Assembly (NCBI GenBank): GCA_963705555.1
Contig: CAVPJZ010000002.1
Coordinates: forward strand, 43,886 to 107,885
Direction: 5' to 3'
Length of the DNA stretch: 64,000 bases
Source of the DNA: an uncultured delta proteobacterium
Lineage (GTDB): Bacteria; Desulfobacterota; Syntrophia; Syntrophales; Smithellaceae
Both the position numbers and the translations under genes were made by a program. Under the pieces are notes generated by a model. That model saw only the letters and a list, made by a program, of their open reading frames with translations. It searched no databases and was not told where the DNA came from. This document shows, one piece after another, positions 1 to 64,000 of the stretch. Every line of letters begins with the position of its first letter. Position 1 is the first letter of the stretch.

Positions 1-254
1 CGATCTCATCGCAAATAGCAATAAATTTTCGCTGAAATTTTTCCGGCGGTAATGACGAAAGGCGCAAAGCTCCCAAGGCTGCACCCATTGCCGCGGCCAC
101 ACCAATAGCCGGAGCGCCGCGCACGGTCAAGTCTTTGATAGCGGAAATAATTTCTCTGATAACTCTTGCATGTTACATAGCATTCAGTTACAGGCAGGAC
201 TTTCTGGTCAATCAAAATAACTGAATTATTTTTCCAGGTAATTGTTTTAATCAT
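1..254 (-). CDS. mtnA: S-methyl-5-thioribose-1-phosphate isomerase (MtnA/eIF-2B family), N-terminal part running off the window; frame broken near 165-175
   Basis: [21 protein letters not shown], then in a shifted frame [20 protein letters not shown], which is the family signature. The ATG at 254 overlaps the gatB stop. Confidence 0.6.
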
Positions 255-1684
255 TATCCGGCAAGCATTTTTTGAGAAGTTCATTGACTAGCTGCGGATT
301 GGCTTTTCCCTTGGTTGCTTTCATTACCTGCCCGACAAAGAAACCAAAGAGTTTTTCCTTACCGCCGCGATAGTCCTTGAGTTGTTGGGGATTGGCTTCC
401 ATGATAGAAGTGATGGTTTTGATCAGCTCACCCTCATCCGTAATTTGCACCAGGCCCTTTTCTGCGATGATTTTTTTCGGCTGTTTGCCGGTTTTATACA
501 TTTCCTCAACTATGTCTTTAGCCATTTTCCCGCTAATTGTTCCTTCGTCAATCAGGCTGATCATTTCAGCCAGAGCCACAGGCGTTATGGGGCAGCTTTT
601 GATTTCGCGTTTTTCCTCATTTAAAAATCTTAGAACATCACCCATCACCCAGTTGCTGGCCGCTTTAGGCTTAGCGCAAAGCCTGACGACTTCTTCATAA
701 TAATCGGCCAACGCTTTATCGGCTGTCAACACGCCCGCGTCGTAGGCGGGAATCTGATAATCTTTGACGAATCTCTCCCTTTTGGCCAGCGGCAATTCCG
801 GAATTTGCTTTCTGATTTTTTCCACCCAGGCCTTATCAACTAAAATCGGAACTAAATCAGGATCGGGAAAATAACGGTAATCATGCGCTTCTTCTTTGCT
901 GCGCATCGAAGTGGTTGATCCCTGCGCGTCATCCCAAAGCCTTGTCTCCTGAACCACAGTGCCACCGTTTTCCACAATGTATTGCTGACGCTTGATCTCA
1001 TACTCCAGAGCGCGCTGCACATTGCGGAAAGAATTCATATTTTTCAATTCCGCCCTCGTGCCGAATTCCTTTTGCCCCTTCGGGCGAATGGAAACGTTAG
1101 CATCACAGCGGAAAGAACCTTCTTCCATGTTGCCGTCACAAATTTCGAGATAAACAAGAATTTCATGCAGGCGCTTGAGATAGTCGGCCGCTTCTTCGGA
1201 CGAGCGCATATCCGGCTCACTGACAATTTCAATCAAAGGAACTCCGGTGCGGTTAAGATCAACGTAACTGACAGGATTATGCTCATCGTGTATCAGTTTG
1301 CCGGCGTCTTCTTCCATGTGAATCCTGGTGATTCCAATTTTCTTTTGCTTTCCATCCACATCCAAAATCACGTAACCATGTTCCGCCAGCGGATATGCAT
1401 ATTGCGATATTTGATAGCCCTTGGGGAGGTCGGGATAAAAATAATTTTTACGGGCAAAACTGCAGGATTTATTAATTTCACAATTGGTCGCCAAAGCCAT
1501 TTTCATGGCGAATTCGACAACTTTTTTGTTTAAGCACCGGCAAGACCCCCGGCATTCCCAGACAAATCTGGCAGGTATGACTATTCGGCGCTGCGCCGAA
1601 TTTGGCGGAACAGCCGCAAAATATTTTTGTATCCGTTAAAAGTTGGGCGTGTACTTCCAGCCCGATGACTGTTTCAAAATCCAT
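247..1684 (-). CDS. gatB: Asp/Glu-tRNA amidotransferase subunit B; one frame break near 1480-1506
   Basis: The N-terminus [15 protein letters not shown]...[12 protein letters not shown] (ORF 1478..1684) joins the 419-aa ORF 247..1506, which carries GatB motifs. The start overlaps the gatA stop (TAATG). Confidence 0.9.
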
Positions 1685-3140
1685 TATAACTTTGGCCTCC
1701 TTTTTTCAATTTTGGCGTTTTTCTCGTATGCGGAGGCTATTTGAATTAATTTTCCTTCTTCAAAATGACCGGCCAAAAATTGTACTCCAATAGGCAAGCC
1801 GCCGGACGTAAAGCCGCAGGGAACGGAAATTCCGGGGATTCCCGCCAGATTACTGGAAATGGTAAAAATATCGGAAAGGTACATTTGTAAAGGATTATCG
1901 GTTTTTTCACCGATTTTAAATGCTGGTGTCGGCGTTGTGGGTGTGAGAATAACGTCACATTTCTTCAAAGCCTCTTCAAAGTCTCGCTTGATTAATGATC
2001 GTACCTGAGAAGCTTTTTTATAGTAGGCATCATAATATCCGGCAGATAAAGCATAGGTACCGATCATAATTCTTCTTTTAACTTCAGCGCCAAATCCCTG
2101 CATTCGCGTCTTTTTATACATATCCAATAAATCGCCGCTGTCAGGTGATCTAAAGCCGTATTTTACGCCGTCATAGCGAGCCAGATTGGAACTGGCTTCC
2201 GCCGGAGCGATAATATAATAGACTGCCAAACAGTATTGAGTGTGCGGCAATGAAATTTCCACAATTTTTGCGCCGCTTTTCTCCAAAACGGTGATAGCTT
2301 TTTGTATGGCGGAGTTTACTTCCGAATCAATGCCTTCACAAAATATTCTTTGGGAATTCCTATTTTCCAGCCTTTAATCTCTTGTCCCACAAATTGCCGA
2401 TAATCGGGAGTTTCTGCTCGAACCGATGTTGATTCTCTCGGATCGTAACCTGCCAGAATATTCAGCATTATGGCGCAATCTTCCACATCTTTAGTGAAAG
2501 GGCCGATTTGATCCAGCGAGGAAGCAAAAGCAATCAAGCCAAAGCGCGACACGCGGCCATAAGTCGGTTTCAGTCCGACAATGCCGCAAAGCGCTGCCGG
2601 CTGGCGGATAGAGCCGCCGGTATCGGAACCAATGGAAGCAATACATTCATCAGCGGCAACCGCTGTTGCCGATCCGCCGCTGGAACCGCCGGGGATTCTT
2701 TCCAAATCCCACGGATTGCGAGTAGGGCCAAAATATGAGGTTTCTGTGGAAGAGCCCATGGCAAATTCATCCATATTGGTCTTGCCTACAAACACCGCGC
2801 CGGCATCCCGGAGCTTTTCCACAACTGTGGCGTTATAAGGCGGAACGAAATTATGCAAAATATGCGAGCCGCAAGTTGTGGTTATTCCTTTTGTGCAGAC
2901 AATGTCTTTTAGGGCTATAGGAATACCGGTCAATGGTTTTATATTGCCTTTTTTTATCTCTATATCGGCTTTTCGGGCGCAAGCGAGAGCTTCTTCTTTC
3001 ATGAGCCGGATGTAAGAATGCACCCGCTCTTCCACAGCGTCGATTCTTTGAAATACGGACTGGGCAATTTGCGATGCCGATGTTTTGCCTTCTTTTATTT
3101 TTTCTTGTAATTCATGAATGGTTTGCTGATGTAATTCCAT
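1684..3140 (-). CDS. gatA: Asp/Glu-tRNA amidotransferase subunit A (amidase); one frame break near 2286-2316
   Basis: ORFs 2316..3140 and 1684..2286 are colinear with GatA. The amidase signature [13 protein letters not shown] is present. Confidence 0.9.
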
Positions 3141-3148
3141 AAATACCT

Positions 3149-3436
3149 TTATTCGATAACTTTCGGCACGCGAAAGAACTCCCCGCGAGCGTCCGGCGCG
3201 TTGGCCAGTGACTTTCCCGTACCGATCGAATCCACTATATTATCTTCGCGAAAAGCGTTAGTCACGGCAATAGCATGGCTCATCGGTTCTACGCCTTTAG
3301 TATCGAGCTCATTTAACTTATCAATATAGAGCAGAATATCATTGAGCTGAGCGGTAAACTTATCTTTTTCCTTATCCGTTATTTCCAAACGAGCTAAATG
3401 CGCCACATATTCAACATCCTGAGAACTTAGTTTCAA
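3149..3436 (-). CDS. gatC: Asp/Glu-tRNA amidotransferase subunit C
   Basis: 95-aa ORF with a GatC-like sequence ([16 protein letters not shown]...) directly upstream of gatA. TTG start 7-8 nt after GGAGG. Confidence 0.85.
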
Positions 3437-3448
3437 TTATAATCCTCC

Positions 3449-4504
3449 CTAAAACACCTTCCAGTATGGATTAATTCTCGATATGACCTGTTTGATGATC
3501 TCGTTAGTATCTTCATCGGCTTTTCGCTCCAAAGAAGAAAATTTTTCCTTCGAGCAGTGCGTTTCATCCAGCATCTCTTCCAAAACAGCCTTCACCGACT
3601 TGGTTAGACCCGCAATGTGATATCCGCCCTCCAACACGGCCACTAAGTGCCCGTGGCAACAGGAATCGGCTATCTCCAGCAAAATACGCGTTAGAGCGGC
3701 AAACCCTTCCGGCGTTACGCGCATGCTACCCAGGGGATCCTGAAAATAAGTGTCGAAACCTGCGGATAACAGAACTAATTCCGGTTTAAATTCCAAAGCC
3801 ACCGGCTGTAAAATTTTGCGGAATATTTTTACAAAGGAGGCGTCTCCTGCTCCTCCGCGCAAAGGAACATTGATTGTGTAACCCTCTCCCTTACCTTGGC
3901 CGATCTCGTCTAAACTTCCCGTTCCCGGGTAATATGGATACTGATGAGTGGAAAAATACAAAATACGTGGATCACTGTAAAAGCTGTGTTGGGTGCCATT
4001 GCCGTGGTGCAAATCCCAATCCACAATCAGTATTCTTTTCAAGCGATGTTTTAAAATGGCATGCATTGCCCCGATGGCAATATTATTAAATATACAAAAA
4101 CCGGCGGCTGTATCTTTTTCCGCGTGGTGCCCCGGAGGTCTTACAAAAGCAAAAGCATTGTTAACTTTACCTTCGATAACACTGTCAATAGCGTTACAAA
4201 CGCCTCCCACCGCTAGCTTTGCTGTTGAGTAAGTTTCGGGACTGGTTGTCGTATCCGGATCGAGGTAAACACTTTGCTGCCCCGCAGTACCGGCAATATA
4301 TTCAACATAGGAGGGGGCATGGATGGTTTCAATTTCTTTATGGGTGGCTTCGCGCGGTTCTATTTCCGTAAATTTCCAGGCCATCAAGGGATTATGCAGC
4401 ATTTCATAAATTGCAGCTAATCTTTCTGGATTTTCCGGATGGCCAAAGCCGGCCGAATGCCGCAAGTAACGCTGATCTTTGACAATACCTGTTTTCCTGG
4501 ACAT
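3449..4504 (-). CDS. Histone deacetylase-family (AcuC/AphA-like) deacetylase
   Basis: 351-aa intact ORF with HDAC motifs PPGHHA, DWDLHHGNGTQ and GGY. Confidence 0.8.
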   Translation of the reverse strand: MSRKTGIVKDQRYLRHSAGFGHPENPERLAAIYEMLHNPLMAWKFTEIEPREATHKEIETIHAPSYVEYIAGTAGQQSVYLDPDTTTSPETYSTAKLAVGGVCNAIDSVIEGKVNNAFAFVRPPGHHAEKDTAAGFCIFNNIAIGAMHAILKHRLKRILIVDWDLHHGNGTQHSFYSDPRILYFSTHQYPYYPGTGSLDEIGQGKGEGYTINVPLRGGAGDASFVKIFRKILQPVALEFKPELVLLSAGFDTYFQDPLGSMRVTPEGFAALTRILLEIADSCCHGHLVAVLEGGYHIAGLTKSVKAVLEEMLDETHCSKEKFSSLERKADEDTNEIIKQVISRINPYWKVF

Positions 4505-4817
4505 GCGTACCTTCTTTCGTCACCACTGCGTAAAAAATTATCGGTCATTTATCATAAATGGCTGAAAAGAGCAAGATATTTCCCCTGTTGCTGAAATCAA
4601 CATGCAGACTAAAAATTATGCCGTTGCTTTTAATTAAGCAGAAAACTAACTCTATTAACGAATGTTTTGCATCTTCGGGGATATTTGTTCTCCCCGGCCG
4701 CGTCTCTGCTGTTGCTTTCAGGATAAACTGCTCCAGAATATCTACCGCAAAAAACATTGACAAAGACAGTAATCAATATATAGGGTAATTTTTCAATTTT
4801 TTAGGAGTTGACAATCA

Positions 4818-5090
4818 ATGTTTGGTATAGGAATGCAGGAGCTTATTATAATTGCAATAATCGCTCTGCTTATTGTTGGGCCAAAAAAATTGCCGGATTT
4901 GGCTAAGACATTGGGTAAAAGCTTCAGCGAGCTACGCAAGGCAGCAGACGGAATTACCGATGAACTCAAACAAACATTGCAAAGCGATGAAAAACAAAAA
5001 GATGACGGATTGAAAGATTCACTTTTATTGAAGAAGACCGATGCCGAAGAAACTAAACCTGTACCTCCCAATAAAGAAGCCGACAAATGA
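4818..5090 (+). CDS. tatA: Twin-arginine translocase TatA/E/B-family protein
   Basis: MFGIGMQELIIIAIIALLIVGPKKLP is the TatA N-terminal TM/hinge motif. Located upstream of tatC. Confidence 0.8.
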   Translation: MFGIGMQELIIIAIIALLIVGPKKLPDLAKTLGKSFSELRKAADGITDELKQTLQSDEKQKDDGLKDSLLLKKTDAEETKPVPPNKEADK

Positions 5091-5143
5091 TTGATTCCAA
5101 AACAATCTTCCCTGATTAAAAATAAAAAAATCAACGCAAAATT

Positions 5144-5899
5144 ATGGAAACTAACGACGATCACAAGATGTCCCTGACTGAACATTTAATAGAGTTACGC
5201 AAAAGGATTTTTCGCATTTTAATTGTTCTGCTTATTGGTTTTGGCGTCTGTTATTATTATAAGGATTTGGTTTTCGATATAATTACCAAACCGCTCACCA
5301 AAGTTCTTCCTAAGAACGGTTATCTTATTTATACCGGATTGACGGAAGCTTTTTTTGTTTATATGAAATTAGCTTTTTTTGCTTCCCTGATAATTACCAG
5401 CCCTTTCATCCTTTATCAAATATGGAAATTTATCTCACCGGGATTACTGCCTAAGGAAAAAAAATACGTGGTTCCTTTTGTACTTTCCTCCACCTTGCTT
5501 TTTATGAGCGGTGTTTTATTTGGCTATTTTATCGCCCTGCCGCCAGCCTTTGAATTTTTTGTCAGCTTTAACAACCAATATCTGCAGGCCATGATTTCAT
5601 TTGGCGATTACCTTTCGCTCTTTGTAACCTTTTTGCTAGGCTTTGGTTTATCCTTCGAACTGCCTATATTTATTTTCTTTTTGGCTAAATTAGGCATAGT
5701 CAACGCTAAAATGCTTTCCAAACAGAGAAGATACGCTATTTTAATTATTTTTATCGTTGCCGCAATTTTAACGCCTTCACCCGATGCTTTAAGTCAAATA
5801 TTAATGGCAATACCCTTGATGTTTTTGTATGAAGTTAGTATATTCGTGGCAAGATTTGCCGAAAAGAAAAAAGTAAATCCTGAAAATAAAGAACAATAG
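5144..5899 (+). CDS. tatC: Twin-arginine translocase subunit TatC
   Basis: 251-aa intact polytopic ORF with a typical TatC sequence (LTEHLIELRKR..., ILTPSPD). Confidence 0.9.
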   Translation: METNDDHKMSLTEHLIELRKRIFRILIVLLIGFGVCYYYKDLVFDIITKPLTKVLPKNGYLIYTGLTEAFFVYMKLAFFASLIITSPFILYQIWKFISPGLLPKEKKYVVPFVLSSTLLFMSGVLFGYFIALPPAFEFFVSFNNQYLQAMISFGDYLSLFVTFLLGFGLSFELPIFIFFLAKLGIVNAKMLSKQRRYAILIIFIVAAILTPSPDALSQILMAIPLMFLYEVSIFVARFAEKKKVNPENKEQ

Positions 5900-5910
5900 T
5901 TGGTAAAATT

Positions 5911-7951
5911 ATGACCATACGACGTCGCATAAAATCAAGTCTCGAAACTGGAGGGGAAATTAAGAAGCTTTCCACGCTTTTTATATTTTTTCTGGTCTTA
6001 ATCATTATTATCCTATTCTTAACAGTTGGCGGAACTATTATCTACTACGCCCTGACTTTGGATTTGCCCAGCATTGATACGCTTAAAGATTACCGCCCCA
6101 GCATAGCTTCCAGAGTTTACGATGATAACAATGAGTTGATTGATGAGTTTTTCTTGGAAGATAGAAAAATAGTGAAGATAGAAGAAGTTCCGAAGGTCGT
6201 CCACTATGCTTTTGTTGCCTCGGAAGACTCCCGTTTCTACCAGCATCAGGGTCTGGATATTCAAAGTATTTTTCGCGCACTGTTCAAAAATTTTGAAGCA
6301 GGGCACATCGTCCAAGGCGCCAGTACCATTACTCAGCAAGTAGCGAAGATGATGTACCTTTCACCGGAAAAAAAGTACATCCGCAAACTTAAGGAAGCGA
6401 TTCTCGCTTATAAAATCGATAAATATCTTTCCAAAGATGAAATTTTAAATTTATATTTGAATCAGATTTATCTGGGACACGGAACTTACGGAATAGAATC
6501 GGCAGCGCTCGGTTACTTTGGCAAAACTGCCAAGGAATTGACCCTGCCCGAGGCTGCGCTTTTAGCCGGCCTGCCCAAAGCGCCCAATACATATTCTCCA
6601 TTTCTCTATTTTGATAAAGCAAAGCAAAGACAAGCTTATGTTCTCGCGCGCATGGTGGAAGACGGCTACATATCCAAGGAAGAAATGGACAAAGCCTCTG
6701 CCGCTCCCCTGCAATTACGGTCAATGAGACCAAAAGATAAAATCGCCGCTTACTTTGTGGAAAATGTCCGCCGCTACGTGCAGGAAAAATACGGCGCCGA
6801 TGTTCTATATAAGGAAGGTCTATCAATATATACGACTTTGAATTTGCCCGCGCAACAAAACGCGCGTGACGCTGTGGAAAAAGGCTTGACGGAATTGGAA
6901 GAAAGACAAAAATACGAGCGCGGGTTGGTACAAGGAGCGCTATTCTGTATGGATGTGAAAACCGGCGCTATTCGCGCGATGGTTGGGGGCCGCGACTTCA
7001 ATAAGAGCGAATTCAATCGTGCGACCCAATCCCGCAGACAGGCCGGCTCTGCTTTTAAGCCGTTGATCTATACGGCGGCATTTGACAAAGGATTGAATCC
7101 TTCAACACGATTTCGTTGATTCTCCTATTGTAATAGAAGATCCAACTGCAGAAGACGGCCTCTGGAAACCAAGAAACTTCGATGAAAAATTCTTAGGGCC
7201 TACTACCATGAGGACTGCTCTTGTTCAATCGCGAAATATTGTAACAATTAAAATTTTGCAGGAAATTGGTGTTGATTACGCGGCATCTTACGCCACGAAT
7301 ATGGGCATTTCTTCTCCTGTAGCGCGGACACTATCGCTGGCACTTGGTGTATCGGGTGTAACCCTGGAGGAACTTGTAAGAGCTTATGATGTTTTAGCGA
7401 ATCAGGGTAAGAAAGTAACTCCTTATTTTATTAAAAAAATTGTTGATCGCACCGGTAATGTTTTTGAAGAGACTAAAGTTCAAACAGAACAGGTTATCGA
7501 TCCACGCATTGCTTTCATGACATCTTACATTATGCGGGATGTTGTAGAAAGCGGTACTGGCAGGCGCGTTAAAAGCATTGGAAGACCGGTTGCCGGAAAA
7601 ACGGGAACGACGAATGATTTTCGTGACGCCTGGTTTATCGGTTTTACTCCTTCCCTTATTACCGGAGTTTGGGTAGGTTTCGATCAGGAAATATCTTTGG
7701 GCAAACAAGAAGTAGGTGGAAGAGCAGCGGCACCTATTTGGTTGTATTTTATGGGAAAAGCGCTGCAAAACGTTCCTGTGGAAACCTTTCACACGCCGGA
7801 AGGTATCGTTTTTATTAAAGTCGATCCTAAAACCGGAAGACCATCAAGCGAATCAGATAAAGGAACTATTTACGAATGTTTTCTGGATAGCGCGCAGCCC
7901 AGTGAAAAATCCGACGATTTCCCCGAAGAAAAGGAAGATATATTTCGATAA
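5911..7951 (+). CDS. mrcA: Penicillin-binding protein 1A (bifunctional transglycosylase/transpeptidase); two frame breaks at about 7100-7210
   Basis: GT51 motifs (EDSRFYQHQGLD, ASTITQQ) lie in ORF 5911..7119. Transpeptidase motifs (SAFKP, KTGTTND) follow in ORF 7208..7951. Confidence 0.85.
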
Positions 7952-7979
7952 AAATTTAGGAGTTTCACAATAAAGGGAC

Positions 7980-8008
7980 TTGACAAAAACTTTTTTTTCC
8001 GTTATTAG
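7980..8008 (+). promoter_or_regulatory. Candidate sigma-70 promoter for the ilv leader
   Basis: TTGACA at 7980-7985, a 17-nt spacer, then TATTAG at 8003-8008. Confidence 0.4.
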
Positions 8009-8032
8009 AAAATACAGAGAAGGAATCAAATT

Positions 8033-8140
8033 ATGTTTCTTAAAGATTTAAACAGCGGCAGTAGCCTGATAATCAATAGCGTAAGGGTACTCGTAGTAGT
8101 ATTCACGGGGTCTGCCGCTCTCTGTATCTTTAAGAAATAA
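8033..8140 (+). CDS. Putative ilv operon leader peptide (35 aa, branched-chain amino acid rich)
   Basis: ATG at 8033 lies about 9 nt after AGAAGGA. The peptide is MFLKDLNSGSSLIINSVRVLVVVFTGSAALCIFKK, with 13 of 35 residues Leu/Ile/Val. It is followed by two terminator hairpins upstream of ilvB. Confidence 0.55.
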   Translation: MFLKDLNSGSSLIINSVRVLVVVFTGSAALCIFKK

Positions 8141-8153
8141 CATAAAAAGATAC

Positions 8154-8187
8154 AAGCCGCGGGCCCCTAAATCCCGCGGCTTTTTTG
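8154..8187 (+). terminator. Intrinsic terminator/attenuator hairpin 1
   Basis: AAGCCGCGGG (8154-8163) pairs with CCCGCGGCTT (8173-8182) and runs into a T6 tract. Confidence 0.65.
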
Positions 8188-8197
8188 TTTTAGCAGT

Positions 8198-8234
8198 AAA
8201 GCCGCTTTTCTCAAAAGAAACCAGCGGCTTTTTT
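8198..8234 (+). terminator. Intrinsic terminator/attenuator hairpin 2
   Basis: AAAGCCGCT (8198-8206) pairs with AGCGGCTTT (8223-8231), followed by a T-run to 8234. Confidence 0.5.
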
Positions 8235-8316
8235 AATTAGTTCGGCTCGAGCAAACGAGTCGCAGGGTCACGGCGGGTAAAATTTTAATATATATACAAA
8301 ACCCAGGAGTAAATAA

Positions 8317-10021
8317 ATGAAATTAAAAGGTTCACAAATTCTACTGAAGATGTTGGAAGAGGAAAAAGTGGATATCATTTTCGGATACCCGGGTGGATCA
8401 GTTCTGGATATTTACGATCAACTTTATAAAAGTAACATTAAGCATATTCTGGTTCGTCATGAACAGGGGGCAGTACATGCCGCTGACGGCTATGCCCGTG
8501 CTACCGGAAGAGTGGGCGTCTGCCTGGTAACCTCCGGTCCGGGAGCCACAAACACTGTTACCGGTATCGCCACGGCCAATATGGATTCCATACCTATCGT
8601 CGTTTTTACGGGGCAAGTACCGACAGCATTGATCGGCAACGATGCTTTTCAGGAATCTGACATCACGGGCATAACACGCCCCTGCACCAAACACAATTTT
8701 CTGGTTAGGAGCGTGGAAGAGCTTGCTTCGACTATTAAGGAAGCTTTTCACATCGCGCGCTCAGGGCGGCCGGGCCCGGTTTTGGTTGACTTGCCCAAAA
8801 ACGTGATGGCAACGGAAACCGACTACGATCCCGCCAGTATTAAGATTAGAAACTATGATATATTTCACAAACCGGCCCCCAAGAAAATGGCTCAGGTTTT
8901 AGAAATGCTGACTCAGGCCAAAAAGCCTTTAATTATGACCGGCGGCGGCGTCATTCTGGGTAAAGCTGCGGCAGAGCTAACCGAACTGGCAAGACATTAT
9001 CAAATCCCCGTCACCGGCACCTTGATGGGATTGGGTTCTTTCCCGGGCACAGATCCGCTCTGGCTGGGCATGCTGGGAATGCACGGCACCTTCTACGCGA
9101 ATATGGCGGTTAGCCATTGCGATTTGCTTATTGCCGTGGGAGTGAGGTTCGACGACCGCGTCACAGGCACGATTGAAACTTTTGCCGACCAACGCCAAGA
9201 TTGTTCAAATCGATATTGATCCTTCCTCCATCAACAGAAATGTTGTCGTTGAGTTACCGATTATCGGCGAAACTAAAGCAACACTTCGGGATATGATTAA
9301 ATTTTTGGCTGAACATAACTATTCTCCATCACTATCCGACCGTAAGAAATGGCTGAGACAAATTGCCGAATGGAAGGAAAAAGTTCCGCTGACATACTGT
9401 CAAAATAGCAAAGTTATCAAACCGCAGTACGTCATCGAAACACTCCGCAAATTGACTAAAGGCAATGTTATTATCACCACAGAAGTCGGCCAGAATCAGA
9501 TGTGGACGGCGCAATTTTTCCAGTTTGATCGTCCCAATACTTTCATTACGTCCGGCGGACTGGGCACAATGGGCTATGGCCTACCCGCGGCGATTGGTGT
9601 TAAGTGCGCGTTTCCCGATAAACAAGTTGTGGATATAGCCGGCGACGGCAGTATCCAGATGAACATTCAGGAACTGGCTACTGCCGCTCAGTATAAAATT
9701 GCCGTAAAAGTCGTTCTTTTAAATAATGGCTATTTGGGCATGGTGCGCCAGTGGCAGGAATTATTTTATGAAAAACGTTATTCGCACACGGATATGACTT
9801 ATGCTCCGGACTTCGTGAAATTGGCTGAAGCTTACGGCATCGTCGGTTTGCGCGCGACAAAACCGGAAGAGGTGGAACCGATTTTACAAAAAGGGCTTTC
9901 TATCGATAAGCCGGTGTTGATGGATTTTCGGGTTTCCCGTGAAGAATGCGTTTATCCCATGGTGCGTCCGGGTGAATCCATCAGCGAAATGGAGCTGGGC
10001 ACCAGAGAAATGATCAATTAA
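8317..10021 (+). CDS. ilvB: Acetolactate synthase large subunit; one frame break near 9180-9220
   Basis: ORFs 8317..9219 and 9173..10021 are colinear with ThDP-dependent ALS ([24 protein letters not shown]). Confidence 0.9.
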
Positions 10022-10048
10022 TAAATACATAGAGAAAGGTTAATCAGC

Positions 10049-10534
10049 ATGGAAAAAAAAGAGCACATAATTTCGATACTTGTCCACAATAAACCGGACG
10101 TGTTAGCGAGAATCGCAGGAACACTGGGCGGCAAAGGCTACAACATTGAAAGTCTCTGCGTGAACACGACCACCCAATACGAAATATCGAAAATAGTAAT
10201 GACCACTATCGGCAATCAGGCAACCATTACCAGAATCGAAAGCCAATTGCAGAGGCTTGTCGATGTAATTCAAGTCGATGATTTGACCAATGTCGAATCA
10301 ATTCACCGCGAAATGATTCTCGTTCGGTTGAATTTGGCCGATGATAAAAAAGAGCAGATAAAAAAAGCAATTGACACCTACAAATGGAAGGTAATAGTCT
10401 CCAACGATGCTTTTGTAATTCTGGAAATTACTGGCGATAAACCGCAAATCGATCTTGCCCTTGCCCGATTGGAGCCTCTGGGTATCACCGATATTACAAG
10501 AACGGGTATCGTAGCTTTGAATTTAAAAAACTAA
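10049..10534 (+). CDS. ilvN: Acetolactate synthase small (regulatory) subunit
   Basis: 161-aa ORF with an ACT-domain sequence (HIISILVHNKPDVLARIAG) directly after ilvB. Confidence 0.85.
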   Translation: MEKKEHIISILVHNKPDVLARIAGTLGGKGYNIESLCVNTTTQYEISKIVMTTIGNQATITRIESQLQRLVDVIQVDDLTNVESIHREMILVRLNLADDKKEQIKKAIDTYKWKVIVSNDAFVILEITGDKPQIDLALARLEPLGITDITRTGIVALNLKN

Positions 10535-10568
10535 TTAGATTATTTACCTAAATAAACAGGGAGGTTTT

Positions 10569-11626
10569 ATGGCAAAAATTAATTTTGGCGGTGTTCAGGA
10601 AGATGTTATCACAGCGGAAGAATTTTCTCTAAAAAAAGCCCAGGAAGTTTTAAAAAATGAAGTGGTGGCTGTTCTCGGTTACGGCGTTCAAGGCCCGGCG
10701 CAGGCATTGAATATGAAAGATAACGGCATCAATGTAATTATTGGCCAGGCCAAGGAAGATAAGTCCTATTGGGATAAAGCCATGGCCGACGGCTGGGTTC
10801 CCGGTAAAACGCTTTTCCCCATTGAAGAAGCAGTGCAAACGCGGCACAATTATTCAATATCTGGTATCGGATGCCGCGCAGATGATGCTCTGGCCCAAAG
10901 TCAAAGCAAATCTGAAAAAAGGCGACGCCCTTTATTTTTCGCATGGTTTCTCCATCGTCTACAAAGAACAGACCGGCGTGATTCCGCCTGATTTTGTGGA
11001 TGTGATTATGGTCGCCCCCAAAGGCTCGGGAACCAGTGTCCGCAGAAATTTCCTGGACGGCAGCGGCATTAACAGCAGTTTCGCGGTTCATCAGGATGCC
11101 ACCGGCCGCGCGAAAGAAAGAACATTGGCGCTGGGTATCGCTATCGGTTCCGGTTTCTTGTTTCCCGACAACTTTCCAGATGGAAGTATACAGCGATCTG
11201 ACCGGAGAGCGCGGCGTGCTCATGGGTGCGCTGGCCGGAATGATGGAAGCGCAGTACAATGAACTGCGCAAGCATGGTCATACTCCCAGCGAAGCCTTTA
11301 ACGAAACAGTGGAAGAACTGACGCAGAGCCTTATTCGTCTGGTGGGCGAAAACGGTATGGATTGGATGTATGCCAATTGCAGCACTACTGCTCAACGCGG
11401 CGCACTGGACTGGCGGCACAAGTTCCGCAAGGCAGTGGAGCCGGTTTTTGCCGAACTTTACGACTCGGTCGCTAAAGGCAAGGAAACGGCAATTGTCCTC
11501 AAAGCCAACAGCGCTCCTGATTACAAAGTAAAGCTCGACGCGGAACTCAAAGAAATGCGTGAATCGGAAATGTGGCAGGCCGGCGCGGCTGTCCGTTCCT
11601 TGAGGCCGGAAAAAAGAAAAAAGTGA
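10569..11626 (+). CDS. ilvC: Ketol-acid reductoisomerase; at least two frame breaks (about 10850 and 11150)
   Basis: Three overlapping ORFs in different frames are colinear with IlvC (VAVLGYGVQGPAQALNMKDNG, SHGFSIVY, MVAPKGSG, LMGALAGMMEAQY). Confidence 0.9.
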
Positions 11627-11629
11627 CAT

Positions 11630-11746
11630 CTTTGTAAAAAATCCATCTGCTGTGTTGCGCGGCATCTCTCGTCATTGCGACGTATATAAAGAATACGACT
11701 CATTCCTCGATATTTGCGCGCCTTGCATCTGGAACTTTTTACAAAG
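11630..11746 (+). repeat. Diverged copy of the stop-codon-abutting intergenic element family
   Basis: It starts 4 nt after the ilvC TGA. An 11-bp closing helix forms between CTTTGTAAAAA (11630-40) and TTTTTACAAAG (11736-46). It has the central CGTAT-loop-ATACG hairpin and the GGCATC..TCGTC core seen in the other copies. Confidence 0.5.
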
Positions 11747-11812
11747 CTGTCTATTGGTGTTTTAATTTAATGTTATGCTATTTACTGAAAGAAAAATAAT
11801 GGAGAGAAAATT

Positions 11813-13478
11813 ATGAGAAGCGATCTCATGAAAAAAGGGTTGGAGCGTGCGCCGCACCGTTCGCTCTTTAAAGCCATGGGCTATACCGATGAAGAAATTG
11901 CACGGCCACTGATCGGCGTTGTCAATTCCGCCAATGAAATTATCCCCGGACATATTCATCTGGATTTAATTACCCAGGATGTCAAAGCGGGAATCCGCAT
12001 GGCCGGCGGCACTCCGGTGGAATTTCCGGTAATCGGAGTTTGCGACGGAATAGCAATGGGGCATGCCGGCATGAAATATTCACTGGCCAGCCGGGAATTG
12101 ATTGCCGATTCCATTGAAATCATGGCGATGGCTCATCCTTTTGACGCTCTGGTTTTTATCCCCAACTGCGACAAGATTATTCCCGGTATGCTCATGGCGG
12201 CTCTGCGCTTAAATATACCGTCCATTTTTATCAGCGGCGGCCCGATGCTGGCGGGCAAAATGGAAGGTAAAGCCGTTGACCTCATCAGCGTTTTTGAAGG
12301 CGTCGGTGCGGTTAAAGCCAAAAAGATGACCGAAGCCAGTTTAAAGCAATTGGAAGATTGCGCCTGTCCGGGTTGCGGTTCCTGCTCCGGCATGTACACC
12401 GCCAATTCCATGAACTGCGTGACGGAAGCATTGGGATTGGGGCTTCCCGGAAACGGCACGATTCCGGCGGTTCAGGCGGCGCGTCGACAGGCTGGCCAAA
12501 CACGCGGGAATGAAAATAATGGAATTGCTCAAAAAGAAAGTGAAGCCGCGCGATATCGCGACGCTGGCCGCTTTTAAAAACGCCATTGCCGTGGATATGG
12601 CGCTGGGTTGTTCCACCAATACAGTTTTGCATATTCCGGCGATTGCTCATGAAGCGGGCATTAAACTTGATTTGGACCTCTTTAATAAAATCAGCGAGAA
12701 AACTCCCAATCTCTGCAAATTAAGTCCCGCCGGTCATCATCATATTGAAGATTTGGACACGGCCGGTGGTATTCAAGCCGTGATGAAAGTCATCAGCACG
12801 CTGGGCGTCATTGATACAAAAGCCCATGACCGTTACCGGTAAAAATGTGGAAGCTAATTTAAAAAACGCCCGCGTTTTGAATGATGAAGTCATCCGGCCA
12901 TTGAATAATCCTTATTCACCGCAGGGCGGCATCGCTATTTTGCGCGGCAATCTGGCGCCGGACGGCGCAGTCGTGAAACAATCCGCTGTCGCTCCCGGCC
13001 ATGCAGGTCAACGAAGGCAGGGCCCGAGTCTTTGATTGCGAAGATGACGCCATAAAAGCAATTCTGAGGCGGAAAAATTAAATCCGGTGATATTGTTGTC
13101 ATCCGCTATGAAGGTCCCAAAGGCGGGCCGGGAATGCGAGAAATGCTTTCGCCCACATCGGCCATTGTCGGCATGGGTCTGGATAAAACAGTTGCTCTTT
13201 TGACTGACGGACGTTTCAGCGGCGGCACGCAGGGCGCGGCTATCGGCCATATCTCACCGGAAGCGGCGGAAGGCGGCCCGATCGCGCTGGTTAAAGAAGG
13301 CGACATCATTGCCATCAACATTCCGGCAAAAAACTTGAATCTGAAAGTCAGCGATAAGGAACTGGAAAAGCGCAGAAAAGCTCTAAAACTAAAAAAACCG
13401 GCGATTACGAGCGGCTATCTGGCGCGCTATGCGAAGCTGGTTACGTCCGCTTCGACGGGAGCAATTTTTAAAGACTGA
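11813..13478 (+). CDS. ilvD: Dihydroxy-acid dehydratase; at least four frame breaks
   Basis: ORFs 11813.., 12510.., 12811.. and 13134..13478 are colinear with IlvD ([45 protein letters not shown]). Confidence 0.9.
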
Positions 13479-13600
13479 TACCAATTGTTTTCTTCAGCTA
13501 ACTTTGTTGGCATCGTCGTCGGCTTCCTCAACGTATTTGTAAATACGCCTGCGGAGCATCATCCTTGCCGCCGCGTTATCCTTTGAAAGCAAAACGGTAT
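13477..13600 (+). repeat. Stop-codon-abutting intergenic element, 124 nt
   Basis: Its first bases are the GA of the ilvD TGA. It is near-identical in layout, and over most positions, to 27248-27371. It contains the core TTGTTGGCATCGTCGTCGGCTTCCTCAACGTAT..ATACGCCTGCGGAG..CCTTGCCGCC. Confidence 0.7.
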
Positions 13601-13817
13601 AAATCAACTTAGGGAACGATTGCGACCGTCCCCGCTCTTGATATAGTCTTTTAAACCGTATAACGGAACGCATCAATCCTGTAGGCCGATTGCATGCTGT
13701 TCTCAGGCAATGCTCCGGTGTAACAGCAACACTCGACTTCTCTCCATCATTCCTGGCAATACCAGCGTAACGTTAGTGAAAGTGGCGTGCTCTCGCTGGT
13801 CGCTTAATAGTGACGCT

Positions 13818-14513
13818 TCATACTAAATGTAGCAGGCACGCATGAATAACACCTGTTGTCAGTATATGAAACAACCGGGCGTTCTTGATTGAGGTTTGTG
13901 ACATTGGACCATCCCCTATGAGTCGCAGCAATTCATCTGCTGAGAATTCGCACATCGCACCAATATAGCGGGCTATTCCTCGGCCTTCATTTCGGATGGC
14001 GAAACGCATGAGTACTTCGTGGGGACTTGGCCCAGGAACAAGTTCAAGCAACATTCAATGTGAGCTTCTCCATGTTCTTCGAGATAAATTCCTCGATACA
14101 AAAGTCTTGTCGCAGAAATTCATGGCATTGCTCGATGGCTTTGTCGCTTCCGGCAGCATTGTATAGACCCAGAGCCTCTTCTCCAAAGATTCCTTGTGCC
14201 AAAATCAGAATTAACAGTGAATCTTTGTCTCATAAAAATAACCGATACGATCATGGTCCCAGTTTGATCGCATGTTCTTATCAGTCTGACTCCCAGCCAA
14301 GCGTTTTCATCGAACTGCTCAGCCCGAAAGGCTGCTAGACTGCCACATCGGACACCAACTCGCGTTGCTCTGTCCTTTATTGTTTGAATCAAGGTATGCC
14401 ATCTTGACGATCCTAATCGAAGCATTCCGGCAGACGATGATTGAATGAAAAGAACCGTGACTAGCTCCAATGTATGAAACTCTCTTACCTCGACACCAAA
14501 TTCTGGCTAACAA
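13818..14513 (-). pseudogene. Uncharacterised, frame-broken or degraded coding remnant
   Basis: Only short ORFs in three frames are present (13818..14054, 14120..14470, 14319..14513). None resembles a family I recognise. Confidence 0.25.
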
Positions 14514-14586
14514 TTGATATATAAACTACGCTTTTCCTTATCTTTATACCATAGTCTGTATCAATAGTAGTAACGTTCGCTGCTTT

Positions 14587-14692
14587 CAAATCAAAGATGA
14601 TATCAAGGCGGCGAGGAAGAGGCGACGCAGGCGTATGCGGCTATACGTTGAGGAGCCGATGACGCTGCCAACGCAGATAGCGCTTTGATTTG
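14587..14692 (-). repeat. Stop-codon-abutting intergenic element, 106 nt
   Basis: It begins 10 nt after the pldA TGA when read on the minus strand. A perfect 10-bp closing helix forms between CAAATCAAAG and CTTTGATTTG. Same core and the same CGTAT/ATACG hairpin. Confidence 0.65.
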
Positions 14693-14701
14693 GAACCGGC
14701 G

Positions 14702-15815
14702 TCAGTTCCAATCCACCAGCATCAACCCGGCACTAATCCGATTTATGCTAGTGTTGTAATCGATCAGGCTCTCCCCGTAGCCATTAAAATACTGAATGTA
14801 GAAGCTGATATTTTTAAAATTATCACTGATAAAAGACAACGGAATACTCCAATCCAGTTGAACCGCCCCCAAATTATTCTCGACCGTAAATTATTGCGCA
14901 ACATTGCCGCGAAACGCTGACCTTTCCAGTAATAAATCCCCCATAATTCGCCATACCCCATATATCTGGTAATATCAGGATTATCGTCATTGTGTTCGTC
15001 TTCCGGAATCCGGTACCATGTTTTCAAAAGCAAATTAAAATTGTCTTTTTCCATGCCCACATTAGCTACAACACGGTTCCAACTGCGGGAAAGAGGCCGG
15101 GAACGGCCATTGGATTGATGGTTCAACCCAAGATTAAAATATCGTACTTTAAAATTATCAAAACCGGGGATTTAGATAATCGGTGCGAAAGTTGATCAAG
15201 CAGCTCCGGTTCGTAATTGGTATCGCGGAAAGGAGAAGAAAACGCCGAGTTGTAAAGCTGCCAGAACGAAAGTTGCGTGTAGGCCACCCATATATCTATA
15301 CCGATATCCTTTTTAAATACATCTTTCAGCGTATCCTTGAGCACATCTTCCCAAATCTTCATTTTAAAGCTTAATTGAAATTTTGCTTCGTCGTGCTGGG
15401 CTTTGGCCCTCGGATCCATATCCAAAGCGGTATCTTCATTCGGCGAGGAATTATAGGCAACAGGCAAGAAATAGTTAGGGCGGTAAGGTTTAAGCATGTA
15501 AAAAGAGCTTTTCCCTTTTTCCCCGTCTAAATCCCAGTGTTTCGACATTACGGAAATCTGCTTTTTTTCCTTCGCCGGTTCTTCAGTTACTGCTGCGGCA
15601 GCAGCGCTCGGAGGTGAAGTGTCTTTTACAGAAGTTTGTTGCTTCGCCAGATTATCGAAGCACTCCAATCTCGCAGCGGCGTCATCTTTAATTTTTGCGC
15701 ACTCAGCCACGCGGTCGGCAATTTCAGCGGCGTCACCGGGAAACGATGAAAACAGCAAAAAAAACATACATATTAATATTGTTTTAAATGCTTTCCTGAT
15801 TTTTAAAGTTTCCAT
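14702..15815 (-). CDS. pldA: Outer-membrane phospholipase A (OMPLA); about two frame breaks
   Basis: YRPNYFLPVAYNS, FQLSFK, YTQLSFWQLYN and, after shifts, NGRSRPLSRSWNR, DDNPDI and YFNGYGESLIDYN. The ATG at 15815 overlaps the upstream stop (TGATG). Confidence 0.8.
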
Positions 15816-16693
15816 CAATGCAAACCCTCTTGCCTTTCTTGTTTTCTTTTATCCAAATCAGCATATAATTTTTTCTCGCAATCCGGACAAATGCCGTGGC
15901 TGAATTCCGCCTCGGTATGTTTTTGGAGATAAGCTTCGATTTGATTCCAATAGCCTTTATCATCACGAATTTTTTTACAGTAAGCACATATCGGCAATAA
16001 TCCGCTTAACTGTTTGACATCGGCCAGGACATTTTGAAGTTCGGCAATAGTATCATGCAATTTTACAACCAGAGGTTCTGTGACCTTAATAAATATTACT
16101 GCGCCGATCATAATGGCAATAATGCCAAATAAGCCGCAAATTAATCCAGCCTTGATAAAAGGAGCGCGAACTTCGGTCATATCGACCTTAGCAACAATAC
16201 CCCAGTTTAATAGCACCACCGGTTCGTAGGCAGCTAAAACTTGTTCTCCGCGATAATCCAATCCAACAATAGTTCCGGAATTCCCGGATAGCGCCTGTCG
16301 CATCGGTTCCGCCAATCTGGAGTTGAAAGGAACCGGTTGCATATTCTGCAAATTGCTATGACGCTGATTTAAAATAAAAACAATATCATCCCCTTGTCTT
16401 TTGGCCAGAGTGAACTCACCGGTTTCACCAAAACCCTTATAATGTTTATTCGCATCTATGACTTGGCTTAACGTCGCTTCATTTACTCCCAAAGGATAAG
16501 TCTTTCTGTATAGGGAATCGAATCTAGCCACTGCTTCAATCAAGCGGGCCTGACTCACGACAATGTCCCGAAGATCATTTGCTTGTTCTTTAAATGCCGT
16601 TCGGTAAAGCATTGTAATCGCAATCACTTCGACTCCCAGAACTATCACTACCATGATTAAAATCAGCAACATAATTCTTTTGCGCGGGCTCAT
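15815..16693 (-). CDS. Membrane sensor: two TM helices flanking a Cache-like periplasmic domain, with a C-terminal CxxC...CxxC module
   Basis: 292-aa intact ORF. It has an N-terminal TM helix, the Cache-like segment DYRGEQVLAAYEP...WGIVAKVD and a second TM helix. It ends LPICAYCKKIRDDKGYWNQIEAYLQKHTEAEFSHGICPDCEKKLY. Confidence 0.7.
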   Translation of the reverse strand: MSPRKRIMLLILIMVVIVLGVEVIAITMLYRTAFKEQANDLRDIVVSQARLIEAVARFDSLYRKTYPLGVNEATLSQVIDANKHYKGFGETGEFTLAKRQGDDIVFILNQRHSNLQNMQPVPFNSRLAEPMRQALSGNSGTIVGLDYRGEQVLAAYEPVVLLNWGIVAKVDMTEVRAPFIKAGLICGLFGIIAIMIGAVIFIKVTEPLVVKLHDTIAELQNVLADVKQLSGLLPICAYCKKIRDDKGYWNQIEAYLQKHTEAEFSHGICPDCEKKLYADLDKRKQERQEGLH

Positions 16694-16732
16694 TGTTCCT
16701 CCGTTAACGCTTCAAGATTTACTGTAGCAAAC

Positions 16733-17479
16733 TTACTTTTTTGCGGTAAGAATCTGCCGTACTTTTTCCAGTTCCTGTTGGTTATCTACTTCGACAGAAT
16801 CGTATGGTGTTATCACTACTTTGATTTTATAGCCGTATTCCAAGGCCCGGAGCATCTCCAGGGCTTCGAGCTTTTCCAGTTTTCCTTCGGGAAGTTTGGT
16901 GAAGGTGTCGAGGAAATCACAACGGTAGGAATAAATGCCGTGATGTTTGTAATAATCGGCTTTCATCGAGCTCGCGCGCACATACGGAATGGTTGCCCGC
17001 GAAAAATATAGGGCAAAAAATTGGTTATCGAAAGCAACCTTTACGGCATGTGGATGGGTAATTTCTTCTTCGAGAATAATTTTATAAATTAATGTAGACA
17101 TAACAATTGTGGAATCATCTACAAGAGGCCGGATAACTTCATCTACCTGCACCGGCTCAAAAATCGGCTGATCGCCCTGAACGTTGACGACAATGGCATC
17201 GGCAGAAATATTCAAAGATTTTACGGCTTCGGCAATTCTATCCGTGCCGGATCGATGTGCGGCTGACGTCATTATGGCATTCCCGCCGAATTTTTTCACA
17301 GCTCTAAATATTCTTTCGTCATCGGTGGCTACGGCAACATAGGGAACAGCTTTGGCTTTGGATACGCGCTCATAGACATGCTGAATCATCGGTTTACTGC
17401 ATAGATCGGCCAGAGGCTTCCCCGGAAAACGGCTGGACTCATATCTGGATGGGATGATGCAAACTATGTCTCTTTTCAT
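16733..17479 (-). CDS. kdsB: 3-deoxy-manno-octulosonate cytidylyltransferase (CMP-KDO synthetase)
   Basis: MKRDIVCIIPSRYESSRFPGKPL and GDQP motifs. The ATG at 17479 is preferred over the track start at 17521. Confidence 0.85.
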   Translation of the reverse strand: MKRDIVCIIPSRYESSRFPGKPLADLCSKPMIQHVYERVSKAKAVPYVAVATDDERIFRAVKKFGGNAIMTSAAHRSGTDRIAEAVKSLNISADAIVVNVQGDQPIFEPVQVDEVIRPLVDDSTIVMSTLIYKIILEEEITHPHAVKVAFDNQFFALYFSRATIPYVRASSMKADYYKHHGIYSYRCDFLDTFTKLPEGKLEKLEALEMLRALEYGYKIKVVITPYDSVEVDNQQELEKVRQILTAKK

Positions 17480-17543
17480 CTTTCTCGGCCTCGTGAAAAG
17501 CCCCTTGCATCCGTCGGGCAAGCATATGCGTAGTTTTACTACT

Positions 17544-18524
17544 TTAGCTACCCAAGTATTGGTCAGCTTGCTGCTGCAAGTAATTACCGATATAATCCCG
17601 CACGGAATCTTCCAGAGATAAAAACACTACGGGACATCCGGCAGTTTTCAGCTTATCCATTTGCGCCTGGGTGAAATACTGGTATTGATCGCGCAAGGAC
17701 CCGGGCATTTCGATATATTGGATATTGGTTTTGCGCCCCATTGCGGCAAATACGGCTTTAATCAAATCATTCCAGGTTCGGGCTTTGCCTGTCCCCAAAT
17801 TAAAAATGCCGTTGATATTCGGATTATTAAAAAGCCACCACATAACGTCCAGGCAATCTTTGACATAGACAAAATCGCGCATCTGGCCGCCATCGGGATA
17901 TTCTTTCTTGCAGGATTTAAAAAGCCGCACTTTACCAGTTTGCTTGATTTGGTTAAAAGCCTTGAAGATTACGCTTGTCATTTCTTCTTTGTGGTATTCA
18001 TTAGGACCGAAAACATTGAAAAATTTGATGCCCGCAATTTTATTTTCCAGCTTATTTTTTAAAACCCATAAATCAAATAACTGCTTGGAATAGCCATACA
18101 TATTAATCGGTTTAAGCTTACTGATTTTACTGTGGTCATCGGAAAAGCCCAGAGTTCCATCGCCGTAAGTCGCGGCGGAACTGGCATAAATAAACCGGAG
18201 ATGACGCCGCAGCGCCCATTCGGCAAGTTTGCGGCTATAAAGGTAATTATTTTCCCAAAGATAGTCCGCGTCGCGCTCCGTTGTGGATGAACAGGCACCC
18301 ATATGTACAATAGCGCTGGTTTCAAAAGGCACTTGATCGGCACAGACCATTTGTAAGAACTCATCTTTATGGATGTAATCAACAAAACGCCGGTTGACTA
18401 AGTTCTTCCATTTGTCGTCGGTACTCAATCGATCAACGATGACAATATCATCGATGCCTTCCTGATTGAGACGCCAGATAAAAGCGCTGCCGATAAATCC
18501 GGCACCGCCTGTAACAATAATCAT
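17544..18524 (-). CDS. hldD: ADP-L-glycero-D-manno-heptose 6-epimerase
   Basis: 326-aa intact ORF, MIIVTGGAGFIGS..., colinear with the SDR-type HldD/RfaD. Confidence 0.85.
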   Translation of the reverse strand: MIIVTGGAGFIGSAFIWRLNQEGIDDIVIVDRLSTDDKWKNLVNRRFVDYIHKDEFLQMVCADQVPFETSAIVHMGACSSTTERDADYLWENNYLYSRKLAEWALRRHLRFIYASSAATYGDGTLGFSDDHSKISKLKPINMYGYSKQLFDLWVLKNKLENKIAGIKFFNVFGPNEYHKEEMTSVIFKAFNQIKQTGKVRLFKSCKKEYPDGGQMRDFVYVKDCLDVMWWLFNNPNINGIFNLGTGKARTWNDLIKAVFAAMGRKTNIQYIEMPGSLRDQYQYFTQAQMDKLKTAGCPVVFLSLEDSVRDYIGNYLQQQADQYLGS

Positions 18525-18661
18525 GCGTACTGCTCCTTTGCTATCTTAAAAATTGTTATATTTAACTAATACTTAAAAGAATTACTGTCAATAAAGAAAA
18601 TTGTCGCGTTTCTTGCCGTTTGTTGGCCGTGTGAAGATTAACGCTTCCTAATGGTTTGCTT

Positions 18662-18670
18662 TTATCCACA
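18662..18670 (+). promoter_or_regulatory. Perfect consensus DnaA box (TTATCCACA) abutting a promoter -35
   Basis: Exact TTATCCACA at 18662-18670, immediately upstream of TTGACA at 18671-18676. Confidence 0.3.
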
Positions 18671-18700
18671 TTGACAAAGCTCCTTACATAGAGTAAAAAT
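18671..18700 (+). promoter_or_regulatory. Candidate sigma-70 promoter for the 18727 gene
   Basis: TTGACA (18671-76), a 17-18 nt spacer, then TAAAAAT (18694-700). The RBS AGGAGGGAG precedes the ATG. Confidence 0.45.
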
Positions 18701-18726
18701 TTACAACTATTCTAAGGAGGGAGAAA

Positions 18727-20637
18727 ATGATGAATAAAAAGAAGTATGTATTATTTTTATGTATTGCAGTCGCCCTCGTTTTGCTGGGTTCGCTGGGAGC
18801 GTACCTGGTGCATACAAGTGGCTGTGAGGTTAAAATTACCGACATGACCTATGTTACAGAGGATGGTGCCAGAATGAGGGCCTTGTTACTAGTGCCTAAT
18901 TCTGCAACTGTTGAAAATCCGGCCCCGGCTATTGTCTCTGTCCACGGTTATAACAACACTCTGGAAGTGCAGGATAGCAACCAGGTTGAACTATCCCGTC
19001 GTGGTTATGTGGTTATTTCGATTGACGCATACGACCATGGTCTATCGTCATTCCCTGATCCGCGAATCAACAAAGGTGTGGCACCTGATATGGGTACATA
19101 TGCTGCATTGCAATATCTAGGCACGCTGCCGTATGTTGATAAAAATCGCATCGGCGTGGTCGGCCATTCCATGGGTGGAATCATTCTGCAAATTGGTGCA
19201 ATGAGGGCATTTACAAATCATGAAAAAAATCCATCAATTATCATACCTAAAGCATTAGTGCCTACTGAACACACTTATTTGGTAAACAAAGAAGGTGCCC
19301 TTGTGTATGGGAAATATCCGGTTAATGTTGGCCTTATGTTCGCTCAATATGATGAATGGGCGGACAACATGTGGAAGGTTCCTAAAGGCAGTGACGTTAA
19401 TATTTCAAAAAATGGTATTGCCGGTATGGGATTCCCCGGTGCCGAATATAACTCCTACTATGTGTTTGGTAACGATAAAAAACTTACCAGGGATGAGGCA
19501 ATAGCCGCTGCGGCAGCAGGAAAATTGCGGGTACTCTATCAACCCCCGATTATTCATCCCCGAGCCCATTTTTCCAAGGTTGCCGAGTCTTATATTCTGG
19601 ATTTTTTCGATATAACGTTGAAGGGCGGCAAAGAAACTGTGCCGGCTACTGAACAGACTTGGCCTTGGAAGGAATTTTTCACCGGTCTTGTTTTGGTAGG
19701 TTTTTTCCTTTTTATAATTCCCTTTGCATTCCTGATGCTGGAGATTCCATACTTCAAAAAAATCATCAGACGGGAACCTGTTGCCCCATCAATAATTACA
19801 AAAGCCAAGAACAAGATGATTTACTGGATAATATTTATCATCTGCTTGCTGCCGGCTCCGCTAATCTATAATTGGGCGGTGGGCTATCCGATAGCCATCA
19901 AGTCAATGGATCGATCTGTTCCCACAATATTCCCTTTCAACAGTTACTTCCAGTTGCCTTGTGTAAATGGTGTCGTACTGCTCATGCTAATAGTGGGCGC
20001 CATTCTGCTCGCAATATTTATGGCAACTTACTTCTTGGTTATGAAGAAAAATAAAGTAACCTTTGCTAATCTGGGAGTAAAACTTTCCGGCGCAGATCTT
20101 GGAAAAACTGCCCTGTTGGCCTTAATAGTATTTACGGCAACTTATTTCCTGCTGGTAATTATCAATTTCTTCTTCCTCAGCGACGCCAGATTCTGGGTAT
20201 TCAGTATTAAGACACTCACGCCCATTAAATTCTTCATTTTGCTTAAATACTTACCATTCTTCCTATTCTTCTACCTGATCAACATCTTGCTGCTCAACTC
20301 GTTTACCAGAATAAGAGGGGCAAGCGAAGGAACCAATATTGTGTTGATGGTAATTGCCAGCGTCGCCGGTTTAGCGGTGTTACACATTCTCGATTATGGA
20401 TGGCTTTATACTACCGGCGTTAAGCTGATCCCCTCCGTCCCATTTCCTCCCAATATCACGTCAGCGCTTGCCGGCGTACTGTTATGGAATCTGTTGTTTA
20501 TATTGCCGCTGGCAGCAATATCGGCAAGGATCTTTTTCAGGAAAACAGGGTCTATCTGGCTGGGAGGTTTTGTTAACAGTTTAATTATCACTTTGTTTGC
20601 AATTTCGAACACTGTGGCATCTGCAGGAATTATCTAG
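18727..20637 (+). CDS. Alpha/beta-hydrolase domain fused to a C-terminal polytopic membrane domain (uncharacterised)
   Basis: 636-aa intact ORF. It has an N-terminal TM helix, the nucleophile-elbow motif GHSMGG, then roughly 8 hydrophobic helices over the last ~320 aa. Confidence 0.7.
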   Translation: MMNKKKYVLFLCIAVALVLLGSLGAYLVHTSGCEVKITDMTYVTEDGARMRALLLVPNSATVENPAPAIVSVHGYNNTLEVQDSNQVELSRRGYVVISIDAYDHGLSSFPDPRINKGVAPDMGTYAALQYLGTLPYVDKNRIGVVGHSMGGIILQIGAMRAFTNHEKNPSIIIPKALVPTEHTYLVNKEGALVYGKYPVNVGLMFAQYDEWADNMWKVPKGSDVNISKNGIAGMGFPGAEYNSYYVFGNDKKLTRDEAIAAAAAGKLRVLYQPPIIHPRAHFSKVAESYILDFFDITLKGGKETVPATEQTWPWKEFFTGLVLVGFFLFIIPFAFLMLEIPYFKKIIRREPVAPSIITKAKNKMIYWIIFIICLLPAPLIYNWAVGYPIAIKSMDRSVPTIFPFNSYFQLPCVNGVVLLMLIVGAILLAIFMATYFLVMKKNKVTFANLGVKLSGADLGKTALLALIVFTATYFLLVIINFFFLSDARFWVFSIKTLTPIKFFILLKYLPFFLFFYLINILLLNSFTRIRGASEGTNIVLMVIASVAGLAVLHILDYGWLYTTGVKLIPSVPFPPNITSALAGVLLWNLLFILPLAAISARIFFRKTGSIWLGGFVNSLIITLFAISNTVASAGII

Positions 20638-20683
20638 TTATTATTTTAAGCTAGATATTTGATCAACAAGTTGTTTTAAACAC

Positions 20684-20727
20684 AAAGGCCAAACAGATCA
20701 GCCAATTGGCGGGTTTGTTTGGCCTTT
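20684..20727. terminator. Bidirectional terminator hairpin between convergent genes
   Basis: AAAGGCCAAACA (20684-95) pairs with TGTTTGGCCTTT (20716-27), a 12-bp stem with A/T flanks. Confidence 0.55.
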
Positions 20728-20779
20728 AATAATGAATATACAATTATTTGACGCAAAGAAAAACTTTAATCATTCTCCA

Positions 20780-22420
20780 TTAGGTGCTCTGAGCATCCTG
20801 CCTCAATATCCTCCTTAAAAGCTTTCCTGCCGGATCACGGGGAATCTCATCGCGAATCAGGATGGTTTTAGGCACCCGATAGTCGGGCATGTTTTCTTTA
20901 CAATACTGGAGGAATTCTTCTTTATCTCCTTGCAGGCCTTCTTTCAAGGCGACCACCGCAATAACGGCCTGGCCTTTGATTCGGTCAGGAATACCGATAA
21001 CTGCCGCATCCTTTACCTTGGGGTGTCGCTTCAGAACATCTTCTATCTGGCCGGGGTAGATGTTGAATCCTTTGGAAATAATAAGATCATCCTTTCTATC
21101 TACCAGGTAAAAGTAACCATCTTTATCCATGCGGGCCATATCTCCGGTGTAAAGCCAACCGTTACGCAAGACCGTCGCGGTAAGATCCTTGTTATTCCAA
21201 TATCCCTGCATAATCTGAGGCCCTTTCACCACAAGCTCGCCAACCTCCCCCACCTCGCATTCTTTCTGCCCCGTTTTCATGTCCATGATTCTGACTTCTG
21301 TGTCCGGAAGGGGTAGTCCTATGGAACCCCTTGGTGCACCTTTGGGGTAAGGTGTTATGTGGGTGGCCGAAGAGGCCTCAGAAAGACCATAAGCTTCCAT
21401 AATTTTTCTTCCGGTGAGTTCTTCAAACCTATCATGGACCGAGGGCGGGAGAGGTGCCCCTCCGCTAATTGCAACTTGAATGGAAGAAAATTGGGTCCTC
21501 GCAGCTTCAGGAGGAAGCGACATGATAGCGCTCCACAGGCTGGGCACGGCTGGAAAAGATATGGGTTTGTATGTTTCCAGCATCTTCATCAGGGAAAGGA
21601 TGTCCATTAAGTCTATCCGGGGAAGAAGTACCATCCGGTATCCCTTGAGTACGGAAACCAGGAGGCAAGCCGACATCCCAAAAACGTGAAAAAAGGGAAT
21701 TACACACATCACTGCGGCGTTTCCGGCACCCTTTACTCCCATCCAGGTATCGGATTGGAGCACGCTGGCCACAATATTAGAGTGAGTCAGGGTTGCCGCT
21801 TTGGGCGCGCCTGTAGAACCGCTCGTATACTGAAGCACCGCCACATCTGAAGGAGATATCTCCACTACCGGCTCTGCCGCGCGCTCTATTGAAGCAAGCA
21901 GTTCCAGGAAGACCTGAGGTTTAGGCATTCCTTCTTCCACGGGTATTTTTTTTTCCAATCCGAAAACGGAATGGAGAATAACAGTTTTAACTCCCGTATT
22001 TTTTACCACGTTGTAGAGATTCTGGGCGAATAAATCCAACGCAACTACTACTTTTGCGCCTGAGTTATTCAAACAGCGTGTTAGTTCCTCTCCCTGAATT
22101 CCAACGCTAATGTTGACCACTATGGCTCCGAGCTTCATGACAGCAAAGAAGGCAATGACATGCGTGGGAGAATTCACCAGGATAAAGGCAATTCTGTCAC
22201 CTTTTTTCACCCCGGCTTTCCGGAGGAAGAAGGCGAATTTGTTCACCTTCTCGTTTAGCTCCCGGTAAGAAGTGTCGTTATTGTTGAAGGACATGGCCAC
22301 ATAATCCGGGTGTTTAGAAACAGTATCCGTCAGGAAACGGTGAATGGGAATCTCCGGATATGAGATGGTAGGGGGAACGTGTTTCGCGTAATGCGTAAGC
22401 CAAGGATTTTTCATGTTCAT
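20780..22420 (-). CDS. AMP-dependent acyl-CoA synthetase/ligase (long-chain fatty-acid-CoA ligase-like)
   Basis: 546-aa intact ORF with the adenylation motifs YTSGSTGAPKA, GYGLSE-like EAYGLSEA and YTGD. Confidence 0.85.
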   Translation of the reverse strand: MNMKNPWLTHYAKHVPPTISYPEIPIHRFLTDTVSKHPDYVAMSFNNNDTSYRELNEKVNKFAFFLRKAGVKKGDRIAFILVNSPTHVIAFFAVMKLGAIVVNISVGIQGEELTRCLNNSGAKVVVALDLFAQNLYNVVKNTGVKTVILHSVFGLEKKIPVEEGMPKPQVFLELLASIERAAEPVVEISPSDVAVLQYTSGSTGAPKAATLTHSNIVASVLQSDTWMGVKGAGNAAVMCVIPFFHVFGMSACLLVSVLKGYRMVLLPRIDLMDILSLMKMLETYKPISFPAVPSLWSAIMSLPPEAARTQFSSIQVAISGGAPLPPSVHDRFEELTGRKIMEAYGLSEASSATHITPYPKGAPRGSIGLPLPDTEVRIMDMKTGQKECEVGEVGELVVKGPQIMQGYWNNKDLTATVLRNGWLYTGDMARMDKDGYFYLVDRKDDLIISKGFNIYPGQIEDVLKRHPKVKDAAVIGIPDRIKGQAVIAVVALKEGLQGDKEEFLQYCKENMPDYRVPKTILIRDEIPRDPAGKLLRRILRQDAQST

Positions 22421-22507
22421 TACACCTGTTATGTTTTGTTTTTCAACTCATAAAACTTAAGTAATACTGAAAATAAATACTGTCAATAAAAAAACTGTGG
22501 CTCAAGT

Positions 22508-23386
22508 TTATTGCACCGAATAAGTTTTTTCATCGAGAGTAAGAACACGGCAGGGAGCATCTTCTTTAATCATCATAAAATTAATTTGCCTGCCTGTAAT
22601 TCCGCCGGAGCCGCGATGCGAGAAAAAAATGTCCTGACGGCAAGAGGTGCAGAAGCCTGAAGTTTCTATATTCTTTTCCGGGACACCGCAATCCAGGATT
22701 TGCCGGCGGTTCGCCTCGGGCAAATCCAGTATCCACTTATTCCTCACAGCTGCAGGCAGTAAATAAATTTCATGGTTTTTCTGCCCGCGAAAAGCATCAG
22801 CGACAGCCGAATCCACTTGATAACAGCATTTGCCTATCGAAGGGCCGATGGCTACCAAAATATTTTGCAAAGAAGACCCGTATTGATTTTGCATCAATCC
22901 GATAACTTTGGCGCTGATATTCAGCGCAGTACTGCGCCAACCGGCATGCGTTACGGCGATTATTTTTTTCACCCGGTCGACAAAAAAAACCGGCACGCAA
23001 TCCGCCGTTTTGATGCAAATGGCCAGATTAGTGCGGTTGGTTACAATGGCATCATAGTTTAGTTCGCTACGCGAAGAAAAATAACTGCCATGTGGCTTAA
23101 TAACGAATATTTCATCACCATGAACCTGGTTGACGACTAAAAATTGTTCCAAAGGAATGGCAAAAGCCGCGGCCAGCTTCCCCCAATTCTGCAAAACGCT
23201 GTATTCTTCATCACCCTCGTTAAAGCTCATATTGAGACTGGCATATTCATCTTGCGAGACTCCACCCTGCCGCGCGCAAAAAGCGTGAATTAAAAAATCG
23301 CATTCGCCGAAAATTGCCGCCTGCAAATAAGAAATAGAATCTTTTTTAGAAATCGAGAACATTTTATCAGCCTTATTACCTTTCAT
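22508..23386 (-). CDS. pgeF: YfiH/PgeF (DUF152) purine-nucleoside phosphorylase / peptidoglycan editing factor family
   Basis: VHGDEIFVI, TADCVPVFF, HAGWRST and CTSCRQDIFFSHRG. The true start may be the ATG at 23362. Confidence 0.75.
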   Translation of the reverse strand: MKGNKADKMFSISKKDSISYLQAAIFGECDFLIHAFCARQGGVSQDEYASLNMSFNEGDEEYSVLQNWGKLAAAFAIPLEQFLVVNQVHGDEIFVIKPHGSYFSSRSELNYDAIVTNRTNLAICIKTADCVPVFFVDRVKKIIAVTHAGWRSTALNISAKVIGLMQNQYGSSLQNILVAIGPSIGKCCYQVDSAVADAFRGQKNHEIYLLPAAVRNKWILDLPEANRRQILDCGVPEKNIETSGFCTSCRQDIFFSHRGSGGITGRQINFMMIKEDAPCRVLTLDEKTYSVQ

Positions 23387-24371
23387 TGGCTAGTGTTTGC
23401 CTGCGGCGGAAAAGCGCGCATAAAGTGCCCATATCTTCAGGCATTTCCGCGGTAAACACAACTCTCTCGCCTTTCAAAGGATGGATAAAGGAGAGCTGCG
23501 CGGCATGCAGTGCTTGTCTGTTTAATGATTTCAAACTTGCCTTTAACATTGGATCGCTAATGGCGCGTATTTTATTTGTCGCACTGCCGTAAACGGTATC
23601 TCCGATGACCGGATAACCCCGATCGGAGAGGTGGACGCGAATCTGATGGGTACGGCCTGTTTTAATTTCCACATCCAACAAAGTGACCGTACCATAACGT
23701 TCGCGCACTTTCCAAAGAGTAAGAGCAGATTTCCCCCGCTTGCTTTTTGTGGACATTTTTTTACGGTTGGTGGCATGCCTGCCCACGGGCAGCAGAATTT
23801 CTCCGTGATTGCCTTTCATGTCCCCCCAGACAAGCACCCGGTAAATTTTGTACACTTCATGGTTTTCAAACTGGGCGGAAAGATTACGGTGCGCATCATC
23901 CGATTTTGCCGCCACAATCAAACCAGAAGTTCCTTTATCCAAACGATGAACAATGCCCGGGCGAATAACGCCGCCTATCCCCGACAAATTTTGGCAATGA
24001 AACAGTAAAGCGTTGACCAGTGTATTTTCCGGATTTCCCGGCGCGGGATGCACAACCATTCCTGCCGGTTTATTCACTACAATTATGGCCTCGTCTTCAT
24101 AAACAATATTCAGAGGAATATCCTGGGCGGAGGCAATGGCCTCTCTTGCCGGTTTTAGATGGAGACTTATCATATCTCCTTCCTTCAGACGCTGACTGAC
24201 TTTAGGCGTCAGACCATTGACCAGAACATCGCCTTCTTCCACAATGCGTTTCACCTGCGAACGTGATAAGGCTGCATCGTTTTGAGCGAGAAACACATCC
24301 AGCCTTTGGCCTCTTTCATCTTCTTTTACGACAAATCTTATTTCCTTGGATTGCTGAGTTTCGATAGACAA
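23376..24371 (-). CDS. rluD: RluA/RluD-family 23S rRNA pseudouridine synthase
   Basis: S4 domain (GQRLDVFLAQ) plus the catalytic HRLDKGTSG motif. I prefer the TTG start at 24371 (GGAG 6 nt upstream) over the long track extension. Confidence 0.8.
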   Translation of the reverse strand: MSIETQQSKEIRFVVKEDERGQRLDVFLAQNDAALSRSQVKRIVEEGDVLVNGLTPKVSQRLKEGDMISLHLKPAREAIASAQDIPLNIVYEDEAIIVVNKPAGMVVHPAPGNPENTLVNALLFHCQNLSGIGGVIRPGIVHRLDKGTSGLIVAAKSDDAHRNLSAQFENHEVYKIYRVLVWGDMKGNHGEILLPVGRHATNRKKMSTKSKRGKSALTLWKVRERYGTVTLLDVEIKTGRTHQIRVHLSDRGYPVIGDTVYGSATNKIRAISDPMLKASLKSLNRQALHAAQLSFIHPLKGERVVFTAEMPEDMGTLCALFRRRQTLANER

Positions 24372-24554
24372 ATCATTACTCCGGCAATTAAATATATTGT
24401 TAAGCGCACAAAAAATTCTGGCTTCCGTCCTGCGACGGAATGACGAAATGGTTGTCATTACCCAGCTCATTGCCCAGCGTATGCCTGGGTGATCGGGTAA
24501 TCAAGTGCTTGTTCTTCCCCCTCTTTTTACCCTAAGCACCTATTTGTTTATAAG

Positions 24555-25652
24555 TTAATCGTAAATCTGTCCGCATATCCGCGTAGACTGAAAGACCCGC
24601 AGCCAACCGGCTTTAGTGAAACTATATACTTCGATGCTTTTGCCGGACCACTCATCTTCGCTTCTGGCGACTTCAATAATTATCTCTTTAATCCCGTCAC
24701 CATTCAGGTCAATTGCGTTGATAAGACTAAACGATGGTTCCACTCCGCCATACGCGATTTTCTCAATTTGACCGTTTTCCCGAAAAACAAAAAGGATCTG
24801 ATAGCTACTACCGCCAGCATCTTTATCGTATCTTTGAGTTTTCGCGTCCATTTTCTTCAATGTTAAAATTAGATAATAGCATCCAACAATACTTTTTCGC
24901 CCGCTTCCATCCAAATCAACCAGCCACGCAAAATCTAATCTGCTTCCTTTTTCACCACTGACTATCCTATTTTCTTTTCGTATGCGCTGGCGTTCGTTAG
25001 CGATCTCTATAACTTCAGGCACAAAATGCTTTTTGACTTCCGCTACCGCTTTGGCCTTGTCTTCTTCGGTCAAGGAAACATTTTTATTTTCAATACCTTG
25101 CTTCAATTGTGCTGCAGTTTGAAATTTGGGGAAAGGATATTGAAAATATTCATCCGTACCATAGAAAGTATAGAAGTTTCGGTTGTAATATTTATCCGGC
25201 TGCAAAGGTTTCCCCTTATATGCCCCTGTGCCTTCAATATTGGAAATAAAATCCTTGGAATTTTCGCAATGGTCAACAAAGTTAAATTTTACACCGGTGA
25301 GATTTCCAACTTTCTCCATGTCTGTGGATACAGGAAATGTTTTTCCTTTAGCATAATCGTTGTTAAACTTATCTTTGCCGATTTTCTTGGCAATAACATA
25401 CGCATCTCCCAGCTTTCCCTTCTTCACAATAAACAAGGGACTAAATTCATTCTTTTTAATTTTCGGTTTGTAAAGATAGAGGCCGTCGGGAATTGTTACC
25501 GGAAAAGTCTTATCGGCAGGTAATTCCTGCACTATTATTGTCTTGTATTTGGCATTTCGTTCGATTTTATCTGCTGCCGCAGTAACAACAGCAGCTACTG
25601 CAAAAATTAATATTAAAAGAAATACTAATATTTTTCGCCAATGATGTTTCAT
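24555..25652 (-). CDS. Hypothetical exported/anchored protein with FG-GAP/VCBS-like DxDGDG segments
   Basis: 365-aa intact ORF with an N-terminal hydrophobic signal or anchor. Contains LVDLDGSGRKS and IDLNGDGIKEI. Confidence 0.6.
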   Translation of the reverse strand: MKHHWRKILVFLLILIFAVAAVVTAAADKIERNAKYKTIIVQELPADKTFPVTIPDGLYLYKPKIKKNEFSPLFIVKKGKLGDAYVIAKKIGKDKFNNDYAKGKTFPVSTDMEKVGNLTGVKFNFVDHCENSKDFISNIEGTGAYKGKPLQPDKYYNRNFYTFYGTDEYFQYPFPKFQTAAQLKQGIENKNVSLTEEDKAKAVAEVKKHFVPEVIEIANERQRIRKENRIVSGEKGSRLDFAWLVDLDGSGRKSIVGCYYLILTLKKMDAKTQRYDKDAGGSSYQILFVFRENGQIEKIAYGGVEPSFSLINAIDLNGDGIKEIIIEVARSEDEWSGKSIEVYSFTKAGWLRVFQSTRICGQIYD

Positions 25653-25812
25653 GTTTTGTGCTCTCCTTCAGTTAAAGATAGAAAGGAAATATGGTACGGT
25701 CTTGAAATGAAAGTTTCCCCCCCCCTTTACATTTGTTTACTAGTTCTCCCCTATATCAAGTACGAGGGCTCTTTGTCTTGCCCATGCCGGCAAGAGAATT
25801 GCAAACTTTATA

Positions 25813-27233
25813 TTATTGATTAGATAATATCTGACGCAGGCCTTCAACAATAAAGCCAAATTCGTCTTCGGCATACCGTGCGCAAATCAATGAAGATTTC
25901 ATCTTTATCCACCCGGACAATGATGGGCACATCGAGTTTGCGCAATTTTTCTTCCATACGGCTGGCGGACATTTTTTTGTTTTTGATGCCGACTAAAACA
26001 GTGGGAATTTTCTGCGTCGGCAAAGAGCCTCCCCCCGCTGCCGCAAAATCATCGCGCAGGAAAAATTCCAGAGAGTCAAAATTTGATTTTTGCAATTTAT
26101 TGATCAGTTTGCGGGCGCGCTTTTTAACCGCGTCGACCGGCTCGGTCAATGCCTGTAGTGACCTTAGTTTTTTTACCACGGCGGCGGGATCAAGGTAATG
26201 CATCAGTGTTGCTTCCAGCGCGGCTAAGGTGAATTTGTCGATTCTCAGCGCGCGGTTGAGCGGATTTTTTTTGATTTTTTCTAGAATTTCTTTTTTGCCT
26301 ACAATGATTCCCGCCTGCGGGCCGCCCAGAAGTTTATCGCCGCTGAAGGTAACCACATCAACTCCGGTAGCCAAAACTTCGCGAATTGTGGGCTCATGCT
26401 CCAAACCGTAATTATTAAGGTCGATTACGCAACCGCTGCCCAAATCATCCATAACCGGGATACGGCGTTTTTTCCCCAAAGCCACCAGAGATTCCATATC
26501 CGCTTCTTCGGTAAAGCCGACAATGCGGAAATTGCTGGTGTGTACTTTCAGTATCAGGCCGGTTTCTTTATTTATGGCCTTTTCGTAATCACTCAGGCGC
26601 GTGCGGTTGGTTGTGCCCACTTCGCGCAAACGAGCGGCGCTTTTGCGCATAATTTCCGGAATGCGGAATTCGCCTCCGATTTCGATGAGTTCGCCGCGAG
26701 ATACTATAGTTTCTTTTCCTTCCGACAAAGTGTTGAGGACAAGCAAAACAGCCGCGGCGTTATTGTTGACAATCAGGGCATCCTCGGCGCCGGTAAGCGC
26801 GCAGATCAATCGGCTTACATGATCATAGCGCTGGCCGCGTTCGCCTCTTGGCCAAATCAAATTCCAAATTGGAATAACCCTTGCCCACTTCCAAAATTCT
26901 TTGCAGCGCTTCCGGGCAAAGCGGCGCGCGGCCAAGGTTGGTATGCAGGATAACACCGGTGGCATTGACAAGCCTACGCAAGTTATAGCGATAGAATCCT
27001 CTTATTAATTTTTCCACTTCCCGGGCAACATCATTCGTCTCTGAAGGGAATTCAGCAAGTCCTTTTCCCCTGGAATCTACAATCTTTTCCCTCAAATTTT
27101 GTACGACCATCCGGCAGGTTTCCTTGACAATATCGCGCGGCGCCAGAGTATAAATATTCTTCTTTTCCAAGAGTAGAATAACTTCGTCAATTTTCGGTAA
27201 TTTTTTCAACATCTCTTTTCTTTTTTCATCCAT
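25813..27233 (-). CDS. selA: L-seryl-tRNA(Sec) selenium transferase; at least two frame breaks
   Basis: N-terminus ...RLVNATGVILHTNLGRAPL, a PLP-domain body with SGDKLLGGPQAGIIVG, and a shifted tail ...AEDEFGFIVEGLRQILSNQ ending in TAA at 25813-15. Confidence 0.85.
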
Positions 27234-27247
27234 AAATATCCCTTCTT

Positions 27248-27371
27248 GATACCAATTCGCTTTCTTCGTCTAACTTTGTTGGCTGCGTCGTCGGCTTCCT
27301 CAGCGTATTAATAATACGCCTGCGGAGTCTCCTCCTTGCCGCCTCGTTATCCTTTGAAGGCGAAATGGTAT
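27248..27371 (+). repeat. Stop-codon-abutting element family copy, 124 nt
   Basis: Starts GATACCAATT like 13477 and ends ..AATGGTAT. The closing helix is ATACCAATTCGC/GCGAAATGGTAT plus CTTC/GAAG. It sits between the radical-SAM gene stop (27380) and the selA start (27233), antisense to them. Confidence 0.7.
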
Positions 27372-27379
27372 GACTAAGG

Positions 27380-28708
27380 TTATACAACACCGGCTTCATT
27401 CCCCCGCGGGATGTCGCGTATTGGAAAAGAGCCTCCGACTCCTACTGGAAGAACTCCACGGCAATATTCACGAAAATTGTTTACGGCGATAAAAAACTCC
27501 CTCATCATTATTACCCAGAGGTAATGGCCTCGCGGCGTTAAATGCAAATGTGGTGGAAAATAACGCAAAGCCCTGACTATTTCAAAGAGGGCTATTTCCT
27601 TCCATAATGTTTTTAAAAACTTACCGTTATATTTTTCTTCCAACGCCGCAATATCCAGTTTTGTGCTGAACAATTTCATCAAAAAATCATAGCTCATTTG
27701 ATCATGAAGATCAAACCGGCGGGAAGCCATAAGCGGCAAATTACCATGATCCAGGCGGGCGATATACTCTTCAATATCAAATGTGTTGGAATAGCAAATA
27801 CCATGAAGATAGCCAATAGCGCCGCTGCCCAGACCCGCGTATTCATCGTAATCTACAACATATTCATCAATGAGAGAACTATCTTTCTTTTTCCGGGAAA
27901 AGCACCAGGCCGAAGAAAAATTATAATTTTTTTCCAGGCGCTTGACTATCAGCTTGTATAATTTCTGTTCTCCTTTAAAATCAACTTCTCCGATAGTCTT
28001 TTCCATTAACTCTTGCGTTATAGTTGAAACCATCAAAGGATAAAATGTAATTTGATCCATGTTTAAATTCAGCAAAACTGTCAGGTCAGCATCGAGAATT
28101 TCCGGCGTTTGCGCGGGAATATTAAAAATCATATCGGCATTTAAAGTATCAAATAAGCCTTGAGTGTTTTTGAGCCCCTCCGCGATAGCCTCGCCTGAAC
28201 CGTATTTTTCATAACGACCGATTTTTTTAAGTAAATCATCATTAAAGGTTTGCACACCCACGGAGAGCCTTTTCACACCGCTTTTCTGTAAAATTTCTAT
28301 ATTTTTCGAAGTTAAATGATTAGGATTTGTTTCTACCGATATTTCCCTGATAGGAAAGCTCTCCTGCGCCAAATGCAACGTTTCGGCGAGCTCATCAATA
28401 AGCACTGTCGGGGTTCCGCCGCCGACATAAATTCCTCTGAATTTATAGCCTTTTCCCCGGTAAAGATTAATTTCCCGGCGCAGAGCTTTAAAATATTTTC
28501 GGGCAAGTTGCTCGGTAAAAGCTATCCGGTGAAAGGAACAATAAGGGCAAAGTTCTTCGCAGAAAGGAATGTGCATATAAAGGAGGCGCGGTTTTTCATC
28601 GGCGCAATCAGGCAATGCCGGCAAGCTTCCCTCTTCAAATTTCAGCGCACGGGCAAATTCCCTTTTCGCTATTTTAGTAACGATTTGATTTATCAAAATT
28701 AACTCCAT
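27380..28708 (-). CDS. Radical SAM protein of the oxygen-independent coproporphyrinogen III oxidase (HemN/HemW) family
   Basis: LYMHIPFCEELCPYCSF carries the CxxxCxxC cluster motif, and the ORF has a HemN-like C-terminal domain. ATG at 28708. Confidence 0.8.
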   Translation of the reverse strand: MELILINQIVTKIAKREFARALKFEEGSLPALPDCADEKPRLLYMHIPFCEELCPYCSFHRIAFTEQLARKYFKALRREINLYRGKGYKFRGIYVGGGTPTVLIDELAETLHLAQESFPIREISVETNPNHLTSKNIEILQKSGVKRLSVGVQTFNDDLLKKIGRYEKYGSGEAIAEGLKNTQGLFDTLNADMIFNIPAQTPEILDADLTVLLNLNMDQITFYPLMVSTITQELMEKTIGEVDFKGEQKLYKLIVKRLEKNYNFSSAWCFSRKKKDSSLIDEYVVDYDEYAGLGSGAIGYLHGICYSNTFDIEEYIARLDHGNLPLMASRRFDLHDQMSYDFLMKLFSTKLDIAALEEKYNGKFLKTLWKEIALFEIVRALRYFPPHLHLTPRGHYLWVIMMREFFIAVNNFREYCRGVLPVGVGGSFPIRDIPRGNEAGVV

Positions 28709-28839
28709 GCAGAACAAATTTATAATATGGTTTATTTATTGTTTAACAATAGATATAGGACTATTGCAAGCTACAATTCCTTGAAATAACGCGTAATAGG
28801 TGTTATATGCCGCAAAAAACAAGGTCCCGGTAAAGCTAC

Positions 28840-29401
28840 ATGCCTAAAGATAAAGTTTTAACATTATGGAATAATGAAGGAGTCAACGAAAAAGACACCT
28901 CCATCTTAAGAAAAAAATCAGTGGAAGTGCCTGTGCCGCTGGATAAAGAATCGCGAGAAGCAATCCAAACTTTGGTTGATTCGTTTCTGGGCAGAGATGA
29001 CGCTTCAGGTCTTGCCGCTCCGCAAATCGGCATTAACAAAAGAATTTTCGTTTTCCGTAATAAAGGCTTCGGTGAAGGGGGAAAAGTAAAAAGTCCCGAT
29101 GATTTTGAAGTTTTGATTAACCCGCGAATTACTCAAGCGCGTGGTGAAAAAGTGACGATGGCCGAAGGTTGCCTGTCATGCCCGGAAATCCAGGTAGAAA
29201 TCAGCCGCTTCCCCGAAATAAAAGTTCGTGCCTTAAATGAAGAAGGGAGAAAAAATTAACAAAAAATATCTGGATTACGTCGCCCGCGTTATACAACACG
29301 AGCTTGACCATCTGGATGGTAAACTAATCGTCGATTACGGAGGCAATCTCTATTATCCCAAAGACAAACAATACTTCTTTGAAAAGCTTTTTAAAGGTTG
29401 A
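28840..29401 (+). CDS. def: Peptide deformylase; one frame break near 29250
   Basis: GLAAPQIG and EGCLS lie in ORF 28840..29259. QHELDHLDG follows in a shifted frame that ends at TGA 29399-29401. Confidence 0.85.
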
Positions 29402-29421
29402 TCAGTTGAACTTTTTTGATT

Positions 29422-29696
29422 TGTGAACCTCCAATTTTAATGAAACTCAGATATTACAAGCGCAACAAAGTAATATCTGTCAGTTGAATTATCCCACGTG
29501 CGAAGCTAAGTGGGACTATTGTAATGAGACCCAAGCTTCAGAAACAAAGTGCACTGAAGCTTGTAGGTCGAATTATCCCGCAAAGCGGAGGGTAATGAAA
29601 CGCAAACTTCAAAAACGAAGCGCATAGAAGTTTGTTAGCCAAATTGTTCCGCATAAACAGGGATGTAATACCCCACAGTTTGCTTTGAGGTTCATA
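29422..29696 (+). ncRNA. Candidate structured RNA: three to four tandem hairpin modules enclosed by a 10-bp long-range helix
   Basis: The closing helix is TGTGAACCTC (29422-31) with GAGGTTCATA (29687-96). The hairpins are 29448-56/29471-79, 29492-97/29510-15, 29533-41/29554-62 and 29604-10/29627-33. Their stems differ in sequence, while the linkers TAATGARAC and GAATTATCCC repeat. Strand and transcription are not established. Confidence 0.4.
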
Positions 29697-29755
29697 CCCG
29701 TGATAAATCTTGAAATCTCCCCGGAGTTGTAGTAGTTCTCAGACATTAATTAAAA

Positions 29756-29783
29756 GTGACGCAATAACGTTATTTTCTATAAT
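29756..29783 (+). promoter_or_regulatory. Candidate promoter of the gcv cluster with an embedded 12-bp palindrome (operator candidate)
   Basis: GTGACG (29756-61), a 16-nt spacer, then TATAAT (29778-83). The perfect palindrome AATAACGTTATT (29763-74) fills the spacer. Confidence 0.4.
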
Positions 29784-29809
29784 TTAATGTTCCCCGGAGA
29801 AGCTGTTCC

Positions 29810-30142
29810 ATGTTAAAAATTCAGTGCCCGCAATGCAACAAATCTTTTGTCTGGACAGACAATATGCCGGCGCAGGAAAAATGCCCTACGCTGGATTGTA
29901 ACTGGCATTATAATATTCATAACGAACTGAAGAGAAACATTACGCGGCGTGAAACCAAGGTGGAACCAAAAACTCTGCTTTGCCCCTATTGCCAGGGAAA
30001 AATTACATCCAAATTTACTATTTGCCGGCATTGCGGACAGATTGTACTGGGCAGTAAAGTTTCCCGAAAGAGTTATTTATTTTTGGCGGTTTGTTTGATT
30101 CTCATTACCCTATCTCTGGTTTTCAAGTGCTTGATTAAATGA
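29810..30142 (+). CDS. Small zinc-ribbon protein with a C-terminal TM anchor (uncharacterised)
   Basis: 110 aa. It has CPQC...CPTLDC and CPYC...CRHC cysteine pairs and a hydrophobic tail, YLFLAVCLILITLSLVF. Its stop overlaps the gcvT ATG (ATGA). Confidence 0.6.
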   Translation: MLKIQCPQCNKSFVWTDNMPAQEKCPTLDCNWHYNIHNELKRNITRRETKVEPKTLLCPYCQGKITSKFTICRHCGQIVLGSKVSRKSYLFLAVCLILITLSLVFKCLIK

Positions 30143-31238
30143 AATTGAAAAAAACGCCACTGTATGAAAAGCACGTTGCCCTGAATGCCAAAATAATTGA
30201 CTTTGGCGGCTGGGCTATGCCCGTGCAATATACCAATGTTATCGATGAACACAAAGCAACCAGAAGCGCCGCCGGCCTTTTTGACATCTGCCACATGGGA
30301 GAGATCGAAGTTAAAGGTCCGCAGGCTCTTGATCTTTTACAGTTGGTTTTGACGAGAAATCTAGCTGATCAGGAAATAGGGCAAATTAAACTCTCTGCTT
30401 TGCTCAATTATGAAGGCGGCATTATTGACGACCTAACCGTCTATAAAATGGCACAAGATTCTTATATGCTGGTGACCAATGCCACCACCAAAGATCGCGA
30501 TTGGCAATGGATAAAATCTATTCAGCGGGACAAGGTATTTGATTGCAATTTAAAAGACATCAGCAAAAAGACAGGTAAACTGGATTTGCAGGGTCCTCAC
30601 GCTGAAGAAATTTTGCAAATACTGACCTCTGATAATTTGAAGAATTTGCGCTTCTATCATTTTTTCGAATCCCATGTATCGGGAATACCGTCCATCATTT
30701 CCCGCAGCGGTTATACTGGTGAAGACGGATTTGAAATTTATGCCTCTGCCAATGCTATTGGAGATATCTGGGATAAACTCATGGCCACAGGCGAGAGATG
30801 GGGAATGAAACCGGCTGGATTGGGAGCGCGGGACACTTTGCGCCTGGAAGCGGGCATGATGCTCAACGGCCAGGACATGTCGGAAACAATTAGCTCCGCT
30901 GGAAGTACCATATAGCTGGCTTATTGATTGGAACAAGGAATTTATCGGCTCAGCAGTCGCTTAAAATGCAAAAAAAATCAGGCATTAAGAAAAAACTGGT
31001 AGGTTTGGAAATGACCGGCCGCGGAATAGCCCGCCATGGCTATAAAGTATTTAATCGGGAGAGGGAAATCGGAGTTGTGACTTCCGGAACATTTTCGCCC
31101 ACTTTAAACAAAGCAATCGGTTTGGCGTTTATCGATATTGCTTTCAGCGCGCCGGATACGGAAATAGCCATTATCATTCGTGACACAATGAGCCCGGCAA
31201 AAATTGTTAAGCTTCCATTTTATAAAAGGCCAAAATAA
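30139..31238 (+). CDS. gcvT: Glycine cleavage system aminomethyltransferase (T protein); frame breaks near 30900-30960
   Basis: KTPLYEKHVALNAKIIDFGGWAMPVQY, SRSGYTGEDGFEI and a colinear C-terminal ORF at 30924..31238. Confidence 0.9.
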
Positions 31239-31258
31239 AATTAAGGAGAGGAAACACC

Positions 31259-31657
31259 ATGTCCAAACAAAATCCAGCCGACAGATGCTATTCCCGGGAT
31301 CACGAATGGGTAAAAGATAATGGTGACGGCACTGTCATCGTCGGCATAACCGATTACGCACAGGAAATGCTCACCGATATCGTGTTTGTCGAACTGCCGC
31401 AAATCGGGAAAAAAGTAGCTAAAGGTGATGCCGTGGCAGTTGTGGAATCCGTAAAATCGGTATCCGATGTTTACGCCCCGGTAAGCGGAGAAGTTATTGC
31501 CGTGAATAATAAGTTGGAAGAAGAACCGGCGCTGATTAATCAGGATGCTTTTGGCGATGGCTGGATTGTGAAAATGCGCCTGGCGAATGCAGGCGAACTC
31601 AAATTTCTGCTTAGTGCCGCTGATTATGAAAAACTGGTCAAAGAGGAAAAACACTAA
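31259..31657 (+). CDS. gcvH: Glycine cleavage system H protein (lipoyl carrier)
   Basis: 132-aa intact ORF containing the lipoyl-lysine motif VESVKSVSD. Confidence 0.9.
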   Translation: MSKQNPADRCYSRDHEWVKDNGDGTVIVGITDYAQEMLTDIVFVELPQIGKKVAKGDAVAVVESVKSVSDVYAPVSGEVIAVNNKLEEEPALINQDAFGDGWIVKMRLANAGELKFLLSAADYEKLVKEEKH

Positions 31658-31660
31658 TAT

Positions 31661-32993
31661 ATGGACTACTGTCCCCACACCACCCGAGGATATAACCCAA
31701 ATGCAGGCGGTTATCGGAGTAACCAGCCTCGATGAGTTATTTGCCGATATTCCGCAAAAATTCAGATTAAAACAGATACCGGATATTCCTGCCGCCTTAT
31801 CCGAACAGCAGACCGTCGCTGTCATGAGCGATCTTGCCCGAAAGAATAAACTGCCGCAATTGACCTTAACCGGTGCCGGTGCTTACCATCATTTTATTCC
31901 CGCTGTCGTCGGACATATAATATCGGCCGCGCTGAATTTTATACTGCCTATACTCCTTATCAGGCGGAAATCAGCCAGGGCATTCTGCAGGCGATTTACG
32001 AATACCAGACTATGATTGCCCATTTAACCGGCACCGAAATTGCCAACGCTTCCATGTATGACGGCGCTTCGGCAATGGCGGAAGCGGCAGTGCTTTGCGC
32101 CAAGATGTCCAACCGGACTAAAATTATTGTTGCCCGCTCGGTGCATCCCGAATACCGGCAGGTTTTGCGGACATATTCCTGGGCTAACGGCTATACCGTT
32201 GTCGAAATACCGTATACGCGCATCCGGACAGATTGATCTAGACCGCTCTGCAAAACAAACTCGATGATCATGTGGCCGCTGTTTTAGTACAAAGCCCGAA
32301 TTTTTTCGGCGTTATCGAAGATATTGCTCCTATCGTGGATGCCGCTCATAAAAAAGGCGCTTTGCTTGTCGCCGGTTTTACCGATGGCACATCACTGGGC
32401 ATTCTGCAGCCGGCGGGAGCATCCGGCGCTGATTTTGTCGTCGGCGAAGGCCAGAGTTTCGGCAATCCGCTTAATTACGGCGGCCCTTATCTGGGAATTT
32501 TTGCCGCGCGGGAAAAATTTATGCGCCGGATACCCGGGCAGACTTGTCGGCGCGACTGTGGATAAAAACGGCAAGCGCGGTTTTGTCTTGACTCTGCAAA
32601 CCCGCGAACAGCATATCCGCCGGGAAAAAGCGACTTCCAACATTTGTTCCAACGAAGCGCTTTGCGCGCTGGCGGCTGGCGTTTATCTGGCCGCTCTGGG
32701 TAAAAATCTTAAAAAGCTCGCCGAGCTCAATATTTACAAAACACAATATTTGAAAAATAGGCTTTTAGAGCTTAAGGGCTGGAAGGAAGTATTTGCCGCT
32801 CCGGTTTATAATGAATTTGTTTTGCGCTGTCCCGATGCCAAGACTGGTTAATGAAAAACTAAGAAACGAGGGAATTATCGGCGGTTATGAATTACAAAAA
32901 GATTATCCGGAACTGAAAAATACTCTGCTCTTTTGCGCCACGGAAATGATCTCGAAAGAAGATATTGATAGGGTTGCGACAATTTTGAAGTAA
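31661..32993 (+). CDS. gcvPA: Glycine dehydrogenase (decarboxylating) subunit 1; about five frame breaks
   Basis: Fragments in different frames are colinear with GcvPA ([37 protein letters not shown] read across a shift, [23 protein letters not shown]). Confidence 0.85.
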
Positions 32994-33002
32994 TCTCAGG
33001 AG

Positions 33003-34465
33003 TTGCAAATATGGAACTTGATTTTTGAAATAAGCAAACCGGGACGCAGCGCCGCGGACATCTCCGCAAGCGATGTACCCGCTGTCAATATTGAAACTGT
33101 AATCGGCAAAAAATATCTGCGCGATGAACTTGATTTACCGGAAGTAGCGGAAATTGATTTAGTCCGGCATTACACCAATTTATCGCGGCGCAATTTCGGC
33201 GTTGATCTGGGCTTTTATCCGCTGGGCTCCTGCACGATGAAATATAATCCCAAAGTTAACGAGAATGTCGCCGCGCTACCCGGCTTTACCGGTATTGCAT
33301 CCTTATGCTGACGGATGAATTTGCCCAGGGCAATCTGCAACTGATGTATGAAATGCAAAAATATTTAAGCAGCATTTTCGGCATGGCGGAATTTACCTTG
33401 CAGCCGGCGGCAGGCGCGCATGGCGAACTTACCGGCGTCATGATGATTAAAAAATATTTTGAAAAGAAAGGCCAAAAACGCCGCATCTATTCTGATACCC
33501 GATGCCGCGCACGGCACCAATCCGGCATCCGGCGCTCTTTGCGGATTTGATACGGTGACACTTCGTTCCAACAGCGAAGGCGGCGTTGATATCGAACACT
33601 TGCAGTCTTTGATGACGGAAGATGTGGCCGCCTTGATGCTGACCAATCCCAACACGCTGGGACTGTTTGAACGCAATATCGAAAAGGTCGCGCAAATCGT
33701 TCATGACAAAGGCGGCCTGCTTTACGGCGACGGCGCCAATGCCAACGCTTTTTTAGGCAAAACCAGACCGGGCGATCTGGGCTTTGATGTTATTCAGCTC
33801 AATCTGCACAAAACTTTTTCCACACCGCACGGCGGCGGCGGCCCCGGCAGCGGCCCGGTGGGCGTGAGCTAAAACTTGTTGATTATCTGCCCGTACCCCG
33901 CATTGTGAAGAAAAAACGAGGAATATCAGCTGGTCGGATAAATTTCCGCGATACCATCGGCCGCGTGCGTTCTTTTTACGGAAATTTCAATGTGATTGTG
34001 AAAGCCTATACTTATATTCGCTCCTTGGGCGCTGAAGGTTTAAAGCGCGCCACCGAAATGGCCGTGCTCAATGCGAACTACATCAAAGAAAAGATTAAAA
34101 CCATATTTTGATCTTGCCCTATGATCGCGTCTGCATGCACGAGTGCGTTTTTTCCGGTAAAAGACAGGTTGCCGAAAGCGGAGTGCATACGACGGATATT
34201 GCCAAGAGGCTGATTGATTATGGCTATCATCCGCCGACCATTTATTTTCCGCTTCATTGTTCCGGAAGCGATCATGATTGAACCTACCGAGACGGAAAGC
34301 AAGGAGACGCTGGATGCTTTCTGCGAGGCCATGATTACCATCGCGACCGAGGCCAAAGAAAATCCTGATTGTGTAAAAAATGCGCCGCTGACGACACCAG
34401 TTAGCCGGCTCGATGAAGTGCTGGCCGCGCGCAAACCGGATGTTTGCTGGAAAAAACCTGGTTGA
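33003..34465 (+). CDS. gcvPB: Glycine dehydrogenase (decarboxylating) subunit 2; about five frame breaks
   Basis: [52 protein letters not shown] and HPPTIYFP appear across shifted ORFs. Confidence 0.85.
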
Positions 34466-34473
34466 TCTTATTT

Positions 34474-35349
34474 ATGAACGAATCTACAATCAAGGTCAAA
34501 CAAGCAAATTCTGCGCAAGCCTCCCTGGCTCAAAGTGCGTCCTCCTTATGCTGACAAGTGCCGCAATATTAAATCGACTCTGGCCAGATCTTCAATTACA
34601 CACCGTTTGCCAGGAGGCGGCCTGCCCCAACATGGCGGAATGCTTCAATAGCGGTACAGCAACATTTTTGATTCTGGGCAATATTTGCACGCGTAACTGC
34701 CTTTACTGCAATGTCGCTCACGGTAAGCCGGCACCTGTGGACGAACAAGAAATCTATCATCTGATTGATGCTGTACAGAAAATGAATCTGAATTATGTTG
34801 TCATTACTTCCGTCACGCGTGATGATTTGCCGGACGGCGGCGCACAAGCCTTTGCTGATTGTATAGGCGGCCTGCGCAAGGCAGTGTCCGAATGTAAGAT
34901 CGAAGTGTTGATTCCCGATTTTCAGGGTCAATCCTCAGCGCTGGAAAAAGTGATTACCGCTAAACCCGATGTCATCAATCACAATATGGAAGTTGTTGAA
35001 CCTTTATTTTCACAACTGAGGCCGCAGGGCAGTTACAATCTTTCGCTTGGAATTGCTCTTACAAATAGCGAAGTCATCAACAGCAATTTCCAAAAGCGGT
35101 TTTATGGTTGGTTTTGGCGAAAAGCGTGAGGATATTTTACGACTTATCGATGATTTGGCTTCCGTCTCCTGCGCGCGTTTGACTATCGGGCAGTATCAGC
35201 AGCCGACGCTCAAGCATTGGCCGGTGGCCAAATATTATCACCCGGACGAGTTTGCCGAGTTGAAAGAAATAGCTTATCAAAAAGGCTTTCAGTATGTGGA
35301 AGCGGGACCATTAGTGCGCAGTTCCTATCATGCTGCGCAGGCATGTTAA
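34474..35349 (+). CDS. lipA: Lipoyl synthase; about three frame breaks
   Basis: [17 protein letters not shown] and [11 protein letters not shown] are the two LipA Fe-S cluster motifs. The C-terminal ORF 35047..35349 is colinear. Confidence 0.85.
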
Positions 35350-35361
35350 TAAGGAGTGAAT

Positions 35362-36720
35362 ATGGCGGAACAATATGATTTAGTTGTTATCGGTGGAGGC
35401 CCCGGGGGACTGGCCGCGGCCGAATTTGCTGCGAAAAACAAAAAACGTGTCCTCATCATCGAGAAAGACGGCTGGGGCGGCGCATGTACTAATCGCGGGT
35501 GCATTCCCACCAAAGCTCTGCTTACCTGTAGTAAATATTATACGGACTTAAAAAGACTAAAACGATTGGGAATTAATATCGCGGATATATCAATTGATTT
35601 TGCCGGCATCAAAAAACATCAACAGCAAATAGTCAAGGTGGCGGAGCTCGGCGCTCATAAAATGCTCGTCGATGCCCAGGTGGAAACGAAACAAGGCATG
35701 GGCGAAATTATCTCTCCGCAGGAAGTGCAATACCACGATCAACAAGGCAACTCCAAAATCATTCCCACAAAAAACATTATTATCGCCTGGGGCTCCCAGC
35801 CGCAAATGCTGCCGGAAATAAATTTATCCGAATGCATTTTAACATCGGATGGCCTGCTGAATTTAGATAGTCTTCCCGCCAGCATAATAATTGTCGGAGG
35901 TAGCGTAATCGGTGTAGAGTTTGCCACTTTCTTTGCCGAATTGGGTGTAAAAGTAACCTTAGTTGAACTATTAGACAGGATTCTACCTTACGAAGATCAG
36001 GAAGCAGTAGATTTGCTCCGGCAGGAACTGGTTCGTTTAGGCATTGAAATACATACCTCAACAAAACTCGAGAGGCTCAATGATACAGGTAGCGCGGTAA
36101 CGCTGCAGGCGCAGCAAAACATTAATAAGCTGGAGATAACCGCCGATTTCGTTTTGCTTTGCACCGGCAGAAAACCTCTGCTGGATACGGCACAGTTGGA
36201 TAAGCTGAATATCGAATATACCAAAACCGGCATCAAAATCGATCAGAATATGATGACAAATGTAGCCGGTATTTACGCGGTGGGTGATGTTACCGGCGGC
36301 TTGATGCTGGCGCACCGGGCAACTGAGCAGGGTAAAGTTGCCGCCGGACATATTTGTGAATCAAACACAATTGTTTACAATGAAAATTTTATTCCATCTG
36401 TTGTTTACAGTCATCCGCAAATCGCCCGCGTTGGCTATAATCAAAAGCAGGTGTCAAATGAAGGGTTAATCGTGGAGATCGTCAAATCCAATTACAGCGC
36501 CAATATCATCGCCCGCGCCGAACTGATGGGTCAGGGTTTTGTCAAAGTCATCTTCAATGAAGATAAAATCATCGGCGCAACCATCGTTGGTGAAGACGCC
36601 GCGGAACTAATCGTGCCTCTAAGCCTGGCTGTATCCAATGGGCTTACCAAAAAGCAACTACAGTCGTGGGTTATTCCCCACCCAACGCTAAGTGAAATAT
36701 TTGCACCACTAATTAGATGA
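35362..36720 (+). CDS. lpdA: Dihydrolipoyl dehydrogenase (E3 / L protein)
   Basis: Intact ORF with GGGPGG, the redox disulfide GGACTNRGCIPTK and HPTLSE near the C-terminus. ATG at 35362 follows GGAG. Confidence 0.85.
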   Translation: MAEQYDLVVIGGGPGGLAAAEFAAKNKKRVLIIEKDGWGGACTNRGCIPTKALLTCSKYYTDLKRLKRLGINIADISIDFAGIKKHQQQIVKVAELGAHKMLVDAQVETKQGMGEIISPQEVQYHDQQGNSKIIPTKNIIIAWGSQPQMLPEINLSECILTSDGLLNLDSLPASIIIVGGSVIGVEFATFFAELGVKVTLVELLDRILPYEDQEAVDLLRQELVRLGIEIHTSTKLERLNDTGSAVTLQAQQNINKLEITADFVLLCTGRKPLLDTAQLDKLNIEYTKTGIKIDQNMMTNVAGIYAVGDVTGGLMLAHRATEQGKVAAGHICESNTIVYNENFIPSVVYSHPQIARVGYNQKQVSNEGLIVEIVKSNYSANIIARAELMGQGFVKVIFNEDKIIGATIVGEDAAELIVPLSLAVSNGLTKKQLQSWVIPHPTLSEIFAPLIR

Positions 36721-36756
36721 GTACCAAGTCGCTATCAGGCGGCTAGCTTTGTTGGC
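36719..36756 (+). repeat. 5' fragment of the stop-codon-abutting element family
   Basis: TGAGTACCAAGTCGCT...GCTAGCTTTGTTGGC begins at the lpdA TGA. It matches the first ~38 nt of the 13477 and 27248 copies, then diverges. Confidence 0.35.
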
Positions 36757-36799
36757 TTAATCATAAGCTTGCTCAGCTTATTAAAATAAGGAGAATAGC

Positions 36800-37150
36800 A
36801 TGAAAATAATGAAGTATGCAGACATAATACCAACTCATTTCGACAATGACCAAGCAAAAGGCGTCGCGGGCCGTGTTGCGATTGGCAAGAATGACGGCGC
36901 GAATAATTTTTGTATGCGCATCTTCGAGATTGCTCGGGGAGGAAATACGCCGAAGCATGCACACGCCTGGGAACATGAAATGTTTATTCATTCAGGTGAA
37001 GGCGAAATTTACGGCAATGGTAAGTGGAATTCTATCCAACCCGGCACTGTCGTTTTTGTGCCGCCTAGTGAAGAGCATCAAATTCGAAATGCCGGCAGTA
37101 AACTATTGATTCTGGCGTGTCTCGTCCCATCAATAGCCCCAGAATTATAA
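36800..37150 (+). CDS. Cupin-domain protein
   Basis: 116 aa with cupin motifs (HAHAWEHEMFIHSGEG...FVPPSEEHQIRN). Confidence 0.7.
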   Translation: MKIMKYADIIPTHFDNDQAKGVAGRVAIGKNDGANNFCMRIFEIARGGNTPKHAHAWEHEMFIHSGEGEIYGNGKWNSIQPGTVVFVPPSEEHQIRNAGSKLLILACLVPSIAPEL

Positions 37151-37249
37151 TACTGGGTTGCACTAAACTTCCAGCAAAATATTCTTGCCTCTGCTAAGTG
37201 GATGTTTTATTAACTGGAAGGAAAATATTACTTCTCAAAGAAGATTGAT

Positions 37250-38533
37250 ATGGTATTTTTTAGGTATCGGTATCTGATATTCGGAGTTTTAGGTGCCGCA
37301 TATATATTGGTTTTTTTCCACAGGCTCGCGCCCGCGATTGTGGCGGTGGATATGATGCGCGACTTAAAAACGGGCGGGGCGCTGATGGGTATATTGGCAT
37401 CGGCCTATTTCTACCCTTATGCTTTGATGCAAATCCCCGCGGGCTTATTATCCGATTCCTGGGGACCGCGCCGATCGGTGACATTTTTTTTCATCTTCGC
37501 GGCCGCTGGTTCAGTCGCTTTGGGTCTTGCGGAAAATGTGGGTGCGGCTATTGTCGCTCGGATTGTCGTTGGTCTTGGTGTGGCCATGGTTTTCGTTCCG
37601 ACAATGAAAATCCTGACCAATTGGTTCGAATCGGAGAAATTCGTTAGAATGACCGGTATTCTCATGGCATTGGGCGGAGTGGGAGGTTACGTCGCGGCAA
37701 CACCCCTGGCTTATCTCAGTGAGGCGATCAGTTGGCGCGGCGCCATGGTGGTCATTGGAGCACTCACGCTGGGGATTGCTCTGGCAGTATGGCTGCTGGT
37801 GCGAGATACTCCTCAGGAAATGGGTTTTCAGCCGTTAAATGGGAACGTAAACTATAATCCAACAGTTAAGAAGGTGGGTTTATTGCGCGGTATGGGAATG
37901 GTACTCAAAGAAACGCGATTTTGGCCGTGGGCGGTGGTTTTTTTTCTGGGCGCGACAGTCAATTTGAGTTTCAGCGGTTTGTGGGGAGGCCCTTTTCTAA
38001 TGCAGGTCTATGGAATGTCGAAAACTCAGGCGGGGGGTATATTATCAATGATGGCCATCGGTTTGATTTTCGGCGCGCCGGTGATGAGTTTACTTTCCGA
38101 CAAGGTATTTCATTCAAGAAAAAAAGTGCTTTTGATCAACCAATTTTCGGCGCTGGGCATTTTTGTTCCACTTGCCTTTTTTACGGGAGATTTCAGCAAG
38201 ACGATGCTCTACATCTGGTGTTTCTCCTATAGTTTTATGTCATCGGGTGCGGTGGTGGTCGGCTATACATCCATCAAGGAATACTTTCCGATGGAGATTT
38301 CCGGCACAGCCACGGGCTTGATAAACATTTTCCCTTTTGCTGGCGCCGCTTTAGGCCAACCGCTGATGGGCTGGTATCTGGATCACATGGGCTCTACCGG
38401 AGGGCATTACAGCGTAGATGCTTACTCAGCCGCGCTTAAGATTGGTTTAATTTTTCTCTTCGGCGCGCTGGTGGCGAGTACATTCGTAAAAGAAACTTTC
38501 CCCAAGGTATCAGTCAATACCCATTCACTGTAG
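37250..38533 (+). CDS. MFS transporter
   Basis: 427-aa intact ORF with about 12 TM helices and an MFS loop motif (LSDSWGPRR). Confidence 0.8.
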   Translation: MVFFRYRYLIFGVLGAAYILVFFHRLAPAIVAVDMMRDLKTGGALMGILASAYFYPYALMQIPAGLLSDSWGPRRSVTFFFIFAAAGSVALGLAENVGAAIVARIVVGLGVAMVFVPTMKILTNWFESEKFVRMTGILMALGGVGGYVAATPLAYLSEAISWRGAMVVIGALTLGIALAVWLLVRDTPQEMGFQPLNGNVNYNPTVKKVGLLRGMGMVLKETRFWPWAVVFFLGATVNLSFSGLWGGPFLMQVYGMSKTQAGGILSMMAIGLIFGAPVMSLLSDKVFHSRKKVLLINQFSALGIFVPLAFFTGDFSKTMLYIWCFSYSFMSSGAVVVGYTSIKEYFPMEISGTATGLINIFPFAGAALGQPLMGWYLDHMGSTGGHYSVDAYSAALKIGLIFLFGALVASTFVKETFPKVSVNTHSL

Positions 38534-38754
38534 TCTACCGGATAGAGCTTATTTTTCGATGCAAGAATGATGTTTTTACATACCCGAAGTTGAATAAAAT
38601 TTTCACATCGATCATTGCTAACTTATTTATCCCGTTGACTTGCAAAGCAGATTCTCCTAATTAGAACTCGGGTAGCATAATTAGATTAGCGGGAACGCTA
38701 GTCCGCAAGTATAATGATTAAAAAAAGGTAATAGACATCTGGAAGGAGAAACCG

Positions 38755-40122
38755 ATGGATCTCAGACCGATTTTTGAACCTAAGACCATGGCGGTGTTCG
38801 GCGTATCAGCGAGCAACTATCACCATCCGGCCAACGAGATATTTAACAAGAATCAGCACCGGTACCCGGTAACGGTCTATGGAGTCAATCCCGGCCGTGA
38901 GACGGTAGGCGGACAAAAGGTATATCACAGCATAGCGGAGATTCCCGAGCGGATCGATCTGGCAATTATCGCCGTCAGGGCCGATCTCGTGCCGGATGTG
39001 TTATCCGAATGCATCAAGGCAGATGCTCGTTCTGCCGTGATTATATCAGGAGGCTTCAAGGAAGTCGGCAGGCAGGATCTGCAAAACAGAATTGTCGCCA
39101 TAGCTCGAGAGGCATCATTTCCTTTCATCGGTCCTAACTGTCTTGGTATCTATGTCCCCGACCATGTGGATACGTTCTTCCTGCCCAGCGAGCGCATGAT
39201 AAAACCTCTGAAGGGAAACATCTCCTTTGTGAGCCAGAGCGGTGGCATCCTTGTGGATCAGATGATAAAATTTACGGCCGATGGTATTGGTTTTGCGAAA
39301 GCCGTTAGCATCGGAAACAAGGCGCTCATCGGCGAGCTTGATCTTCTCGATTATTTCAGCGCTGATCCGTCTACGGATGTGATTGCTTTCTATATCGAAG
39401 GGTTCGGGGAAAACGAAGGGAGGCAGTTTGTTCTAAATGCCGAAAAGTGCGGCAAGCCCATCATTGTTATCAAATCCGGCAAAAGCCCGGGCGGCAGCCG
39501 GGCTATCGTAAGCCACACAGCGTCGCTGGCAGGAGACTACGCCAGCTTTTCTGCTGCCCTTTCACAACATGGGATTGTCGAAGCGACAACTGAAAGGGAA
39601 CTAGTTTCTTTCTGCGAGTCCCTGAGTAAACACCCATCCCAGCATATCGAGGGACGGGTAGGCATTATCACAGTGAGCGGAGGTCACGGCGCCATGGCCG
39701 TCGATTCCTGCGCCTCTCATGGAATTGCCATACCCGGCCTGTCGGAGCGCAAGCAGGATGAAATCCGTAAAAATTTAAACCCTAGTGCGCGCGCGATTGC
39801 CGCGCTCAATAATCCCATCGATCTGACGGGGAGCGGTGTGGATGACGATTTTGTTACGACAACCCGGACGCTATTGACCATGGATGATATAGACAGCATT
39901 ATCGTCTTGCTCCTGCCCTATATCCCCGGAATCACCTCCGACCTTGGCGCCAAACTGAGCCTTATCGCCAGAGAATATAACAAACCGCTGATTGCCTACG
40001 TGCCCAACGTAGAGAAATATGAAATGTTGATCGAGGGATTTGAACTAAACGGTGTTGCTGTTTCACCTTCTATTGAGGGTGCGGTGTTGATGATTGAGGC
40101 TTTAAGGAGAAATAAACCATGA
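38755..40122 (+). CDS. ADP-forming acyl/acetyl-CoA synthetase, alpha (CoA-binding/ligase) subunit
   Basis: 455 aa with a CoA-binding N-terminus (MAVFGVS...) and a succinyl-CoA-ligase-like region (SQSGG, GNK, HTASLAG). Confidence 0.75.
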   Translation: MDLRPIFEPKTMAVFGVSASNYHHPANEIFNKNQHRYPVTVYGVNPGRETVGGQKVYHSIAEIPERIDLAIIAVRADLVPDVLSECIKADARSAVIISGGFKEVGRQDLQNRIVAIAREASFPFIGPNCLGIYVPDHVDTFFLPSERMIKPLKGNISFVSQSGGILVDQMIKFTADGIGFAKAVSIGNKALIGELDLLDYFSADPSTDVIAFYIEGFGENEGRQFVLNAEKCGKPIIVIKSGKSPGGSRAIVSHTASLAGDYASFSAALSQHGIVEATTERELVSFCESLSKHPSQHIEGRVGIITVSGGHGAMAVDSCASHGIAIPGLSERKQDEIRKNLNPSARAIAALNNPIDLTGSGVDDDFVTTTRTLLTMDDIDSIIVLLLPYIPGITSDLGAKLSLIAREYNKPLIAYVPNVEKYEMLIEGFELNGVAVSPSIEGAVLMIEALRRNKP

Positions 40123-40817
40123 CCAATTTAAATCCTAAAATAATCCAGATCATTGAAGCATCCCGCAAGTACGGATGGATTCTCGAATCCGATGCCAAAC
40201 AGATTTTTTCTCTTTTGGGGTTTGCCATTCCCAGGTTTACGGTGGCGAAAACATTGGATGATGCCCTCCAATTTGCTAACAAAATCGGTTATCCCGTGGT
40301 TGCCAAAATAGTTTCTCCCCTTATCCTGCACAAGTCAGATGTCGGAGGTGTCATTGTGGGAATAGCCGATGATAAGGGTATGGCAGAGGCCTTCCAGCAT
40401 TTAAACTCTATGAATGGTTTTGTTGGTGTCCTTGTCGACGAGATGATATCGGGCATTGAGCTTATCGTGGGGGCGAAAATAGATTTTCAATTTGGCCCCA
40501 TGGTCCTCGTGGGCATAGGTGGAACCAGCGTGGAAATCTATCGTGATGTCATTCTGAAAATGGCCCCCCTCTCTAGGCAGGATGGCTTAACCATGATTCG
40601 ATCTCTGAAAGGATACAAACTTTTGGATGGATACCGAGGCGCCGAACCGGTGGATATGGAAAGACTCGCCGATATCCTCGTCAACTTCTCCACCCTGGTC
40701 ATGGCCTTGAAAGACGAGATTGAATCCATCGACATCAATCCCCTGCTATGCTCCGCCGGTCAGTGTGTGATAGCCGATGCCCGCATTATCCTAAAGGGAG
40801 GCGTAAGGATAACCTGA
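40119..40817 (+). CDS. ADP-forming acyl-CoA synthetase, beta (ATP-grasp) subunit
   Basis: 232-aa ATP-grasp_5-like ORF (GYPVVAKIVSPLILHKSDVGGV). ATGA overlap with the alpha subunit. Confidence 0.75.
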   Translation: MTNLNPKIIQIIEASRKYGWILESDAKQIFSLLGFAIPRFTVAKTLDDALQFANKIGYPVVAKIVSPLILHKSDVGGVIVGIADDKGMAEAFQHLNSMNGFVGVLVDEMISGIELIVGAKIDFQFGPMVLVGIGGTSVEIYRDVILKMAPLSRQDGLTMIRSLKGYKLLDGYRGAEPVDMERLADILVNFSTLVMALKDEIESIDINPLLCSAGQCVIADARIILKGGVRIT

Positions 40818-40851
40818 TTTATCTGCGAAAGAGCTCTTATCAAAATTAGTT

Positions 40852-41515
40852 TTATTCATACCAGCGTACAAATTCCTTTATGTCCATTCTTTGTGATCTG
40901 TATTTATTAGCTACAGCATTATTATCGGGGTAACCCAGAGAAATACCAAGGGCTATCTTGATATTGTCGGGAATATCCAAATGTCGGCGTATAATATCGG
41001 GGTAAACTGTCAGCATTGCCTGCGGACATCCACCCAAACTTTCGGCATGCAGCGTCATTAAGAAAGCTTTGCACAAAAAGCCCTAAATCAAACATTGACC
41101 AAGACGTAAGCGACTTATCTAAACCAACAAATACGACGCAGGGAGCGCCATAAAACTGGAAATTACGCAAATAGCCAGCTCTGATTTTTACCTGATCATT
41201 GGGGTCTATTCCCAACGCCTCAAAACGCCGCAAGCGATGAGTTGTTGATCTTTTTTCCGGGGCTTGCGGCCAGGCAGTGGGAAAGGAGAAATCAGGCCGT
41301 TTTTGTCGATCCTCTTGGGCGGCACTGAACAACTCTGCGCCTAGAGCTTTTTTCTTTTCTCCCAGAACGACAAATACTTCCCATGGCTGGGTGTTCATGA
41401 AAGAAGGGCTATGCGATGCCGCTTTCAAAATTTTTTTCAATAAACCTTTGTCCACCGGTTTGGACAAAAATGCACGTACGCTTGCTCTACCTTCTAAAAC
41501 TTTAAAAAAATCCAT
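40852..41515 (-). CDS. Nitroreductase-family protein; one frame break near 41070
   Basis: MDFFKVLEGRASVRAF...PSFMNTQPW, then a shifted C-terminus ...LGISLGYPD. Confidence 0.75.
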
Positions 41516-41593
41516 ATCGGCCTCCTTGTTTTAATTTATATTCCCGAGTCACTTCGCTTGCGGCAATGACGGCTTTTTTTCACGGCCGAACAT

Positions 41594-42949
41594 TTATAAT
41601 TCGTCCAATAGCGACTTTATATATTTTGAGGCGCTTTCACCCGCTAGATACCCTGTCGAAAAAGCCGCCTGTAAATTATAGCCTCCGGTATCGGCATCAA
41701 TATCTATTACTTCGCCGCAGAAATACAGTCCAGGAACTTTTCTGGAAGCCATTGTTCGCGGATCGATTTCATCAAGTGATACGCCCCCTGCTGTCACTAT
41801 CGCTTTTGTGAGCGGCAGAGGCGCTTTGATGTTGAAGCGCAGGGCTTTAAGCAGTTCAACGATTCTTTCCCTTTCGGGAGCAATGATCTGGTGCGCCTGC
41901 TTTTCCGTACCAATCCCGGTCATCTCTATAAAGGGATCGATCATCTTCGCGGGCAGATACTCTTTGATGATGCCGGCGATTTTTCTTTTACCGGATTTGT
42001 CCAGATCGCGCTGTAGGCGCTTATGTAATTGTTCCGCGGTCAACGCCGGTTTTAAATCTATCAATACGGATACGGGACCATTTTCCAGAGCTTCCACAAC
42101 AGCAAGGCTCATGAGCAATATAATCGGGCCGCCCAGACCAAAATGTGTAAAGAGCATTTCCCCAAAGCGGCTTTCAAGAACCGGTGGACGGGGTGATTTT
42201 TTTTCTCCACGGCCATAGCTGCAGTGGGGAGTAAGCGAAGCATCGATGACAGAGGCTTCACCCTGAAACGCCGTGGCACGGACATTGCGCAAACTAACAC
42301 CCTGCATGGATTTGGCCAGCTTCTGTTCCTGTACAACCAGTGGCACCAGTGCCGGTTTGAGCTTCACAATGCTGTGCCCCAGTCGCCTGCTCATTTTATA
42401 GCCATCACCGGTAGAGCCGGTTTCAGGCCAGGAGGCACCGCCTGCGGCCATAATAACTGCGAGAGAGCGATAAGTTCCGTTTCGAGTCTGGACAAGGTAA
42501 ATGCAATCATCCTGAAAATTGATCGCGGTTACCTGCGCATTTAATTTGATCTGGACTTTGCCCGCGGCCAAATATTTTTTGAATACTCTCACGACATCAT
42601 TAGCATCATCGGAGACGGGAAAGATTCTTCCGCCTCGTTCCAATTTTGTCATAAGACCTTGGCACGTAAGGAAGTCCAGCAATTCGGGGCGGAAAAACCG
42701 ATGAAAAGCGCCATAAAGAAAACGGCCGTTAATTCCATACATGGCAATGAAATCTTTTAATTCGGCGGAATTTGTTAAATTGCAGCGAGTCTTGCCGCTT
42801 ACGAGAATTTTTTTGCCGATGCTGCCGGTCTTTTCCAGAAGTAAAACTTTCGCTCCTAACTCGCCTGCGCGGCCTGCGGCCATTAGGCCTGCCGCGCCGC
42901 CGCCAGCAATTATAACATCAGCATTTATTTTTCCGTTGGTCCTAATCAA
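41594..42949 (-). CDS. HI0933/BaiN-family NAD(FAD)-utilising flavoprotein
   Basis: 451-aa intact ORF with the dinucleotide motif IIAGGGAAGLMAA and the family C-terminus GLYFCGEVIDIDADTGGYNLQAAFSTG. TTG start. Confidence 0.8.
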   Translation of the reverse strand: MIRTNGKINADVIIAGGGAAGLMAAGRAGELGAKVLLLEKTGSIGKKILVSGKTRCNLTNSAELKDFIAMYGINGRFLYGAFHRFFRPELLDFLTCQGLMTKLERGGRIFPVSDDANDVVRVFKKYLAAGKVQIKLNAQVTAINFQDDCIYLVQTRNGTYRSLAVIMAAGGASWPETGSTGDGYKMSRRLGHSIVKLKPALVPLVVQEQKLAKSMQGVSLRNVRATAFQGEASVIDASLTPHCSYGRGEKKSPRPPVLESRFGEMLFTHFGLGGPIILLMSLAVVEALENGPVSVLIDLKPALTAEQLHKRLQRDLDKSGKRKIAGIIKEYLPAKMIDPFIEMTGIGTEKQAHQIIAPERERIVELLKALRFNIKAPLPLTKAIVTAGGVSLDEIDPRTMASRKVPGLYFCGEVIDIDADTGGYNLQAAFSTGYLAGESASKYIKSLLDEL

Positions 42950-43045
42950 ATTGCGTACCCACCTTTAAAATTTGCGTAGCACGAAAAAGCTTGGCCGGTC
43001 AATCATGGAAATGAACCGGCCTTATCTTGTTATATTATCGAGCTT

Positions 43046-44149
43046 ATGCTAAAATCTAAATATTTTCGAAAGCAAAGACAGGGGCGCTTAACTTTGCAAG
43101 TACCAACAAATTTAATAACTCTTACAACCCGAATATTTCTTCAGGTTCGACCCATCGCTCATCAGTATCTAGAAGGCTGGAAAAATATTGCCCAAAAGAT
43201 TCCCGATCCCGAATTACACCGGCAGGCGCGTCTGAGTATTTCCACTAAGACATTTCACTGCGAAGGAGGTTCGATTTACGGGCTTTTGGCCGGAAACCGA
43301 TACAAAGAAGCCATTAAATTTATTGTTGCGTACCAAACGATCAGTGATTACCTGGATAATCTTTGCGACCGAAGTACCTCGTTCGATCCCGATGATTTTC
43401 GCGCTTTGCACGAAGCTATGCTGCAAGCCCTGACTCCGGATGCCAAGTTATCATCTTATTACCGGTTCCGACAGGAGCAGGATGACGGCGGCTACCTGGC
43501 GGCGCTGGTGCAGACCTGCCGGGATGTATTGAGAAATTTACCCAATTATAGAATTGCCGCCTCAACCTTGCTCGAACTGGCCGGCTTCTATTGTGATTTA
43601 CAAGTCCACAAGCATGTAAAAAGCGAGGAACGCCTATCCAGGCTTCAGGCATGGTTTGATCAAAACAAGAGCCGGTTACCCGAAATGACCTGGTATGAAT
43701 TCGCGGCTTGCGCCGGTTCTACCTTAGGAATTTTCGGTATCGTTTCCCTTTTGTTTAATCCCCATACATCTTCCGATCTTATCTCTAAAACAAAACAAGC
43801 TTACTTCCCCTGGGTTCAGGGATTGCATATTCTCCTAGATTATTTGATTGATCAGGAAGAAGATCGCCGAGGTCATGATTTGAATTTTTGTTCTTATTAT
43901 CCGGACAGCGAACTTCTGGCTAAAAGGCTAATTTATTTCTACAGGCAGGCACAGCAGAGCATTGCCAGTTTACCATTTCCTGGATTTCACTGTTTGATCA
44001 ACCGCGGCCTGTTGAGTATTTACCTTTCCGATAACAAAGTTTCACAGCAAAAAGAAGTTCGTAAAATTTCAAGGAAATTGCTGAGTATTGGCGGAGCAAA
44101 AGCTATTTTCTTTTATCTTCATTGCTGGATTTATCGGCGTCTTCCTTAA
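43046..44149 (+). CDS. ytpB: YtpB/DUF2600 family (tetraprenyl-beta-curcumene synthase-like terpenoid synthase)
   Basis: 367 aa. From memory of Bacillus YtpB it shares KTFHCEGGS, IVAYQTISDYLDNLCDRSTS, YCDLQVHKHV and GLHILLDYLIDQEED. Not checked by alignment here. Confidence 0.65.
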   Translation: MLKSKYFRKQRQGRLTLQVPTNLITLTTRIFLQVRPIAHQYLEGWKNIAQKIPDPELHRQARLSISTKTFHCEGGSIYGLLAGNRYKEAIKFIVAYQTISDYLDNLCDRSTSFDPDDFRALHEAMLQALTPDAKLSSYYRFRQEQDDGGYLAALVQTCRDVLRNLPNYRIAASTLLELAGFYCDLQVHKHVKSEERLSRLQAWFDQNKSRLPEMTWYEFAACAGSTLGIFGIVSLLFNPHTSSDLISKTKQAYFPWVQGLHILLDYLIDQEEDRRGHDLNFCSYYPDSELLAKRLIYFYRQAQQSIASLPFPGFHCLINRGLLSIYLSDNKVSQQKEVRKISRKLLSIGGAKAIFFYLHCWIYRRLP

Positions 44150-44206
44150 CGGCTAAATGGTTTTTAGATATTATGTTTATAATCAAGAACAACTTGGATA
44201 ATCTTT

Positions 44207-44253
44207 AATAATTCTGAAGAATTATTCTCCACTGCTGGGGAGTTATTCCCCAC
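44207..44253 (+). promoter_or_regulatory. Candidate enhancer (UAS) for the sigma-54 promoter
   Basis: Perfect inverted repeat AATAATTCT-GA-AGAATTATT (44207-26). Direct repeats TTATTCTCCAC (44222-32) and TTATTCCCCAC (44243-53) are 21 bp apart. The block lies about 95-140 bp upstream of the -24/-12 element. Confidence 0.35.
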
Positions 44254-44347
44254 TTCTTAACTGGACAACTCAAACCATAATCTTCACCAAAAAAATATTA
44301 TCCATTTATTTTAACTATATAGACATTATTAACCTATACCTCTTTGT

Positions 44348-44363
44348 TGGCATGTTAGTTGCT
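44348..44363 (+). promoter_or_regulatory. Sigma-54 (-24/-12) promoter
   Basis: TGGCAT-GTTAG-TTGCT matches TGGCAC-N5-TTGCW with correct GG/GC spacing. GAGG lies at 44384 and the ATG at 44398. Confidence 0.6.
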
Positions 44364-44397
44364 CTTAGTGAAGCTTGAAATATTGAGGTTGTTCATC

Positions 44398-44784
44398 ATG
44401 AAAAAAGCTTTATGGCATATAGCTGGCGCAGTTTTCCTTTTGTCGGCTTTAGTTTTTGCCGCCGATAAATCAATTTCGCAGACTATAACAAAGGAAGAGG
44501 CAATTAAAACAAACACCATAAAAACAGCCAAGATGAACGCCATAGGAAAAGTTATCAATATTTCCGACGAATCCATTAAGATTGAGCGCACCGTACGAGG
44601 CAATGTAGAAGCAATGCATTTTGCATTGGAAAACCCAACTGAAAATATTGCTGAAAACGATATCGTAAAAATAGCCTACATTAATCAAGACGGCAAATTA
44701 GTCGCCCACAGAGTGCTAAAAGTCGATTCCAAGAAAAAAGAAGTTAAACCGGTTGTAGAAAAATCAGCAACAGGTAAGAAGTGA
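44398..44784 (+). CDS. Small secreted protein (uncharacterised)
   Basis: MKKALWHIAGAVFLLSALVFA is a signal peptide. 128 aa with no recognisable family. Confidence 0.6.
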   Translation: MKKALWHIAGAVFLLSALVFAADKSISQTITKEEAIKTNTIKTAKMNAIGKVINISDESIKIERTVRGNVEAMHFALENPTENIAENDIVKIAYINQDGKLVAHRVLKVDSKKKEVKPVVEKSATGKK

Positions 44785-44885
44785 TAAGAGCAGCTGGCTT
44801 GGAGTGTTTATCTGAATTAATTTGGGGTCCCTTAGTTTTTAAGGGTGGTATTAAATAAAACACAATTTAAGAAGGAGGATTTAAG

Positions 44886-45176
44886 ATGAAACGTTTAGTA
44901 TTGTTTGTTGTCGCATTGGTTTTCGCATTTTGCACCACCGTTATGGCAGCTGATAAACCCGCTGCTGTTGGAACAGCCGCGCCCACAAAGGATGAACAGG
45001 CAGCCACGATGAAAGCTGACCAGAAGAAAGCCGCCGCCGATAAGAAAGCGGCCCAGAAGAAAGCAGCCGCAAAGAAGAAAGCAGCCGAGAAGAAAGCCGC
45101 TGCGAAGAAAGCCGCCGCCGATAAGAAAGCAGCCGAGAAGAAAGCAGCTGAACCTGCACCAGCACCCGCAAAATAA
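44886..45176 (+). CDS. Secreted Lys/Ala-repeat (histone-H1-like low-complexity) protein
   Basis: Signal peptide MKRLVLFVVALVFAFCTTVMA, then KKAAADKKAAQKKAAAKKKAAEKKAAAKKAAADKKAAEKKAAE. Strong RBS AGGAGGA. Confidence 0.65.
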   Translation: MKRLVLFVVALVFAFCTTVMAADKPAAVGTAAPTKDEQAATMKADQKKAAADKKAAQKKAAAKKKAAEKKAAAKKAAADKKAAEKKAAEPAPAPAK

Positions 45177-45207
45177 GTTTACTAAAAACTTTATTTGCCC
45201 TAAAAAA

Positions 45208-45236
45208 GGGACAGGTAAAAACCTGTCCCTTTTTTT
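45208..45236 (+). terminator. Intrinsic terminator
   Basis: GGGACAGG (45208-15) pairs with CCTGTCCC (45222-29), followed by T7. Confidence 0.75.
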
Positions 45237-45283
45237 GTCTAACGCTAGTTAATTTTTTATCTTTCTGATATACATCACGCAAT

Positions 45284-46835
45284 ATGTTTAAAAAAATATT
45301 CGATCAGATAATTGCTTATAATGAAAATCTTACCGTGCGTGTACGATTGATCATTCTGACGGTTGTCGGCCTTGCTTTAACCATGGCCGTTTGGGGGTTT
45401 ATTCAACTTACCGCTCTGGATAGGATATTGGTCAACCAACAGACAAAAAGGCTTGAAGGTGTGGCCGATACGATCAGCACCTTTTATCAATTTTTCCCGA
45501 CAAAACGGGGCCTGCTGGCCCTTGATTCAGCTCTTAAAGACTTCATTCAATCCGATGTGCGTCTGGCAAGAATTGATATTTTTGACACCAGTCACGGCAA
45601 TGTTGATTACGTGGCCGGCGCCAGCCGGGTACAATATGAATGGCCAGATAATATTGTTGCTGCCGCCAGTGCAAAAGGCAAGGTGCGGTATGTTAAGATG
45701 TCTACGGAAAGCGGTCCGGCTATAGGTTTGCTATATCCTGTTTTGGAAGAAACAAAAAATTCTCATTTTGTTGTAGGTATTATTGGTTTTTCGCGTGCTA
45801 ATGCCGAAATCATGAATCATGCCCAACAATTGCTTATTATCAGTACAATCGGATTATTACTGCTCATCTTTTTGGTACTGGGATTAAGTTACGGCTGGAT
45901 CATTGGCGGACCGCTTAATCTAACTATCCAGACGATTGATGCTTTCCAAAAAGGACAATATGTAAAACGTATTCCTATGATTCGCCGGGATGAATGGGGA
46001 CAGCTGGCCGAGCACTTCAACACTATGGCTGATGAAATCCAGCAAGTCATGGCCAGAAATCTCGATTTAACTAGACACTTGGAAGATCGCGTTCGTGAAG
46101 AAACAAGCAAAGTAGTTCAATTACAAAAACAAGTGGATGTATTACAGCAATTGACCGCATTAGGTCATTTAACGGCTAACCTTGCCCACGATTTGGGAAC
46201 TCCAATCCATTCTATCGGGGGACTGGCAAAGCTTCTGCTGGAAAGAGAAGGCTGTCCGGCGGACGTAGCCCACAAATTAGAATTGATTGTTCAGCAAACT
46301 CAAAGGCTGGATGACGTTATTCAAAATGTGCGTAAAGCCACGCGCCTTCCCGATCCTCATTTTGAAGTGCTTACCGTCCAGCAAATTCTAAGTGATACAC
46401 TTCCGCTTGTTGAACCCCTCGTACAAAAAAATAAAGCGGAAATAAGCGTGCATGTAGATAACGCTATCGAACCTGTATATATCGATCGTTACCGTATTCA
46501 AACCGCTCTGATGAATATCATTCAAAACGCTCTGGAAGCAATGCACGCAGGGAGGAAAAATAACTATATCGGCCCAAGCCGATTCCCAAAATGGTTTTGT
46601 GGCAATGACTATCAATGATACTGGCACTGGAATGCCGCCGGAAATGATTGAAAAGGCTCGCGAACCATTCTTTAGCACGAAACACGATGGCAGTTTGCGC
46701 GGCTTAGGCCTAGCGATAGTCCATGACATTATTAAAACCCACGGTGGCAAAATGGAAATAAAAAGTTCGCTGAATCAGGGGACTTCAATTATTCTTTACC
46801 TGCCGATATTCAACGATGATGAGCGTACTTTGTAA
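45284..46835 (+). CDS. Sensor histidine kinase (periplasmic domain, HAMP, HisKA, HATPase); one frame break near 46560-46620
   Basis: Two TM segments, HAMP, the H-box LAHDLGTPIHSI, and after a shift the N/G boxes (DTGTGMP, GLGLAIV). Confidence 0.8.
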
Positions 46836-46890
46836 GTAGCACAAAGCAGAGAGTCCATTATCGTGCCCATAAAACAGATCTCCCTGGTTT

Positions 46891-48255
46891 TTAACGTTCA
46901 GCAGAAGACTTTCTACCCGCGGAAAGTTTTTCGTCTAATAAACCATACCGGCGAATTTTCAGGCGCAACGTTTTACGGTCAATATCCAGAAGTTGAGCTG
47001 TTTTGGATTGATTCCATGAAGTCTCCTTCAGTGTCTGTAGGATTTTATCTCTTTCCGCCGTTTCCAGCGGCGAAATATCAGGCAATGCGATTTCTTCTTT
47101 ATTTTCTTTTTGTTGCAAAAAACGCTCCGGCAAATTTTCCGGAAGGATCACCGCAAAAGGAGACAGTAAAAGTGTTTGTTGTAAAGCATTTTCCATCTCC
47201 CGCACATTGCCCGGCCAGTTATACGCCATTAGTAACTCCATGGCCTCTACAGAAATGCGCACGTTGGGATAACCGAGCTTTTTCAGTAGTGATTCAATAA
47301 GCATAGGAATATCTTCTTTATGCTCTCTCAAAGAAGGAATGCGCAAACGCACAATAAATCTATATAACAAATCCAGGCGAAAGTGGCCGAGGCTTACCTC
47401 TTCATCAATATTTTTATTGGCCGCCGCAACTACCCTCACCGTTACATTGCGAACCTCATGGCCGCCTATTCTTCTTACCTCGCCATTTTGCATAAACCGT
47501 AAAAATTTACCTTGCAGAGCTGTCGACATTTCCGTGATTTCATCAAGAAAAATTGTTCCGCCTTCCGCTGATTCCAAAAGTCCGATATGCTGATGGTCGG
47601 CTCCGGTAAATGAACCTTTCTCATAACCAAAGAGCTCGGATTCTAACAAATTATCGGGAATAGCTCCGCAATGGACGACAACAAACGGCTTATCGCGGCG
47701 CGATGACATATTATGCAAAGAACGGGCGGTCAATTCTTTCCCCGTTCCGCTTTCACCCTCTATTAAAACACTGGCTGGCGCATCAGCGACACGCGCAATT
47801 TGCTTGTAGAATTCAACCATGGTCGCCGATGATCCGATTAACTTCGGGCCTTCGGTTCCTTCCGGCTGCAATTTCAACCGTCGCTCCCGAAGTTCCCTAA
47901 CTTCCAATACCTTTTTTACAATAGACCGGCAATCTTCCGGTGAAAAAGGTTTGCTGATATAATCCCAGGCACCCAGGCTTATTGCCTCCATTGTTGTTTC
48001 CAGAGAACCATAGGCAGTCATAAGAATAACCGGCAAATTCGGCCATTTTTTGTGCACTTGATCCAAGAACTGCAAACCATCCATTTCTGGCATGCGAATA
48101 TCGGACATAAGCAGATCATACCGGGAAAGGTCTTGCTTCAAAGCTTCCTTGGCTGATGTATAGGCTTTTACTTCATAACCATCAAGCGAAAGAGCTTCCT
48201 GCAAAAACTCACCGGCAACAGCGTCGTCATCAATCACTAAAATTTGGGCTTTCAT
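46891..48255 (-). CDS. Sigma-54-dependent response regulator (NtrC family)
   Basis: 454-aa intact ORF with a receiver domain (ILVIDDD..D..MPEMDG), an AAA+ domain containing GESGTGKE and GAFTGA-like GSFTGA, and a C-terminal HTH. Confidence 0.9.
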   Translation of the reverse strand: MKAQILVIDDDAVAGEFLQEALSLDGYEVKAYTSAKEALKQDLSRYDLLMSDIRMPEMDGLQFLDQVHKKWPNLPVILMTAYGSLETTMEAISLGAWDYISKPFSPEDCRSIVKKVLEVRELRERRLKLQPEGTEGPKLIGSSATMVEFYKQIARVADAPASVLIEGESGTGKELTARSLHNMSSRRDKPFVVVHCGAIPDNLLESELFGYEKGSFTGADHQHIGLLESAEGGTIFLDEITEMSTALQGKFLRFMQNGEVRRIGGHEVRNVTVRVVAAANKNIDEEVSLGHFRLDLLYRFIVRLRIPSLREHKEDIPMLIESLLKKLGYPNVRISVEAMELLMAYNWPGNVREMENALQQTLLLSPFAVILPENLPERFLQQKENKEEIALPDISPLETAERDKILQTLKETSWNQSKTAQLLDIDRKTLRLKIRRYGLLDEKLSAGRKSSAER

Positions 48256-48392
48256 AAAATTACCTTATAAGATTATTTAGGTTTTAGCTTTAATGCAGGG
48301 AATTCGTCAATGAAAATCTAACACCGGGAATAAATATAAAGAATGTTCTTTCAGGGAATTATAGGGGCGATTATATAAATATCAGGATATTA

Positions 48393-48842
48393 TTAAGGCA
48401 GGGCTGCAATAAAAAATCCGGCTAGTTTTCTACTGCCTAATGCATCTTTGGCAACAATGTCGCACTTAATTCTTTTTTCGCCGTTTTCTTCATACTTTTT
48501 GACTATCTTGCCGCTGATCGTGATTGTCGCCCTGCCCGTTGTGTTTCCCATATCATTTAAATCGGCCGGTTCCGTCATGCTCATAAAACGGACATTAAAT
48601 GAACGCAAATTCCTTTGGTCAATCCAGGAAGTAATGGCTTCACCGGCAATGCCCATAATCAACATACCGTGAGCAATAACATTATCCATACCAATCATTT
48701 TTATGAATGATTCATCGTGATGCAGGGGATTAAAATCACCGGAGGCTCCAGCATAACGCACCAAATGGGTCCTGGTAATGGGAGCGGTAGTATAAGTGGG
48801 GATAGTATCGCCAACTTTAACATCGTCATATGTTATGGCCAT
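48393..48842 (-). CDS. MaoC-like (R)-hydratase hotdog-fold protein
   Basis: 149 aa with RYAGASGDFNPLHHDE, the MaoC dehydratase motif. Confidence 0.75.
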   Translation of the reverse strand: MAITYDDVKVGDTIPTYTTAPITRTHLVRYAGASGDFNPLHHDESFIKMIGMDNVIAHGMLIMGIAGEAITSWIDQRNLRSFNVRFMSMTEPADLNDMGNTTGRATITISGKIVKKYEENGEKRIKCDIVAKDALGSRKLAGFFIAALP

Positions 48843-48852
48843 GTTTTTTTCC

Positions 48853-49326
48853 TTATCTTTCCATCATTGTTGAACGAACCTTGGCCACCAATTCGCCCCG
48901 CTGATTTATAATTTCCGTCTCCAGTACAGTAACGTCCACAAACCTGCCCAGCCTGTCTCTTTTCCCCCTTTCGAACATCTCCACTACCTTCATTTTTCGG
49001 GTAATGACATCGCCCGCGTAAATATTACCGAGATATTCGTACTCTTCTTCGCTGTGCAAAAGTTTGCTCAAATCAATACCTAAGGCTTTAACTATGCCCA
49101 TCAAACCTTCACCAGTCCAAAAAAAGAAGCTGGTCATAAAAGTCGGCGGCACCGGTATCCCTTGATAGCCTGCTTTTTTTGCGGCTTCTTCATCGTAGTA
49201 AATGGGATCGATTTGCTCTTTGTCGTCTTTAAGCCCTACGGCAACAGCAAACTCGGCAATTTTACTTTGCCCTACTGTAATTGTGTAGGCGGGAAATTCC
49301 ATTCCCAGTTTTGACCTATCAGCCAT
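48853..49326 (-). CDS. MaoC N-terminal-like hotdog protein (probable partner subunit)
   Basis: 157 aa with a UPF0336/FAS1-DH-like sequence, adjacent to the MaoC subunit as in HadAB-type pairs. Confidence 0.6.
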   Translation of the reverse strand: MADRSKLGMEFPAYTITVGQSKIAEFAVAVGLKDDKEQIDPIYYDEEAAKKAGYQGIPVPPTFMTSFFFWTGEGLMGIVKALGIDLSKLLHSEEEYEYLGNIYAGDVITRKMKVVEMFERGKRDRLGRFVDVTVLETEIINQRGELVAKVRSTMMER

Positions 49327-49653
49327 AATAATTCCTTGAAATAAATGCCGTTACTCATATCATATTCTCCAAAGAATGCCACAAATAAATTTGAAATTTG
49401 TAGAGATTAAAAGGTTTATTCGATTGCATTGAGTTGCGGCATACGTCGCAGTCATTCATTGGCCTTTGTAAAAAATCCGTTTTCTTGATGTATTATTTTT
49501 TCGCTTTTTCTCTTTCCTCGGTCAAACAATACATTCCCTTACCTTCCCGGATCGGCCGGAAACAAAGATTATCCGATATACAACTTGCCGCTCTTTTATC
49601 TCCCGACTTCCAGCGGTTGATGAGTTACCGCTAAGGCATTTTAAAGTATAAAA

Positions 49654-50142
49654 CTAAAGTTCATATAAAGTTTCATCTATTTTTGGTTTGCTTTTTGCGG
49701 CTGTTTTCATCGCCTGCTTTTCGCTCAAAGCTCCCTCTTTTGTAAGTATATCTCCCATCTCGTCTTCGATTTTTTCGGGATCTTCACCACTTTCGATTCT
49801 TTGAAGTGCTTCCTGAAAATTATCTCCCAGCTTCATGCCGGTCATTTCGGTAAACTTGCGCATTAATTGCGCTGCCGTGCGGGGATCATCGTCTTTGATT
49901 TTTTCGGCAAGGCTCGCGAATTTAACCAATTCCTTTTCCATTTTCTTTTCATCCATGCCGAGAAAAGGATGATCATCCTCCTCTTTTTCACCGCCGGAGA
50001 TTTTCGCAAACACAGACATCTGGCGGGCAAGCCGAATATTCTTGCATTTCGGACATAAGGGAATTTTATCGGTATTCACCGCTTGAGAAAAGAAATTATA
50101 AATTGTGTTGCAACGAGCACAATAAAACTCATAGATAGGCAT
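49654..50142 (-). CDS. FmdB-family zinc-ribbon protein
   Basis: MPIYEFYCARCN...CPKCKN is the CxxC-CxxC N-terminal motif, followed by an acidic tail. Confidence 0.65.
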   Translation of the reverse strand: MPIYEFYCARCNTIYNFFSQAVNTDKIPLCPKCKNIRLARQMSVFAKISGGEKEEDDHPFLGMDEKKMEKELVKFASLAEKIKDDDPRTAAQLMRKFTEMTGMKLGDNFQEALQRIESGEDPEKIEDEMGDILTKEGALSEKQAMKTAAKSKPKIDETLYEL

Positions 50143-50144
50143 GT

Positions 50145-51413
50145 TTAAATCTCCTGCTTAACGATCTTTTCATAATCCATTGTCTGCAGATATTCAATGC
50201 GCTCGATAAGAGGCGGATGAGAATAATAAAACCATACATATAAAGGATGGGGATGCAGATTAGCCAGGTTGTCTTTAGCCAGACGCGTGAGTGCGTCGAT
50301 CATCGGCGCGGAATTTCCAGTTAATTTGCAAGCTATACGGTCGGCTTCGCGCTCATAGCGGCGCATGATAGCCGCGCCGATGGGGCTTAAAAAAAATCCC
50401 GCCGAACTCAAGTAAAGAGACACCAAAAATAATCCGGCATACACAGTAACCTGCAGGCCAAAAGCGGTATATAGAGGCGGCCAGCCCAGAATCAGATAAA
50501 CAAAATAAAGCAATACAAGAGAGGCGGGGATCATAAACATTAATTGCTTTAAAATATGTTTCTTTTTCCAGTGACCGATTTCATGCGCCAGAACGGCTAA
50601 TATTTCATCCGTCGAATGTGAAGCCAAAAGCGTGTCGTATAGAACAATGCGTTTGGTTTTGCCGATACCTGTAAAATAGGCGTTCGTATGCTTCGAGCGT
50701 TTGCCTTCATCCACTTCAAATATTCCTTTAGCCTTTAGTCCCACCTTATCCATTAAGACAGTGATCTTTTCTTTTAGTTGTTCATCCTTTATCGGCTCAT
50801 ACTTGTTAAAAAGCGGCGCAATCAATACAGGGTAAAGCCAAAGCATGACAATTTCCAACAAGGTAAAAAATACCCAGGCCCAAAACCACCAACTCGTGGG
50901 CAGATAATTAATAAACGCCATAAATGCACTGATTATAATGGTCATCAAAATTGCGGAAATAATCAAAGATTTTATTAAATCGGTAATCCAGATACGCCAG
51001 GTGATGGTGGAAAATCCGTATTTTTTTTCCAGAACAAAATTGTCGTAAAGATCAAAAGGGATTCCGACAATACCGCCAATTGCTGCAAAAACTCCAAAAA
51101 ATATTAGAGCCTGCCAGATAAAGTGTATTTTAAGTCCCACCAGTGCACTAACAAAGGCAGGTAAAAAAAGAAACAAAACGGCCAATTCGATAATATCATC
51201 AACCAAATTTTCTTTCGATCCCAACCGGGAATTTTCGAGAGTATAGTCCACCATTTTGGAAAGCGTGCTTTGATCGATAATCCCTTGAAAAACTTGGGGG
51301 ATTTCTTTACCGCGGTTTTTCAAATGCCGGATATTGAGCTGCTCTAAAATATAACGCCAGATAAACCTACCGACAAACAAAATCAGAAATAAAAGCAAGA
51401 GCGCTTTTTCCAT
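50145..51413 (-). CDS. M48-family (Ste24/HtpX-like) membrane zinc metalloprotease
   Basis: 422-aa intact polytopic ORF with the HEIGHWKKKH HExxH motif. Confidence 0.8.
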   Translation of the reverse strand: MEKALLLLFLILFVGRFIWRYILEQLNIRHLKNRGKEIPQVFQGIIDQSTLSKMVDYTLENSRLGSKENLVDDIIELAVLFLFLPAFVSALVGLKIHFIWQALIFFGVFAAIGGIVGIPFDLYDNFVLEKKYGFSTITWRIWITDLIKSLIISAILMTIIISAFMAFINYLPTSWWFWAWVFFTLLEIVMLWLYPVLIAPLFNKYEPIKDEQLKEKITVLMDKVGLKAKGIFEVDEGKRSKHTNAYFTGIGKTKRIVLYDTLLASHSTDEILAVLAHEIGHWKKKHILKQLMFMIPASLVLLYFVYLILGWPPLYTAFGLQVTVYAGLFLVSLYLSSAGFFLSPIGAAIMRRYEREADRIACKLTGNSAPMIDALTRLAKDNLANLHPHPLYVWFYYSHPPLIERIEYLQTMDYEKIVKQEI

Positions 51414-51510
51414 AAACCACTAATCCTCATTATTAATTCTTATAATATAAAGATAACTAAGTTCGTTGTTCTTTTTTGAGAACTTGTTGTTCATATGTCC
51501 ATACATAATG

Positions 51511-51539
51511 AGTATATGAAGAAGGTTTTTGTGTGTCAA
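51511..51539 (-). promoter_or_regulatory. Candidate sigma-70 promoter for the M48 protease gene
   Basis: On the minus strand: TTGACA (51539-34), a 17-nt spacer, then TATACT (51516-11). Confidence 0.5.
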
Positions 51540-51620
51540 GTGGATGTATGTGCGGAAAACGCGGCCGCAAAGCATTTAATATAACTATAGAATTTAGCGT
51601 TTCCATTATTTTAATCCAAA

Positions 51621-51656
51621 AATAAAAGCCGCGTTTAGTATAAGCGCGGCTTTTTG
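51621..51656. terminator. Terminator hairpin with A/T tracts on both sides
   Basis: GCCGCG (51628-33) pairs with CGCGGC (51645-50). It is flanked by AAAA..AAA on one side and TTTTT on the other. Confidence 0.6.
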
Positions 51657-51720
51657 ATTTACTTGCTAACCAGGAGATTGCTTCGGGCTACGCCCGCGCA
51701 ATGACCAAGCCGATATGTGT

Positions 51721-51867
51721 TTATAACAAACTTGATATCCGAAGTAGAACGCTGCGGCAGCGAGGAGGCTCCCGAGGCGTATTTTTAACGCGTGACCTTC
51801 AGGTTATACGTTGAGGAAGACAACGCAGCTGCCAACAAAGTTATACGAAGGAGGTCGAGTTTGTTAG
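51721..51867 (-). repeat. Stop-codon-abutting element family copy, 147 nt with an expanded central loop
   Basis: The 9-bp closing helix TAACAAACT/AGTTTGTTA overlaps the aminotransferase TAA (51864-66). It has the same core, and the CGTAT..ATACG hairpin carries a 24-nt insert. It lies between the stop codon and the 51621-56 terminator. Confidence 0.65.
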
Positions 51868-53074
51868 AAATTTTTAGCGGCCTGTTCAATCCCTTTTTTA
51901 ATCTGATTAAGCTTTTCCGCACTCATCTTGACCGATATGCCCATTACCAGTGTCCGGCCTAAAATATTTTCGGCATGCGGAATGCTTTCCCTCGAATACT
52001 CAACCTTGCCTTTATAGGACGGATCGGTAAACGGATATTTCTTGGAGTTGGCAGTCGAGCGCGCCAGGAAATGTTCCCAGTTCGGAACATAATGCCACAG
52101 ATTTCTCTTGTAGCAGACGGTATCGACACCTTCAGCCGCCAGCAGATTCTGAAATTTTTGCGCCTGATTTTCATCCGGCAGATTAAAGGCTAAAAACGTG
52201 GCGGAATCTCCCTCGGGATCGGGTTTCGCGCGGAATCCAACACCCGGAACCTGCGCCAATGCATCCATAATAATTTTTTTATTTTTCTTCTGCTCGCCGA
52301 TAAGGTAATCCAGTTTGCGCAATTGCGCCAGGCCCAACGCTCCCTGCAGTTCGTTCATCCGGTAGTTGAAACCCAGAATGGTTCTGCCTTCCAGCGCGCG
52401 GCTGACTTTGGGATTATGATCATGGCCGTGATCGTGATACCATTCCGACCGGTGATAAAGATCGAGGTTGTTGGTAATCACCATGCCCGCCTTCACCGGT
52501 TGTTACCGTTTTAACATAATCAAAGCTGAAAGCTTCCCATATCGCCGAAAGCTGCCCAGTTTTTTACCTTTGAAGCTTGCACCGCAGCCCTGAGCGTTAT
52601 CTTCCAGAACCAGCAATTTATTTTTGCGGGCGATTTCCACGATTTTATCGATATTGGCCGCCGAGCCGCACATATGCACGGGAATGACCGCCTTGGTATA
52701 GGGTGTTTTTTTCTTTTCAATTTCCTGCGGATCAAGATTGAGTGTATCGTCAATATCCACCATTACCGGAATGGCGCCGACTTCCATTACCGCTTCATAA
52801 GTGGCCAAAAAAGTAAAAGCGGGCACAAGAACTTCATCGCCGGGGCCTACATCCATCGCCGTCAAGCGCAACTTTGCAGCGCCGCCGAACCGGAAGTTAC
52901 GCCCAGCGCGTAGTCGGGTCTCGCAATATTTGGCAAACGCTTCTTCAAACTCCCGGACCTTGATAAATACCTTTTCTTTCTTTATCAAATCCGTAACGCA
53001 TCAGGATGCCGGTTTCGAAGCACATCCATTACTTCCTTGATTTCTTCTTTGCCGATTAGTTCTGCACCAGCCAT
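51864..53074 (-). CDS. DegT/DnrJ/EryC1/StrS-family PLP aminotransferase; about three frame breaks
   Basis: Fragments 52503..52988 and 51864..52496 plus a short N-terminus from ATG 53074 (RBS GGAGG) are colinear with the family (DEVLVPAFTFLAT, NYRMNELQGALG). Confidence 0.8.
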
Positions 53075-53101
53075 GTGTTTCCTCCTTCAATTTCTTATGC
53101 T

Positions 53102-54259
53102 TTAAAAAGCCTGCGCGTACATTGCGATCATGTCATCTTTGGTTACTTTGCGCGGATTGTTTTCCAGCGGCCGCGCCACAGTCATCGCCACATCGGCCAG
53201 CGCCGGAAAATCTTTTTCTTTAATGCCGAATTCAGCAAGCGTGCTGTGAATGCCGCAATCCTCAATTAATGCTTCGACGGCTTCCAGCGCCAAATAAGCG
53301 GCCTCGCGGGCGGGAAGACCTTCAACACATTCTCCCATCGCTTCGGCGATATCGGTAAATTTTTCCAACGCGGCGGGCAGATTGAAAGCCATTACCGCCG
53401 GCAGCATCATCGTATTGGCGAGCCCGTGACCGACACCGTATTTACCGCCCAGCGGATAAGAAAGCGAATGCACCGCGGTTACGCCGGCGTTGGCCAGCCC
53501 GATGCCGGCATATAAACTGCCCAAAAGCATTTTTTCGCGCGCAGCTATATTTTTGCCGTCATGCACGCAGGTGCGCAAATTTTCGGCAATGAGCACAATC
53601 GCTTCCAGGGAAAACATTTCGCTCATGGGCGAGGAATTAACGGATGTGTATGATTCGATGGCATGACATAGCGCATCAAGGCCTGTTTGCGCCGTAGGCG
53701 CGGGCGGCAGGCTCAGCGTCAATTCCGGATCCAGAAGCGCCAGCTCCGGATAAAGATAAGGGCTGTTCATTCCTTCCTTCTTTTTCAAATTTTTCCGCAC
53801 AAAAACGGCGGTAAAAGTGACTTCACTGCCGGTTCCGGCGGTTGTCGGAATCATGATTTTCGGCAAGCCCGGCTTGCGGAACTTTATTCAGCCCCAGATA
53901 ATCAACTGCGCCTCCTTTGTTGGTGGCCAAAACTGCGATTGCTTTGGCCACATCCATGGCGCTGCCGCCGCCGATGCCGATGACGATATCGCTTTGATTT
54001 TTAATTGCCATCGCCGCGCCTTCATCCGCCAGTTCAATCCGCGGTTCCGGCTCGACCTTATCATAGACTGTAAATTTAATGCCTTCGGGATAAGAATATT
54101 GGCCACTTTTTCCTGAAAACCTGTTTTGGCAAGATTTTTATCGATAACCACTAGAGGATTTTGCGCGTGTAGTTCTTTGATGTGAGTGGCCAATGTTAAT
54201 AATGATCCGTTGCCGAAAACAATTTTTTTCGCGCCGGTAAAAGAAAATATTTTTTTCAT
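53102..54259 (-). CDS. Iron-containing alcohol dehydrogenase; about two frame breaks
   Basis: GGGSAMD, PTTAGTGSE and the His-rich metal-site region (HAIES..., VHSLSYPLGG) appear across three shifted ORFs. Confidence 0.8.
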
Positions 54260-54355
54260 AATTTACAAGACCTCCGTTTGTATTCAATTTAAATCCGGGA
54301 AAATATTGCCAGACAATTTGGTATGCGCAATCCCTATGAGAACTGCCCGGTAAAG

Positions 54356-55094
54356 TCAAGTTTTTTTGTGGTGAGCATACCATTCCAGCTGCCGGCAGAT
54401 GCCGCGAATTATCTTTACTTCTCGCGATAAAAGACCGGCGCGGGTAAAAAAGCGGCGCAGATGCATCATCCAGTAATCGGGATTTTCGGGATTTAAAAAT
54501 CCGATATCGGCCAGCAATGTTTTTATTTGCCCATACATGCCTTCCAGCTCCTTTGATAGCGCCAATTTAGGCGTTGCTTCCTCGATGTGACGGCAACGAA
54601 GCGATAAATATTTCGTAGCATAGAATCATCACGGCGTGGGAAAGATTAAGTGATGTGAATTCTCGTGATGTCGGAATGGTGACTACGGCATGACAATAGC
54701 GCAATTCATCATTGGAAAGGCCGGTGTCTTCCGGACCGAAAAGCAGGGCAACTTTATTTTTGCGGGAGATATTCACAATTTTTTCGGCAATCGCACGCGG
54801 CGCAATAAACGGCCCGCGGGCTTTACCCAGGCGTGCGGTTGTGCCCACAATATAATTGAAGCTGCCGAGCGCTTCATCGATGCGTTCAAAATATTGGATT
54901 TGATCTAAAACATCGGCGGCCAGATGAGTGGATCGCTGCTGCATTTCCTCGCGGTCAAATCCGGCTGTTCCTACAACAATTATATTGCTGATTCCCATAT
55001 TTTTTGCGACGCGGGCAACCGAACCGATATTCCCCGCATATTTTGGTTTATATAAAACGATGCTGATATTTTTCATGTTTGTCTGTGACTTCAT
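54356..55094 (-). CDS. trmJ: SpoU/TrmH-family tRNA 2'-O-methyltransferase (TrmJ-like); one frame break near 54565
   Basis: NISIVLYKPKYAGNIGSVARVAKNMG, LLFGPEDTGLS and LNLSHAV motifs. Confidence 0.7.
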
Positions 55095-55277
55095 CTATTT
55101 CCTCCAGCAACAATGCCTGTATCATATTCCGACACTCTGCGCTATCCCGATAGCCTTGACTGCGAGATCAATTCACCTTACAAATTTCAATGTACTTCGT
55201 TTTTGAAATTTGAGTTTCATTGATGTCATAAACAAATATCGTTTGCTGTTGTATAACCTTTTTGTTATTTACAGATC

Positions 55278-55947
55278 ATGGAAAAGGAAATAATTTTACT
55301 TCGTCAGGCCACGCGAGAATTGGGTATTGAATTGAGTTCTTTCCAGATGGAACAATTTGATCTGTATCAAAAGGAATTGCTCCTGTGGAACGCCAAAACA
55401 AATTTGATATCGGAAAAATCCGCCCAGGAAATTGCAAGCCGCCATTTTCTGGATTCCTTAACGGCTCTGCAATTTATCGATAACCAGAGAGCCCGGATAA
55501 TCGATATCGGAAGCGGTGCCGGATTTCCCGGCATTCCTTTAAAAATTGCCTGTCCGGATTTGCAGCTTTATTTACTGGAAAGCAATCGCAAAAAAGTTTC
55601 CTTTTTAAAGCATATTATTCGTCTCTTAAACTTCACCGAAACAGTTGTTCTTCATGACCGTGTTGAAAACTTAATAAAAGACAATAAATGGAAAGATTTT
55701 TTTGATGTGGTTATTTCCCGTGCCGCTTTTAAACTGCCCGAATTTCTATCATTGGGCGCTTTTTTTCTTGTTCCGCAAGGTACATTGATTGCTTTAAAAG
55801 GTCAGTGATGTTGAAAACGAATTTTTAACCTGTGTCAAAAGCGCAACAGCGTCTTTTTTTAGTGAATTATTTCAACATGATGTAATTTCGCCTCTGCAGG
55901 ATACTCAGCATAAAATTATTGTCGGGAAAAAAGATAAAAAAAGATAA
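55278..55947 (+). CDS. rsmG: 16S rRNA (guanine527-N7)-methyltransferase; one frame break near 55805
   Basis: [19 protein letters not shown] and [15 protein letters not shown]. The shifted tail ends at TAA 55945-47. Confidence 0.8.
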
Positions 55948-56033
55948 AAAAGCCTTCTAAAAACGTCTTTTTTATGTTAGTTCTTACAGCAGTTTTTTCA
56001 AAAGAATTTCCAGGAAGACATCAAATTAAAATA

Positions 56034-56803
56034 ATGAATAAAATCATATGTATAGCCAATCAAAAAGGTGGTGTCGGCAAAACAACTACCGCAATTAATT
56101 TGTCTTCATCTCTGGCCGCTGCGGAAAAAAAAACTTTACTCATTGACGGTGATTCTCAGGGCAATTCGACCAGCGGTATGGGCATAGACAAGTAATTCCT
56201 TTCAAGAAGCTAATTTATATCATGCAATGATCGGCAATGTGCCGCTTGGAAAAAGTTATTCTGCACACAGCGATACCTCATTTGGATATAATTCCCTCCA
56301 ACCAGGATTTAATTGGTGTTGAGGTTGAGTTTGTTCATATGGAAGAAAGAGAAAAACGTTTACGGCATTTATTAAAATCTCTGGACAGGCATTATGATTT
56401 TATAGTAATTGATTGTCCACCATCGCTGGGTTTTATGACAGTCAATGCTCTTGTTGCTGCTGATTTTTTGATTGTTCCTTTACAGTGTGAATATTTTGCT
56501 ATGGAAGGATTGGGATATTTGCTAAACACGGTAAAACTGGTTAAAGCCCAATTAAATCCGGAACTGGCCTTAGGCGGAATTCTGCTGACTATGTTTGATC
56601 CGCGAAATTTGCTTTCGCATCGTGTCACCGAAGATGTAAAAAAACATTTTGGCGACAAAGTTTTTAAAACGATAATTCCGCGCAATGTGCGGCTTTCGGA
56701 AAGCCCCAGCCACGGATTACCCATTATTCTTTACGATATTAAATCGCGCGGGGCCATGGCTTATATGGAACTGGCCCAGGAAATAATTCAGGGGGGAATG
56801 TAA
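56034..56803 (+). CDS. parA: Chromosome partitioning ATPase ParA/Soj; one frame break near 56195-56240
   Basis: [20 protein letters not shown] is the deviant Walker A motif. The C-terminal ORF 56237..56803 is colinear. Confidence 0.85.
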
Positions 56804-57662
56804 ATGGCACAAAAAAACGCGCTGGGTAAAGGGCTTGGTGCCATTTTTCCGGATCTATTGAATGACCTGGACAAGAAAAAGCCTGTTTTTTCCTGCGGCA
56901 TTGAAGAATTGCAGCCCAATCGTTATCAGCCCCGCAAAAATTTTAATGACGAAAACCAAAAACAGCTTATCGCTTCCATTAAAAACAGCGGTATTATTCA
57001 ACCGATTATTGTCCGCAAATTCGGACAATGGATATGAAATTATCGCCGGAGAACGCCGTTGGCGGGCGGCTCAGGCAGCGGGCCTAAAAGATGTGCCTAT
57101 TGTCATTCGCGAAGCGACGGATATGCAGGCAGCGGAAATGTCGCTGATTGAAAATATTCAACGGGAAGAATTAAATCCCCTGGAAGAAGCGGCGGCTTAT
57201 ATAACGTTAATCGAAAAATTCAACCTTTCTCAGGAAGAAATATCTTCTCGTGTGGGCAAGGATCGCTCGACAATTGCCAATACCATCCGGCTTTTAAAAT
57301 TGCCGGCCAAAGTAAAAGCGGCTCTGGTAGAAAAAAAGATTTCGGCAGGTCATGCCCGCTGTTTGTTGGCTTGTAATTCAACCGAAGAACAAATTGCGGC
57401 GCTGGATATAATTTTAAAGAAAGAATTAAATGTTCGGGAAACGGAACGACTTAATACAAAACTTAAAAAAGCAGCCAGCGAATAAAAAACAAGGTTCTAA
57501 AGATCGCTTTTTGACCGATCTTGGAAAAGGCGATGAGCGGCAAAATTTATAGCAAAGGTACAAATTAAGGGTACATCAAAAAAAGGTGCTATCGAAATTC
57601 GATACACCTCTATGGATGAATTAAACCGTCTCTCCGGTTTAATTCTTGATGATTTGAAATAA
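56804..57662 (+). CDS. parB: Chromosome partitioning protein ParB/Spo0J; about three frame breaks
   Basis: LGKGLGAIF, IQPIIVR and GERRWRAAQ boxes, an HTH segment, and a shifted C-terminus ...GAIEIRYTSMDELNRLSGLILDDLK ending at 57662. Confidence 0.85.
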
Positions 57663-57679
57663 TGTAAATTTTTCATAGC

Positions 57680-57699
57680 TTATCAACATCTGTTGATAA
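57680..57699. promoter_or_regulatory. Inverted pair of near-consensus DnaA boxes upstream of dnaA
   Basis: TTATCAACA (57680-88) and TGTTGATAA (57691-99), each with one mismatch to TTATCCACA. Confidence 0.45.
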
Positions 57700-57723
57700 A
57701 TATGTTTATAAAGGATTGTTATA

Positions 57724-59079
57724 ATGGAAGCAGTTTGGGACAAAACGAGCTAAAATTATTCAGGAAAAGCTAAGTAAGCAAAATTTTGATACCTGGATAA
57801 AACCGATCAAAATAGTTGCCATGGAAGATAAGTGCGTGCAACTGATGGTGCCCAATAAATTTTTTAAAGATTGGCTTTTGGATAATTATTTTTCTACGAT
57901 TAAACAATCATTGCAAAATGTTGTTGGTATTGATGTTGATATTGATTTTATCCTCTCTAAGATAAAGAAAAAAGCCCAGATTCTGTGTCAAAGTCCCCTA
58001 TGCAGGCGAAAAACGCTTCTTCTTCGACGGCAAGTAAAGGGAAAAATTATTCTTTCTTAAATAATAACTATACCTTTGACAGGTTTGTGGTGGGCCCCTG
58101 CAATCAGTTTGCCCACGCCGCTTCCATTGCCGTAGCCAAACAACCGGCAAAAAATTATAATCCTCTGTTTATTTACGGCGGATCCGGTTTAGGAAAAACA
58201 CATTTACTTAATGCTATTGGTCTTCTCACCACTACCGCCCATCCGGAACTAAATGTTATGTATGTGTCCGCGGAAGAATTTATGAATGAAATGATTAATT
58301 CCATTCGTTATGACCGGATGCCCAAATTTAGGGAAAAATACCGTAATATCAGTTGTTTATTAATTGACGATATTCATTTTTTAGCGGGAAAAGAAAGAAC
58401 CCAGGAAGAATTTTTTCATACTTTCAATACGTTGCATGATTCGGGAAAACAAATAGTCGTCACCAGTGATAAATTTCCTAAAGATATTCCTAATTTGGAA
58501 GGACGACTGCGTTCTCGTTTTGAGTGGGGATTGATTGCCGATATTCAACCTCCGGAAATAGAAACAAAAATTGCCATTATCGAGAAAAAAATGCAGGAAA
58601 GTAAAATTGACTTTACCTAGTACATGTTGCTCATTATATTGCCTCTCACGTAGAATCCAACATTCGTGAACTGGAAGGCTTTCTAGTTAGAATAAGCGCT
58701 TATTCTTCTTTAACAGGCAGAGAAATTGATTTGGATTTAGTAAAGGAAGTGTTAAAAAACGTAGTTAAACACAATGAAAAAGAAGAAGTAAGTATTGAAG
58801 AAATAATTAAAGTGGTTGCCGGAAAATTAAACGTAAAAATATCCGATATAAAAGCGCATAATAAAAATAAAAATCTTGTTTTTGCGCGACAAATTGCCAT
58901 GTATTTAGCCAGAAAATTAACCAATGCTTCTTTTCCGGATATCGGTCAAAAAATCGGCGATAGAGATCATTCGACGGTAATTTATGCCAACAAATAAAAT
59001 TTTAAACAATATTGAAGTCGATTCTAAATTAAAAAATATAATTCAGGAGATTGAAGATATTTTAATCCACAAAACGTAA
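57724..59079 (+). CDS. dnaA: Chromosomal replication initiator DnaA; at least four frame breaks
   Basis: MEAVW.., FDTWIKPI, the AAA+ segment [15 protein letters not shown], and domain IV ([21 protein letters not shown]). The segments sit in successive frames. Confidence 0.9.
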
Positions 59080-59242
59080 AGTTTTTAACATCAGTTTATA
59101 AACAGGTGATTATTATTATAAATTATTGTAATTATTATAAAAACTATATTTACTCAACATATCCACAGGCTCTATTACTAATACTATTTATTAATATATA
59201 AGAAAATAATAATAATAAATAATACAAAACAAGGAGGAAAGT
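59080..59242. other. Candidate oriC / DNA-unwinding region in the dnaA-dnaN spacer
   Basis: Very AT-rich, with ATTATTATAAA-type reiterations at 59109-59145 and one DnaA box, ATATCCACA, at 59159-67. Confidence 0.45.
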
Positions 59243-60352
59243 ATGGAATTTAAAATAAACAGAAACACCTTTCTTGATGGTATTCAAAAAACTTTAGGAA
59301 TTGTAGAAAAAAAGACAACAATGCCCATTTTAAATAATGTTCTTTTAAAAGCGGAAGCCAATAAACTTAAAATAATTGCTACGGATAGAGAAATAAGTTT
59401 AATTTCTGATTATGAAGCGGAAATAGTAGAAAAAGGTGAAATAACTATTTCAGCGAAAAAATTATATGAAATGGTTAGAGAAATTCAAGGAGAAGTTATT
59501 TCTTTTACTCAAAATAATAACGTTGTAAAAATATCCTGTCAGAGAGCTGTTTATAAAATACCCGGCTTACCGGCAGAAGATTTTCCCAGTATTGCCGATG
59601 ATCATGATGTTCAACTTTTTAATATTAAGGGAACAATAATTAAGGATTTAATTAATAAAACAGCATTTGCTATGGCTACAGATGAAATGAGAAAAAACTT
59701 AAATGGAGTTTTATTAGAGGCTGTCTCAGATGAATCAAATAATGTATTGCGCATGGTGGCCACCGACGGCCATCGTTTAGCCGTGGCAAAAGATGTAATA
59801 TCTGAGCCTTTTTTAGAAACAGGAAAGGGCGTTATCATTCCCCGCAAAGGTTTAATGGAAGTTAAAAAAATTATTGATGAAAACGAAAGCGTCAAGATAG
59901 GCATTCATAAAAACATGTTTGTTATAAAAACCGATAGTACGCTTCTTAAAGTTAGTCTGGTTGATGCTGATTATCCTGATTATAAAAGGGTTATTCCCGC
60001 GGAAAAAGGTATAAATATTGTTTTGGAAAAAGAGTCTTTCCTTCATGCTTTGCGCAGAATGAATGTTGTTTCTTCGGAACGTTATGGCGGAGTTATTCTT
60101 TCCTTTTCGGAAGGAAAGTTAACTCTTAATTCGACTAACCTGGATGTGGGCGAAGCAACGGAAGAAATAGATATTACTTATAGTGGTGAGGATATGGATG
60201 TGGGATTTAATGTGAATTATTTGATTGATGCGATTTCCGTCATCAGCAAAGAAAGTATTCTGTTTGAGGTTGGGTCGGGCATTAAACCGTCAGTGATAAA
60301 GCAAACTGAAGGCGATGATTATTTGTGTATCGTTATGCCGTTAAAAATATAG
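59243..60352 (+). CDS. dnaN: DNA polymerase III beta sliding clamp
   Basis: 369-aa intact ORF colinear with DnaN ([16 protein letters not shown]...ATDGHRLA...). Confidence 0.9.
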
Positions 60353-60380
60353 AGAGTGTGAAGGAGTTAAAAAAGCAGTT

Positions 60381-62787
<2,407 letters not shown>

Positions 62788-62856
62788 GTCCGACGATCAA
62801 ATACACAAGGAATGAGCTGTTAAATAACGGCTTATGTTTAGAGAGGATGAAATAAA

Positions 62857-64000
62857 ATGGAACAAGATATCCACCACAAGCCAACTCTGGTGAATATAGA
62901 AGATGAAATGAAAAAATCGTACATGGATTACGCCATGAGCGTAATTATCGGGAGGGCTATTCCCGATGTGCGCGACGGTTTGAAACCGGTTCATCGGCGG
63001 ATTTTATTTTCCATGTATGAAATGGGCAACCGCTATAATAAACCTTATAAAAAATCCGCCCGAATCGTCGGCGATATCATCGGTAAATATCATCCGCACG
63101 GCGATATCGGCAATTTATGACACTCTGGTGCGCATGGCGCAGGATTTTTCTTTGCGCTACATGCTGATTGATGGACAGGGAAACTTCGGATCCATTGACG
63201 GCGATCCTCCCGCGGCCATGCGTTACACGGAAATACGACTGGCGCGCATTGCCGATGAAGTGCTTGCCGATCTGGAAAAAGACACGGTTGATTATGTGCC
63301 CAACTATGATGAATCTCTGCAGGAACCGTCGCTTCTGGCAACCCGTATACCACTGCTTGCTGCTGAACGGTTCTTCCGGCATTGCCGTCGGCATGGCCAC
63401 AAATATTCCACCTCATAATTTGACGGAAATAATCAATGGCACCATCGCCTGCATCAAAAATCCGCAGATCACTGTGGAAAAATTAATGCGCCATATACCC
63501 GGACCGGATTTTCCTACAGCGGGTTTTATCAACGGCCGTGAGGGGATACTTGCCGCTTATAAAACCGGCCGCGGCATAATCAAAATCGCGGGCACGGGCG
63601 ATCATTGAAAAAAACGCCCGCAATGATAAAGAAACAATTGTCATCACGGAGACTACCTTATCAGGTCAATAAAGCCACGCTGATTGAAAAAATATCGGAA
63701 CTGGTGCGCGATAAAAAAATAGCCGGCATTGCCGATCTGCGCGATGAATCGGACCGCGAAGGCATCCGCGTCGTCATTGATTTAAAACGCGACGAGAATT
63801 CCGCGATTATCCTCAATCAGCTTTATAAGTTTACCCAAATGGAAAGCTCGTTCGGCATTATTATGCTGGCGATAACCGAAGGCCGTCCGCAGGTTTTAAA
63901 TCTAAAGGAAATAATAGAAAAATTCATTGCTTTCCGCAGGGAAGTTGTTGTGCGGCGCACCAGATTTGATCTCGCGCGCGCCAAAGAACGGGCGCATATT
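62857..64000 (+). CDS. gyrA: DNA gyrase subunit A, N-terminal part continuing beyond the window; several frame breaks
   Basis: [52 protein letters not shown] and NIPPHNL in successive frames. Confidence 0.9.

Follow-up and report, generated by a model that had tools for sequence, protein, structure and literature searches.

How is the expression of a branched-chain amino acid operon controlled when a small open reading frame (ORF) and two hairpins of the terminator type lie between its promoter and its first gene, and can a single leader peptide govern two terminators placed in series? In the window, by which we mean the whole stretch of 64,000 nucleotides that was analysed, a Pfam domain search identified ilvB, ilvN, ilvC and ilvD directly downstream of such a leader, the rest of the operon after ilvB occupying 10049..13478 on the + strand (Table 1). 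The closest homologs of ilvB are annotated as Smithellaceae, Smithella, Syntrophaceae or Syntrophales, and judging from these sequences the host appears to be a Smithellaceae/Syntrophales-like bacterium rather than an enteric one. As read from the sequence and from folding models, the leader is very probably a ribosome-mediated (leader-peptide) transcription attenuator of the ilvB-ilvN-ilvC-ilvD operon. The initial annotation had proposed an attenuator of this type in a host that looked unrelated to the enterics, with a pair of terminators in tandem before ilvBNC, and its proposal is borne out by the anatomy, the fold energies and the conservation in 17 further contigs.

Table 1. Features of the leader and of the downstream ilv operon in the window.
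Feature	Position	Strand	Description	Basis or energy
Promoter	7980..8008	+	-35 TTGACA 7980-85, 17-nt spacer, -10-like TATTAG 8003-08	Sequence
Shine-Dalgarno-like element	8017..8024	+	GAGAAGGA, 8 nt ahead of the leader ATG	Sequence
Segment 1	8031..8061	+	5' strand of the 1:2 protector hairpin: 8031-47 and AGCGGCAG 8054-61	MFE and centroid folds
Leader ORF	8033..8140	+	35 codons and TAA, MFLKDLNSGSSLIINSVRVLVVVFTGSAALCIFKK	Sequence, ORF translation
Regulatory codons L12-V23	8066..8101	+	CTG ATA ATC AAT AGC GTA AGG GTA CTC GTA GTA GTA	
Segment 2	8107..8145	+	GGGGUCUGCCGCU 8107-19 and GUAUCUUU 8124-31, pairing with segment 3	Folding
Segment 3	8146..8167	+	AAAGAUAC 8146-53 and AGCCGCGGGCCCC 8155-67; T1 5' arm and CCCC loop; antiterminator 3' strand	
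Terminator T1	8154..8187	+	10-bp stem, 9-nt loop, U6 tract	-18.7 kcal/mol; 18/18 members
Candidate 4:5 anti-T2 hairpin	8176..8205	+	GCGGCUUU 8176-83 with AAAGCCGC 8198-8205, and 4 inner pairs	-16.0 kcal/mol
Terminator T2	8198..8234	+	AAAGCCGCU-UUUCU, loop CAAA, AGAAA-(CC)-AGCGGCUUU, U6 tract	-15.2 to -15.6 kcal/mol; 18/18
ilvB, acetolactate synthase large subunit	8317..10021	+		Pfam TPP_enzyme_N, _M, _C
ilvN	10049-10534	+		Pfam ALS_ss_C, ACT
ilvC	10569-11626	+	Three pieces	Pfam KARI_N, KARI_C
ilvD	11813-13478	+	At least three pieces	Pfam ILVD_EDD_N, ILV_EDD_C

Promoter, leader ORF and terminators

The promoter TTGACA-17-TATTAG, named in the initial annotation and confirmed in the sequence, lies 337 nt ahead of ilvB and is co-oriented with it. 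TTGACA is invariant in 17/17 family members with upstream sequence, each of which carries a TAnnnN-like hexamer 17 nt downstream. The hexamer TATTAG is a weak -10, with G and not T at position 6, and for want of this T the promoter was missed by a consensus scanner; transcription would start near 8015. AAGGA at 8020-24 is followed, after 8 nt, by the ATG at 8033, and a purine-rich GGA, GAAGG or GGAG precedes the start codon by a few to ~12 nt in most of the 17 aligned members, such a stretch being not evident in L166.

Leu, Ile and Val make up 13 of the 35 residues of the encoded peptide and 9 of the 12 in the run LIINSVRVLVVV; of the 594 ORFs in the window that start with ATG and have 20-60 codons, only 2 reach 9 of 12. 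Ribosome binding site, ORF limits and both counts had been reported in these terms and agree with the sequence. GTA encodes all five Val residues. Codon rarity was rejected as a factor, as GTA is not notably rare and accounts for 21% of the Val codons in the window's long ORFs.

Seventeen other contigs, with 70-99% identity in the N-terminal region of ilvB, carry the same architecture ahead of this gene, including the small ORF, its Ile/Val/Leu codons and both terminators. All 18 loci come from uncultured Syntrophales, and they share the promoter, the ribosome binding site, the Ile/Leu/Val-rich ORF, a 'GGGG-N-CNGNNG' segment, T1 with its CCCC-type loop and T2, with the reservation that L173 is truncated inside the leader ORF and only its 3' part could be checked. 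A covariance model (R1) built from the 17 relatives, with the window left out, matches 8106-8234 over its full length with 123.1 bits (E 2.3e-21), and a search of 173 ilvB loci with the same model returned no members beyond the 18. In every case the element directly precedes ilvB in the same orientation, even where the upstream gene differs. We rejected T1 and T2 as terminators of the upstream PBP1A gene, considering the conserved promoter that lies between and the fact that the element keeps with ilvB when the upstream gene codes for an LCM-family protein or an acetyltransferase.

Homologous leader ORFs in the relatives have 26-35 codons. Changes within the run are mostly synonymous or exchanges among Ile, Leu and Val (five Smithella-clade members compared), and outside this run the peptide is conserved only where its codons overlap RNA segment 2. 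A 2-nt indel turns the C-terminus ...ALCIFKK-stop into ...ALYL-stop with the nucleotides and the RNA pairing kept; judging from this change, the 3' end of the ORF seems to be constrained at the RNA level rather than at the peptide level. The L060 leader carries a 1-nt insertion, a point against the attenuator reading. In 16/16 members with an intact ORF the distance from GGGG to the stop codon is 22 or 31 nt, and the Ile/Leu/Val run of the aligned leaders, as we read them, stops 1-2 codons ahead of the GGG codon.

Six GCGGC/GCCGC cores of alternating polarity had been described, and all of them were recovered at their positions (8055-59, 8114-18, 8156-60, 8176-80, 8201-05 and 8224-28). The two T-tract terminators attributed to segments 3:4 and 5:6 likewise stood up, with -18.7 and -15.6 kcal/mol and a U6 tract each, in 18/18 members. 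In T1, AAGCCGCGGG (8154-63) pairs with CCCGCGGCUU (8173-82), and a CCCC-type run opens the loop in 18/18 (CUCC in L162); in T2, 8198-8206 and 8207-11 pair with 8216-20 and 8223-31, the upper stem varying among lineages with one compensatory pair. Both loops exceed 8 nt, which is why a simple terminator scanner missed the two hairpins. The hairpin pattern AGCCGC..GCGGCTTT is more frequent than chance predicts, with 5 occurrences in the window versus 0.07 expected.

Competing folds and the proposed switch

The MFE fold of the full leader combines the 1:2 hairpin with T1 and T2 (z = -5.0 versus dinucleotide shuffles). Pairing of 8054-61 with 8112-19 across the regulatory codons, already indicated in the initial annotation, is present in both the MFE and the centroid folds; here segment 2 engages segment 1 through 8112-19 and 8126-45, and the 1:2 region amounts to -38.5 kcal/mol in the window and to -31 to -47 kcal/mol in relatives.

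Terminator and antiterminator folds are mutually exclusive, but the antiterminator is not the one that had been put forward. Pairing of segment 2 with segment 4 or 6 yields 5-6 bp only, at -11.0 and -11.8 kcal/mol, against -23.3 kcal/mol for the 2:3 duplex, and it is this 2:3 pairing in a shifted register that is conserved. Here GGGGUCUGCCGCU pairs with AGCCGCGGGCCCC, a stretch made up of the T1 5' arm and its CCCC loop, and further pairs between GUAUCUUU and AAAGAUAC lengthen the helix. The resulting hairpin at 8107-8167 has -29.6 kcal/mol versus -18.7 for T1 and is the MFE of 8102-8187, a fold from which T1 is absent; the leader's stop codon (8138-40) lies within its loop.

The same holds across the family, 2:3 (-23.5 to -37.4 kcal/mol) being stabler than T1 (-12.7 to -23.5 kcal/mol) in 18/18. 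In the alignment of 18 sequences, pairing is kept in 97.5% of cells for the lower 2:3 helix and in 93.7% for the whole of 2:3, versus 46-68% in slid controls of the latter. Three of its pairs are changed on both sides, with a covariation score that was reached by 4/500 shuffles, and the upper helix is built of lineage-specific complementary sequences that do better than interior shuffles in most lineages.

The position of the ribosome was modelled in two ways. When pairing across the ribosome is forbidden (no-spanning model), the antiterminator prevails for A-site positions up to and including Val-21, and the terminators prevail once the A site has moved on to Val-22 and until it reaches the stop. 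The ON to OFF switch of this model coincides exactly with the Val run's end, and the same boundary is found in ~11/16 relatives. When only the footprint is masked, the leader is ON only with the P site at codons 4-13 (stalls at codons 5-14); for stalls within the Val run, nothing in this model formally keeps the 1:2 helix from closing around the ribosome. The footprint-only model permits helices to close around a ribosome, and we keep it as a caveat. A further point against the switch is that in equilibrium folding T1 is always formed in the L084/L085 group.

On these grounds we suggest the following course of events. Transcription would begin near the predicted start downstream of the conserved TTGACA promoter, and a ribosome would translate the 35-codon leader. 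With charged Ile-, Val- and Leu-tRNAs plentiful, it would reach the stop codon in the antiterminator loop and block 2:3, T1 (8154-82, U6) would form, and any polymerase that escapes would meet T2 (8198-8231, U6). If the leader is not translated at all, the long 1:2 hairpin would sequester segment 2, with termination likewise as the outcome. When these tRNAs are scarce, the ribosome would stall in the run L12-V21 (8066-8095) and free segment 2, allowing 8107-31 to pair with 8146-67 and preventing T1. The released T1 3' arm GCGGCUUU could then pair with the T2 5' arm AAAGCCGC, by which T2 would be weakened and transcription would read through into ilvB. The anatomy, its conservation and the mutually exclusive folds with their energies are shown, while it is a prediction that the leader is translated, that ribosomes stall in the run and that the operon responds to branched-chain amino acid supply.

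Possible relief of the second terminator

What happens at T2 decides whether the element is a relay or a single switch with a further stop signal behind it. In the window the 4:5 hairpin, at -16.0 kcal/mol, compares with -15.2 to -15.6 kcal/mol for T2, and it is as stable as T2 in 18/18 members (-12.7 to -17.5 versus -12.1 to -17.8 kcal/mol). Its core of 8 pairs is kept in 18/18; being invariant, with no changes on both sides among the 18, it is uninformative as regards covariation. Such a hairpin may serve to prevent T2, and we regard relief of T2 through 4:5 pairing as evenly balanced between yes and no. That one leader-peptide sensor controls both serial intrinsic terminators by a register-shift relay resembling that of the his leader, with 2:3 disabling T1 and 4:5 disabling T2, is a proposal that we advance tentatively, at slightly less than even confidence, and the evidence for the relief of both terminators is no more than suggestive.

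Perhaps only T1 is regulated, T2 being a constitutive, partly leaky back-up that lowers basal and induced expression alike, and 4:5 a by-product of a favoured GCCGC/GCGGC stem. This is a real possibility, although we would not quite expect it. Beyond the 8-bp core, the extension of 4:5 is no better than shuffled spacers (p about 0.03-0.4), the lack of changes on both sides within the core fits a by-product, and T2 is still the preferred equilibrium fold in the ON state in ~9/16 members; the upper stem of T2 could also act as a toehold that displaces 4:5. Moreover, the stem core AAAGCCGCG..CGCGGCTTT is found again in an unrelated terminator at 51625-53, so that the core common to T1 and T2 may be a habit of the lineage and not the product of selection for 4:5 pairing. 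Against this stands the stability of 4:5, which matches that of T2 in every member and belongs to a hairpin that would form first during transcription. Segment 5 is invariant (GCCGC in 18/18), while its partner in T2, segment 6, reads GCGGU in 6 members and GUGGC in 1. Finally, a second promoter between T2 and ilvB, which would make T2 irrelevant, was rejected for L088, L002 and L084, where only ~30-47 nt separate T2 from ilvB; with no space for such a promoter T2 must be read through in these members, and a strong unregulated T2 would be costly.

Alternative origins and relation to known attenuators

It could be argued that the attenuator is a relic in this genome, left in front of a pseudogenised operon. 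Compared with the related locus L081, whose ilvB is an intact 567-aa ORF, the window has a 1-nt insertion near 9188 that splits ilvB into 8317-9219 and 9173-10021 and further 1-nt insertions in ilvC at 10836 and 11167, and ilvD is in fragments as well. We consider this unlikely. Frameshifts also affect PBP1A (7114) and a phospholipase A1 gene, a pattern that resembles assembly or sequencing error rather than decay confined to a single pathway. No damage is seen in the leader, which is as long as that of L081, where both ilvB and ilvN are intact.

That the element is an independent small gene, equipped with terminators for its hydrophobic micro-protein or small RNA and lying next to ilvB without regulating it, is very improbable. 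The peptide is hydrophobic, with 26-35 residues, a comparable 32-aa ORF is annotated as a gene in one assembly (L169), and sRNA families give weak, sub-threshold covariance-model matches; yet the limited conservation of the peptide, the tolerance of a frame-shifting indel at its C-terminus and the fixed placement of the element relative to ilvB are all at odds with such a gene, in which a conserved antiterminator overlapping T1 would have no role.

Equally improbable is a ligand-, tRNA- or protein-sensing RNA (a T-box, a riboswitch for ppGpp or another ligand, or an RNA bound by a regulatory protein) in which the ORF is incidental. PMC10272879 describes ppGpp riboswitches as controlling ilvB in some bacteria, and the leader is strongly structured; yet conservation extends to the start codon, the ribosome binding site, the frame and the Ile/Leu/Val codons, with variation that is synonymous, and the stop codon keeps its position relative to the antiterminator. 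Neither the window nor any of 14 related loci gave an Rfam 15 match that reached its gathering threshold, by which the identity of a T-box, a riboswitch or a known Rfam leader was rejected, and no T-box or riboswitch, ppGpp included, matched 7900-8400 even at E up to 10, where only weak matches to leader families and sRNAs appeared. Among the best cis-regulatory matches was His_leader (RF00514), with 21.3 bits over 8049-8189 versus a gathering threshold of 49; Thr_leader (RF00506) had 13.2 bits versus 55.

The enterobacterial ilvGMEDA (ilvL) and ilvBN (ivbL) leaders combine an Ile/Val/Leu-rich ORF of ~32 codons with mutually exclusive protector, antiterminator and terminator hairpins and respond through ribosome stalling. 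The Syntrophales element resembles them in its promoter-proximal Ile/Val/Leu ORF, mutually exclusive hairpins, intrinsic terminator and predicted stalling logic, but it belongs to a different phylum, has no detectable sequence or covariance-model similarity to them, carries two serial terminators instead of one and employs the terminator loop in its antiterminator (GGGG with CCCC). The contrast drawn earlier with the enterobacterial leaders, a different peptide and a double terminator, therefore holds. In the his leader of Salmonella and E. coli, hairpins A:B, C:D and E:F shift to B:C and D:E upon a ribosome stall, which is paralleled by 1:2, 3:4 and 5:6 versus the proposed 2:3 and 4:5. However, the codons here are Ile/Val/Leu and not His, the RF00514 score is far under threshold, and while in the his leader the last hairpin alone is a terminator, in the Syntrophales element 3:4 and 5:6 are both terminators with U tracts. 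The taxonomic spread of leader-peptide attenuators is summarised in PMC1262725.

Further comparable leaders are those of Corynebacterium ilvBNC (ilvB-II), where mutations confirmed that the terminator exists and that it affects expression of the operon (PMC11857589, PMC10272879); the second of these papers presents ilvB-II as specific to Corynebacterium. They share with our element a uORF enriched in branched-chain codons and terminator, antiterminator and anti-antiterminator hairpins; the system of Corynebacterium is actinobacterial, unrelated in sequence, has one terminator and is mutation-tested, whereas the Syntrophales element is known from sequence. The ilvB-OMG and Leptospira ilvB motifs, which PMC10272879 re-interprets, in the portion dealing with them, as uORF attenuators rich in branched-chain (and Thr) codons, are similar as conserved structured leaders upstream of ilvB but differ in taxa and consensus. 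No Rfam 15 match named ilvB-OMG, ilvB or ilvB-II was obtained at E up to 10, the presence of these motifs in the library being unconfirmed. A further case is a Desulfobacterales-type ilvB leader that we found in ~25 of the fetched loci, in a related lineage of the same broad group, with the same gene context and an Ile/Leu/Val-rich ORF of ~33 codons, the last of which (G-L-I/V-M) form an antiterminator strand against the 5' arm of the terminator. It differs by its single terminator of 12-15 bp, its unrelated sequence and the absence of an R1 match.

In the literature searched we came across no description of ilv attenuators in Deltaproteobacteria or in the Desulfo-/Syntrophus lineages, nor of attenuators with tandem terminators, and an earlier description may exist. 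Switches of this kind are well known, and apart from its new lineage the element stands out only by its two serial stop signals; it changes no general principle. With its 18 loci it makes up a family of ilvB leader-peptide attenuators that is well supported, specific to one lineage and absent from Rfam, in line with the view of uORF attenuation as the common mode of ilvB regulation expressed in PMC10272879. In metagenome-assembled genomes of this sort, the 35-codon ORF and the two 'orphan' terminators can be annotated as one regulatory unit. Moreover, the conserved tandem terminators offer a compact natural test case for asking if a single antitermination event can act on two terminators by relay, a question of relevance to the study and engineering of transcriptional attenuators. 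If the relay is true, it would give the operon a very low basal read-through under a single control point, conserved across a clade of Syntrophales.

The ilvB leader and its relatives

All the elements reported in the initial annotation (promoter, ribosome-binding site, short ORF, Leu/Ile/Val counts and six GC cores) lie where it had placed them. Leu, Ile and Val account for 13 of the 35 residues of the leader peptide and for 9 of 12 in a single run, a density reached by only two of the 594 ORFs in the whole window that start with ATG and have 20-60 codons, and the leader fold is 5 standard deviations more stable than dinucleotide shuffles. The layout is not due to chance. Simple scanners flagged neither the promoter nor the terminators of the leader in the window, because the last base of the -10 hexamer is G and the two loops are longer than 8 nt.

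Features of the ilvB leader and operon. Hairpins are named by the paired segments (1 to 6, the GC-core strands of the leader); T1 and T2 are the first (3:4) and second (5:6) intrinsic terminators.
Feature	Position	Strand	Basis or energy
Promoter -35, TTGACA	7980-85	+	sequence
Promoter -10-like, TATTAG	8003-08	+	sequence; 17-nt spacer from TTGACA
Ribosome-binding site, GAGAAGGA	3' end 8 nt before ATG at 8033	+	sequence
Leader ORF, product MFLKDLNSGSSLIINSVRVLVVVFTGSAALCIFKK	8033-8140	+	sequence
1:2 hairpin	8031-47 with 8126-45, 8054-61 with 8112-19	+	-38.5 kcal/mol
T1, 10-bp hairpin, then U6	8154-63 with 8173-82	+	-18.7 kcal/mol
T2, 9+5-bp hairpin, then U6	8198-8211 with 8216-8231	+	-15.6 kcal/mol
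ilvB	8317-10021	+	Pfam
ilvN	10049-10534	+	Pfam
ilvC	10569-11626	+	Pfam
ilvD	11813-13478	+	Pfam

Sampling ilvB regions from genome and metagenome collections, together with contigs encoding close homologs (L-numbers below), we found the full layout in 18 distinct sequences, the window included; one of them, L173, ends inside the leader ORF and could be checked in its 3' part alone. Over the N-terminal region of ilvB, their identity is 70-99%. TTGACA is invariant (17/17 members with upstream sequence), a purine-rich ribosome-binding site is present in most members, and the ORF has 26-35 codons with an Ile/Leu/Val run (e.g. MIRQIIASIVVVVVVVVVAGTAARMC, MISSSLTSVFSVVVGVVVVVIVAAGTVARLV, MIYQRKQARNLMVVAVVVAVPKGSAAWFL). 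In the aligned leaders, a conserved GGGG-N-CNGNNG stretch follows 1-2 codons past this run, the T1 loop opens with a CCCC-type run (CUCC in L162), and T2 is also shared. The leader travels with ilvB, since the gene upstream varies between loci (PBP1A, LCM-family protein, acetyltransferase, divergent SPOR protein); in the window it is preceded by tatC and a class A penicillin-binding protein gene. Trained on the 17 relatives, with the window left out, a covariance model recovered 8106-8234 of the window with 123 bits (E 2e-21) and found no member beyond the known 18 among 173 ilvB loci.

In five Smithella-clade leaders, changes within the run are mostly synonymous or Ile/Leu/Val swaps, and a 2-nt indel shifts the frame and converts the C-terminus ...ALCIFKK* into ...ALYL* with the nucleotides otherwise kept; thus the run is under constraint at the codon level, and the ORF's 3' end at the RNA level. 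In L060, a long-read-derived genome, an extra base (GTA-T-AGG; leader at 3429-3480) creates a premature stop after 17 codons, all leader RNA elements being intact; a sequencing error is the probable cause. Between T2 and ilvB, close relatives have insertions of 50-350 nt (L060 3630-3990, L001 845-1090, L081 1870-2000), built from small palindromic units (TTATCCC...GGGAT) and resembling REP or miniature mobile elements. No such insertion is present in the window, whose T2-to-ilvB gap is only 82 nt.

By its ilvB, the organism is closest to metagenome-assembled genomes assigned to Syntrophaceae, Smithellaceae, Smithella and Syntrophales, and hence, as first supposed, unrelated to the enterics. 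Compared with the 92%-identical contig L081, where ilvB (567 aa) and ilvN are intact, the window has single-base insertions at 7114, 9188, 10836 and 11167 that split PBP1A and ilvB once each and ilvC twice; fragmentation also affects ilvD and a phospholipase A1 gene (14764-15818, minus strand). The pattern resembles that of an indel-prone assembly more than the loss of a single pathway, true pseudogenes being the less likely possibility. G+C falls locally to 0.33 at 58001-60000, against about 0.45 in the rest of the window.

Competing hairpins and ribosome position

With the whole leader free, the minimum free energy (MFE) fold combines the long 1:2 hairpin, T1 and T2. The initial annotation had proposed an attenuator with two tandem terminators, both of which are present in the window and its relatives, and with segment 2 pairing with 4 or 6 as antiterminator; those pairings are weak (-11.0 and -11.8 kcal/mol), and the competitor of T1 is instead a shifted-register 2:3 hairpin, in which GGGGUCUGCCGCU (8107-19) pairs with AGCCGCGGGCCCC (8155-67), the 5' arm and loop of T1. 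Its main helix spans 13 positions with one C-C mismatch, extended by GUAUCUUU (8124-31) paired with AAAGAUAC (8146-53), and the complete hairpin (-29.6 kcal/mol) is the MFE of 8102-8187, a fold from which T1 is absent. In 18/18 sequences 2:3 (-23.5 to -37.4 kcal/mol) is more stable than T1 (-12.7 to -23.5). Across these sequences the lower 2:3 helix is paired in 97.5% of cells and the entire structure in 93.7%, versus 46-68% with partners slid; the upper helix is built from complementary sequences that differ by lineage and outperforms interior shuffles in most lineages. The leader finding is real, and its interpretation as an attenuator is supported, with the antiterminator corrected.

[quoted passage not shown] Two bounding models of ribosome position were used, folding only the RNA 3' of the footprint (a) or merely masking the footprint (b). 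In the window, model (a) makes the antiterminator dominant with the A site at or before Val-21, and T1 and T2 dominant once it has reached Val-22 and up to the stop; about 11 of 16 relatives switch close to where their Ile/Leu/Val run ends. Model (b) is ON only with the footprint over segment 1 (P site at codons 4-13), and a ribosome stalled at the Val run is formally enclosed by the 1:2 helix, an outcome that is sterically doubtful yet stays a caveat. A queued second ribosome would likewise cover segment 1.

The second terminator

The 3' arm of T1 with the start of its U-tract, GCGGCUUU (8176-83), is exactly complementary to the A tract and 5' arm of T2, AAAGCCGC (8198-8205). In the window this 4:5 hairpin reaches -16.0 versus about -15.4 kcal/mol for T2, and the two are at parity in 18/18. 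The OFF state would then consist of 1:2, 3:4 and 5:6, and the ON state of 2:3 and 4:5. We give about equal weight to a functional 4:5 relay relieving T2 and to T2 being an unregulated, leaky back-up terminator. For the relay speak the invariance of segment 5 (18/18), as against a T2 partner that can read GCGGU (in 6 members) or GUGGC (in 1), and a T2-ilvB distance of only about 30-47 nt in several members, so that ilvB can be transcribed there only by reading through T2. A leaky back-up would fit the 4:5 core, which never varies in the 18 sequences, so that no covariation can be counted, an extension beyond the core no better than shuffles, and the persistence of T2 at equilibrium in roughly half the members. 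Moreover, the T1/T2 stem core recurs in an unrelated bidirectional terminator, AAAGCCGCG-loop-CGCGGCTTT (51625-51653, between two minus-strand genes); this suggests a lineage preference and weakens the case that the core was selected for 4:5 pairing. Another bidirectional terminator, the perfect palindrome AAAAAGGGACAGG-loop-CCTGTCCCTTTTT, lies at 45203-45234 (about -20 kcal/mol on either strand).

Known and neighbouring leaders

Attenuation by ilv leader peptides is classical in enterics, and the his leader follows a register-shift logic between alternative hairpin chains, matched by the 1:2, 3:4, 5:6 versus 2:3, 4:5 chains proposed here. RF00514 (His_leader) was among the best cis-regulatory Rfam matches to the leader, at 21.3 bits, far under its threshold of 49, and no Rfam 15 model matched the Syntrophales family. 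In the literature searched, no tandem-terminator attenuator is described, nor any such leader for Deltaproteobacteria or Syntrophales, the likeliest place for an earlier prediction being Lopatovskaya et al. 2010. Beyond the enterics, ilv leader-peptide attenuation has been demonstrated or predicted for other Proteobacteria, Actinobacteria and Firmicutes (PMC1262725; PMC11857589), and uORF attenuation is described explicitly as an apparently common mode of ilvB regulation, with the ilvB-II, ilvB-OMG and Leptospira ilvB motifs as cited cases (Narunsky et al. 2023, PMC10272879).

A second, unrelated ilvB leader family, likewise absent from Rfam, occurs on Desulfobacterales-type contigs (L003, L012, L025, L087, L093, L104 and some 20 others), where it lies within 100-250 nt ahead of ilvB. 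It has an Ile/Leu/Val-rich ORF of about 33 codons with the C-terminus G-L-I/V-M-A/V, a single terminator of 12-15 bp, and GGGYUGRUAAUGG codons as antiterminator strand against the terminator 5' arm CCGUUAUCAGCCC; in L093 this pairing shows a compensatory A-to-G with U-to-C change. A selenocysteine tRNA gene (RF01852, 74 bits) lies at L003 73-166, minus strand, near a Desulfobacteraceae ilvB locus. Other Syntrophales leaders have a single terminator (L165 about 960-1180; L168 and L169 about 1010-1180) and different peptides, MISNLTLISLVLLVVPCTSGAG and MEAIKTAHLQVAIIIISILIITSFAYGGWAMV; the L169 ORF is annotated as a 32-aa gene, with no Pfam match.

The Syntrophales ilvB leader is a new, lineage-specific example of a well-known type of regulator, set apart only by its conserved terminator pair and a possible relay between the two.

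Follow-up and report, generated by a model that had tools for sequence, protein, structure and literature searches.

Within the 64,000 nucleotides of DNA analysed here (the window), an element of 105-150 nt recurs beside unrelated genes, mostly at or just past a stop codon. The copy behind ilvD raises the question of whether this family is a structured RNA of mRNA 3' ends or a miniature mobile element that settles next to stop codons, and the initial annotation had left both readings side by side.

Copies of the element in the window

A search with the covariance model R1 (filters off) returned exactly five full copies (E <= 8e-8), with E-values from 6e-15 to 8e-8 for these copies and E = 0.07 for the next match; the window contains one 5' fragment in addition. 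Together, nhmmer and R1 delimited spans of 11631-11744 (+), 13484-13588 (+), 14585-14695 (-), 27265-27357 (+) and 51732-51858 (-), and the number, places and strands initially annotated were thereby confirmed. On its own, nhmmer recovered the fragment and four copies, with 11631-11744 missing from its list. The R1 score of this last copy is circular because it was a seed sequence of R1; it was assigned to the family on the basis of a shared J loop, P1b and rod architecture. The core pattern occurs four times in the window against 0.00 occurrences expected, and CTTTGTTGGC occurs five times against 0.17 expected. Loop lengths, variable outer helices and the change from TAAC/GTTA to TATC/GATA were all as previously described.

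The F-type full copy at 11630..11746 (+; R1 59.8 bits, E = 6e-15, as part of the seed) lies in sense, 4 nt past the ilvC TGA (11624-26) and 67 nt ahead of the ilvD start. Its internal loops are canonical (CCAUCUGC-UGUGUUG... / ...CGCCUUG-CAUCUGG), and its apical module is a flipped variant. An a-type copy of 121 nt follows at 13479-13599 (copy 13477; +; 13476..13602 with the flanking triplets; R1 E = 3e-10). It has TACC...GGTA termini, is oriented in sense and lies directly between the triplets TGA (13476-78, the stop codon of ilvD) and TAA (13600-02). The second a-type copy, likewise 121 nt, lies at 27250-27370 (copy 27248; +; 27247..27373 with the duplication; R1 E = 1e-10) and shows an exact 3-bp target duplication, TGA/TGA (27247-49 and 27371-73). 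For both a-type copies, with their TACC...GGTA termini and their TGA/TAA and TGA/TGA flanks, the earlier statement, by which neither terminal inverted repeats nor a target duplication could be seen, was wrong. Copy 27248 had been correctly placed between the stop of a HemN-like radical-SAM gene (27380-82, minus strand) and the selA start, but its orientation had to be revised, as it is antisense to both of these minus-strand genes.

The b-like copy at 14585..14697 (-; R1 E = 2e-8) begins in sense 8 nt past the pldA TGA (14704-02); it has the outer arms CCAAAUCAAAG/CUUUGAUUUG and the inner pair UAUC/GAUA and is without TACC termini. The c-type copy at 51721..51867 (-; R1 E = 8e-8) forms the palindrome UAACAAACU.../...AGUUUGUUA, the first three bases of which are the aminotransferase TAA (51866-64). 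It is oriented in sense, carries an extra hairpin of 23-24 nt inserted in its apical loop, and has an intrinsic terminator downstream (51656-51621). Finally, the a-type 5' fragment at 36718..36784 (+; nhmmer E = 1e-4 for 36722-36784) reads TACCAAGTCGC...CTTTGTTGGC and is then decayed. It starts one base past the lpdA TGA (36718-20) with TACC at 36722, beginning with the subfamily-terminal TACCAAGTCGC, and is followed by a ribosome-binding site and the start of a cupin gene at 36800.

The stop-codon relations proposed for ilvD, lpdA, the aminotransferase, pldA and ilvC held up when the sequence was read directly, and the identities of the flanking genes were confirmed with NCBIfam. Of these genes, ilvC, ilvD, pldA, selA and the aminotransferase are each broken across reading frames. 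No T run follows the copies, which therefore do not qualify as intrinsic terminators; some copies have separate terminators downstream.

A conserved rod in several bacterial phyla

In public genomes, the 22-nt core pattern was found at no fewer than 119 loci, each taken as an 8-kb block around the match. Most of them belong to Smithella/Syntrophaceae MAGs, and the others are labelled Treponema, Dethiobacter, Clostridia, Planctomycetota and more. The fetched loci gave 149 covariance-model matches at E <= 0.001 (124 + 25), and the set used for analysis comprised 147 copies of >= 86 nt, among them the five of the window, in 128 independent contexts. Since the loci were retrieved by means of the core, its exact conservation is in part an effect of ascertainment. 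A plasmid collection gave no match, and a viral collection gave one contig with two copies. Tandem dimers are present in Treponema and Clostridia loci. The Rfam motif TD-2 directly adjoins the element in many Treponema loci; it was considered as the element itself and rejected as a neighbour only. At the gathering threshold, Rfam 15 had no match in the window, in agreement with the initial view that this is not an Rfam family. In permissive mode, the window element and copies from other phyla yielded only matches of E >= 1.

Every copy is nearly palindromic and folds into a single long rod of 105-150 nt. Conserved within the rod are an internal loop, UGCGUUG/CGCCUUG, and an apical module, UCCUCAA-CGUAU/AUACG-CCUGCGG, which is made up of CC/GG, a U.C mismatch, CA/UG and then the CGUAU/AUACG hairpin. 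The sequences of the stems are wholly different between copies, with complementarity kept: 87.3% of cells are paired, as compared to 30-47% with the partners slid, and 18 of the 27 pairs show compensatory changes on both sides, with none of 500 shuffles reaching the observed values. P2, with 4-16 bp (longer in a few copies), has unrelated sequences between lineages and even inside one Treponema MAG, and P3 covaries in the variants CGUAC/GUACG and CCUAC/GUAGG. The initially described conserved core with covarying stems is thus strongly supported and extends across phyla, and the element family belongs to a wider superfamily in several bacterial phyla, with relatives in spirochaetes, Firmicutes, Planctomycetota and other groups. 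If five copies per 64 kb holds genome-wide, the number of copies may reach a few hundred per genome in Smithella-type syntrophs.

What stands out is a central module with fixed helix irregularities that is kept across phyla while all surrounding stems change. Such irregularities would imply a conserved binding partner, and the folded element may be recognised by a protein, either a transposase or a host factor.

Ends, stop codons and orientation

Copies of the a/b-type end in TACCAAGTCGCATTC.../...GAATGCAACTTGGTA, and other subfamilies have different, likewise complementary ends. TACC...GGTA termini are found in 41 copies. An exact direct repeat of 3 nt, TNA, borders 22 of these, as compared to 9.1 +/- 2.4 in shuffled controls (P < 1e-4). 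No flanking repeat reaches 4 nt, and only three are palindromic rather than direct. The evidence for a TNA duplication comes from the TACC...GGTA copies, and the flanks of F-type, c-type and b-like copies without TACC gave no clear signal. Ends of this kind combined with a 3-bp TNA duplication would be the trace left by a DDE transposase that acts in trans, for which an IS5 / PIF-Harbinger-like insertion sequence would be the likeliest source.

No autonomous insertion sequence or transposase with matching ends was found among the window ORFs with listed families or in the fetched loci, and the fetched loci contained no lone terminal repeats. A metagenome scan for the terminal repeat with a non-MITE interior returned only further MITEs and chance matches, mostly chance 15-mers. 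A 2-kb pair in L228/L229 was considered as an autonomous element and discarded as an unrelated, ORF-less, AT-rich palindrome. In a clustering of ORFs over the 119 loci, no protein family recurred beside the element across lineages, and its neighbours are diverse housekeeping genes.

Orthologous sites in relatives proved to be filled in one genome and empty or differently occupied in another. In locus L004, one gene has an a-type copy placed precisely at its stop codon; the homologs of this gene in the window and in L012 have none. The c-type copy 51721 is present in the window, L012 and L083 and absent from the L004 site, and its orthologs in L012 and L083 are without the insert in the apical loop. 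At the 11630 site, the relative L042 has unrelated hairpins, and the intergenic space corresponding to the 36718 fragment holds a full b-type copy in L051. These filled and empty sites show that the element is mobile.

About a quarter of the copies abut a stop codon, nearly always in sense. Among copies that lie tightly against the stop of an ORF with >= 100 aa, 35 are in sense and 3 in antisense (out of 147 copies in 128 independent contexts), with ORF calls that are crude and some assemblies that contain frameshifts. The same preference is seen for exact a/b-type ends at stops (8 versus 1) and in non-delta lineages (17 versus 3), so that the stop-codon link and preferred orientation first noticed in the window are borne out by the 147 copies, drawn from many genomes. 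TAA is the adjacent stop in 29 cases, TGA in 22 and TAG in 11. The 5' arm of the F-type carries a TGA of its own (TTGAAAA), which in L045 is read as the stop of the upstream gene, and the stop distances in L103, L118 and L091 fit a stop supplied by the F-type. As some stop codons are supplied by the element, annotating the family would clean up gene ends and also account for many "conserved intergenic hairpins" of these MAGs.

We judge it likely, though by no wide measure, that the family is a miniature transposon with a TNA target that regenerates stop codons, followed by orientation-dependent retention. Between the two readings offered initially, the terminal inverted repeats, the 3-bp TNA duplication and the filled and empty sites thus speak for the miniature mobile element. 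Any TNA triplet reads as a stop codon on one of the two strands, and insertion into the TAA or TGA of a gene regenerates the stop via the duplication and leaves the protein intact. Copies persist chiefly just after genes. Since inverted-repeat ends cannot set orientation, the sense bias most likely reflects a filter after insertion. The sense transcript, with its pyrimidine-pyrimidine mismatches, is predicted to fold 6-8 kcal/mol less stably, whereas the antisense transcript would form a tighter hairpin and expose Shine-Dalgarno-like GAGGA/AAGGAGG tracts, which would do harm right behind a terminating ribosome. The tolerance of one orientation at stops would be a natural experiment on what the ribosome or the decay machinery accepts just past a stop. 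Copies that are co-transcribed probably serve as hairpins at 3' ends or between cistrons and thereby influence mRNA stability, an effect demonstrated for ERIC and REP.

Covarying stems and asymmetric loops that recur across phyla, together with the strong sense bias at stop codons, could also be read as signs of a host-beneficial structured RNA, that is, a cis-acting, protein-bound 3'-UTR or intercistronic element that acts at or just after stops (3'-end protection or processing, control of termination or ribosome rescue) and for which mobility is only a means of spreading. Several Firmicutes copies, like copy 51721, are followed by an intrinsic terminator on the same strand and are hence co-transcribed, and three G.U pairs that can form on the sense strand only are conserved in the J loop. 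Moreover, the ortholog of 14585-14697 in L042 is identical outside the apical loop with flanks that are approximately 85-88% identical, which, as far as the sequences go, points to strong constraint or gene conversion and not to a decaying parasite. However, departures from the stems outside the delta lineage are G.U and A.C in equal measure (20 versus 22) and thus give no RNA-strand signal, and the sense RNA is the less stable one in 137 of the 147 copies, all five window copies included. Furthermore, between co-directional genes 32 sense copies face 21 antisense copies, another 17 copies lie between divergent genes, copies are gained and lost among close relatives, and the genes served are unrelated. 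We therefore regard a host-beneficial RNA as possible but unlikely.

Slightly more doubtful still is the broader notion that the rod is a cross-phylum, protein-recognised module tied to translation stops, be it an RNA acting on terminating ribosomes or mRNA 3' ends or an orientation-specific, stop-targeting mobile element. The sense strand displays conserved pyrimidine tracts, CCUGCGG...CCUCCUU/CCUUG, which we take to repeat two stretches of the 16S rRNA 3' end, namely the 3' strand of helix 45 and the anti-Shine-Dalgarno. The element might mimic the 16S rRNA 3' end or pair with Shine-Dalgarno sequences.

The absence of a wobble excess, with Watson-Crick pairing on both strands, would also suit a single-stranded DNA hairpin moved by a structure-specific enzyme (HUH/Y1 as in REP/RAYT and IS200/IS605, or an integrase as for attC) with strand-specific insertion at gene ends or hairpin tips. 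Outer palindromes without relation to each other, some with GC-rich REP-like arms and some with chimeric arm pairs, enclose one and the same inner core, and a small hairpin module recurs within apical loops in both orientations. Different family members occupy one site in relatives, such as the site after ilvD with an a-type copy in the window and an F-type copy in L042. The conserved bulges and mismatches resemble the extrahelical bases in attC and in the end hairpins of IS608. Yet the a/b-type has a direct 3-bp duplication and inverted-repeat ends, both of which HUH elements lack. The attC R''/R' consensus is not present, nor is a cassette array, with an attI-leader match at E = 1 as the only hint, and no RAYT, TnpA or IntI gene was seen beside any copy. 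In the window, all five copies lie to one side of the apparent origin (dnaA/gyrB) region with strands mixed, so that orientation follows the genes and not the direction of replication; local GC skew tracks gene direction and is thus uninformative on the replication strand. Taken together, we consider a single-stranded DNA mechanism improbable.

That a sigma-54 promoter or another transcription signal explains the conservation, as the TTGGCA in the 5' arm and the CTTTGTTGGC shared with the sigma-54-like site at 44348 had suggested, is very improbable, since a scan for TGGCAC-N5-TTGCW with <=2 mismatches found 44348 (one mismatch) and none of the copies, total matches were below chance, and the TTGGC motif is not kept in other lineages, where the loop reads UGCGUYG. 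A bacterial SECIS or readthrough signal was also rejected, as all three stops occur, the apical loops are free to vary, the host genes are ordinary ones and the ORF that runs through copy 13477 ends early in copy 27248.

Comparison with known systems

The literature searched described no named family of this kind in Smithella or deltaproteobacteria and no MITEs at stop codons. Among Rfam families, the multi-copy hairpin motifs TD-1, TD-2 and lacto-2 are similar: they are repeated and rod-like, their internal loops are conserved and they show covariation. No Rfam model reached its threshold, and TD-1 was rejected with a score of only 26 bits, on the opposite strand, where 64.5 would be needed. 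Integron attC sites resemble the element as imperfect palindromes of 60-140 nt directly after the stop of the preceding gene, in which structure with bulges is kept over sequence, and they also occur in Treponema, delta-proteobacteria and Planctomycetota. However, attC keeps the outer R''/R' (RYYYAAC/GTTRRRY) and varies in the centre, which is the reverse of the situation here, and the copies follow chromosome-scattered housekeeping genes instead of cassettes beside intI. An assignment to attC was thus dismissed: the inner GGCTAAC/GTTATCC boxes are a partial fit only and are absent in the F-type (CAUCUAC/GUAUCUG), and the flanking genes are ilvC, ilvD, pldA, lpdA and others like them. A derivation from IS200/IS605 (PATE) was likewise rejected, as such elements lack inverted-repeat ends and a target duplication and insert 3' of a fixed tetra- or pentanucleotide, whereas the element has inverted-repeat ends and a direct 3-bp duplication.

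With REP/BIME/REPIN sequences, the family shares interspersed palindromes that are found chiefly downstream of genes and in the gaps of co-directional or convergent gene pairs, as well as tandem dimers, and REPs are thought to form RNA hairpins. REPs are defined as palindromes of 20-40 bp with an unpaired GTAG or CGTC tag and no target duplication, and GTAG REP termini often provide stop codons (PMC3733652). In contrast, the element is a single rod of 105-150 nt with conserved internal loops, no terminal GTAG or CGTC and a 3-bp duplication in the main subfamily, and no RAYT gene was seen beside the copies within the 8-kb blocks.

The closest match is found with MITEs that create T(N)A duplications of 2-3 bp (Correia/NEMIS, RUP and ERIC; in eukaryotes the Tourist elements of the PIF/Harbinger-IS5 superfamily), which are likewise non-coding, multi-copy elements of 100-150 nt that are bounded by terminal inverted repeats and duplicate a short target containing TA. 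As in those MITEs, the whole element forms a hairpin, takes intergenic or 3'-UTR positions and leaves filled and empty sites among relatives. The effect of ERIC on the upstream mRNA is orientation-dependent as well (PMC2229807). With a length of <300 bp, many copies, terminal inverted repeats, a target-site duplication in the TACC...GGTA copies and insertion polymorphism, the family has several features of a MITE. It departs from ordinary MITEs in that its centre is best conserved and shared across phyla while its ends differ by subfamily, for which a model of simple transposase binding does not account, and further in its covarying stems, its strong sense bias specifically at stops and the lack of a known matching insertion sequence. 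This comparison places the family among miniature, apparently non-coding, hairpin-shaped mobile elements that are MITE-like and behave nearly as the palindromic repeats of the REP/ERIC type do. The family is new to Rfam 15 and to the literature searched; the type of element, MITE/REP-like repeats, is known, and the family does not represent a new kind of system.

Copies in the window and in other genomes

A shared core was visible on alignment of the six window stretches, and the pattern TCCTCARCGTAT-N3-30-ATACGCCT had four matches in the window, where 0.00 were expected. An nhmmer profile returned four full copies (E 2e-35 to 4e-25) and the 5' fragment at 36722-36784 (E = 1e-4). With filters off, a covariance model derived from relatives in other phyla found exactly five copies (E 6e-15 to 8e-8), at 11631-11744 (+), which was also in its seed, 13484-13588 (+), 14585-14695 (-), 27265-27357 (+) and 51732-51858 (-). 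The next match, at 5682-5746 (-) within the ORF 5144-5899 (E = 0.07), comprises only the basal helix and a partial internal loop and is probably spurious. As alignment, pattern count, nhmmer and covariance model agree, the multi-copy family with a common core proposed in the initial annotation is real. The relations of its copies to stop codons were borne out by reading the sequence, and the names of the flanking genes by NCBIfam. Copy 27248 needs a correction, being antisense to both neighbours, a HemN-like radical-SAM gene and selA, which lie on the minus strand.

When one genome per species was searched for a 22-nt core pattern, at least 119 loci (numbered with the prefix L) were obtained. 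Their exact core identity results partly from the use of this pattern to fetch them; within these loci the covariance model then picked up additional copies whose cores vary. Among the matches listed, most were Smithella, Syntrophaceae or "delta proteobacterium" MAGs, three of which share 84-91% identity with the window over kilobases, which marks the window as part of a Smithellaceae-like genome. Other labels were Treponema, Dethiobacter, Clostridiales, Peptococcaceae, Oscillospiraceae, Planctomycetota, NC10, Myxococcia and Gammaproteobacteria. Contamination does not account for these copies in other phyla, because their stem sequences are particular to each lineage and the Treponema copies lie beside the Treponema-specific TD-2 motif. 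The element often adjoins the TD-2 RNA (RF03162) in Treponema (L026, L039, L073, L084, L091, L108, L112, L115 and others). Tandem pairs, 10-30 nt apart and similar to BIME-like clusters, were seen in Treponema and one Clostridia MAG (e.g., L073 89-200 and 210-321; also L070).

A covarying rod

All members fold as one long rod. From base to tip, it consists of a variable outer stem, a short helix with a U.C/C.U mismatch (AUCU/AUCU in the F-type subfamily), a conserved internal loop (5'-UGCGUUG / 5'-CGCCUUG), the stem P2, which has 4-16 bp in most copies and no conserved sequence, a bulged U, CC/GG followed by a U.C mismatch and CA/UG, the 5-bp hairpin CGUAU/AUACG, and a free loop of 3-7 nt that carries an extra small hairpin in some copies. 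For a test of this fold, 24 sequences of different lineages were aligned with MAFFT without reference to the structure; 87.3% of cells were paired, compared with 30-47% when partners were slid by 1-3 columns. Both sides had changed in 18 of 27 pairs, and the observed pairing values were reached by none of 500 shuffles, which supports the conserved core with variable stems described earlier. The apical hairpin covaries in variant copies (CGUAC/GUACG, CCUAC/GUAGG), one subfamily, to which copy 11630 belongs, has the apical mismatch motif turned around from end to end, and in the a-type copies of Smithella P2 is reduced to GGCU/AGCC with a large internal loop.

Several additions to this architecture were observed. 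Independent copies have a mini-hairpin of 20-24 nt (AACCTGAAGGTCACGCGTT) inserted in the apical loop, facing one way or the other, and once in a 5' arm (window 51817-51794 (-), L106, L056, L079, L024); it is missing from the L012 and L083 orthologs of copy 51721, and is a recombination product or else a tiny mobile module nested in these copies. GC-rich, REP-like arms (TTGCGCNCCC...GGTC / GACC...GGGNGCGCAA) enclose some copies, and chimeras of one a-type and one GC-rich arm exist (both kinds among L085, L055, L062, L022, L015, L106 and L111), a sign that two repeat families may have nested or recombined. On the sense strand, the 3' arm reads CCUGCGG, 5-15 nt, then CCUCCUU (CCUUG in other phyla), for example at 13549-13570 and 27320-27342. 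Both stretches would recur in this order at the 16S rRNA 3' end (3' strand of helix 45 and anti-Shine-Dalgarno); the window contains no rRNA gene, and the likeness may be a coincidence.

Insertion and orientation at stop codons

In the commonest subfamilies, copies begin TACCAAGTCGCATTC... and finish ...GAATGCAACTTGGTA, and the triplets just outside each end are TNA. An exact direct repeat was found at the flanks of 22 of 41 copies, compared with 9.1 +/- 2.4 on shuffled right flanks (P < 1e-4); none reached 4 nt, and only three flanks were palindromic instead. The copy at 27250-27370 is flanked by TGA/TGA and that at 13479-13599 by TGA/TAA. The initial statement that terminal repeats and target duplication are lacking thus does not hold for these subfamilies. 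A 3-bp TNA duplication is the footprint of IS5-family and PIF/Harbinger-type transposases; no transposase was found among the window ORFs whose families were listed, the ORFs of the fetched loci or in a terminal-repeat scan of metagenomes.

Comparison of orthologous loci, as initially suggested, revealed sites that are filled, empty or differently occupied between relatives. In L004, one gene has an a-type copy placed exactly at its stop codon, and the homologs of this gene in the window (53102-53866) and L012 have none. Downstream of the aminotransferase gene, the window, L012 and L083 share a c-type copy that L004 lacks. The site after ilvD holds an a-type copy in the window versus a quite different F-type copy in L042, and the site after lpdA the fragment versus a full b-type copy in L051. 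After ilvC, where the window has copy 11630, L042 has unrelated hairpins; the ilvC-ilvD spacer there (6964-7139) has three short GC-rich ones (ATTCCCGC..GCGGGAAT, TCCCGGCGAAAGCCGGGA and ATTCCGG..CCGGAAT), which look like yet another repeat type.

Orientation was analyzed for 147 model matches of at least 86 nt in 128 independent contexts. A same-strand ORF of at least 100 aa ended near the 5' end of 62 of the 147 copies, with offsets peaking sharply at direct abutment, and a convergent ORF near the 3' end of only 25, without a peak; such ORF-based statistics are limited because flanking genes are split over reading frames. In the window, this concerns ilvB, ilvC, ilvD, pldA, selA and the aminotransferase gene (8317-13478, 14764-15818, 25844-27240 and 51864-52988), each in two or three frames owing to either assembly indel errors or pseudogenization; the nearest relatives are presumably long-read MAGs. 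Tight abutment to a stop occurred in 35 sense versus 3 antisense copies (8 versus 1 with exact a/b-type ends, 17 versus 3 in non-delta lineages), so the bias noticed in the window extends over many genomes. Away from stop codons, orientation was near even, with 32 sense and 21 antisense copies between co-directional genes. In the window, the dnaA/gyrB region has all five copies on the same side, with strands +,+,-,+,-, and their orientation therefore follows genes, not replication.

As TNA always reads as a stop codon on one of the two strands, duplication at TAA or TGA regenerates the stop. The F-type 5' arm contains a TGA within TTGAAAA, which is read as the gene's stop in L045; stop distances in L103, L118 and L091 are consistent with the same. 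Since inverted-repeat ends cannot choose an orientation, we infer a filter after insertion that would select sense copies at stops. Its basis could plausibly be an asymmetry of the strands: pyrimidines face pyrimidines in the conserved mismatches of the sense strand, sense RNA is 6-8 kcal/mol less stable than antisense RNA in 137 of 147 copies (all five in the window), and GAGGA and AAGGAGG tracts resembling Shine-Dalgarno sequences are present in the antisense RNA. A mobile element combined with such a filter is the reading we favor, with reasonable though not high confidence.

Further features of the window were recorded. A second repeat family, unrelated to the element and without a match in Rfam, occurs at 29439-29670 (+) as three tandem units of ~77 nt, at 55166-55221 (-) and in L083 (4530-4597). 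Each unit contains AATGAAAC, a hairpin whose stem sequence varies while complementarity is kept, GAATTATCCC and a second small hairpin; where the solo copy lies (55166-55221), the BLAST alignment of the window with L012 has a gap of ~64 nt. At about 57985-62787, ORFs with Pfam matches to Bac_DnaA, DNA_gyraseB and GidB adjoin an AT-rich stretch (GC 0.33 at 58001-60000), and the chromosomal replication origin probably lies within the window. In-frame 15/18-nt tandem repeats of the GCNGCCNAGAAGAAA type at 45000-45163 are predicted to encode a Lys/Ala-rich (AAKKKA-like) tract; the sigma-54-like site TGGCATGTTAGTTGCT at 44348 precedes them by ~650 nt.

Rival readings and comparison with known systems

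The element could alternatively act as a structured RNA. Besides the sense bias at stops, this reading is favored by same-strand terminators following several copies, by three G.U pairs that the sense strand conserves in its internal loop, and by one ortholog that is identical outside its loop with flanks 12-15% different. However, a classical structured RNA is at odds with the equal stem departures to G.U and A.C outside the delta lineage (20 and 22), with the transcribed strand being the weaker folder, and with the gain and loss of copies between relatives. A structure-specific enzyme may instead recognize a folded single-stranded DNA form. Mechanisms of the HUH type are disfavored by the main subfamily's inverted-repeat ends and direct duplication.

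Several known classes were rejected: REP on size, tag and its no-duplication criterion, attC on box consensus and cassette context. The element also lacks the defining features of IS200/IS605 derivatives, terminators, SECIS elements and sigma-54 promoters, and the sigma-54 likeness initially seen in the core was dropped. Rfam 15 contained no match, in agreement with the first impression that this is not a named family.

Nevertheless, the element behaves like ERIC, Correia and RUP-type MITEs and like REP/BIME repeats. GTAG REP termini often provide stop codons, with REPs located mainly downstream of genes (PMC3733652), and the effect of ERIC on upstream mRNA is orientation-dependent (PMC2229807). 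Unlike ordinary MITEs, the element has a conserved center with variable ends, its stems covary across phyla, and it is retained at stop codons in an orientation-specific manner. The family is real, was not found in Rfam 15 or the literature searched, and is best filed with the MITE/REP-like palindromic repeats.
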